A stretch of 64,000 nucleotides of DNA from Callorhinchus milii (lineage: Eukaryota). The notes under the pieces were generated by a model. The model saw nothing but the letters and a program-made list of their open reading frames with translations, ran no database searches and had not been told where the DNA came from. The DNA is taken from assembly GCF_018977255.1 (NCBI RefSeq), contig NW_024704771.1:2108001-2172000 (forward strand), in the 5' to 3' direction. Shown here in pieces: positions 1 through 64,000 of the stretch; position 1 is the first letter of the stretch, and the number at the start of each line of letters is the position of its first letter. A program made the position numbers and the translations under genes.

Positions 1-1263
1 TTTGAAGTCAAATCCACGGCCGGTGATACCCACCTGGGGGGCGAGGACTTTGACAGCCGCATGGTTGACCACTTCATCCAGGAGTTCAAGAGAAAACACA
101 AGAGGGACATCAGCCAGAACAAGAGGGCGGTCAGGAGGCTGAGGACAGCCTGTGAGAGGGCAAAGAGGACTTTGTCTTCAAGCACCCAAGCCGGCATTGA
201 GATCGACTCCCTCTTTGAAGGCATCGACTTCTACACCTCCATCACCAGGGCACGGTTTGAGGAGCTCAATGGGGACCTGTTCAGAGGGACCCTGGAGCCA
301 GTGGAGAAAGCATTAACTGACGCGAAGCTGGACAAGTCTCAGATCCAAGATGTGGTCCTCGTCGGTGGCTCCACTCGCATCCCGAAGATCCAGAAGCTTC
401 TGCAGGATTTCTTCAACGGCCGAGAGCTGAACAAGGGCATCAACCCAGATGAGGCAGTGGCTTATGGTGCGGCTGTGCAAGCCGCCATCCTGATGGGCGA
501 CAAGTCTCAGAACGTGCAGGACCTTCTCCTGCTGGACGTGACTCCTCTGTCCCTGGGGCTGGAGACGGCGGGAGGCGTGATGACCGCCCTCATCAAGAGG
601 AACTCAACCATCCCCACCAAACAGACCCAGTTCTTCACCACCTACTCCGACAACCAGCCCGGCGTCTTGGTGCAAGTGTATGAGGGTGAGAGAGCCATGA
701 CCAAGGACAACAACCTCCTGGGCAAGTTCGAGCTGAGTGGCATCCCCCCGGCCCCCCGTGGGGTTCCGCAGATCCAGGTCACCTTCGACATCGATGCCAA
801 TGGTATCCTGAATGTCTCGGCTGCTGACAAGAGCACAGGCAAGGAGAACAAGATCACCATCACCAACGAGAAGGGTCGGCTGAGCAAGGAGGAGATCGAG
901 AGGATGGTGCAAGAGGCCGAGAACTACAAGGTGGATGACGAGTTGCAGCGGGAGAGGGTGGCGGCCAAGAACGGGCTGGAGTCGTTCGTCTACGCAGCCA
1001 AAAGTGCAATGGAGGACAAGAGCACAGAGGGCAAGGTGGGCGAGGAGGAAAGGAGGCAGGCGCTGGACAAGTGCAGACAGGTCATTGCCTGGCTGGATGG
1101 AAACCAGACGGCGGAGAAGGAAGAGTTTGAGCACCAGCTGAAGGAGCTGGAGAGGGTGTGCAGTCCTGTCATGGCCAGGCTGAGGCAGGGAGGGGCAGCG
1201 GGGAGCGAGCAATCGGGCAAGAGCTGTCCATCTACGGGCCCAACCGTGGAGGAAGTGCATTGA
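1..1263 (+). CDS. hsp70: Heat shock protein 70, inducible/intronless HSPA1-type; 5'-partial
   Basis: Open frame from base 1 ([18 protein letters not shown]) through [30 protein letters not shown] and the substrate-binding domain to ...[11 protein letters not shown] 1261-1263. No introns in the visible part. Confidence 0.97.
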
Positions 1264-3041
1264 ACGTCGCCGATGAACTTCCTGCCACTTTGGCACATGC
1301 TCAGATGATAATCTTTCCCACCTTCGGACACTTGGTTATATCTATGTATGTATATATATATGTGTTTAAATGATAAGTTTGTAGACAGCCACACATATCT
1401 ATATACAGCTTCATGCCAGATATCTGTACACACTGCAGCAGGGCAGGTTTCTGTAAATATGGGAGGACTTTACTTGACGTTTTCGTGGAATATAATATTC
1501 CTTGCATTTGATACTCAATCCAGCACTGTTTGTGGGATGTTGCTGTGTATAATTGATGCTGCATTTCACCCAGAAAATACAGTCACAGCCCTTTACAGTA
1601 TATTCTGTGAAGCACTTTGACATGACTCAACCATGTGATAAGGAGCTATATCAAATGGAAGGATTATTATTGCCACAATTGGAGGCTTTGACGTCTCGAG
1701 GACATTGCAATTCACTTTACAGTGTGTTCTGTGAAGCGCTTTGGGACGTCCTCCCGACGTGAAAAGCGCTATATCAAATGCAAGGATTATTATTATTATT
1801 GCAAGGCGCTACACGGGATTTCACTGTGAAGTTTAGTGACTGCTGTAAAAACTGTATTACTTGGGCTTTCTCTATCTACATCACATTTCAGAGCGTTACG
1901 GAATTTGGCTAATTCTTAAAAACACCTAAAACCTTAATTTTGCAGCTGTACTTTCTGTGAATTCTCGTTCCAGAAAACCCGTTGTCAAATTGAGATTGTT
2001 GTCAAGTTTGTCAAAGTCTGGATATTCTATAATGTTGTAAGAAGTCAATTTAGAACTGATTTGGGTTTTTATTCTATGTACTTAAAAAGCAAAAAATTGC
2101 CGGTGTAAGGAAAGGAGAGAGGGACTACTTGGTAATTCATTCAAAGAGTTGGCATAGGCTCGATGGGCCGAATCGACTCCTTCTGTGCTGTAAGATTGTT
2201 TAATTCTATGTATGTTTTGCTCCAATGATCTGTTGTGAATGTATGTCAATGTGTCAGCAGCGGGATTGTGAATATTATTTTATTAAACAGTTTATACCAG
2301 AGATATTTGTGTGTGTGTGTCGCACAGTGTGTCACACTGCCTCGGATGCTGGAGCTCTCACTTCTCAGTCAGAAGTTTGGGGGTTTAAGCCTCACATCAG
2401 GACATGGAATCACAGAGTCTAACGTGACCCTTCACTGCAGCGCTGGGGAGTTTAGCATTGTCAGAGGCACCGTTCTTTGGTTGAAACATTAAACGGATCT
2501 GCCATCTGTTTGTAAAGATGGACGTTAAAGATCTCCTGCAATTCTATTCGCTAAGACAAAAAGGGTTCTCCTCTCTCTCTCTCACTCCTATTGTCCTGGC
2601 TGACAATCCCCCGAATAAAATCCGTCACTCACTCCATGGCTATTGAGGGGCATCGCTGTGTACAATTAGCTGTTGTATTTCACTCACAAAATACACGGTC
2701 ACTGCATTTTACAATATATTCTATAAAGCGCTTTGAGATTAGAGCAATTGAACACAGCAGTGTCTCACGGATTGAGTGACCAAATTATTATTATTTTTAA
2801 GGGATTACTACCCCAGTAAAGTGATCCACCGATCACCTAATGACTGTGCTCCCACTTCGTGCTTGATAAACAGAGGGTTGTGGAGTAAGGAAACTTGCTT
2901 AAGGAGCAAGGAGGACGTCCCAAGGCACTGATACCAATTACTGGTATGTGAAGGCCTGAACAGAAAGCTCAGTATCATTCACAAGCAAAAAAGAGCAATT
3001 GTCTCTTTATAAACAATATTTCCAGAAAAAGGGAGAAAAAT

Positions 3042-3955
3042 TTACAGAAATTTAAACTTATTGAAAACTTCTCTCAAGTCAGACTGCACCAGATCAGTGT
3101 GGCGTCTCTCTCTGATGCTCGTAACAATGTCATGAAGTGCGTTCGAACACTTGCCGTAGAGTCCGCTCTTTAGTAAGAAGCTTTCTGCCTCTCGCAGGCC
3201 GGTCAGAGCTGTGCCGGCCGTCACAGACGGGGTCGTTCTCCTCAGAGTCGCTGTCACTGTCGTTCTCGACTAGCAAGCGCTCGGCGGCCACAGCTTCAGT
3301 CACGATTGCCTCGTGGTCCTGGGGATCACGGCGGAGTAGATCAGTGTCAATGTCCAGGAACTGGTCAGTGATCTGCCTCTCGCCCTCGGCCTCTGCGCTT
3401 GTCCTCCCCTCAGCCTCAGTGCAGGGAGCAGCGTCACCAGTCACAAACCCGGCCTTTGCGAAGCAGTCGGATATGATCGCAGACTTCATGCTCTCCCAGG
3501 CGCTGGCAACCATACCGATGGCATCCAGTAGGCTGATGTGTCTCACCACCTCTCCCACCGTGGCGTGGGGGCTGATCACGTTGCCTTCGATGGCGTCCAG
3601 GAGGCGCTTTTGTAGCTCCTTGCGGTAGGAGAGCTTCAGGTTTCGGATGACTCCTTGACCCATGGGTTGGATCAGAGTGGTGTCCGGGGTATCAGCTCCA
3701 GGCAGATGTTCTCGAGGTCGGAATGGGCAGGTGACACGGTGGGCTGTCCATGAAAACAAGAATCTTATGCCCCTGCTCGACCAGCTCTGTGTCCCACTGC
3801 GTCAGCCACTCCTTAAAGATCCCTCTCGTCATCTTATTGGCCTTACAGGTGATGGGCAGAACAGTGAGGTTGACCCCATTCATACAGCAATGACCAGCAG
3901 TTTGCGCCGGTCGCTGCCGGTCATGTTGACGCAGACGCAGATGCGCTGTTTGAGA
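3042..3955 (-). mobile_element. Degenerate Tigger/pogo (CENP-B/TIGD-like) DDE transposase relic
   Basis: Broken-frame peptides KQRICVCVNMTGSDRRKLLVIA, MTRGIFKEWLTQWD...KILVFMDSPPCH, IQPMGQGVIRNLKLSYRKEL, ISLLDAIGMVASAWESMK...CFAKAGF and an acidic tail ENDSDSDSEEND. Stops and frameshifts; no TIRs seen. Confidence 0.8.
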
Positions 3956-4213
3956 GAGTGATACAAGTTAATGATAAAAAATAATCTGTATATTTGATAC
4001 AGCGCCTGATCATAGTGTTGAGACATCTCAAAGTGCTTCACAGACAGGTGAAGGCGGTGGATAGTGAAAACTGTGAAGGAGCCAACATTTTGGAGGGGGA
4101 TGCTAATAGGGGAGCTGGTGGGGGAGGGTTTGGGGGAAAACGACTGTCAATTATGAGGGGTGAGAATTAATAATATTCCTTGCATTTAATATAGTGTCTT
4201 ATATGTCTTTGAC

Positions 4214-4530
4214 AATAATAATAATAATCCTTGCATTTGATATAGCGCTTTTCACGTCGGGAGGACGTCCCAAAGCGCTTCACAGAACACACTGTAAAGT
4301 GAATTGACTGTATATTTGTGGGCGAACGCGGCAGCCAATTGCGCACAGCAATGTCCCACAAACAGTCGTGGATTGAAAATGACCAATTTATTATTGTTTT
4401 GGTTTTGGAGGGATTATTATTAGGCTCTGTGTGGAGTAAGGAAACTTGCCCAAGGTTTCGCCCTCTGCCTGGAATTGAACTCAGGTCTCTCACTTGCAAA
4501 GCGAGTGCTCTAACCACTGAGCTACAGGAC
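4214..4530 (-). mobile_element. Full-length tRNA(Ala-like)-headed SINE with Deu-like core and L2-type 3' tail
   Basis: Minus strand reads tcctgtagctcagtggttagagcactcgctttgcaagtgagagacctgagttcaattcc (A box, TGC anticodon loop, B box), then core ttggctgccgcgttcgccc and tail gtgaagcgctttgggacgtcc...(ATT)n. Further copies or fragments at about 9125-9350, 32562-32812, 35545-35930, 54745-54880, 55430-55640 and 61615-61960. Confidence 0.85.
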
Positions 4531-5464
4531 TCCAAATTTCAAAGGGCTTCACAGAATAAACTGTGAAGTGCATTGACTGTGTATTTTGTGAGCAGAGTAT
4601 GGCAGTCAAATGCATACACCATTGAACCACAAACACTCTTGGATTGAGTGACCAAGTTATTTCTTTTTTAATTCAGTTGGGAAGGATGTGGGAAGTGAGA
4701 GAAGGGGTGGGTTTAGCTGTTGGAGGTAGGGGAGGCAGCCCTTGCAGTGCGGTGATGATGGGGCAGTCGGGGTGGCTGCTCTGGGACAACCATTGTCAAG
4801 TGTTGCGGAGCTCCGGGTGGAGGAGGCCCAGGGCTGGAGCAGAGGGAAGTCTGTGGAAGGGCCGAAGAGAGAGAGCAGGTGAGGTGGGTGACAGGAGTCA
4901 AGACCTGAATGTAATAATAATTCTTACATTTGACATAGCACCTTATCACATCTTTCAGACGTCCCAAAGAGCTTCACACAATATCATGTAAAGTGAATTG
5001 ACTGTGGCAGTCAATTACACAGAGGTGTCCCACAAATGCAGTGTCCAAATTCTTTTTTTAAGGGATTATTCCCCACAGAATGCGACTAAAATGGTTGCTA
5101 TGTACTGCTTGGTAAACAGAGGCATGTAGAGTAAGGAAAGTTGCCTGAGGTTTCGCCGCTTGGGCATCGAACCCACGCTCGACAAGAGCCCAATCTGATA
5201 TGTAGAGAGAGAATAACATTAACAATAATCCTAGCATTTAATATAGCGACTTACCACTTATTCAAGGTGTCTCAAAGGGCTTCACAAGATATACTCTAGG
5301 GTAGTGTAGTGACTGTATATTTTGTGGGCGAAGTGCAGCAGCTGATTGTGCACAGCTGCGTCCTCACAAACAGTCATGGATTGAAATAACCACATTATTA
5401 TTATTGTTGTAGGGATTATTTTCCCTGGAAAAGTGACCCAGCAATCGACCAACAACTGGGTGAA

Positions 5465-5640
5465 GTGAGCGAGAGGGAGAGAGTGAGAGGGAGTGAGAGC
5501 GAGTCAGAGAGGGAGAGAGTGAGAGGGAGTGAGAGCGAGTCAGAGAGGGAGAGAGTGAGAGGGAGTGAGAGCGAGTCAGAGAGAGTGCATGAGAGTGAAA
5601 GAGAATCAGAGAGGAGTGAGAGAGAGTCAGAGAAAAAGGG
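5465..5640. repeat. GA-rich minisatellite upstream of TRIM-A
   Basis: Repeated gagagggagagagtgagagggagtgagagcgagtca units; much expanded in the paralogous copy at 50870-52110. Confidence 0.85.
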
Positions 5641-5887
5641 TAGAGTCGGATAGAGCGCTTTCACCCGCGCAGTGCATTGTGGCCTCAGGGCACCGCCATT
5701 GCTGCTGTTCCTTCCGGTCAGTGTCAGCAACACAAACCCCCGCACAGGCGGCGCTGATCCAGGCCCAGGGGGAAGATCACAGCCACAAGACTCCCAAACA
5801 AGCAGCTTCTGCTGAACTCTGGGTCTGGACACACCCCCAAAGCCTGAAAGTGAAAGCAGTTTGTGGGAGTGAGCGGTGGAGGGGGAC

Positions 5888-6307
5888 ATGGCCGGCAGAG
5901 AGCAGGACCAGAGCTTAGCAGAGGATCTCACTTGCCCCGTTTGCCTTGACCTGTTCCGGCATCCGGTTTATCTGTTGTGCGGCCACAACTTCTGCCGCTC
6001 GTGTATCGCAGGGTTTTGGGAGAGGCAGGAGGCTCACTCCTGTCCGGAGTGTCGCCAGTTGTGTCCAGGAAGTGAGCTGAAGCCCAATCGAGTTCTGGCC
6101 AGTCTGGCTGAAAAAGCTCGGAATCTCAGTCTGGATCCGAAACGGGGAGAAAGGAAACATTATTGTGATGATCATCGGGAAGAGCTGAAGCTGTTTTGTG
6201 AGACGGATGAGAAATTGATCTGTTTAATGTGTCTGATTTATCCGGAGGAACAGAATCACAAGTCACACAATGTCATGTCGATAGACAAAGCTGCTGAGAT
6301 CTACAAG
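5888..6307 (+). CDS. TRIM-A exon 1: C3HC4 RING + B-box
   Basis: CPVCLDLFRHPVYLLCGHNFCRSC...CPEC; CDDHREELKLFCETDEKLICLMC...H..H; donor AAG|gtac. Confidence 0.93.
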
Positions 6308-6399
6308 GTACACAAGGAGCGGATTTTATAATATTACTGAAATTCTCTCTTTCTTGAGCCGAGTGTCTGACACATGTGGAAACTATTGCTGTCCTTAAG

Positions 6400-6730
6400 A
6401 GAATCCAAACCAGGCGGTGATTGGGATACATGGGAGAAACTATTTCCATTGGCGGGGGTGGGGGGTCAGTAACCCGAGGACAGTTTGATAATAGTTACAA
6501 GAAATGGAGGAGAGATTTTTCACACAGCGAGTTGTTAGGATCTGGAATGATTGTCTGAAAGGGTGGTGGAAGCTGATTCAATAACAACTTTTAAGAGAAG
6601 TAGATAATTATTTGGGAAGGACAAGTTTTCAGGGCTATGGGGAGAGAATGAGGGAGTGGGATTGATTGGGATAGCTCTTCTCACAGACATGAGGGGCTGA
6701 ATGGCCTCCTTTTGTGCTGTGATTCTATGA
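6400..6730 (+). mobile_element. CR1-type LINE 3' fragment
   Basis: ...ggggctgaatggcctcctttgtgctgt followed by a (gattctat)n-type tail. Related fragments at about 9760-10310, 22280-22470, 28200-28520, 29030-29230, 31040-31400, 48100-49660 and 57650-58250. Confidence 0.7.
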
Positions 6731-7001
6731 TAATTATGATTCTATGATACATTTGCTGCACACGGAATATTGCCCTGTGTCACCCTGTTTACAAATCAGT
6801 TGAGTATTTGGCATAGGCCGACAAGAGCCAAGGCTTGTGTATCCCAGAGTATGTGTCGGAGGAGCTACTAAGTTTAACCAGTTAAACGGCATAGCTGGCC
6901 TTTGAGAGCGCTGTCTGTCAGGCTTCCCGCTGTGTGTTCTCTGGTCACACTGACACGTTTAACAATGTGTTTGTTTTGTTCAATTTCCATTTCGATTGCA
7001 G

Positions 7002-7097
7002 GAGAAACTGAAATCATATTTCAATTTGGTTCTCAAGAGAAAGGATGCTGTTCTCCGAGCTGAATTTGGACAAAAAGAGAAGATTTCTGTCCTGAAA
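7002..7097 (+). CDS. TRIM-A exon 2 (96 nt, coiled coil)
   Basis: ttgcag|GAGAAACTG...CTGAAA|gtaagt; same length as TRIM-B exon 2. Confidence 0.88.
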
Positions 7098-7325
7098 GTA
7101 AGTTGCTGTGTGATAGACTGCACTCTGTTGTGATTGCCTGCACTCTCACCTATGAGCCACAGTGTTGTGGAATCCAACCTCACTATGGTCTCTCAGTCGT
7201 GTCGCTCTCTTTACTGTGTGATGTCTGGGCTCTCAGTCGTGTCTCTCTCTACCGTGTTGTCTGGGCTCTCAGTTGTGTCTCTCTTTACTGTGGCCCGTTG
7301 TGATGTCGGACACCTCATTTTACAG

Positions 7326-7559
7326 GAACAGGCGAGGAGTCTGCAGAACGATATCACGGCTGAGTTTGTTGAAATGCACCAGTGCCTCAATGACACAGAG
7401 CAGCGTGTCGTGCGAGAGCTCAGAGAACGAGAGGAGAAGATTTTACACCAAATGGAGGAAGCTTTTACAGCGTTTGAAGAGGAGATAAAATCTATTGACC
7501 AAGAATTAGCAACGTTACAGAGGCAAATGGACGAACAGGACATGGGCTCCTTTCTGAGG
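7326..7559 (+). CDS. TRIM-A exon 3 (234 nt, coiled coil)
   Basis: tttacag|GAACAGGCG...CTGAGG|gtaaga; EQARSLQNDITAEF...GSFLR. Confidence 0.9.
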
Positions 7560-8139
7560 GTAAGAAAAGGAGATTGTTTTTATTTATTGAATAATAATCC
7601 TTGCATTTTATATAGCACCTTTAATTTCCTTTTAATGTCTCAAAGTGATTCACAGTAAAGTGTAGTGACTGTATTTTGTAGACAAACACAACAGCGAATT
7701 TGGACAGAACGTGTCCCACAAACAGCAATGAAGTGAATGACCAATTGTATTTGTGAGGAACTCCCTTCATGTTTCCAGTCGTGCCTGGGATCTTTAACGT
7801 CCACCCGAACAGACTCAAACAACACCTCGGGTTAACGTCCAAAGGACGGCACCTCTGATAATTCCGTGCTCCCCCAGCTCTGCAAAACAAACAACGAAAC
7901 AGAGTGAATTTCAGCTCAGCCCTTACATTCGCCTACAAAAACACCCAGTCACTACACTTTATGGTGAATCCAGTGAAGTGATTGAGACATCCTGTCGATG
8001 TGAAAGGCTCTGTACCAAATGCAAAGCTCCTTCTTTTTACCTTGTGTAAAGCTCCCTGAGTGAGCCACCGTGTGGAGATTGTTCCACTGAGGGTTATCGG
8101 CTGTGAACTCTGACCAATCTGTGTTTTGTTTCATTTCAG

Positions 8140-8162
8140 GAGGAAGTTTCTCGGAAGATCAG
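8140..8162 (+). CDS. TRIM-A exon 4 (23 nt)
   Basis: atttcag|GAGGAAGTTTCTCGGAAGATCAG|gtctga; near-identical to TRIM-B 18491-18513. Confidence 0.85.
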
Positions 8163-8592
8163 GTCTGACGTTCTCTTCATACAAACTGATTCAATCAATA
8201 ATATCAAAGCAGTAACCACGAGATGTTCATGTTAATATGTCAGAGAGGATTCACTCTGCTGCCTGTGACCTTTCTGCCACCACCCCCTCCTCACCTTCCC
8301 CTGTCCCCGTCCGGACCCCACCCCTCCCTCCCTCCCTCCCTTTTAATGCCCTCCAAGATCTTGATCCTCCCTACCTCTGTGACCTATTAACACTGTCTGT
8401 CTGCTTCAACCCAGATCCCCCCATCGCCCTCCCCTCCTTTAAGGCCCATCTCAAGACCTTCTTCGGCCACTCTCCAACCCTCTTGATTCCAACCTCTGGC
8501 TCGGGTGTAAAACCTTGACTGTCCAGCTCCTTGGGACATGTTTTTGAAGTGTAAATGTAATTTTTTGTTTGTTGTTGTTGTCATCTTTGCAG

Positions 8593-8699
8593 TGTCAGTG
8601 AAGAATGGATAGAGCCATCAGTGGTACAAGGAAATCTGACTCTGGCAATACCCAAAGGCCTCACAGTGTGGAGAGAAATGATCCACACAATCAGCCTTG
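8593..8699 (+). CDS. TRIM-A exon 5 (107 nt linker)
   Basis: tttgcag|TGTCAGT...AGCCTTG|gtaaac; in-frame 9-nt deletion relative to the 116-nt TRIM-B exon. Confidence 0.85.
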
Positions 8700-8769
8700 G
8701 TAAACAGTCCCTGCCTCATCCTTCACTATAAAGACCTCACTGTGTGGTAGATGCAGGCGATTGTTTTTG

Positions 8770-9085
8770 CTCAGAAGCCGGGTGTCTGACACAGGTGGAA
8801 ACCCATCACTCCTCCTCCTGGTCCCCCGAGATCTCCGCTCCACCCTTAGCAGCCGTGCCTTCAGCCACTATGCCCCGAAGTTCTGCAAGTCCCTTCCTCA
8901 CTCCCTTCGTCTCGCTCCCTCCCTTCCTATTTTCAGGTCTCTGCTGAAGACCTTTCTTTTTGACCGCGCCTTTGGTCACCTTCCTTCCTCTCCCACTGGC
9001 TCGGTCCCAGGATCCGTTACTGTGAAGCGCTCTGAGATACCGTCTGGCATGGAGGGCGCTATATAAATCCAATTTGTTGTTGTAC
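8770..9085 (+). mobile_element. L2 LINE 3' fragment (second 3'UTR subfamily)
   Basis: gccttcagccactatgcccc...ggctcggtcccaggatccgttactgtgaagcgctc...(GTT)n; same type as 48267-49056 and about 12230-12450. Confidence 0.75.
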
Positions 9086-9459
9086 TCTTCTGAGTCTCTG
9101 AACCAGTCTGAGAGTTCCACATATAATAATAATAATCCTTGCATTTGATATAGCGCTTTTCACGTCGGGAGGACGTCCCAAAGCGCTTCACAGAATACAC
9201 TGTAAAGTGAATTGACTGTATATGTGTGGGCAAACGCGGCAGCCAATTGCGCACAGCAATGTCCCACCAACAGTCGTAGATTGAAAATGACCAATTTATT
9301 ATTGTTTTTGGTTTTGGAGGGATTATTATTAGGCTCTGTGTGGAGTAAGGAAACATATATTCCACCTACACATAGAAATTTTCCTGTGTCTCGCCAGTCC
9401 TGACTGGGTTCCAGGATGTCACCACCTCCTGCCTCTCGGGGCTCTCACACAGACAGACA

Positions 9460-9752
9460 CTCATCCAAAGAGAGACACATACTCAAAGACACAGAGAGAG
9501 ATATTCTCAGACACACAGAGATACACACACTCACAAACACAGAGCGAGACACATACTCACAGATACAGAGAGACACACACACAGATGCATACTCAGCGAG
9601 AGAGAGATACACACACCAAGAGAGACTAATATTCAGACAGAGAAAGACACATACAGATTCACCCTCAGAGAGAGAGAGACACACAAGCAAAGAGAGCCAC
9701 ACAGACATACACAAACACAGAGACAAAGGCATACAGATACAGACACACAAAT
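9460..9752. repeat. AC/AG low-complexity repeat in TRIM-A intron 5
   Basis: (acacagagag)-like degenerate array; counterpart at 17690-17880 in TRIM-B. Confidence 0.8.
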
Positions 9753-10715
9753 GAACACAGGAACAGGTGTGGGCCATTGAACCCTTCAAGCCTGTTCTGC
9801 CATTCAATTGGCCGATCTGTTCCTCAACTCATCCTGTCAATTCCAATTTCCCGCTTTTTCCCCATATCCCTTGATACCCTGACCACCAAAAATCTACCAA
9901 CCTCACACTTGACGGTGTGGATGGATTAAGATCCATAGCGCTTTGAGACGTCGAGAAGACGTGAAAAGCGCTATATCAAATGCAAGGATTATTATTATTA
10001 TAGTCTTTTGGAGGAGAGAGTTCCAGATTTCTACCATCCTTTGAGTGAAAAAATGCTTTCTGATTTCACTCTCAAGTGGCCTGGTTCTAATTTGAAGACT
10101 ATGCCCCTTGTTTTAGATTCCCCAAACAGAGGTCATAGCTCCTCTGTAACTACTCTATCAAATCCCTTCACCATCTAAACACTTCAATCCAATCACACCT
10201 CAACCTTCTAATCTCAAGGGAATACAATCTAAGTTTACGTAGCCTATCCTCGTATCTTAACCCTTTAAGACCTGGTAACATGAACCTGTGCTGCACCCCT
10301 CCAGGGCCAATATACCTTTCCTGAAGAAAGATATGGTCACACAGAACCACATACAGACAGAGAGAGACACACTGAGAGACAGAGGAGCGAGACACAGACA
10401 GCGCGCCCCACAGCGGCTCCTTAAAGCCAGGCACTAGGCAGTGGTCACCAGCCAGTGAAGCCCATTTCCCACCTGCAGTGCTGCCACCATCCCAACCCCC
10501 ATCACCACGCACACACGTCCAGAGCCGCTACACCAGTCACGTGCACAGAGGCCTGGGGCCGAGCAAACCACTTACTGGTATTCGTGGGAGCAGAGAGGTG
10601 CGATCTTCTATTGGAACCAGGGTGGCTGGTCTATCACGAGCAGCTGCTTCAGTGTTAAAATCAATTTCTCCCCAATCAAAGTAATCACTCACTGTGTTTT
10701 TTCTCTCTCTCTCAG

Positions 10716-11285
10716 CTCCGGCCCGTCTGACTCTGGATCCTGACACAGCCCATCGCTGGCTTATCCTGTCTAAGGATCTGACCAGTGTGAGATTCGGGGA
10801 AAAAAATGAGCAGCAGCTCGGTAACAACTGGAAGAGGTTCAGTTACTATCCCATTGTCCTGGGATCTGAGGGCTTCACATCAGGGAGACATTACTGGGAG
10901 GTGCAGGTGGGCAACAAGACTGAGTGGATTGTGGGATTGGCCACAGAGTCCATTGACAGGAAGCAACAAATCAAATGGTCGCCAGAGGGTGGGGTCTGGA
11001 CTGTGCGGTTGTGGTGTGGGGATTATGCGGCTCTGAACTCACCTCCCACTGTCCTGCCCATGAGAGAGACCCGGGAAGGTCGGAGTTTACTTGGACTATG
11101 AGAGCGGACAGGTGTCATTTTACAATGCTGACAACATGTCTCATCTCCACACTTTCATGAACACTTTCACTGAGAGACTTTATCCTCTCTTCTGTCCCTG
11201 GTATAATAATGATGGGGAAAACTCTGAGCCACTGACAATCTGCTGGTCACAGGATAAACCTGTCTCAGCCTGGCTCAGTCAGTAG
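10716..11285 (+). CDS. TRIM-A exon 6: B30.2 (PRY/SPRY), frameshifted
   Basis: [12 protein letters not shown]...GRHYWEVQV, then shifted frame [15 protein letters not shown]...LYPLFCP; ORF track 10694-11101 and 11091-11285. Confidence 0.9.
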
Positions 11286-11620
11286 CGCTCTGGCCTCTGA
11301 GTCTGAAGATTGTGGGTTCAATCCCCACGTCGGGGATTTTAAGATCAGTGACTCCAGTGCGGTCCAATACGTTGGCACATCATCCCGACGTGAAAGGCAC
11401 TATACAAATGTAATCTTGTTGTTGTTGTTGCAGTCCTGGGGGAAGCTCTGCATTGTCAGAGTTGCCCTCCTTTAGATGGAGTGGACATGAAAGATCCCAC
11501 GGTTCAAAGAGGGGAAGCGAGTTTCTCCCAGTGTTCTGGCCAACAATCCCCCAAATAAGATTGGTCATTTCCTTCATGGCTGTTTGTGTGCAATCAAGTG
11601 CTTTGGGATAACCTCCTGAC
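11261..11620 (+). mobile_element. tRNA-derived SINE, second family (SacSINE1/DeuSINE-like), overlapping the TRIM-A stop codon
   Basis: Head tggctcagtcagtagcgctctggcctctgagtctgaagattgtgggttcaatccccac (A and B boxes). Interrupted by a short L2 tail at about 11370-11428. Orthologous copy at 16875-16975 (minus); other copies at about 2330-2760, 7600-7930, 18650-19080. The family name is recalled, not searched. Confidence 0.75.
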
Positions 11621-12501
11621 GTGAAAGCTCTTTATAAGTGTAAATTGTATGACAGGAATAATAATAAAAATCCGTACATTTGGAAAAGCAGCTTTCACTT
11701 TGGGATGACATCCCAGGATACACTGCAAGGTGCAGTGACTGTGTGTTTTATGGGTGAGCAAAACACATTGTATCATATTACTCTTAATGTAAAATCGTGT
11801 GAAGTTTTTTGAGACGTTTCGATGATGTGATTTAGCCCGAAATCAAAAACAGGGATTATTATGGTCTGGGCGGGAACTTCGCATATACTTGATGTATCCG
11901 GGGGTGAAGTGGTTAAATTTTACAGGCCGCTTATCTGGAACATGGGAAATTTGGGTGGGTGTCAATCTGCCGAGCTTGGCAGCGTGATCTTGTCAGAAGT
12001 TTTCACCTTTACTTGACAATGGCATTGAGAGTAAAGTGATATGTTCAGCAAAGATATGGAAATGTACAAACTGGATACATTTTGGGATAATTGCAAATAA
12101 TTGTAAAGTGGAAATTGCACAAATGTACACTCTCTGCGCATTACATAATTGTGCGAATAAAGAACCGACCGGAGAAATCATATCAATGAATCGCCTAAAT
12201 CACTATGAATGTCACTGATAGTGCTTTTAGCTGCTGCGCCCCGGAAGCTCTGGATCCCTCCCTCAGTCCCTCCGCCCCTTGTCCCCTCCCTCCTCACTTT
12301 CAAATCCCATCTAAAGACCTTACTTTTTGATTGCGCTCACCGTCACCTCCCCCCTCCCTCTCTCCCTGGACTGGGGTCAGACTCCACCGCTGTCAAGCGC
12401 TCCGGAACGCTGCCCCGTGTGAAGGACGCTATATAAATGCAAGTTATTGAATGTAAACTTCAAGTCTAATAAGTGGAGACATTGCTGTGCGGAGGTGGTG
12501 C

Positions 12502-12535
12502 TGCCGCCTTCTGGTGGTGACAAGAGGAACTGCAG
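12502..12535 (-). promoter_or_regulatory. CTCF-like site with upstream module
   Basis: Minus strand CTGCAGTTCC-N5-TCACCACCAGAAGGCGGCA; one mismatch to CCASYAGRKGGCRS. Confidence 0.55.
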
Positions 12536-13215
12536 TGGGTCCCAGGACCACCAAAGCACTCATTCAGTCAGTCATCTAATCCTTTTCCATGTTGTTTAAT
12601 GATTCTTTTGACCTCTCTTTCGTTGCTTCAGGCATCGTCTAAAGGGCTTTATGAACAGTTTGACCATTTGTTTTTACCCTTATTGTAGGTTATCCCTTCA
12701 TCAGTCCTCTATCCCAACAGTATTTCTCTACAATGTCGTTAGTCTCCAATTGTTTGCATTCTTCTGGTGTTGGTGGATACAAAGCGCAGACAGTGGGAAA
12801 GGTAAAATTGAAGCCAAGCAAAGGCAGAACTATGACAGTAGAGCTGAGAGTAGAGATGGTGGAGAAGAACACCTTTTTGATCGTGCCTTTGATGTCTCCG
12901 CTTCCCCCACTGCTCTCCACCCTCACTGACTCCAACCACCAGCTCAGGTCTGGAACTCTCTCTGTCCAGCGCCTTGGGACGTCCTCCTGACGTGAAACGC
13001 GCTTCACAAATGTAATTTTGTTGTTGTTCTCGAATGTTCCTCGCCCTCCCCCAGTGCATGTGCACCTTCCCGAGCCTGGACCCCGGCAGAAAAGCGCACA
13101 AGCGACAGCCGAGTGACAGTTGGAGAAAGACAAAGCGCACACACGCGGGAAGGAGGGGAAGCTCGAGACAGAGACCAGGATCAGCGGGAAAAGTGCACAT
13201 GTGCCGACACCGCGT

Positions 13216-13810
13216 CCTCACCCCGACACACACACCCCTAACCCTCACCCCCTGACACACACCCCTGAACCTCACCCCAACACACACACCCTGACACACA
13301 CACCCGACCCTCACCCCGACACTCACCCCTGAACCTCACCCCAACACACACACCCTGACACACACACCCCTAACCCTCACCCCCTGACACACACACCCGA
13401 CCCTCACCCCGACACTCACCCCCTGACACACACCCCTGACCCTCACCCCCTGACACACACACCCCTAACCCTCACCCCGACACACACACCCCTAACCCTC
13501 ACCCCCTGACACACACACCCGACCCTCACCCCGACACTCACCCCCTGACACACACCCCTGACCCTCACCCCCTGACACACACACCCCTGACCCTCACCCC
13601 CTGACACACACACCCCTAACCCTCACCCCGACACACACCCCTGACCCTCACACCCCTGACCCTCACCCCGACACACACACCCCTGACCCTCACCCCCTGA
13701 CCCTCACCCCCTGACACACACACCCCTGACCCTCACCCCCTGACCCTCACACCCTGACCCTCACCCCGACACACACACCCCTGACCCTCACCCCCTGACC
13801 CTCACCCCCC
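13216..13810. repeat. C-rich minisatellite (cctcacccc(c)tgacacacacacccctaac-type units)
   Basis: Obvious tandem array of variable 10-30-bp units. Confidence 0.9.
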
Positions 13811-14039
13811 GGGGCTCATGGCCACACGGCCGCCGAGTTGGGAATCTCGGTGTTGGTGTAGAAAACCCCTTTGATGTGAAGCTGTTGATAGTCACAGATA
13901 ATAATAATGTATTTAATGTCATTAAATACAATAAGTGATTGAATCTTCAATGAAAGGATTTCCCACTGAATATGTAATGAATATAACAGTATATGTGCCA
14001 TTGCTGTTGACTATAGTGACTTTATACCATATTCTCACC

Positions 14040-14790
14040 AGTTGGGGCGGAGGTGTCAGAGGGACCGTCGCTCGAGCGCTTTTCTGACCTTCGGCGCTTC
14101 TGGAATGTTCCCGCCCTCCCCCCGCGCATGCGCACCTTCCCGAGTCCGGTCCCCGGCGGGAAAGCGCGGGAGCGCGGGACCGAGTGACGGTTGGAGACGG
14201 GACACAGCGCGCACGCGCGGGAAGGCGGGGCCGCGCGAGACGGAGACGGCGGGAACAGTGCGCATGTGCCGACACCGCGTGACAGCGCTTTGGGGGTCAG
14301 GACCCGAGAAGAGCGCGAGAGTTGGTAAGTGAGGAGCGGAGGACCGACCCCGCGCTCCCCCCCCGGACCCCAACACACACACACACACACAGTGACCGCA
14401 CACCGACACCACACACTCCACACACCGGTGGGAGCCGCTGAAGGTGGGAAACTGGGCAGAGAAGAAGCACAAAGGCTGTGACAGGACAGCGGAGCCGTCA
14501 CCGCTCCTCACACAGACTGACACACACAGCGGGAACGGGAGGCAGTGGCTCCGGACACGGCTCTGGGCCTGAGAGCCGCGGTCTGACCACCTGCCACAGG
14601 CGGGAAGTGTGTGAAGGGACACAGTGGCCGCCACACACAGCGGGTCCTGGGGGTCACTGGTTTACCGCACACACCACACAAGTGCGGGAAGGGCGGACAG
14701 TGCTCGAGGAGCGAGTCCCGGCAGCTGCTGTCTTACCTCCCGCAGGAAGAGCTTCACACGAGGAGGAGGAGATGGCGTCGGTTATCTGTG
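14040..14790. promoter_or_regulatory. CpG-island promoter-like region with NRF1-type GCGCATGCGC site and non-coding splice sites
   Basis: Dense CpG; GCGCATGCGC at 14124-14133; GC boxes; plus-strand donor ttg|gtaagt near 14320; minus-strand donors at 14736 and 14038; no coding exon identified. Confidence 0.6.
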
Positions 14791-15999
14791 GTGACGACCG
14801 GATGTCAATAGTGTCAATAGTATTTGAAGATTATTTGGGTTTGAGTAGTAAAAGGAAATATTGTTGAACAGTCAATGGGTATAAATAGGTATCAACAGAA
14901 TTCAACAGAATTGAATACAATTACAGTGGAAGCTGGTTATCAGATGGACCAGTTGGTGGGTGGGGAGGGTAGTTGCTGGTTGGACATTTTGTCCAATATA
15001 AGAGGTGTCCCAGGTTACCCGAACACCATTCCTGCCGAGCGGAGCAGCTCACCGACACCTTATAATAATACCTGATAATGCTGTTTCACTTGAAGCAATG
15101 TTCACTGACCGGTTAACATTAAAACACTCACAGAATTCAGTAAAATATATTTACTTTGTTTGGCTGCCAGTTATACAGTGCAGTCAGTGCTTTCCTGCCC
15201 AGCAGAGGAGCGCTGATGGGGATTCCTCCCTCCCACTGCCATTCCCTTCGGATGGGAAGGAGAACAACTGGCGGAGGCTCCAGGTGATTGACTGTCTGCA
15301 GCCACTTGTGAATGGATGTTCTCCACTCAATCACATGTGGCTCAGCTGTCAGTCAATCACGATTTCCCTCCCGTGTTCTTCCCCGTTGCTCTGCCCCCTC
15401 ACTGATTGACAGCACAACTCCAGTCACTCGTGAATGGCTGGAGACCACTGTCGATCATAATTTCACTACTCCAATCGACATCCGGGAACCCCTCACGGCT
15501 GAAGGTTCGAGAACAGGAAGATCGAGTGAGTACATTCAGCGGTGACCAGCGCATCATTTTACACGGATTAACTGGATTTTCATCTGAATTAACAGGTATA
15601 TTTAAAACAAGAATACAAACAAATCTGCGCCTGTTATTTTATTTTATTTACCAGATGTCCGAGCTTACCCAGGACTGGGCAAAAGCAGATTCCACTGTAA
15701 TATAATTTAAAGGTATCTCTGAAGCTGAAGGAATCGTTAAAAGAGTAAATTTTTGTGAAGCAGGCTGGTTATATAAGATAGTTTGCGAAGGTAGGATACA
15801 AAATAGGTACCTTTAGAAATTATGAATCGTATGCAACAAATCCCGCCTCCACAGGATGGTAGATTGAGAAGAATGTTTCCCGCTGCTTGTCCAGCTCAAG
15901 CAATCTTACCCATGAGGGCTTTGGTTTGCAGCCCCAATGGGGCTTTGCCTGGCACAGTTAACAGGAGATGAATAGGAAGAATGCCCCAGTGCTCCTCCT

Positions 16000-16500
16000 G
16001 CTTGGCTCTGGAACCAGACCACTGAGACAGCCACAGAGGATTAACCTGATACTGATGTTTGGTTTCCAAGCATATCACCTTGGAGTCGGTTCAGCTTCAA
16101 GGAGAATTTGCTTACCTCCCTCTCCCCCATCCTCTGGAGGATCGTAACAGAGGGAGAGAGAGATCCCTGCCTCCGTTAAGCCCACCCTCAAAAAACCTTC
16201 GCTTGACCCAACTCTGTTCTCCAACTACCATCCCATCTTGAACCTTCCTTTTCTCTCTAAGGTCCTGGAAAGAGTCGTTGCTTTCCAGCTTTGTTCTTTC
16301 CTCTCCCGCCATTCTCTGTGTGAACCCCTCCAACCTGGTTTCGGTGCTGCCCACAGCACAGAGACAGTCTTGGTCAAAGTTCCAAACGACATTGTCTCCA
16401 TCTGTGACTGGGGCTCTCTCTGTCTCCTTGTCCTTTTTGATCTCACTGCTGCCTTTGATACTGTCAACCGCTCTTCTTCTGCACTGCATCTCCTCTCAGT
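16000..16500 (+). mobile_element. L2 LINE reverse-transcriptase fragment
   Basis: [17 protein letters not shown]...QPGFGAAHSTETVLVKV...DLTAAFDTV. Confidence 0.8.
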
Positions 16501-16951
16501 TCCGCGACTATCATACTATTTCATTGGTCACCAGCACGCAATTGGCAACAACCCAAAGCCTTACATTAAGTCAGACTCATAATACATTACAACAAAGCAA
16601 TGCACTTTTGGGATGAGCTGGGAGGGTTAGCTGATGGATTTCATATTATTAGCTGTGTAATTTATAACCAGGATACAGCTGTGCCTGCCTCAATCACCCA
16701 GTGTTTATACCTTTGGTCGCGTGCGCTGCCGCTCACAAAAAATGCGGGAATAATTCAGAGAGTGGAACGCCAGGCAAGACAAGATACCGACTGCCCAGAG
16801 TGAGCGCGCGCTACATAAATGAAAGTCGCTGTTGTTGAGCCGACCCATCCAGGCCCCACTAATACCATCACAAATGCACTGGAGCGCAATGAGTGTAAAG
16901 TCCCCAACATGTGGCTTGAACCTACAACCATCAGACTCAGAGGCCAAAGCA

Positions 16952-17520
16952 CTACTGACTGAGCCAGGCTGAGACAGGTTTATCCTGAGACCGGCAGATT
17001 ATCAGAGGCTCAGAATTTTTCCCTACAATATAATACCCAGGATTGAACAGAGGATAAAGTTTCTCAGTGAAAGTGTTAGTGAAAGTATGGAGATGAGACA
17101 TGTCATCAGCGTTGTAAAACGACACCTGACCCCCCTCATAGTCCAGGTAAACTCCAATCTTCCCAGGTATCACTGTCAGAGGCAGGCGGGTGGGAGGTGA
17201 GGCCAAAGCCTCAAAACCCCTGCCCCCGAGCTCCACAGCCCAGACCCCACCCTCTGGTGACCATGTGGTTCGTTGTTTCCTGTTGATAGACTCTCTGGCC
17301 ACTCCAACTGTCCACACATTCTTGTTGACCACCTGCACCTCCCAGTAATGTCTCCCTGATGTGAAGCCCTTAGATCCCAGGACAAAGAGATATTTACTAA
17401 ACCTCTTCGAAGAGTCAGGGAGCTGCTGCGGTTTATCTCCGACTCTCACGCCGGTCAGGTCCTCAGACAGGACGAGGCAGGGATGAGCTGTGTCAGGATC
17501 CAGAGTCAGAGAGGCCGGAG
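16952..17520 (-). CDS. TRIM-B exon 6: intact B30.2 (PRY/SPRY)
   Basis: [13 protein letters not shown]...GRHYWEVQV...[15 protein letters not shown]...LYPLFNP...SAWLSQ*. Confidence 0.92.
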
Positions 17521-18288
17521 CTGAGAGAGAGAAATAACACAGTGAGCGATTGTTGATTGTGGAGAGATTAATATAAACACTGAATAATTTTCCTTTTGCA
17601 AAAGTGGCTGCTGATGGCAGGCCAGCCACCCTGGCTCCTGGGCCGGGCCAATAGAAAGTCATTCACTGTGAAAAAGTGCGTCTGTCTCTGTCCCCGAGTG
17701 TGTGTCTCTCTCTCTTTGTGTGTTTGTGTCTCTGTCGGTGTGTGATTTTCTCTACCTGTGTGTGTGTGTGTCTTTCTGTGTCCCTGTGTGTGTCTCTCTC
17801 TCTATCTGTGTGTGTGTGTGTGTCCGTGTGTCTCTGTCCGTGTGTTTGACTTTCCCTGTCCCTGTGTCTCTCTGTCTGTGTATGAGCTCCTGGAGACCTG
17901 CAGTCAGGACACTGGTGAACATGGTGAGCAATGCTGAAGTTTAGCGGATCTCCAGACCTTCAAATCTAGTGTTGGGTGGAAATGGACCTTTCGGCCCTTT
18001 GCGCCTGCACTGCTGCTAAACATCAGCAGTTATCCCAACCAATACACCCTATCAGGGGTCCCCAAGCCTTGGCTCTTACAAGCCTCTGACTAATAGTTTC
18101 CATTCCAGATACAGGGAAACTTCATTGCGAAGGTGACATACGTTTGCGGAACTCAGTCTGGTTTGGAGACTCTGAAGCGCGGTGATGGGTTTAAACATGT
18201 GATAGACACACGACTGCTGATCAAATCAACTCTGCATCTGCCGCCCAGTGAGGGCTTTACGGTGCGGGATGATGTAGGATCTCCTTAC

Positions 18289-18404
18289 CAAGGCTGGTCA
18301 TGTTGATCATTTCTCTCCACACTGTGAGCTGCAAAAGCCCTTTGGGTATTGCCAAAGTCAGATCTCCTTGTACCACTGATGGCTCAATCCAGACTTCACT
18401 GATG
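18289..18404 (-). CDS. TRIM-B exon 5 (116 nt)
   Basis: ISEVWIEPSVVQGDLTLAIPKGLLQLTVWREMINMTSL|gtaagg. Confidence 0.85.
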
Positions 18405-18490
18405 CTGCAAAGATAACAGATTAACATGAATATCTCGTGGTTACTGCTTTGACATTAATGAGTGAAACAGTTTGTATGAATAGGTCAGAC

Positions 18491-18513
18491 CTGATCTTCC
18501 GAGAAGCTTCCTC
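18491..18513 (-). CDS. TRIM-B exon 4 (23 nt)
   Basis: atttcag|GAGGAAGCTTCTCGGAAGATCAG|gtctga. Confidence 0.85.
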
Positions 18514-19102
18514 CTGAAATGAAACAAAATACAGAGAGGTCAGAGTTCACAGCCAGGTAACCCTCAGTTTGCGGAATAATCTCCACACGGTGGCTCACTC
18601 GGGGAGCTTTACCCAAGATAAGAAGAAGGAGCTTTGCTTTTGGTACAGAGCCTTTCACGTCAGGAGGACGTCTCAAAGCGCTTCATGGGATTTACCACAA
18701 AGTAGGGAATGTGTGTTTTGTAGGTGAATGTAAGGGCTGAGCTGAAATTCACTCTGTTACGTTGTTAGTTTTACAGAGTTGGGAGGTGCACAGCATTGTC
18801 AGGTGTATTTTGGATGAGACATAAACCCGAGGTGCTGTCTGCACCTGTTCAGGTGGATGTTAAAGATCCTAGAAACGATTGGAAATGTGAAGGGATTTTC
18901 TCCCAAATATAGTTGGTCGTTCACTTCAAGGCTGTTTTGGGGACTGTTTTGCTGCGGAAATTGGCTGTTGCATTTGCCTACAAAGTCCAGTCACTACACT
19001 TTACAGTGGATTCTGTGAATCGCTTTTGAGAACTTCTCCAGAAGTCAAAGGTGCCGTATAAAATGCAAGAATTATTATCATATTATAATCTCTGTTTCTT
19101 AC

Positions 19103-19336
19103 CCTCAGAAAGGAGCCCGAGTCGTGTTCATCCATTCGGTTCTGTAACATTGCTAATTCTCGGTCAATAGATTTTAACTGCTCTTCAAACCCTGAGAAAG
19201 CTTCTTCCATTCGCTGTAAAATCTCCTCTTCTCGCTCTCTGAGCTCTCGCATTACACGCTGCTCTGTGTCTTTGAGGCTCTGATACATTTTAACAAACTC
19301 AGCCGTGACGTTGTTCTGCAGACTGCTCGCCTGTTT
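19103..19336 (-). CDS. TRIM-B exon 3 (234 nt)
   Basis: KQASSLQNNVTAEF...DSGSFLR|gtaaga. Confidence 0.9.
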
Positions 19337-19557
19337 CTGTAAAATGAAGCGTCAGATATCACAACGGGCCACAGTAAAGAGAGAAACACGACTGAGAGCC
19401 CAGACATCATACGGTAAAGAGAGAAATACGACTGAGAGCCCAGACATCACACGGTAAAGAGAGAAACACGACTGAGAGCCCGTAGTGGGGATGAATCCCA
19501 CAACTTTCCAACTCGGAGGTGAGACTGTGGGCCGACTCCTATCACACAGCAACTTAC

Positions 19558-19653
19558 TTTCACGGCAGAAATCTTCTCTTTTTGCTCAAATTCAGCTCGA
19601 AGAACAGCGTCTTTTCTCTTCAGAACCAAATTGAAAGATGTTTTCAGTTTTTC
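19558..19653 (-). CDS. TRIM-B exon 2 (96 nt)
   Basis: EKLKTSFNLVLKRKDAVLRAEFEQKEKISAVK|gtaagt. Confidence 0.88.
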
Positions 19654-20000
19654 CTGCAATCAAAGTGGAAATCAACACATCTCTAACTGTATCAGTGTGA
19701 GCAGAGAGAACACGCAGGGGGCAGCCTGTCAGACAGCGCTCCCAATGACCAGTGACGCCGTTTACCTGGTTAAACTTAAGTAGCTATCTCGACATATACT
19801 CTGGGATACCAAAGCCTTAGCTCTTGCCAACTAATGCCTAATATTCTACAGAATTTGTAGCAGGGTGCATCGCTCTGGGGACACACGGCAATATTCAGAT
19901 TCTCTTAAGCTCAGCAATGGGCTTCAGTGTGTTTCAGACACTCGGCTGGTGAAAGAAAGAGAGAACAGCAGTCAAGTTATAGACTGTGTTCCTTGTTTAC

Positions 20001-20418
20001 CTTGTAGATCTCAGCAGCTTTGTCTACCGACATGACGCTGTGCGATTTGTGATTCTGTCTCTCGGGAGAAAAGAAACACATCAAACAGATCAATTTCTTA
20101 TCTGTTTCACCAAACAGCTTCAGCTCTTCCCGATGATCACCACAACAATGTTCCCTTTCTCCCCGTTTCGGATCCAGACAGATTTCTAGCTCTTTCGGAC
20201 AGATTAGCCAGAGGTCGACTGGCTCTCAGCTCCCTTCCCGGACACGCCCGACGACACTCCGGGCAGGAATGAGCCTCCTGCCTCTCCCAACAGCCTGCGA
20301 TACACGAGCGGCAGAAATAGTGGCCGCAAACCAGAGAAACCGGATCGTTGAACAGGTCAAGGCAAACGGGGCAAGTGAGATCCTCTGCTAAGCTCTGGTC
20401 CTGCTCTCTGCCGGCCAT
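20001..20418 (-). CDS. TRIM-B exon 1: RING + B-box, frameshifted
   Basis: MAGREQDQSLAEDLTCPVCLDLF...CGHYFCRSC...CPEC; shifted frame HCCGDHREELKLFGETD...IYK|gtaaac. Confidence 0.9.
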
Positions 20419-20999
20419 GTCCCCCTCCACCGCTCACTCCCACAAACCGCTGTCACTCTCAGGCTTTGGGGCTGTGTCCAGACCCAGAATTCAGCAGAAT
20501 GCTTGTTTGGGAGTTTTGTGGCTGTGATCTTCCCCCTGGGCCTGGATCAGAAGGTAATAATAATAATAGTCATGACATTTCCACAGTGGGAGGGTGTGAG
20601 ACGGGGACAAGAGGAAGCGCCGCCTGTGCGGGGGTTTGTGTTGCTGACACTGACCGGAATGGACAGCAGCAATGGCGGTGCCCGGGAGCCATAATGCACT
20701 GCGCGGATGAAAGCGCTCTATCTCTGCGTGACTCCGCGCACGCGCACTGCCCGTTCCTTTGCCGAGCGCTGCAGTGCCGGAGCAGCGCATGCGTGGAGAT
20801 GCCCAGCGCTTGAGATAGAGGGCTTTCTCTGGCGCGATGCATTGTGGCTCCCAGCCCCCGCCATTGTTACCCACCTGAGCCTCTGTCACTGGCTGCACTT
20901 TGTGTCTGGGACCTTGGGCTGAGCTGCTCCAAGAGGTGGAGGTGCCTTTTGCAACGAAATGTGGGAATCGACTCCACCCTCTTCACAGCGATCCTTCCC

Positions 21000-22200
21000 T
21001 TTCCAGTCCTCTCTCCTCTCTCTCTATCAAACCTTCTCATAATTGTCTTTCCAACAATCAGCGCTGTTCCCAACGCCCCGGATCCCCTCCCTGACCTGAG
21101 CTGCCATCCCCCAAATGCCCCCATCCCTGTCGCACATCCTGCGTTACTCCCGCTCGCTTCTATTTTCCTATCGCCCACACGGCTTCCTCTCCATCCAGGC
21201 CCATCCCACAGCTTCCCTGTGCTCCAGGGAATTCTCCACCGGGCTCATTATGGTACAAGCCGTTGGCTGTCCAGCAGTCACCCTGACAGCCCCATCCCCC
21301 CACTTTCCCTACAAGGTCTGTGGGTCCCAGATCACGGATTTTAATCTCTCAATTCACATTCCCTCTCTTCCTGTTAATTCTCCTCCTTTCCCCCACCACG
21401 CAATCCTTCAAACTCCTCGGCAATCTGTCCCCTCCAAACACCCTACAAAATGTCCGTTCCCTCTCCAGTAAAGCACTTAACATCCATGAACTAATTGTCG
21501 TCAAATACATTGACATCCTCTTCCTCACCAAAAATTGGATCACCGTCCCCCCTCTCCGAAGCCACAACACCCAGTTTCACTTTACATCATACCACATATA
21601 TGTGGATGACACCCAATTCTATCTCTCAGCCTCCACCCTCGATCCCAGGTCTATGATGTCCTGACAGACTGCCTGTTGGACACCAAGTCCTGGAAGAGCG
21701 CCAACTTTCTGCAGTTGATCGTCAGCACGAACAAGGCTCTACTGATTGGCTCACTCCAATGCCTCCACACCTCAGGCACTGACAGCAACATTATCCAAGC
21801 ACACTCCACCTCACCAAGCCAGTCAGGAACTGAGGCACCTTCATCGACTCAACTGTCCTTTCTCCCCCACATCTGTGTCATGACCCGCTCTGACTTACCC
21901 CACCTCCGCAACTTTGCCCGAGTCTACCACTGCCTCACATCTCAGGCGGCCAAAACACTCATACACCTCTTCATTACAATCTGCTAACTCGGTCCTTCCT
22001 AAAACCACTCCCTCCCCACCTCCCTCTTCGGGCCCTCTCATTCCTCCCTCCACTTCCTCCCTCTTCTCTCTGCCCTCCATCACTCCTGATCCCAACACCC
22101 TCTTCAGGTCCAACTCCCTGACTGTCTTGCACCTTGGGACGTTCTCCCGACGTGAAGGATGCAACTGTGCAAATGTAATTTGTTGTTGCTGTTGTTGTCC
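21000..22200 (+). mobile_element. Degenerate L2 LINE fragments (endonuclease, RT, 3' tail)
   Basis: QNVRSLSSKALNIHELIV...IDILFLTKNW; HIYVDDTQFYLS; tail ...gacgtgaaggatgc...(GTT)n. Confidence 0.7.
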
Positions 22201-33600: not shown

Positions 33601-36600
33601 GAAACAACTTAACAACACTCAGTAATTGGACTGTCAGAGAGGATTCTAAAGGTCTCTTCATTGTTAAAAGCGAAATAGAAATAATCCGTTCAACCAACAA
33701 GATCAGGTGTCTGATTCACAATTCAGAAAATGAACAAGAAGCAAAACTCCAAATCTCAGGTCAGTAAATGAACAAGAAGGAAATATTAATGATTGTTTGT
33801 TAAATATGATGCAGATTTGTACAGCACATGAAGTGAAAACTCGATCAGTCTGGATGATACGGTCCACTTGAGTTCATCCTTTCAAAATACCAAACTCAGC
33901 ATGTGGTTTGAGAACAACAAATTACATTTGTAAAGTGCCTTTCATGTCAGGAGGACGTCCCAATGTGAGACACACTATACAAAGGTCCAACCCCATGTTG
34001 GACCCGATCTGAAGTTTGGGGTCAGGAGGGATGGAGGGCAGGGTGGGCGGCAGTAGGAATGAATGAATGAAAGCTCGGTGAAAGAGGTGGATCTTGACAA
34101 GTGACTGAGCGAATGGAGGGTCTGTGGATGGAATTCTACAGAACTGGGGCAGAAACAGAGTTAGCTTATCACAAAGATCAGGAGAAGCAGGGCCATGGAG
34201 GGTTTTGAAGCCATTGAATATTCTCATTACAAACTGAAATCAATTCTGATTTCAGTACTCCAGCTCACCCATCCTTCCTGCTAACCTATTCAAACTGTGA
34301 TTATCTTGTGAATTAATCAACACTTCATAACTCACAGCCACCATTGCTTCAGAAAAGGCAAAAGTTGCCTGATCCACCTCACAGTGAAGGGAAGACTACA
34401 GGTTAAGAGCTGAGAAGCTAGCACAACAACAAAAGACATTTGTAAAACATCTTTCAAATTGGGAGGATGTGCGAAGGTGCTGGACTGTCAGGGAAATGGA
34501 CCTGAGCTGGGGAATAGGACATAATTATAGGACATCCACATGGAGGCAGCATTTCCATTCACTCAGGTTCATGAGTTGCCAGGTATTGCTCGGTCATCAC
34601 TGTTATATTGGACAGCACATTGTTAGTGACCGTCTGTTTGATTACCAACAAATGTGGTCATTTAATACATCACTATCTCCTGTTCAGCCTTCTCTTCAAT
34701 TCACTTTGTATCCCTATGGATTTATCTTGTTCCCGATTACCCTCTATTTGCTATTTTTATGGAAGAATGTTTGGGATTCTGCTTTACATTTGTTCCAATG
34801 TTCTCTTTGGGGTCTCAATTTCTATTTACTTGACATTGAAGGATAGAAGTTCCTCCATAAATCACATTTGAAAACTAAAATTAAATAGATATTAGGAATG
34901 GTTTCCTTTCCTCTGGCATGGCAATTCTCTTTCACAAATGCTGCCATTTACGCTCTTCAACTTAAACTTTCACTGAATTCCTTACAGTCTCTCTAGCCGT
35001 TGCCCCATTTCCAACCTGCCCTTCCTCTCCAAGGTGCTGGGATGAGTTGTAGCCTGGAAGATCCATTCCTTCCTTTTCCATCATTTCCTGTAAAATTCTC
35101 TCCAAACTGGCTTCCTCCCTGCCCACAGCACCAAGAGAGCCCTGGACAAAGTCACACCAGATGTTCTCTCTGTTGATGACTAGGGCTCCCTGTGTCTCTT
35201 TGTCCTTCTCTATCGCTCTATCACCTTTCACACTTGTCCACTTCTCCTCCCTGATTCACCTCACATCCTCTGTACTTTGCTAGTTTCATGCCTGTCTCTC
35301 CCAGCATCTCCACTTTATCTTACCAATGGCTTCACATCTGCCCAGTATATTCACAGAGGGGGTTCCTCAAAGCTCCATCTTTGTTCCTTTTCTTTTCCTT
35401 ATCCATACATTCACCCTTGGAGTCTGGCTCTCAGGGACTGGACTAACGGGACGGCCACAAAGAATGGATTTTATTCTGACATTCCCTTAACAACCACATC
35501 CCTTTAGTGCCACTTCAGCTCCAAGACCCCAATTCTCTGCCCAGGAAAAGTACATAATAATAATTGTAGGATTTGATACAGTGCATTATCACGTGTTTGA
35601 ATGAAACATCATAAAGAGCTTCACAGACTATACTCTTAAGTGAATTGACTGTATATTTTGTGGGTGATACACGGCAGCCAATTGCACACAGCAGTGTCCC
35701 ACAAACAGTCACGGATTGAGTGACCCAATTATTATTATATTGTATTTTTTGATGGGATTATTAGCCCTGGAAAGCGATCTTCCAAACAATGAACAAGCGG
35801 GTTCCTACTTAACTGCTAAGTAAACAGAGGCATGTGGAGTAAGGAAACTTGTCTAATGTTTCTCTCTGCCTGGGAATCTAACCCGTGTCTTCTCACATGC
35901 GAGGCGAGCGTTCTATCCAATACACTACCAGGACTTCACTTTGAGTGAAGCCCGTGACAGCTACTGAGCTATTGTGTGTAATACAGTCACTTGAGGGTAA
36001 ATAAAGATATTTATTGTTTTGACATCAGAATAGATACTTAAATGTCTATTTACATTTCTTGACAGACGAGTTCTTTCCCAAAGTGCCAGTGGGTTTGGTG
36101 GTTTCCTCACTGCTCTTAGGACTTGCCATAATGATGCTGAGTGTTCTGGTCGGCTACAGTGTAAAACAGCATCGAGAGATCAAAGGTACGTTCCCATCAG
36201 TAACATCTCTCATCACAACACTTACTGTATGAATGTGTAAGTTCTATAAAACAATTGGTCTCTCCCTTCACTCAGTGACCTCCGGTCTGTTTCATGTCAC
36301 CACCCGATCCTCCCCACCATCAGCAGGTCAGGCTTTCAGCCTCTCTGCCGCCACTCTCTGCAACTCAATCCAAGAATCCTTCTGTCTCGGCCCCTCCCTC
36401 ACCTCGTTCAAGGCCCATCTCATGACCTACTTACTCTGCTTTTTCAGTTAATATTCCCATCTCCCTCTGCTGACCCTCCACCCCGGCTCCCACCTCCAGC
36501 TCAGACCCCAGCATTGTCAGTGCTTTGGGATGTCCCCCGCTGTGGAAGGTGCTGTGTAACTGTAAATTTTATTGTAATTCAAACCTCATATAATTGTGCT

Positions 36601-39600
36601 GAGCTGCACTTTGTGTAGTTTATATCTGTTAATGTTGTAAACATGTAGACTGACCATTAAACTATTCTGGATTCAGAAATCGGTTTCTAACAGTTCTGTT
36701 TTGTATCCTCTAGATCTTGAGAAGAGAGTGGGTAAGTTATCAAAATAAAATAACAATTTTAAATGTGATCAGTTTCATTCACATGCTTCACACAAAACAG
36801 ACATAAGGACATTGAGGTGCAGTAAAAGTACATTTGTTTGCCAACAAAATACCCACTCACTACACTCTCCAGAAAACTCTGTGAAAATCTAACATACAAG
36901 GATTATTATTATTATAGGACAACAACTTGCACTTATATAGCACCCAGCTTTCAGGATAACGTCTCAGAGTGCTTAATAGTGGCAGATATCAAATGCAAGG
37001 ATTATTATTATATTGTGTATTATAAAGAGCCTTTTTTTCGGGGGGGTGGGGGGGGGGCTGGGTGGGAGGTGACCGTAAACACGATCGAAAAGGAAGTGTT
37101 TCAGTTGGGACTTGAAAAAGGGGAGAGAGAGGGCAACAACAACAACAACGGGAACGGGATTGAGTGAGAGTGTTCCAGAATTTAAGGGCGAAGTGGCTGT
37201 ATGCATGATTTCCAATGGTGGAACAGAGGGGAAGTAGACAGAGAAGTAGATAGGTACGTATATGAGGGATAGAGGCTTGAAGGGGTTTAGTTGTAGGGCA
37301 GGGCAGCTGTTGTATGAACACTTTGATCTGAGAGCCCATATAGACTTGGTGGTGAATGGCCTCCTTCTGGGCTGTAAATTTCAATGATTCTATTCCATAA
37401 ATTATTACAGACTGTTTAACTCCAACCATTGGTCTATTTCACATCTTCAACTTTCCCTTCTCTTCCCGAAGACAACATTGGCTTGTGAACATACACACAC
37501 TAAAGGGGGAAAAAAATGAGTGAGCTTCAATGAGGGAGGGAGGGAGAGAAAGAGGGAGAGAAAGAGGGAGGGCATGAGAGAGGAAGAGCGTGAGAGGGAG
37601 GGCGTGAGAGAGGGAGGGCATGATAGCAGGAGGGAGTAAGAGGAGGAGGGTGTGAGAGGAGGAGGGATGGAGGGAGGGAGTGAGACGGAGGGAGAGAGAG
37701 AGATGATGGGGGAGAGAGAGGGAGTGAGATGGAGGGAGCGAGAAGGAGAGAGGGACAGAGGAAAGGAGAGACGGAGGGAGTGAGAGAGGGAGTGAGAGAC
37801 GGAGGGAGTGAGTTAGAGAGAGTGAGGGAGAGGGAGGGAGGCAGTGTGACTTGGTTAGGAGCTGCCAAAGATCTGATCACTTCTTTCTTCTTGGTTCCAG
37901 TGTTGAAAAGGATTCGCAGGTGTGCAGGTAAGAGTCTGAGTGACCGAACCACCAACCTCCAACACACTGACTCCCCACCACCCCATACACAGTCACATCA
38001 CCCTGCCCCCCCCCAAAAAAATAGACTTTCATACCCACGTCCCTCACATATATATTCCCCCCGCGCACACATTCCCCCCCACGTACACATCAACCCCCCC
38101 ACACGCAGATCAATCCCCCTCGCACACATCAAATCCCCTCGTACACATCAACCCCCCCTCACACACATCACCGCTCTACGCACACATCACCTCCACATGC
38201 ACACCCCCCCCACACGCACACATCCCCCACACACACCCACATTCCCCCCACACACACCTTAACACATTTCCCCCACTCACACCCCCCCCCCCCAACACAT
38301 ATATTCATATTTACCTCACACACACCCTCACATCCCCGGGCGCACCCTCAACCACCCACATATCACCCCAAACTCACACGCTCACACTCCGCGTCACACT
38401 TACACACATCCCACCCATACAGTCTCCCTCAAATCACAACCCCCCCCACCCCACACACCATTACACACACCCTCGCAAACCCTCACACACGCTCACATTC
38501 ACCCACATACACACATGCTCATCACCCGCCTCACTCACACCCTCACATTCCCCCCACACACACCTTCATATCCTCACCTCACACATCCTCACACCTCCCC
38601 GACATATCCTCACATCCCCAATCCCACTCAGAGCCTCACATCCGCCACACATATAACATTACATACACCCCACACACTCTCATATGGACTCAAACTCATA
38701 CCTCCAAGTACCCTCACACACATCCTTGTATCCTCCCACACACCCTCACAAACACAACCTCTCACACACTCACATCCCCCTTCCCATTCACAACCTCACA
38801 TCCCCACACATACAACATCAAACACTCCACACACCTTCATACACACCCATACACACCCCCACAAATACCCTCACCACACCCACATCTTCCGCTCACATCC
38901 CACCAATCCCCAAAACACCATCAAGCTCCCACACACCATCACATCCTCCCCCATCACACACACCCTCATATGCCCCAAACACAAGCTCACATCGCCCCAA
39001 CAGACACACACTCAAACCTCCGCAACACCCTCAACACCTCCAACACATACACCATCACATGCCCCCACACACATCCTTGCATCTCTGCCAACAAAACCTC
39101 ACATCCCCCCCACACACACCCTCACATCACCCACACAACTTCACATCACCCACACAACATCACATCCCCTCCCCCACACACAACCCCTCCACACACACTC
39201 ACATCTCCGCCCACACACACCATCATTTCCACCCACGCACACACACTCTTACATTGCCCCCATACACAACCTCACATCCACACACACCCTCACAAACCTC
39301 CACACACCATCACATCGGCCCCACACACACCCTCACATCACACCCCCAAACACAGCCTTACATCCCCCCACACAAAACTTCACATCCCCACGCACACAAG
39401 CTCACATCCCACCTCAAACACATGGCCATTTCCACCCCCACACACACTCACATCCCCCCTCACATGCCCACATTGCCCCCATACGTACGCCCACATTAAA
39501 CCCCACATTACACCCCCCACATACCCTCACATCCCCACACACACCCTCACATACCAGCACCATATCCTCACATTGCCCCCACACATCCTCACCTCCCCTA

Positions 39601-40926
39601 CAGATACACCCTCACATCCCCCACACACACTCACATCCCCCCCCCACACACACCCTCACATACTCACATACAAACCTCACATCTCCCACCAACACACAAT
39701 CTCACCCCACCGCAAACACCCTCACCACCTCCCCACACACCCTGACCGTGCCCACCCCATACACCATCTTATGCCCCCACCCACAACCTCACATAGTCCC
39801 ACATCCTCACACACCCTCACCGCCCTGTAATCACCACCCCCAGATGGACGCTCACCACCCCTAACTCCCCTCACCCCCCTCATACAAACCACCACCCCAC
39901 ACATATCCTCAACCCTCCACACACGCTCACATCCCCACCCACACACACATCTTCACATCCCCCCTCTCACACACATATTCCCCCCGACAAAGACACCCTC
40001 ACATCTCCCACACATGCACCCTGACAGCCCGCACACACACTCACCATCGGATTCCACCCCCCACACACAATCTCACAACCCCCACACACACCCTCAAATC
40101 CCCCTACACAGACATCCTCCCCACATACCCTCACATGCCCACTCACACTCAAATTCCCCACACACCCCCACATCCGCGCCCCACACACCCCCACATCCGC
40201 GCCCCACACACCCCCACATCCCCGCCCACACACACATTCTTACATCCCCCCTCACACACACAGACTGTCAGCCTTTCTGCTGGATTCTGTTCCCAGGAGA
40301 TGTCAATGTTTTACACAAAGGCTTCTCTCCCGGTGACGACGCTGAAGATCATCTTATTTATAATTGTAAATGTGTCTGACATTAATGGTCTGATTCTCCC
40401 TCCAGTTACAGTCACTCTGGATCCTGACACAGCCCATCCCCTGCTCATCCTGTCTGAGGACCGGACCAGTGTGAGACTCGGAGACAATCAGCAGTCGCTC
40501 CCTGACTCCCCGAAGAGGTTTAGTTTGTATCCCATCGTCCTGGGATCTGAGGGCTTCACATCAGGGAAACATTACTGGGAGGTGCAGGTGGGCAACAAGT
40601 CATGGTGGATTATGGGATTGGCCACAGAGTCTGTCAACAAGAATCAACGAATCACTTGGTCAGCAGAGGGTGGGGTCTGGGGGGTGAGGCTGAGGGGCAA
40701 GAGCTATGATGCTCTGTCTTCACCTCCCACCCGCCTGCCCCTGACAGTGAGACTCGGGAAGGTCGGAGTTTATCTGGACTATGAAGAGGGACAGATATCA
40801 TTTTATAACGTTGACAACATGTCTCATCTCCACACTTTCACACAAACTTTCACTGAGAAACTTTATCCTCTGTTCAATCCCTGGTATAATTCTGAGCCTC
40901 TGACAATCTGCCCAGTGACAGGTTAA
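30552..40926 (+). CDS. Butyrophilin (BTN/BTNL-like): signal peptide-IgV-IgC-TM-B30.2, intact, 455 aa
   Basis: Exons 30552-30609, 32916-33263, 33484-33759, 36066-36185, 36714-36731, 37901-37927, 40406-40926. All junctions are phase 1 with AG/GT; total 1368 nt, no stops. AATAAA at 41398-41403. Confidence 0.93.
31590..32570 (-). mobile_element. Degenerate L2 LINE in BTN intron 1
   Basis: [16 protein letters not shown] and downstream L2 ORF2/3'UTR similarity. Confidence 0.7.
32916..33263 (+). CDS. BTN IgV exon (348 nt)
   Basis: [11 protein letters not shown]...DVVLDC...EVRWFR...VYLYKEG...YRHRTQLF...[22 protein letters not shown]. Confidence 0.95.
33484..33759 (+). CDS. BTN IgC exon (276 nt)
   Basis: [10 protein letters not shown]...[19 protein letters not shown]...KGLFIV...IRCLIHN. 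Confidence 0.95.
36066..36185 (+). CDS. BTN transmembrane exon
   Basis: [40 protein letters not shown]|gtacgt. Confidence 0.88.
36714..36731 (+). CDS. BTN 18-nt juxtamembrane mini-exon
   Basis: cctctag|ATCTTGAGAAGAGAGTGG|gtaagt. Confidence 0.75.
37520..40260. repeat. GA-rich tract (37520-37850) and 2.3-kb C/A-rich degenerate minisatellite (37960-40260) in BTN introns
   Basis: (cacacaccctcacatcccc)-like units; the long His/Pro/Thr ORFs here are by-products of the repeat. Confidence 0.9.
37901..37927 (+). CDS. BTN 27-nt mini-exon
   Basis: ttggttccag|TGTTGAAAAGGATTCGCAGGTGTGCAG|gtaaga (VLKRIRRCA). Confidence 0.8.
40406..40926 (+). CDS. BTN B30.2 (PRY/SPRY) terminal exon
   Basis: [12 protein letters not shown]...GKHYWEVQV...[15 protein letters not shown]...PLTICPVTG*. 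Confidence 0.93.
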
Positions 40927-41519
40927 TGTGGTCGAAAGAGCCTCTCATCCACCCACACACTCGTATCCTCCCAACACACACCCTCACATCCCCCCACACA
41001 CAATCCACACATTTCCCCACACAAACTCTCACATCCCTCTCACACACACCCTCACATCTCCCATTGTCACATTGTCACCAGAGAGTGGGGTCTGGGGTGT
41101 GGTATGGGGTCGATGAGGCTCTGACGGCATCTCATTAAAATCTCCCAAATCACTTTGGTATCTATAAACAAGGTGACATGTTGTTCCCCAGTGAGCAGCC
41201 GTGTCTCACTGTGTATAAACACCGTGTATTTTCAGTGACAGCTTTTATAATCTGTAACGTTTCTTATTCACTATAACAATCACCCAAGAAGCGAGATCTT
41301 TAATCCTCACTAAACCGAGGTCCCGTCTGTATCTGTTCAACTGAATATTAATATCCAAACTATTGTCTTTCACTTGCAAAATATTGGATCAATTTACAAT
41401 AAATCATGTTGTGTCATTTTATGTCCAATGATGAAACACAATCTACACACACTCCTCACCCTCTGATACACATACCCTAACCCTCACCCTTTGATACACC
41501 AAAGAACAACGAACTACAT

Positions 41520-43230
41520 TTACGCAGCACCTTTCACGTCAGCAAGTTTCAAGGAGCTGTAATGTTAGGGCTGCCCACCCGAGCTGGTGGTTGGGATAAG
41601 GAGAGGTGGAGGGCAGAGAGGGAAGGCATCAAAGGTTAATTGAAGGAAAGGTGGAAGAGGAGTGTTTTGAAGGTGGCAAGGGAGGGGGTGAGGTGGAGGG
41701 ACTGAGGGATGGAGTTCAAGAGTGTGCAAGCAGAGAGGCTGAAGCCCATGCGTCAATGGTGGGACGGACAAGGTGGACATAGAGCAGGCCAGAGCCTGCT
41801 GAGCGGAGGGAGCAGACAGATTTGTGGAGGTTAGGAGGTCACAGAGGTAGAGAGGAGCGAGGCCAGGGAGGGTTTGATGTTGAGGACCAGGATGCTGAAC
41901 TTGTATCCTCTGAGGATGGGAAGCCAGTGGAGCCGGGCGAGGATGGGGGTGATCGGCTCGCGGAGCCTGATGCGGGAGAGAACGTGCGCTGCAGAGTTCT
42001 GAATGATCTGCAACCTGTGGAGAGTGGAGTAGGGGAGGCCAAAAAGCAGGGAGTTTGCACAGTTGAGCCTGGATGAGGGTTTCAGTGGCCTGCGGTGAAA
42101 GACAGTGGCAGAGTTGGCTAATGATGGGGAGAAGGGCAAAGGCAAAGGGGTCATGGTATGGAGGAGTGTCAGAGCCTGACTCACTCCAAGCCGGGGGAGG
42201 GGGGGGAGGGGGGTCGGAGGGTGGGGTTAGGTGTTGGTGTCGGGTTGAGGTGGGGGAAGATCTGTAAGCACAGTCAAAATGGAAGGTTTTCAGTGGGGAC
42301 TAGAAAAAGGGTAGAGAGGGGGCAAGGCGGAGAGACTGAGGGTGAGCGACCCACAGTTTCCAGGCATAGTGGTTGAAAGCGCGACCTCCGATGGTGGAGC
42401 GCAGGATGCGAGGGACGAGCAGGAAGCCTGTGCCAGTCGAACGTAAGTGCTGAGTGGTGGTTTGATGAGTTGAGGAGGTCGGAGAGGCAGGTATGTGCCA
42501 GAGGGTGAAGTGATTTGAACTCAAGTGTGAGGATCTTGAAATTGATCCGTTCAGTGATGGGGAGTCAGTGGAGCCTGGCCAGAACTGGTGAGACATTGGT
42601 GCAGAGTTTGGTCTGGGTCAGGATGCGGGTGGCAAGAGTTCTGAATGAGCTGAATCATTTGAATAGTGGAGCTGAGGAGACCGGCGAGCAGTGCATTTGA
42701 GTAATCCAAGCGGGAGATGAAAAACGTATGCACGAGGGGTTTGGCTGCATTTGTGATAGGGTACAGTTGAAGGCAGGCAATGTGGCGAAGGTGAAATCAG
42801 GCCGTCCTGATCAGTGACCAGCTGTGGGGGAGGAAGGACAGCTGGGGATTGAACCAGTCGCCCAGATTACACACTGTTCAGAGAGTCTGAGGGAGAACCC
42901 AGAGAGGTTGAGGAGTTCAGACGCGCAGGACTGATGTCTGTCAGACAAGCTGATAAAACATCGGGGGACCTGGAGTTGGTACTGGAGGAGGCAAGTAGAC
43001 TTGTGTCTCATCGGCATACATGTAGAAGTTTACCCCATTCTGTGGATGACATCGCCCAGAGAGAGCATATGGACAAGGAAAAGAAAAAGGCCAAGGATGG
43101 ACTCCTGGGGTACCAGTAGGTGACCAAGCAGGGGCGGGAGGAGAAACCATTTGCTAAGATAAGATTGGGCAGGTCAAAAACCAGACTGCAGGGGCTCAAA
43201 GAGGAAATGGAGGGAGAGGTGTGACTGAAG
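41520..43230 (-). mobile_element. Two 5'-truncated L2 fragments in tandem (about 41520-42160 and 42290-43230)
   Basis: FHMYADETQVYL, SRLDYSNALL and LHWLP motifs on the minus strand. Confidence 0.8.
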
Positions 43231-43249
43231 TTGATCTGCAGCAATGAAT

Positions 43250-45583
43250 CACCACTTCATTTCCTTCACCACCTCCACCAGACCCACCACCATCTTCTAC
43301 CGCCCCTGGAAGAAGTTACTCCCACAATCCCTAACCTCTGCCTTGGAGTCCTCTTAACACCTCTCGCTCTGGCCTTCAACCCTCACTGACCCCTCTTCTG
43401 CTCTCACCCTCCTCCACAACACCCTCTCCTCCACACTCGACACTCTTGCCCCCATCACCTCCCATACTGTCTCCTACTCTCGCACCTCCCCCTGGTTCAC
43501 CACCCACCTCCGCTCACTGAAGAGCCAGGTGTGGGCCGCTGAACACACCTGGGTCAAATCTGGCCTAACGGTCCACTGACAAATCTGTCTGGACCTCCTC
43601 AAAATCTACCGCTCCACTCTAGCCTCGGCCAAGTCATCCTTCTACTCCAGGATAATCCTGGAGGCGAAGGACAACCCCAGGCTACTGTTTTCTACCACAT
43701 CCTGACTCCTCCGTCGCCCCCGCCACCCCGCACAGGTCACCTCCTCCAACCTTCACTGCGAGGAGATGCTGGATTTCCTTGAATCCAAAATCAAGGCAAT
43801 CCGCTACGCGGTCACTCCCCCTCCAACTTCCACCCACCCCCCAACCCTTCCCTCCCACATTCCGACTCCTACCCATCCTCCCCTACACACCTTCGAATCC
43901 ATTTCCCCACCCTCTGTCACCAAACTCATCCTGTCCCTGAAACCCACCACCTGCTCCCTTGACCCCATCCCCACGCCACTCCTTATCTCCTTACCTCCTT
44001 GCCCCACTTATCACAGACCTCATCTACCTGTCCCTCTCCTCTGGCTCTGTTCCCATTCCCCTAAAAACTGCTGTCATCACTACCACTTTGAAAAAACCCT
44101 CCCTTGACGCGTCACAGCTATCAAGCTACCGGCCCATCTCCAACCTCCCCTTCCTGTCCAAGGTCCTTGAAAGAGTTGTCGCCTCCCAGCTGCGCTCTTT
44201 CCTCTCCACCCATTCATTATTTGAACCCCTTCAGTCGGGTTTCCGTGCTGCCCATAGCCCTGGTCAAGGTCACCAATGACATCTTGACCATCTACGACCA
44301 GGGCTCCCTCTGCCTCCTCGTCCTCCTCGACCTATCGGCAACATTCGATACGGTCAACCACGCTATCCTCCTCCACCGCTTGTCCTCCCACCTCAACCTT
44401 CAAGGCCCTGTCCTTGAGTGGTTTAGGTCGTACCTCTCCCACCGTTTTCATTTTGTTTCCACAAACGGCTTTTCCTCCACCTCCCGCACTGTCTCGTGTG
44501 GTGTCCCTCAGGGCTCTGTCCTCGGTCCCCTCCTCTTCACCCTCTATATGCTCCCCCTCGGTGACATCATCCGCAGACATGGGGTTAACTTCCACATGTA
44601 TGCGGATGACACCCAACTCTACCTTTCCTCCTCTACCCTCAACTCCATGACCACCGATGTCCTGACAGCTGCCTGTCCGACATCGAGTCCTGGACAAGAG
44701 ATAACTTTCTTCAGTTCAACGTGTGCAAAACTGAGGCCCTCCTGATTGGCTCACGTCAGCGACTCCGCACCTCAGGCGCTGACAGCATAAGCATCCAAGG
44801 CTGCACTCTCCACCTCTCAAAGCAGTCAGGAACCTCGGGGTTCTGTTCGACCCTGAGCTGTCCTTTCTTCTTCATATCCGCACCACAACTCATATTCCAT
44901 CACCTCCAAAACATCGCCAGACTACGGCACTACCTCACCCCTCACGCGGCTGAAACTCCGGTCCACGCCTTTATCACCTCAAGGCTGGACTATGGGAACT
45001 CTCTCCTCGCCGGCCTTCCCGGCCCTCCCTCCACACTGCAGGTCATTCAGAACTCTGCAGCTCGTGTACTGTCCCGCACCAGGCTTCGGGACCACATCAC
45101 TCCTACCCTCACTCACCTCCACTGGCTCCCCATCCCCCAGAGGATCGAATTCAAGATCTTCATCCTCACCTACAAGGCCATTCATAGACTTGCTCCCTCC
45201 TACCTCTCCAACCTACTATCCCCCTACTTACCTGCCCGTACCCTCTGTTGCTCTGGCTCCGGTCTGCTCCACATCCCCCGCCCCAACCGCACTACCATCG
45301 GTGGCCAGACCTTCAGCCTCTCAGCCCCGAGGCTCTGGAACTCCATCCTCCAGTGCCATCGCCGCTTCCTCCCTTTCCTCCTTCAAGGCTGGTCTCAAGA
45401 CCTTTCTCTTTGACCGTGCATTCAGCTCGACTCTCTACCCCCTCCTCACTTCTTCCCTTCCCTCCCCTCACCCTGACCATTTCCCCCCTGCTCGGGTCCT
45501 GACCCAACTGTCCAGTGCCTTGGGACGTCCTCCCGACTTGAAAGGCGCTCTATAAATGGAATCTTTTTGTTGTTGTTGTTGTT
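43250..45583 (+). mobile_element. Longest L2 copy (2.3 kb; tether + RT + 3'UTR), frameshifted
   Basis: LKKPSLD...[18 protein letters not shown]; [16 protein letters not shown]; [11 protein letters not shown]; (GTT)n tail. Confidence 0.92.
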
Positions 45584-45599
45584 ATGTTGCAGGACTTTG

Positions 45600-56710: not shown

Positions 56711-59700
56711 CTGAATGAGAAACAGAAACAATACGATTAATACCGGTCCCCACTGCAGTGTTACTGACTCTGTGCTCACCGACACGTCTCACACATCGCA
56801 GATTCCTGTGCGTCACTGAAACAGACAAAGGCGGTGGATGTGAACCTTCTGGTGGGGCTGAGTGTTTATCCCCTGTGAGATGAGGACGGGCCGATGAACG
56901 CACTTCGCCGAGGATTGAGGGACAAGAGGGGACCTGCAGTTGCCATGGGTTGGGGCTGCTCGGAGGACTGACTATCGACTCCTGTGGGCTCAGGGCTTTC
57001 CGCTCCCCTCTCCCCTTAAAGAGGTGTCTGTACATAGATTTGGGAGGAGCTGAGCCCCCTCTAGCCCTGGCCACCCAACCCCTATGGAAACATACTTCTT
57101 GCTTTCAGGAGCTGAGGAGTGAATCTCAAACTTATCGCCATGGTCACCTCCCCTCCCACAGCCCAAGTTTGGTGATTGACTCTCTCTGTAAAGTGCTCTG
57201 AGATGTTATTCTCTACAAAAGTGTTGTATCAATGTAAGTTCTGAATAATAATAATAATTGTTGATTGTGATTTGTGGGAGAACACGACAACACATTGCGC
57301 CCAGCAACGTCCCACACACCGTGAAGTGAACAATCAATATTATCTGTGGATTATTGGCCAGGACACTACGAGAATTCCCTTCTTTTCAAATAGCACCGCA
57401 AGATTTTAACATCCACCTGAACGGGTGTAAATGTCTGATGGTCGGCAACTCCATCAATACAGCACATCGCCTGCCCTGCAATGGAGTGTCAGCCAAGACC
57501 AGGGCTCTCCATCCGGTCGATCACACAGGGTGGGCACTCCCACAGGGGATCGAACTCTTTCATTATTTTGGCTAATTGAAAACAAACCAGATGCAACAAG
57601 TATTTCATGAATCTCAAAATAGAATACAAACTAAATTATACAAAGCGAGGTAAAAAGTAGTAAACTGTGAGGAGATTAGTAGCAGACTGCAAGAGGACAT
57701 AGACAGACTGGTGAAATGGGCAGACACGTGGCAGATGAAAGAAAAATGTGAAGTGATACATTTTGGGAGGAAGATTGAGGAGAAGCAATATAAGCGAGAT
57801 GATACAATCTTAAATGGGTGCAGGAACATAGAGACCTGGGGGTGCACAGAAGCAAACTGTTGAAGATGGCAGACAGGTAAAGCTGTTAAAGCATGGTACC
57901 ATGAATGAGGGAATTCAGAGGCTAGAGATGCTAGGATTATTCTCCTTGGGGCAGAGACGATTAAGGAGAGATGTAAGGATAGAGGTTTTGAAAGAGGATT
58001 CGATGGGGTGAACAGGGAGAAACTGTTTCCACTGGTGGGTGGGTCAGTAACCCGAGGACACAGATTTATAATAGTTGCCAAAAGAACCAGAGGGGAGTTG
58101 AGAAGAAATTTTTTCATTATTCAATATTTGGGGACAACAAATGTGCAAACGTGAAGTGGGATTAATTTGGACAGCTCTTTCAAAGAGCCGGCACGGACAC
58201 CATAGGCCGAATGGCCTCCTTCTGGGCTGTATAATTCTATGATTCTATGATAACGTTTTTTCCTGTTTATGAGTGTCCCCTAATCTCCATCTCCGTGCAT
58301 ATCCTCCCAATGTGAAAGGTGCTTTACAGGCTGACCTCGGTATAACGAACGCTCTGGGGACTTGGGAATGGAGCATTATATCTCGGTGTTGCTATAAACA
58401 TTTAATAGTGAAATGGCAGAATGTTACACATGGTGAGCAGTCACCACCTGAAGGGGAAGAGGAGCTGGTGAATGGGGGGAAGGAGAGCTGACTGTCCGAG
58501 TGGCCATCCCGTGCTCTCACTCTCTGGTGCTTGGATCTCCCTCCAGCCCAACTCCATGTTTGTATTGATATGTTGATTGGCTGCTGAGCTCCATGAGATT
58601 GGCTGTTGAGCACCAATGCCATATTGACTTGACTGCAGATAGTTATATCAGGGGCTGAGCTGATACAGTGATCATTGTATTGGGGTGAGAATCAATAGGG
58701 AAAAACGGGTCTCAGTGTTGAATGAGCTTTAACCTGGAGGGATCGTAATAAGAAGGTGTCGTTATACAGAGGTGAGGCATCAGCTTGGCCTGTCTCAATT
58801 GTATGCTATAAAATATACAGCCTTACATATTTTCCTGGCAAATATTAATCAATATAATATTGCATTCAATAAAGCATCTTTCACAGCTTCAAAGCGTCTC
58901 TTCGTGCTTCACAGGAATTTTACTGTGAAGTATATTAATGTTACTGTATTTTGTTGGCTGATATGACGGTCAATTTGGGTACAACAATGTCCACCAAACA
59001 GCCGTGAAGTGAATCAGCAATTGTTATCTGGAGGATTGCGGTCAGGACAGTACAGTACAGTACAGGCTGCCTACCTGCCGCGTCTCCAGACACCCACACA
59101 TCACAGGCAGAAACGTGGCTTTTCTCCTGGTTTTCCAGCAACGTGCGAAGCTGTCCTTACCCCAGTGCTGAGAGTCGTCTCAATGTCTTATTGTGTTTGA
59201 TACCAACAACAAGTGACACAGACAGCAACAACAGCAGAACAACAAGAATAACCCAGTGATACCTTCCACCTGAAACAGATTGGAAATGTAGTTAAATAAG
59301 AACAATAAAACAATAATTCTTGGATTTGATACAGCGACTTTCAGACAGAGGACGTCTCAAAGCTGGTAAAGCCCAAAGTATGTAAAACTCTCTTCTCTTT
59401 TGCAACAGTGCCACCGGATGTTTCAAGTCCTCCTGAACAGGCACAGATGGAACCTTAATTTCACCTTCAAACAACATGACACCCCCTCCAGCACTACATT
59501 GCAATGTCATCGGAGACAGGAGTTCCAAACTCTGATTCACAGCCACTGACCCAGAGGTAAGAGTGTGACTGTTGGAGTCAGGATGAAGCACAATTATCCT
59601 CCAATTAGCCTCCAACCCTCCTGCCCCCTCACCAACCTTTTAGCTAAAATCAAGTGTACATTCTCCCTCGTGTATTGGATTTCCTGTTAAATGCCCTGAT

Positions 59701-62700
59701 GTCAGGTTGTGTCAGTGTAGGATTGTTCTCTCTCTCTCTCACCTGCTGAGCCGCTGTCAGGGCACAGATCTGTAGTGACTGGCTCGCTGGCTGTCTGGCT
59801 GACCGGGTTGTGAGCCACACACGTGTAGCTGTCTCGCTCCCGCCCCGTGACGTTGCTCAGATGTAATGTAGTCCCATTGTAGACGACTGTATTACCAGCA
59901 AAGCCCAAAACTTTCTCCCAGTGAAGCAGTGGGTTTGTACCGTTGGGAGCAGAGCAGGTCAGAGTGGCAGCTGGCACAGAGCAGTTAGTGGTTACCTTCA
60001 CCACGGGCTGGGCCACGGGCTCTGAAACACACAATGTCACATCAATGTCAATATCACACAGTAAATGTCACTCTTTACACAACATTGTTTGCTCAGTTGG
60101 GTGTCCGGCTCACCCATTCACTATTCAAACCCCTTCAGTCGGGTTTCCGTGCTGCCCATAGCACAGAAACTGCCCTGGTCAAGGTCACCAATGACATCCT
60201 GACCATCTGTGACCAGGGCTCCCTCTGCCTCCTCGTCCTCTTCGGCCTATCGGCAGCATTCGATACGGTCGAACACGCTATCATCCTCCACCGCTTGTCC
60301 TCCCACCTCAACCTTCAAGACCCTGTCCTTGAGTGGTTTAGGTCGTACCTCTCCCACCATCTTCACTTTGTTTCCACGAATGGCTTTTCCTCCGGCCCCC
60401 GCACTGTCTCGTGTGGTGTCCCTCAAAGCTCTGTCCTCCGTCCCCTCCCCTTCACCCTCTATATGCTCCCCCTGTGGTAACATCATCCGTAGACATGGGG
60501 TTAACTTCCACATGTCTGCGGATAACACCCAACTCTTCCTGTCCTCCTCTACCCTCAACTCCACGACCCCCGATGTCCTGACAGCTGCCTGTCCGACATC
60601 GAGTCCTGGACGAGAGACAACTTTCTTCAGCTCAACGTGCGTAAAACTGAGGCCCTCCTGATTGGCTCGCGTCAGCGCCTCCGCACCTCAGGCACTGACA
60701 ACATCAGCATCCAAGGCTGCACTCTCCACCTCTTAAAGCAGTCAGGAACCTCGGGGTTCTGTTCGACCCTGAGCTGTCCTTTCTCCCTCATATCCGCACC
60801 ACAACTGGCACCGCCTTCCATCACCTCCGGAACATCGCCAGACTACGGCACTACCTCACCCCTCACGCTGCTGAAACTCTGGTCAACCCTTTATCACCTC
60901 AAGGCTGGACTATGGGAACTCTCTCCTCGCCGGCCTTCCCGGCCCTCCCTCCACACTGCAGGTCATTCAGAACTCTGCAGCTTGTGTATGTCCCGCACCA
61001 GACACCGCGACCACATCACTCCCACCCTCGCTCGCCTCCACTGGCTCCCCATCCCCCAGAGGATAGAATTCAAGATCCTCAACCTCACATACAAAGCCAT
61101 TCATGGCCTCGCTCCCTCCTACCTCTCCAACCTACTATCCCCCTACCTACCTGCCCGTACCCTCCGTTCCTCTGGCTCCGGTTTGCTCCACGTCCCCTGC
61201 CCCAACCGCCCTACCATCGGTGGCCGGGCCTTCAGCCTCTCAGCCCATAGGCTCTGGAACTCTATCCCCCAGTGCCGTCGCCGCTTCCTCCCTTTCCTCC
61301 TTCAAGGCCGGTCTCAAAACCTTTCTCTTTGACCGAGCCTTCAGCTCCCCTCTCGACTCTCTACCCCCTCCTCGTTCCCTCCCTTCCCTCCCCTCACCCT
61401 GACCATTTCCCCCTTGCTCGGGTCCTGACCCAACTGTACAGTGCCTTGGGACGTCCTCCTGACGTGAAAGGCGCTCTATAAATGGAAACTTGTTGTTGTT
61501 GTGGAAACCCATCACTGTACTTGTGAAGGTCCAAACCAGATTGGGAGCATCTCTTTAAAGAGACAGTGATATAAAATATTAATGCTACATTTAATGCGGA
61601 GCCCAATAACAGTGGATTCCTGTAGCTCAGCGGTTAGAACCCTCTGAGAAGGCAAGTGACAGACCTGGGTTTGATTCCCGGCAGGCGAAATGTTGGGCAA
61701 GTTTCCGTACTGCACACACCTTTGTTTACTTAGCAGTAAGTAGGAACCCGGTTGTTTGTTAATTGGTGGATTGCTTTATCGGGGGTTACATTTTTTTTAG
61801 ATTGGGCACTCAATCAATGACTGTTTGTGGGATACTGCTGTGTGCAATTGGCTGCCGCATTTTGGGCACAAGATATACAATCAATTCACTTTACTGTATA
61901 TTCTGTGATAAGGTGCTATATCAAAAAGGATTACCATTATTGTTATAATAATCCCTGCATTTTATATATTGCCTTAAAAGACTCTGAGATGCTGCGTTGC
62001 GAGCAGAGTGCTACATAAGTGCAAGTTGTTCTTGTATCATATGGAGATGATTCAAAGCACATATTCAAATGTAAATTGCTGCGTTCATCTACTAACACAC
62101 CGTCTTATCGTGAAATTCTGTTAAGTACAGAATTGAGTGAACTGTGGTTTACTCACAGTTGACTGTGTATTCTGTGGATGAAACCCAGCACAATTACTAA
62201 TGGTTTTCACCCACAGAATACACAGTTTACTCACAGGAACTGCACACAGTCATTAAGTGAGTGAGGATTTTTATCCAGAGGATTGTTGACCAGGACACCG
62301 GGAGGGAAACTCCCTTTTCTTTTCAAATAGGCTCTCAGCAACTCCAACAATGTAACGCTGTTTTAATGATTCTGGAATTCAGTGCCAATGTGGGGTCTTG
62401 AACCAACAACCTCCTGACTCAGAAACGAGAGGAAGCCTAACCGAGTCAGGCCAGCACTCACCAAAGACTTTCAGATGAAATGTGAGCTGGTCTCTCTGCC
62501 GCAGCACCGCTCCCAGGTAGTTTGTTTGGATGCGATATTCTGCACTGTCTTCCATGTGCACATTTTTAAGTAACAAAGAGCCATTGACTGTGAGCTGAAC
62601 CCGGTCTCTATAGAGAGGATGGACAATATGTGCATTTCCTATAGAGAAGGGCTGATCAGAATTCCAGCCGAGGATTTTAATTGAGTATGGGCTTTCCCGG

Positions 62701-62833
62701 CGAGCTGTCACTTCGTATTTCATGTTGTTGTCGTGAATTACAGGGAACTGGACGTCTTGCCCGACGGAGAGATTGGTGACAGTGTCCGGGATGGCCCACA
62801 CAGCCGGGCTGCCCAGTCTGGCACAGAGCAGGA
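56617..62833 (-). CDS. CD2/SLAM-family receptor (IgV-IgC2-TM-short tail ending YxxL); leader exon not located
   Basis: Exons 62833-62462, 60021-59743, 59269-59161, 56815-56780, 56710-56617, all AG/GT with consistent phases (1,1,2,2) and no stops. The V domain lacks the B/F-strand cysteines; the C2 domain has four Cys. Confidence 0.85.
56780..56815 (-). CDS. Cytoplasmic exon (36 nt)
   Basis: tttcag|...DAQESAMCETCR|gtgagc; phase 2-2. Confidence 0.72.
59161..59269 (-). CDS. CD2/SLAM-like transmembrane exon (109 nt)
   Basis: tttcag|GGRYHWVILVVLLLLLSVSLVVGIKHNKTLRRLSAL GG|gtaagg. Confidence 0.85.
59743..60021 (-). CDS. CD2/SLAM-like IgC2 exon (279 nt)
   Basis: EPVAQPVVKVTTNCS...TLTCSA...W...DSYTCVAHNPVS...DLCP|gtgaga. 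Confidence 0.92.
60085..61503 (+). mobile_element. Young L2 insertion in the intron between the IgV and IgC2 exons, antisense to the gene
   Basis: [19 protein letters not shown]; GVPQSSVL; 3'UTR and (GTT)n; very similar to 44220-45583. Confidence 0.92.
62462..62833 (-). CDS. CD2/SLAM-like IgV exon (372 nt)
   Basis: VGQDVQFP...YRDRVQLTVNGSLLLKNVHMEDSAEYRI...TFHLKVF|gtgagt. Confidence 0.9.
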
Positions 62834-63499
62834 CTGAAAGAGGAGAAACACAGCAAAACATTACAAAGTGCAACACGACTAAGAGGTCCTGAGGTGGGGT
62901 TTGTTGGTGAGTCTACAGTGAGTGGACAGAAACATACAGTTGCCAGCAGCGGATCTAAAAGGGGGTCTTTTCACAGAGGATGGTGAAGAGTGTGGAATCC
63001 ATTAAAACCTATGATTGAAGGTAATAGCATCAACCTGTTTAATTCTAACCGTCAGCCTCCATCCCAATCTCACACCAAGTGCAGCAAACCCCTTATTCAC
63101 ACCTTTGTTAACTCCAACATGATTTCTCAAGCTCTCGTCACTGCTCTCCCCAGTTCCACCATCCACAAGACATACAAAACTCTGCTGCCCGTGTTCTCAT
63201 CCACACTAAACTTCACCAATGAGACATTAAACCGAACTCCCCAACTGCCTGTTCAAGTGGACGTTAATGATAGGGTGACCAGACATCCTCATGGACAGTC
63301 CCTGGATGAGGTGTAGTGCCTCTGGCTAAAATGTGTCCCTGTCGAGTTCAACAACAAACAGAGCAAGAACAACAACATCCTAAACCAGATACACTCCTCA
63401 GAGAAACACAGCCATTAATCCAACGAGCTTCTCCAGTAACCGCCAGCATCAGCAATTGTAGGGAATTCAAGTTTTGTTGTATATTGTTCCCAGATTTGG

Positions 63500-64000
63500 T
63501 TTGCAAAACATGGTCACTTTATTCTATCAGGACATCAGTGGTCCTGGAGTTGAGTGTGGAGGTACAGAGATAGAGTTGGGTGTCATCCACATAAATGTGG
63601 AAGTTGACCGCATGGCTGTGGATGATGTCACCAAGAGGAAACATGAAGATATTGGAGAGGAGGGGACCAAGGACAGAGCCCTGAGGAACCCCACATGAGA
63701 CTGTGTGAGGACTAGAGGAGAAACTGTTTGTGAAGATGAAGTGGAGACAGTGTGAGAGGTAGGATCTGAACTATTCACGGACAGAACCATGAAGGTGTGG
63801 TGAGCGGAGAGGTGGTGGAAGAGGATAGAGCAATCAACGGTTTCAAAGGTAGCAAAGAACAAAAGGAGGCAGAGGGAGCCCTGGTTGCAGATGGACAAAA
63901 TGTCATTTTTCACTTTCAGCAAAGCTGTTTCTGTGCTGTGGGCAACATAGAAACCTGATTAGAGGGGTTTGTGAAGGGAGCGGTGGGAGAAGAGAGAGCA
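63500..64000 (-). mobile_element. Degenerate L2 RT fragment
   Basis: LKVKNDILSICNQGSLCLLL...; FMWMTPN/YVDDTQL region. Confidence 0.7.

Follow-up and report, generated by a model that had tools for sequence, protein, structure and literature searches.

Vertebrate genes whose coding sequence ends in a transposable element are known, for example those in which Alu or other SINE sequence gives the C-terminal residues and the stop codon. In classic exonisation an intronic element, often in antisense orientation, is recruited through new splice sites. In Callorhinchus milii, the elephant shark, the SINE family SacSINE1-CM (SacSINE1 from Nishihara et al. 2006, as cited in Luchetti et al. 2017, PMC5499810) combines a tRNA-related head and a Deu domain with a ~160-bp 3' end common to the CmiSINEs and the L2-2_CM LINE. 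The family has ~218,000 copies with a mean divergence of 22% from the consensus, and is older than the tRNA-Ala-headed CmiSINEs (PMC5499810). SINE matches in C. milii mRNAs were all in 3'UTRs, and no coding overlap was reported (PMC5499810).

Here we describe two class IV TRIM genes of C. milii, TRIM-A and TRIM-B, whose reading frame next to the stop runs into a downstream SINE. As in the known transposable element-derived coding ends, a host ORF takes its final codons and its stop from the SINE, and the extension lies outside a folded domain. Unlike classic exonisation, the change is a 1-nt frameshift in the terminal exon, and the sense-oriented SINE was already in the 3'UTR. The element is like SacSINE1-CM in being old and diverged (its head is 80–86% identical to a Deu-SINE probe, which is not a curated consensus), and it differs from the matches of that study (PMC5499810), which were only in 3'UTRs, in overlapping coding sequence. 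The locus shares with stop-loss and frameshift extensions in decaying duplicates a small indel near the stop and an ORF that continues to the next chance stop, here 10 codons on, and departs from them in that the extension was inherited by at least three paralogues, one of which looks intact. The kind of event is already known and reveals no new mechanism; it offers a clean, datable example of a single-base loss that makes a 3'UTR retroposon coding and is then spread by duplication in an immune gene cluster.

The window, by which we mean the whole 64-kb stretch analysed, has the character of vertebrate DNA (depleted CpG, three N gaps). Its best protein-search matches are C. milii 'zinc-binding protein A33-like' models, several of which sit on the 4.1-Mb scaffold MU249860.1 (GCA_018977255.1). 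The NCBI model P0001 corresponds to TRIM-B, and the Ensembl model P0002 and the older NCBI model P0006 correspond to TRIM-A. The probe for the first homologue search joined exons 1–3 of TRIM-A to the last exon of TRIM-B, using intact exons only and crossing no stop. Pfam places RING and B-box domains on TRIM-A exon 1, whose translation is identical to residues 1–140 of P0006, and PRY and SPRY domains on the TRIM-B last exon; coiled-coil exons are present, as in a class IV TRIM (RBCC-B30.2). The pair shares RING, B-box2, coiled coil, PRY/SPRY and exon plan with the cartilaginous-fish class IV TRIMs annotated as 'zinc-binding protein A33-like' or 'nuclear factor 7-like', and, as in class IV TRIM expansions, B30.2 is in the last exon and many tandem paralogues lie on one scaffold. 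Canonical members end 0–5 residues past ...IC, unlike TRIM-A and TRIM-B, which have a tail of 13 residues and lesions that break the frame. Homology between the two loci takes in introns as well as exons (5649–11360 against 20722–16876) at 72–93% identity, 78–86% over long blocks, and they form a tail-to-tail inverted duplication. An IgC exon and a B30.2 exon on one strand mark another gene of the window, BTN, as butyrophilin-like. The features are collected in Table 1.

Table 1. Coordinates in the window of the TRIM-A, TRIM-B and BTN features and of the SINE sequences behind the TRIM stops; TRIM-B exons are given as listed on their strand.
Feature	Position	Strand	Basis or remark
TRIM-A exon 1 (RING + B-box2), ORF intact	5888–6307	+	ORF; Pfam RING/B-box matches
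TRIM-A last exon (PRY/SPRY + derived tail), frame broken	10716–11285	+	acceptor ...CTCTCAG/CTCC
2-bp deletion in TRIM-A, between 11062 and 11063	11060–11065	+	CCCATG--AGAGAG against CTGACAGTGA in TRIM-B and BTN
Premature stop in TRIM-A entry frame (...GRSLLGL-stop)	11099–11101	+	ORF 10694–11101
Shared 1-nt deletion site, after ATCTGC	11241–11246	+	alignment with BTN and the P0024 gene
Derived 13-residue tail + TAG, TRIM-A	11244–11285	+	codons 11265–11282 and TAG inside SINE head
Old stop TAA, out of frame, TRIM-A	11255–11257	+	DNA homology to BTN ends exactly here
New stop TAG, TRIM-A	11283–11285	+	sequence
Degenerate tRNA-like SINE head, TRIM-A	11264–11336	+	Rfam tRNA model; Deu-SINE probe
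Nested 72-bp insert: 3' tail of another L2-dependent retroposon, ending (TTG)n	11361–11432	+	TRIM-B without insert
Deu-like body + L2-type tail of TRIM-A SINE	11433–11655	+	probe; homologous to L001 9830–9962 downstream of the P0015 gene
TRIM-B last exon (PRY/SPRY, ORF intact) + tail	17520–16952	-	ORF 16952–17662; Pfam PRY + SPRY; equals P0001 C-terminus
New stop TAG, TRIM-B	16952–16954	-	sequence
Old stop TAA, out of frame, TRIM-B	16980–16982	-	sequence
SINE head copy, TRIM-B, decayed	16876–16973	-	84% identity to TRIM-A 11264–11360; 80–82% to probe head
TRIM-B exon 1, carries 2-bp deletion	20001–20430	-	sequence comparison
BTN-like IgC exon	33453–33767	+	Pfam C2-set_3 (BTN3A2-like), E=1e-21
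BTN-like B30.2 exon, ends ICPVTG-stop (outgroup state)	40402–40926	+	ORF; alignment

The end of BTN, ATCTGCCCAGTGACAGGTTAA, occurs once (40906–40926), in frame with the B30.2 ORF, and reads ATC TGC CCA GTG ACA GGT TAA (ICPVTG-stop). In a second outgroup, the canonical paralogue P0024 gene (locus L002), the end is ATC TGC CGA GTG ACA GAT TAA (ICRVTD-stop). After ATCTGC(C/T)G, TRIM-A, TRIM-B and the gene of a third paralogue, P0015, each have one base fewer than both outgroups; the shared place of TAA in BTN and the P0024 gene supports a gap of 1 nt. Window positions 11238–11285 of TRIM-A are ATCTGCTGGTCACAGGATAAACCTGTCTCAGCCTGGCTCAGTCAGTAG, reading 15 residues that begin ICW, and the reverse complement of 16952–16999 in TRIM-B is ATCTGCCGGTCTCAGGATAAACC...TAG, reading 15 residues that begin ICR. 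From CAGGATAAA through the TAG the two genes are identical for 36 nt. The last six tail codons and the stop are SINE-derived, and the SINE also forms the start of the 3'UTR.

The initial annotation had described a 1-nt loss in both TRIMs that strands the old TAA out of frame, with read-through into a tRNA-derived SINE that provides the TAG, begins the 3'UTR and leaves identical last codons in the two genes, and had placed the origin before the duplication. The loss agrees with BTN and the P0024 gene; the stranded TAA, the read-through, the identity through TAG and the SINE-derived start of the 3'UTR are all seen in the sequence, the TAG lying in the D-arm region just past the A box. An origin before the duplication is supported by the head common to TRIM-A and TRIM-B at 84–86% identity and by a third paralogue with the same junction and SINE body. 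The old TAA had been located correctly in TRIM-A and one position off in TRIM-B (16979–16981). Among the best 120 chondrichthyan TRIM homologues the tail occurs only in the P0001 (TRIM-B) and P0002 (TRIM-A) models, and ~115 others end 0–5 residues past IC (ICRL, ICRVTD or ICGIKGH before the stop) without it, so the long tail is derived. The word exonisation has to be given up, for no splice site was created, the tail is contiguous with the B30.2 exon with no intron between them, and the cause is the 1-nt deletion. The event is a frameshift extension into a 3'UTR retroposon and not splice-mediated exonisation.

We consider it likely, from the comparisons made here, that a 1-nt frameshift into a downstream SINE was inherited by duplication in a decaying gene family. 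The ancestral class IV TRIM gene would have ended ...PLxIC-R-V-T-D-TAA, with a tRNA-headed Deu-type SINE (SacSINE1-CM-like, L2-mobilised) in sense orientation 0–6 nt from this stop. One base lost in the codon after the Cys would have shifted the frame, the old TAA being read as GAT-AAA, and translation would have gone on for 10 codons to the TAG in the D-arm of the SINE head, adding a 13-residue tail past the last B30.2 strand. Gene duplication would then have copied the tailed state, giving the inverted TRIM-A/TRIM-B pair and the P0015 gene elsewhere on the scaffold. Subsequently P0015 would have lost 275 bp and acquired its 22 SINE-body-encoded end residues. We infer that the SINE was inserted before the base was lost. 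The head lies inside a continuous A/B homology block that runs from intron through exon to head at similar identity, which places both the SINE and the 1-nt loss before the inverted duplication. No A/B homology was found past 11360/16876, where different insertions interrupt each side. What the DNA itself shows is the anatomy of the sequence, the derived state in common and that the segment is a SINE; as a whole it has the look of an ordinary by-product of gene family decay.

Neither TRIM-A nor TRIM-B has one uninterrupted ORF through all exons. In the B30.2 exon of TRIM-A, PRY is encoded in the frame of 10718, which is the entry frame, and the C-terminal portion of SPRY in that of 10716. Because the 2-bp deletion lies 180 nt upstream of the tail and the entry frame stops at 11099–11101, translation from the start codon never gets to the tail. 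Contrary to the initial annotation, TRIM-A therefore does not take its last codons from the SINE in its true entry frame. That annotation overlooked the 2-bp deletions in the TRIM-A B30.2 exon and in TRIM-B exon 1. The latter, present in this assembly, is near 20180, between RING and B-box (AATCT--GTCTGG), and the B-box of TRIM-B has in addition lost a zinc ligand by a Cys→Gly change (LFC→LFG); as a result of these lesions in exon 1, P0001 begins at another ATG, in another frame, and has no RING domain. Public gene models dodge both 2-bp deletions. P0002 jumps frame at the TRIM-A deletion (VLPMRE/RPGKVGVY, the slash marking the jump), and P0006 runs off in the wrong frame. We conclude that TRIM-A and TRIM-B are probably now pseudogenes or decaying copies. 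The value of the locus is mostly for annotation: the NCBI 'zinc-binding protein A33-like' model (465 aa) and UniProt A0A4W3HJA6 carry a SINE-derived tail at frame-broken loci, and a third public model, P0015, terminates in SINE-body codons, which is a further warning.

It seems unlikely that TRIM-A, TRIM-B or both are intact, working genes, with 2-bp deletions that come from errors of assembly or from rare alleles and a tail that is translated in functional proteins. The Ensembl model P0044, whose TRIM-B-like exon 1 reads NLSLDPK without the deletion and differs from TRIM-B at only two residues, would fit such genes, as would a pairwise dN/dS of 0.56, which looks not fully neutral. However, neither deletion is in a homopolymer, the deletion in TRIM-A is implied twice independently (by P0002 and by the window), and the NCBI model of TRIM-B, from the same assembly, also avoids the RING frame. 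The B-box Cys is replaced by Gly in both TRIM-B and P0044. The A/B exon identity is about the same as the intron identity, and dN/dS in the B30.2 exons is 0.5–0.77 for every pair, a range in which dead and live copies are not separable and which makes the single value uninformative. P0044 fuses the TRIM-B-like exon 1 (aligned to window 20176–20385, minus strand) to the downstream exons of P0015; this exon 1 could come from another allele, from an additional copy or from a misjoin in the old assembly. The lesion in TRIM-B may accordingly be confined to one allele or one assembly, unless there is an additional copy. The assemblies also disagree on a homopolymer in the TRIM-A last exon, where the A-run at 10799–10805 is A7, an in-frame 3-nt insertion relative to TRIM-B and BTN, and P0006 implies A6.

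The tail is probably a tolerated, functionless, neutral appendage. Homology to solved B30.2 structures (pyrin, TRIM21, BTN) stops at ...IC, which puts the 13 added residues beyond the B30.2 fold, and the new TAG is reached 10 codons past the old stop, about the chance spacing in random sequence. We regard it as distinctly improbable that the SINE-encoded tail is, or formerly was, a selected, functional C-terminal module of MHC-linked TRIMs. The tail is identical at 40 of 42 positions between TRIM-A and TRIM-B, as compared to 81% in the B30.2 exon (up to 82% is cited for the flanks) and 79% after the stop, and this could be one hint of past constraint, with a nominal binomial p of ~0.01 for a region chosen post hoc. 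The 36-nt identical run is nevertheless within the range expected for the 716-nt A/B alignment at 82% identity, in which the longest identical run, 42 nt, lies outside the tail. Public annotations contain the tail and the apparently intact P0015 likewise ends in SINE-encoded residues; against this, both tail-bearing copies are frame-broken, and P0015 has deleted the head-encoded tail, its own coming from another part of the SINE. When the last 45 residues were searched among 5.8 billion proteins, only P0001 and P0002 carried the tail, a weak negative in that three candidates were scored.

The C. milii model P0015 (491 aa, 'nuclear factor 7, brain-like') has RING, B-box, PRY and SPRY domains and is apparently intact. 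Its protein ends ...ICWSPTVLANNPPNKLIIGLMAICGL before the stop, the final 22 residues being encoded by SINE body. In the DNA (L001, on MU249860.1 at ~1,923,400–1,923,800; 3' end 9798–9962, against window 11215–11655), ATCTGCTGGTC is joined directly to the homologue of window 11524–11655. P0015 lacks 275 bp that TRIM-A has (203 bp if the nested insert is left out), and the junction shows TC microhomology; the deletion took away the old stop together with the SINE head and some of the body. The stretch in common with TRIM-A consists of SINE body and tail, including the oddly decayed end GTGTAAATTGTAT.ACAG, and the coding part of the P0015 tail matches other SINE copies. The comparison indicates that the frameshifted junction and the SINE are ancestral to at least three paralogues (TRIM-A, TRIM-B and P0015), and that P0015 later exchanged its head-encoded tail for a body-encoded one. 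Selection might be supposed to have kept SINE-encoded C-termini in this MHC-linked TRIM subfamily, with the P0015 tail (SPTVLANNPPNKLIIGLMAICGL, 22 residues, largely hydrophobic, encoded by the Deu region) replacing a functional tRNA-head tail. This is highly improbable; if true, part of an ancient conserved SINE domain would have been domesticated, in the P0015 tail, to work as protein sequence.

The P0015 locus shows further peculiarities. The BTN B30.2 exon (40414–40881) is 89.5% identical to the P0015 B30.2 exon (L001 9314–9781) and only 80–83% identical to those of TRIM-A and TRIM-B. The BTN/P0015 similarity ends 45 nt ahead of the BTN stop, a pattern suggestive of gene conversion or shuffling at exon level between BTN and TRIM genes. 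Beyond GTGTAAATTGTAT.ACAG, the SINE 3' region is in opposite orientation at the TRIM-A and P0015 loci (window 11655–11800 against L001 9963–10101), pointing to either a local inversion or separate insertions. An AATAAA occurs at 11663, within the inverted tail. Upstream of the P0015 gene sits a truncated B30.2 remnant (L001 ~3275–3590, minus strand), which we considered as a fourth SINE-tailed copy and rejected: it ends ATCTGCCGGTTATTGTACTAA (ICRLLY-stop), is of the ICRL/ICRF type and has no SINE.

The segment past the old stop has good, though not curated, support as a ~390-bp sense-oriented tRNA-headed SINE that starts 0–6 nt after the old TAA. The Rfam tRNA model aligns full-length to 11264–11336; the match scores 19.5 bits and falls short of the gathering score of 29, with an E of 0.1 over 4227 families that is far lower for the single pre-stated tRNA family. 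An A box (TGGCTCAGTCA, 11271–11281) and a B box (GGTTCAATCCC, 11315–11325) are 44 nt apart, as in a tRNA, and the TAG is the 'GUAG' of the D-arm, right behind the A box. The Deu-type SINE common in sharks was represented by an uncurated 448-nt probe, which serves as a lead; its computed matches number 28 across the window, with 81–86% identity between the probe head and the TRIM-A head (11264–11336). The TRIM-A element is colinear with the probe (head 11272–11339; body 11481–11561, probe 181–271; tail 11596–11643, probe 397–445). Independent copies at 2585–2651 and 57311–57373 match the body, and an independent old, near-full copy lies at 2355–2738. The end of the element (11596–11655) lines up with at least eight other copies in their ...GGGACGTCC..GACGTGAAAGGCGCT.TA.AAATG.AA tails; the nested insert, flanked by the repeat CGGTCC/CAGTCC, likewise matches at least eight other tails in the window.

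A head with A and B boxes, interspersed multiple copies and a LINE-related 3' tail ending in a short repeat are the marks of a tRNA-derived SINE, and the family looks like the old C. milii Deu type, similar to SacSINE1-CM, judging by the probe matches and the literature description. The 5' end falls within 11258–11264 and the 3' edge abuts an inverted SINE tail from 11655, and no target-site duplication was recognised; a search for a sharp 5' end and a duplication through other head copies in ~100 kb gave 4–5 head copies, too few and too decayed. It is scarcely credible that the segment resembles a tRNA by chance, that it is a tRNA pseudogene, or that the A/B identity stems from recent gene conversion. 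In favour of such readings, the tRNA score in TRIM-A is below threshold, Rfam in E-value mode found no tRNA in the too decayed TRIM-B head, both ARAGORN and Rfam at gathering thresholds called in the window only the tRNA-Ala head of a different, young CmiSINE (4460–4530) and not the TRIM-linked heads, and head copies are as few as just stated. Against them, the segment is colinear with a multi-copy element in head, body and tail alike, the body is common to independent copies, the same element lies downstream of a third paralogue, and the A/B homology is unbroken from intron through exon to head.

Young CmiSINE-type copies are present at 4214–4532 (minus strand), 9123–9354 and 32561–32818. They are 86–98% identical to copies in L001 and far younger than the TRIM-linked SINE; the tRNA-Ala head of the first gets 40 bits from the Rfam tRNA model. 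LINE reverse transcriptase fragments lie at 16238–16582, 44104–44745 and 60034–60480 on the plus strand and at 46242–46631 on the minus strand. Pfam RVT_1 was found on both fragments tested (16238–16582 and 44104–44745), the former of which is just downstream of the disrupted SINE of TRIM-B.

Directly upstream of the TRIM pair is the 3' two-thirds of an HSP70 gene (61–1263, plus strand; Pfam HSP70, E=5e-133), and with HSP70 beside TRIM and BTN genes the neighbourhood resembles an MHC-linked one. At the right end of the window, two minus-strand ORFs (59702–60040 and 62379–62876) with Ig-domain matches (Ig_3, E=2.5e-7, and a weak V-set match) are probably exons of another Ig-superfamily gene. 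CA/CT-rich low-complexity tracts at 37700–40400 and 52600–53620 give rise to spurious (P/H/T)n ORFs of up to 449 aa, and one of these tracts is intronic, immediately upstream of the BTN B30.2 exon.

What the first reader, a model, noticed from the sequence alone, without database searches (positions are those of the whole stretch)
40406..40926. Butyrophilin and neighbouring TRIMs share a recent, mosaic B30.2 exon
Seen: long identical nucleotide runs (e.g. gtcctgggatctgagggcttcacatcaggga, cattactgggaggtgcaggtgggcaacaag) between BTN and TRIM-A. BTN sides with A at [30 protein letters not shown] and PWYN. It sides with B at [23 protein letters not shown] and [11 protein letters not shown] differences cluster in probable surface loops. 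Established: B30.2 is shared by TRIM and BTN families, but their domains are usually deeply diverged. Inference: recent exon shuffling or ongoing gene conversion between a membrane receptor and cytosolic E3 ligases, creating a common pool of sensor domains.
Basis: partly seen in the sequence, partly recalled or inferred. Interest (0 to 1): 0.75.

Follow-up and report, generated by a model that had tools for sequence, protein, structure and literature searches.

The report
Butyrophilin B30.2 exon shared with TRIMs
This is the last exon of an elephant-shark butyrophilin gene, encoding its intracellular B30.2 domain. It belongs to a young, species-specific family of such exons that butyrophilin and TRIM genes in this cluster have swapped whole several times, but it is not a recent patchwork of its two neighbouring TRIM genes, which are distant and apparently broken relatives.

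Summary
Window 40406-40926 is exon 7, the last exon, of a Callorhinchus milii butyrophilin-like gene. It encodes a complete PRY/SPRY (B30.2) domain. The sequence observation is accurate: two TRIM B30.2 exons in the window are 82-83% identical to it, and the quoted identical runs exist.

The "recent mosaic with its neighbours" reading fails.
- The three exons form a near-perfect star: 37, 45 and 41 informative sites for the three pairings, and dS of about 0.30 for every pair.
- No mosaic test is significant.
- Most "sides with A" or "sides with B" positions are family-consensus states where the other TRIM changed on its own.
- The two neighbours are among this exon's most distant relatives in the family sample. 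Both look degenerate, with frameshifts in the B30.2 exon of TRIM-A and the RING/B-box exon of TRIM-B.

The wider idea holds at family level. About 50 C. milii BTN and TRIM B30.2 domains form one clade. Synonymous divergence between BTN and some distant TRIMs is only 0.13-0.17. Strongly supported branches force at least 4 switches between BTN and TRIM contexts. One BTN subgroup carries about 50 bp of TRIM-type intron upstream of its exon but a BTN-type 3' end.

So whole exons were swapped within a cluster. This is a new member of a known kind.

The parts
40406..40926 (+). Exon 7 (last exon) of the butyrophilin-like gene. It encodes the complete PRY/SPRY (B30.2) domain plus the TAA stop and is in phase 1.
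   Evidence: Splice acceptor and frame. 100% match to RefSeq-derived P0003. Pfam PRY 85 bits and SPRY 82.5 bits. AF2 pLDDT 92.9. TM 0.96 to TRIM21 PRYSPRY and 0.94-0.96 to BTN3A1 B30.2.
30552..30609 (+). BTN exon 1: start codon and signal peptide ([19 protein letters not shown]).
32916..33263 (+). BTN exon 2: IgV domain, phase 1.
   Evidence: Pfam V-set.
33484..33759 (+). BTN exon 3: IgC domain (butyrophilin-type C2-set_3), phase 1.
   Evidence: Pfam PF22705, 77 bits.
36066..36185 (+). BTN exon 4: DEFFPK stalk plus the transmembrane helix.
36714..36731 (+). BTN exon 5: 18-nt juxtamembrane mini-exon (DLEKRV).
   Evidence: from the P0003 sequence.
37901..37927 (+). BTN exon 6: 27-nt juxtamembrane mini-exon (VLKRIRRCA).
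10716..11285 (+). TRIM-A B30.2 exon. A 2-nt deletion after 11062 splits PRY plus half of SPRY from the remainder. It has a TRIM-type acceptor flank, and a SINE follows the stop.
   Evidence: Pfam hits on the two pieces separately.
5888..6307 (+). TRIM-A exon 1: RING plus B-box2, intact.
   Evidence: Pfam.
16952..17520 (-). TRIM-B B30.2 exon, with an intact reading frame.
   Evidence: Pfam. Equals P0038.
20001..20425 (-). TRIM-B exon 1. A 2-nt deletion near 20180 puts the RING and the B-box in different frames, and a B-box zinc-ligand Cys is replaced by Gly. The RefSeq-derived model P0038 skips the RING.
   Evidence: The same deletion is present in the duplicated copy L003.
19699..41500 (.). 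Segment duplicated in inverted orientation about 130 kb away on the same scaffold (L003). Identity falls from 99.3% at the left end to about 77-88% around the TM and B30.2 exons.

Best explanation
The interval is the terminal exon of a Callorhinchus milii butyrophilin-like gene with this domain order: signal peptide, IgV, IgC, TM, two mini-exons, B30.2. It encodes the cytoplasmic PRY/SPRY ligand-binding domain.

It belongs to a young, lineage-specific family of about 50 distinct B30.2 domains among the best database hits. BTN-like and TRIM genes share this family; the nine loci fetched all lie along one 4.1-Mb scaffold.

In both gene families the domain is a single phase-1 last exon, so it can be moved as a unit. 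The family record indicates that whole exons changed context between TRIM and BTN genes several times, by ectopic recombination or gene conversion between clustered, often inverted, duplicates.

The resemblance to the two TRIMs in the window is common descent at the deepest level of that subfamily (dS about 0.3). Private changes in two decaying TRIM copies create the illusion of a mosaic.

Shown: the gene structure, the star relationship, the divergences, the clade structure and the flank types. Inferred: the direction of transfer (mainly TRIM to BTN), the mechanism, and any sensing function.
For: Gene model and domain.
Species and family.
Star pattern: 37, 45 and 41 informative sites with non-significant mosaic tests; dS 0.305, 0.293 and 0.332.

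Sixteen-exon nucleotide set. W_BTN dS is:
- 0.11-0.13 to BTN exons P0006, P0024, P0005 and P0028;
- 0.14-0.17 to TRIMs P0020, P0011 and L6_b;
- 0.29-0.30 to TRIM-A and TRIM-B.

BTN-TRIM homology stops at the exon edges, whereas BTN-BTN and TRIM-TRIM flanks align.

Protein trees:
- The C. milii BTN+TRIM clade has support 99/93.
- Joined with shark and teleost TRIM39-like proteins, support is 100/98.
- It is separate from platypus and sturgeon BTNs (98/86).
- Starred branches force at least 4 BTN/TRIM switches.

The nucleotide tree has one strong split (97/100; 100/99). It places TRIM P0011 with BTN group 1, and BTN P0066 and P0044 with the TRIMs.

BTN P0066 and P0044 carry about 50 bp of TRIM-type intron before the exon but the BTN-type stop and 3' flank.
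Against: - Within-exon recombination tests on 15 paralogs are negative: PHI p=0.36, and no GENECONV-like tract is globally significant.
- The AU test does not formally reject a single BTN clade on the 493-nt alignment (p=0.066).
- Most internal branches of the 31-member subclade are unresolved.
- Only 16 exons were examined at nucleotide level. No elasmobranch or other chimaera BTN was available, so timing and direction are open.
- Ig-exon dS among the BTNs (0.0-0.42) is similar to their B30.2 dS. For the window's own gene there is therefore no independent sign that its B30.2 exon has a different age from the rest of the gene.
Confidence: 0.8

Rival explanations
1. One reading: recent or ongoing gene conversion between this BTN exon and the two adjacent TRIM exons made the BTN exon a patchwork of A-like and B-like tracts.
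For: Exact 31- and 30-nt runs are shared with TRIM-A. Motifs alternate between A-like and B-like. One run of 10 consecutive A-like sites at exon nt 118-218 gives a walk statistic of p=0.07.
Against: - The site patterns are near-equal at 37, 45 and 41, and the runs, maximum chi-square and GENECONV-like tests are non-significant (W_BTN-A p=0.59, W_BTN-B p=0.25).
- dS of about 0.30 to both neighbours is two to three times the dS to BTN paralogs and to distant TRIMs.
- 70 of 80 'siding' sites are family-majority states, and 50 of 80 are private changes in the other TRIM.
- The long run is not unusual (p=0.13), and the core it lies in is conserved in all paralogs.
Confidence: 0.04
2. A single capture of a TRIM B30.2 exon by an ancestral holocephalan BTN gene, followed only by gene duplication and divergence. 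The apparent BTN/TRIM interleaving would then be phylogenetic noise in a short, fast-evolving domain.
For: The AU test p=0.066 does not reject one BTN clade. PHI is non-significant. Many unresolved branches. Ig and B30.2 exon dS are similar among the BTNs.
Against: - Starred branches force at least 4 label changes in the 70-row tree. BTN P0131 and P0132 nest in a different starred TRIM subclade, and P0120, P0126 and P0127 lie outside it.
- The 97/100 nucleotide split (100/99) separates BTN group 2 from BTN group 1 and joins TRIM P0011 to group 1.
- BTN group 2 has TRIM-type intron sequence immediately upstream, whereas group 1 does not.
Confidence: 0.13
3. The similarity is due to selection (convergence or strong purifying selection on an old, independently inherited domain) rather than to shared recent ancestry.
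For: The most identical stretch is the invariant structural core. The fold is highly conserved across BTN, TRIM and pyrin.
Against: Synonymous divergence is low and unsaturated (0.13-0.33). dN/dS is 0.5-1.3, which is not strong constraint. Other species' BTN and TRIM domains are only 45-60% identical in protein.
Confidence: 0.02

Closest known systems
finTRIM / NLR B30.2 exon shuffling in zebrafish (van der Aa et al. 2009, PMC2657112)
   Same: A single-exon B30.2 domain is shared between a TRIM expansion and a structurally unrelated immune gene family. The shared domains form a species-lineage cluster apart from other TRIMs, and this was interpreted as exon shuffling.
   Different: The partner family here is membrane butyrophilins, not NLRs. 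The lineage is a holocephalan. Here several switches and a chimeric intron/3'-end flank are seen, whereas the zebrafish case was argued from a protein tree.
Squamate 'harbiTRIM' locus with TRIMs, butyrophilins and orphan PRY-SPRY genes (bioRxiv 2025, PMC12262214)
   Same: A repeat-rich cluster mixes TRIM, BTN and PRY-SPRY-only genes, with recombination or gene conversion among the PRY-SPRY domains at the locus.
   Different: In squamates, GARD and RDP4 found breakpoints inside the PRY-SPRY domain. Here within-exon tests are negative, and the signal is whole-exon exchange with breakpoints at or outside the exon edges. No antiviral function is known for the shark genes.
Mammalian MHC-linked BTN and class-IV TRIM B30.2 domains (BTN2A2, BTN3A1, TRIM21, TRIM7, TRIM11; pyrin)
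   Same: Same fold (TM 0.93-0.96) and the same single last-exon organisation. BTN and TRIM domains are about equally similar to the query, at 42-48% identity. The classic view, from my own knowledge of Henry et al. 1997/98 and Rhodes et al. 2005, is an old exon shuffle between the families.
   Different: The mammalian BTN and TRIM B30.2 domains diverged anciently. In C. milii the two architectures share exons at dS 0.13-0.3 and 70-80% protein identity.

Membership tests
B30.2 (PRY/SPRY) domain | PRY (PF13765) followed by SPRY (PF00622), both above the Pfam gathering scores | tested here: met
   PRY 85.0 bits (cut-off 27.5) and SPRY 82.5 bits (cut-off 26.3) on window:40408-40923.
B30.2 (PRY/SPRY) domain | Bent beta-sandwich fold superposable on solved B30.2 domains | tested here: met
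   AF2 model with pLDDT 92.9 and 12 strands. Foldseek TM 0.96 and rmsd 1.0-1.2 to TRIM21 PRYSPRY; TM 0.94-0.96 to BTN3A1 B30.2.
Butyrophilin (BTN/BTNL) family | Signal peptide, IgV, IgC (BTN-type C2-set), TM, short juxtamembrane exons, then a cytoplasmic B30.2 encoded by the last exon; phase-1 exons | tested here: met
   Seven exons mapped with canonical AG/GT sites, all in phase 1. Pfam V-set, C2-set_3, PRY and SPRY. Matches P0003, named 'butyrophilin subfamily 1 member A1 isoform X2' by its source.
Butyrophilin (BTN/BTNL) family | The B30.2 domain is orthologous to BTN B30.2 domains of other vertebrates | tested here: not met
   C. milii BTN B30.2 domains group with C. milii TRIMs (99/93) and with shark and teleost TRIM39-like proteins (100/98). 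Platypus BTN1A1 and sturgeon BTNs form the sister clade (98/86). Sampling of other chondrichthyans was not possible.
Class-IV TRIM E3 ligase (the two neighbours) | RING, B-box2, coiled coil and B30.2 in one continuous reading frame with the zinc ligands intact | tested here: not met
   TRIM-A has a 2-nt deletion inside the B30.2 exon. TRIM-B has a 2-nt deletion between RING and B-box, also present in its duplicate L003, and a B-box Cys changed to Gly. The RefSeq-derived model P0038 has only PRY and SPRY.
Gene-conversion mosaic (BTN exon as recombinant of TRIM-A and TRIM-B) | Parent-specific informative sites spatially clustered, or shared tracts longer than chance | tested here: not met
   Runs test p=0.25, maximum chi-square p=0.70, walk p=0.07-0.60. 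GENECONV-like p=0.59 (A) and p=0.25 (B). Longest exact run p=0.13.
Exon shuffling / whole-exon exchange between gene families | The exon tree is incongruent with gene architecture, with strong support | tested here: met
   At least 4 BTN/TRIM switches are forced by starred branches, and 7 is the most parsimonious count. A 97/100 nucleotide split mixes the architectures. The AU test on nucleotides alone is borderline (p=0.066).
Exon shuffling / whole-exon exchange between gene families | Flanking non-coding sequence of donor type carried into the recipient gene | tested here: met
   BTN P0066 and P0044 share about 47-50 bp of TRIM-type intron (84-94% identical to TRIM flanks) upstream of the exon, with a BTN-type stop and 3' flank. 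For the window's own exon (BTN group 1) no TRIM-type flank remains, so the test is inconclusive for this copy.

The most novel reading that the evidence does not exclude
In the elephant shark, a multi-megabase cluster keeps one common, fast-evolving pool of B30.2 cassettes. These are repeatedly exchanged as whole exons between membrane butyrophilins and cytosolic TRIM ligases. The same ligand specificities would then be deployed both at the membrane (inside-out signalling) and in the cytosol (ubiquitin ligase). That would be a modular sensor system already present at the base of jawed vertebrates.
Probability: 0.3. Interest if true: 0.6.

Novelty: new member of a known kind. Interest (0 to 1): 0.4.

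Why it matters
B30.2 domains are the ligand-binding modules of TRIM5alpha, TRIM21, pyrin and BTN3A1. How new specificities spread between receptor architectures is an open question in innate immunity.

This shows that in a holocephalan, the slowest-evolving and earliest-branching jawed-vertebrate lineage sampled, BTN and TRIM genes still share B30.2 exons at low synonymous divergence. Visible flank chimeras accompany this. It extends the zebrafish TRIM/NLR and squamate TRIM/BTN cases to cartilaginous fish, and suggests cassette exchange is an old, recurrent property of these clusters.

For annotation, 'BTN1A1' and 'nuclear factor 7 / A33-like' names in this genome say nothing about orthology of the B30.2 domain.

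The specific claim of a mosaic with the neighbouring genes should not be carried forward.

Tried and rejected
- **Three-sequence mosaic tests** (runs, maximum chi-square, 3SEQ-like walk): not significant.
- **Within-exon recombination on 15 paralogs.** PHI was p=0.36. A GENECONV-like permutation gave a few pairwise hits: P0024 with TRIM P0045, W_BTN with P0024 (p=0.008), and W_BTN with TRIM P0011 (p=0.03, at alignment nt 373-440). None survived the global correction.
- **A homogenised core tract behind the long identical runs.** Rejected. Synonymous polymorphism is present in that core across paralogs, and runs of codons without synonymous polymorphism are no longer than chance (p=0.77).
- **Independent homogenisation of B30.2 relative to the Ig exons.** Not supported. 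The dS ranges overlap.
- **Loop enrichment of A-B differences.** Not significant.
- **dN/dS above 1 in BTN clade I.** The point estimate is 1.26, but the bootstrap interval of 0.78-2.16 includes 1.
- **My first BTN model.** It spliced the TM exon directly to the B30.2 exon, which was wrong. P0003 shows two mini-exons between them.
- **Ig-based search for BTN orthologs in other chondrichthyans.** It returned almost only C. milii proteins.
- **Look-ups of P0033 and P0131 loci.** Nothing was on record.
- **Literature searches.** No paper describing this C. milii family was found.
- **N-runs.** Locus L003 spans the position matching the window's first N-run (25893-26807). Those letters were not read or used.

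Full report
**What is at the coordinates.** The window is Callorhinchus milii (elephant shark) DNA. It corresponds to scaffold MU249860.1 at about 2.108-2.172 Mb, placed by the position of P0038. The interval 40406-40926 starts right after a ...ctccctccag acceptor and ends with TAA. In frame 3 it encodes 172 residues with no stop. Pfam scores are PRY 85 bits and SPRY 82.5 bits. The structure model has pLDDT 92.9. It superposes on TRIM21 PRYSPRY (TM 0.96) and on BTN3A1 B30.2 (TM 0.94-0.96).

It is exon 7 of a butyrophilin-like gene. The exons are:
- leader, 30552-30609
- IgV, 32916-33263
- IgC, 33484-33759
- TM, 36066-36185
- two mini-exons, 36714-31 and 37901-27
- B30.2, 40406-40926

All exons are in phase 1. 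The product equals database protein P0003, which its source names 'butyrophilin subfamily 1 member A1 isoform X2'.

**The observation.** The quoted identical runs are real and recur in TRIM-A on the plus strand. They recur with one mismatch each in TRIM-B on the minus strand. The window holds exactly three B30.2 exons, 82-83% identical in nucleotides.

Two things were missed. First, TRIM-A's exon has a 2-nt deletion after 11062, so its last third is in another frame. Second, TRIM-B's first exon has a 2-nt deletion between the RING and the B-box and has lost a B-box cysteine. The same deletion is present in a duplicated copy elsewhere on the scaffold, so it is not an assembly slip. The database model for TRIM-B (P0038) avoids the RING altogether. 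TRIM-A and TRIM-B are whole-gene inverted duplicates, 80-86% identical including their introns.

**Is the BTN exon a mosaic of its neighbours?** No.
- Informative sites split 37 (BTN=A), 45 (BTN=B) and 41 (A=B).
- NG86 dS is 0.305, 0.293 and 0.332, which is a star.
- The order of A-like and B-like sites is not clustered: runs p=0.25, maximum chi-square p=0.70, 3SEQ-like walk p=0.07-0.60.
- With 13 further paralogous exons as reference, 32 of 36 BTN=A sites and 38 of 44 BTN=B sites are the family-majority state. In 24 and 26 of them respectively, the deviating TRIM's base is private.

The patchwork is therefore what two independently drifting copies produce.

The 31-nt run is not unusual at this identity (p=0.13). 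The 62-nt stretch with one mismatch is unusual (p=0.002). It is the invariant core [21 protein letters not shown], which still shows synonymous polymorphism across the family. A-B differences are not enriched outside beta-strands (p=0.49).

**The family context.** A search with the domain returned about 100 C. milii entries, which collapse to about 47 distinct domains. These are BTN-like and TRIM ('nuclear factor 7 / A33-like') proteins, 62-80% identical to the query and many on the same 4.1-Mb scaffold. Other species reach at most 60%.

In protein trees the C. milii BTN and TRIM domains form one clade (99/93). Together with TRIM39-like proteins of a shark and teleosts, support is 100/98. Platypus BTN1A1 and sturgeon BTNs form a separate clade (98/86). 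Starred branches force at least 4 BTN/TRIM switches, and 7 is the most parsimonious count.

I fetched nine paralogous loci and extracted 13 more exons with flanks. For the window's BTN exon, dS is:
- 0.11-0.13 to the BTN exons P0006, P0024, P0005 and P0028;
- 0.14-0.17 to TRIMs P0020, P0011 and L6_b, which lie hundreds of kb to about 2 Mb away;
- 0.29-0.30 to its own neighbours.

The nucleotide tree has one strong split (97/100; 100/99). BTN group 1 plus TRIM P0011 sits on one side. All other TRIMs plus BTN group 2 (P0066, P0044) sit on the other. Holding all BTN exons together costs 31.7 lnL units, with AU p=0.066.

**Flanks.** BTN-TRIM homology ends at the exon edges. It begins about 8 nt inside the 5' end and stops at the stop codon. 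BTN-BTN and TRIM-TRIM flanks align for hundreds of bases.
- BTN group 1, including this exon and the misnamed P0005, has the acceptor context ...ggtctgattctccctccag|TTACAGTC.
- All TRIMs have ...cccctcactccactttgtgttatttctctctctctcag|CTCCGGCC.
- BTN group 2 has that same TRIM-type sequence for about 50 bp upstream. It also has the TRIM-type 15-nt segment near the 3' end of the exon.
- BTN group 2 then ends with the BTN-type CCAGTGACAGGTTAATGAGGAGG stop and 3' flank.

This is physical evidence that a TRIM exon, with a little intron, sits in a BTN gene.

Within-exon recombination tests across the family are negative (PHI p=0.36; no globally significant tract). The unit of exchange therefore appears to be the whole exon. 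Ig-exon dS among the BTNs (0.0-0.42) spans the same range as B30.2 dS. The whole BTN/TRIM radiation is young, and this gene's exon need not be younger than the gene.

**Mechanism.** Established: in both families the B30.2 is one phase-1 terminal exon (PMC2657112). Shown here: the genes lie in a repeat-rich cluster with tandem and inverted duplicates. One example is the inverted duplicate of window 19699-41500, whose identity falls from 99.3% to about 80%. Inferred: ectopic recombination or gene conversion between such copies moves the terminal exon between architectures. TRIM to BTN is the more parsimonious direction, because the deeper branches are TRIM-dominated.

Selection on the domain is weak to diversifying. 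dN/dS is 1.26 (0.78-2.16) among group-1 BTN exons and 0.58 among intact TRIMs. Variation is concentrated in residues 24-43, 65-73, 80-101 and 157-164. Function is inferred from homologs only: an intracellular ligand-binding module.

**Comparison and novelty.** The nearest published parallels are the finTRIM/NLR B30.2 exon shuffle in zebrafish (PMC2657112) and the squamate harbiTRIM locus. In the latter, TRIMs, butyrophilins and orphan PRY-SPRY genes recombine (PMC12262214). No paper on this C. milii family was found. PMC12841164 only lists C. milii butyrophilins and their chromosomal location.

**Verdict.** The sequence observation is real. The 'recent mosaic with neighbours' reading is not supported. 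The family-level idea of a shared exon pool is supported. This is a new member of a known kind and of moderate interest.

**Limits.**
- Only 16 exons were analysed at nucleotide level.
- There are no other chondrichthyan BTNs in the trees.
- Absolute dating is not possible without a neutral rate.
- The TRIM-A frameshift rests on one assembly.
- The window's N-runs were left untouched. Locus L003 spans the site of the first N-run, and that part was not read.

Noticed in passing
window 1-1260 (+): The 3' two thirds of an intronless HSP70 gene (Pfam HSP70, E=4e-146, profile positions 210-598) runs off the left end of the window. An HSP70 next to TRIM and BTN genes recalls the MHC class III/I neighbourhood of other vertebrates.
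   Followed up: partly
window 19699-41500 vs L003 (MU249860.1:2270218-2300981, reversed): An inverted segmental duplication lies about 130 kb away. It carries a TRIM-B-like exon 1 and a second BTN gene (P0024). Identity falls stepwise from 99.3% (19699-23285) through 95-97% and 92% to 86% at the Ig exons. It is about 77% around the TM and mini-exon region and 82-88% at the B30.2 exon, so the two halves of the duplicate have different ages or were homogenised separately.
   Followed up: partly
window ~20180 (-) and L003 ~295-735: TRIM-B exon 1 and its duplicate share a 2-nt deletion between RING and B-box and a B-box Cys-to-Gly change. The L003 copy has a further 1-nt deletion inside the last RING Cys pair. 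The RefSeq-derived model P0038 starts in an upstream exon (20790-20656) and has no RING.
   Followed up: yes
window 11062/11063 (+): A 2-nt deletion in the TRIM-A B30.2 exon leads to a premature stop 12 codons later. No database protein corresponding to TRIM-A appeared among the hits. It may be a pseudogene, but an assembly error cannot be excluded from one copy.
   Followed up: partly
L007:17026-17556 (P0066) and L008:18539-19060 (P0044): Two BTN genes have a B30.2 exon preceded by about 50 bp of TRIM-type intron and followed by a BTN-type stop and 3' flank. This is a chimeric junction marking a TRIM-to-BTN exon transfer.
   Followed up: yes
L004:32365-32871 (P0005): The protein named 'nuclear factor 7, ovary-like' (307 aa, PRY/SPRY only, in a 23-kb gene model) has a BTN-type B30.2 exon with BTN-type flanks on both sides. 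An Ig-only gene (V-set, C2-set_3) lies upstream in the same locus. The name is likely a mis-annotation.
   Followed up: partly
L002:13308-13826 (TRIM P0011) vs window 40406-40926: TRIM P0011 has TRIM-type 5' flanks but an exon that groups with BTN group 1. It shares with the window's BTN exon the otherwise unique [11 protein letters not shown] stretch (alignment nt 373-440). Pairwise p=0.03, but it is not globally significant.
   Followed up: partly
window 37400-40300 and 40940-41070: About 3 kb of CA/C-rich low-complexity repeats (CACACCC-like; GC skew -0.86) fill the intron before the B30.2 exon and resume after its stop. Similar repeats precede the B30.2 exon of the other group-1 BTN genes and of P0044.
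   Followed up: no
window 11263-11360 (+) and 16876-16975 (-): In TRIM-A and TRIM-B, the sequence right after GGATAAACC looks like a tRNA-derived SINE head (ggctcagtcagtagcgctctggcctctgag...ggttcaatcc). Their reading frames run 10 codons further than those of the other TRIMs. The first 13 nt after ATCTGC resemble the BTN-type 3' end rather than that of the other TRIMs.
   Followed up: no
window 59705-60067 (-) and 62382-62912 (-): Two further Ig-superfamily exons lie on the minus strand. One is Ig_3/Ig_2-like (Pfam E=3e-7). The other is a V-like ORF with no Pfam hit. They probably belong to another IgSF receptor gene.
   Followed up: no
window 3133-3801 (-), 44092-44742 (+), 46245-46970 (-), ~60000-61500, ~63500-63960: Transposon debris: a DDE_1 transposase fragment, several reverse-transcriptase (RVT_1) ORFs in copies 70-91% identical to each other, and a SINE present at 4214-4464, 9123-9354, 32563-32814 and 55433-55636.
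   Followed up: no
window 5464-5654, 37530-37850, 50868-51837: Long imperfect GA/CT-rich tandem arrays. They translate as SLSLS or ERERE runs in several frames, giving spurious long ORFs.
   Followed up: no
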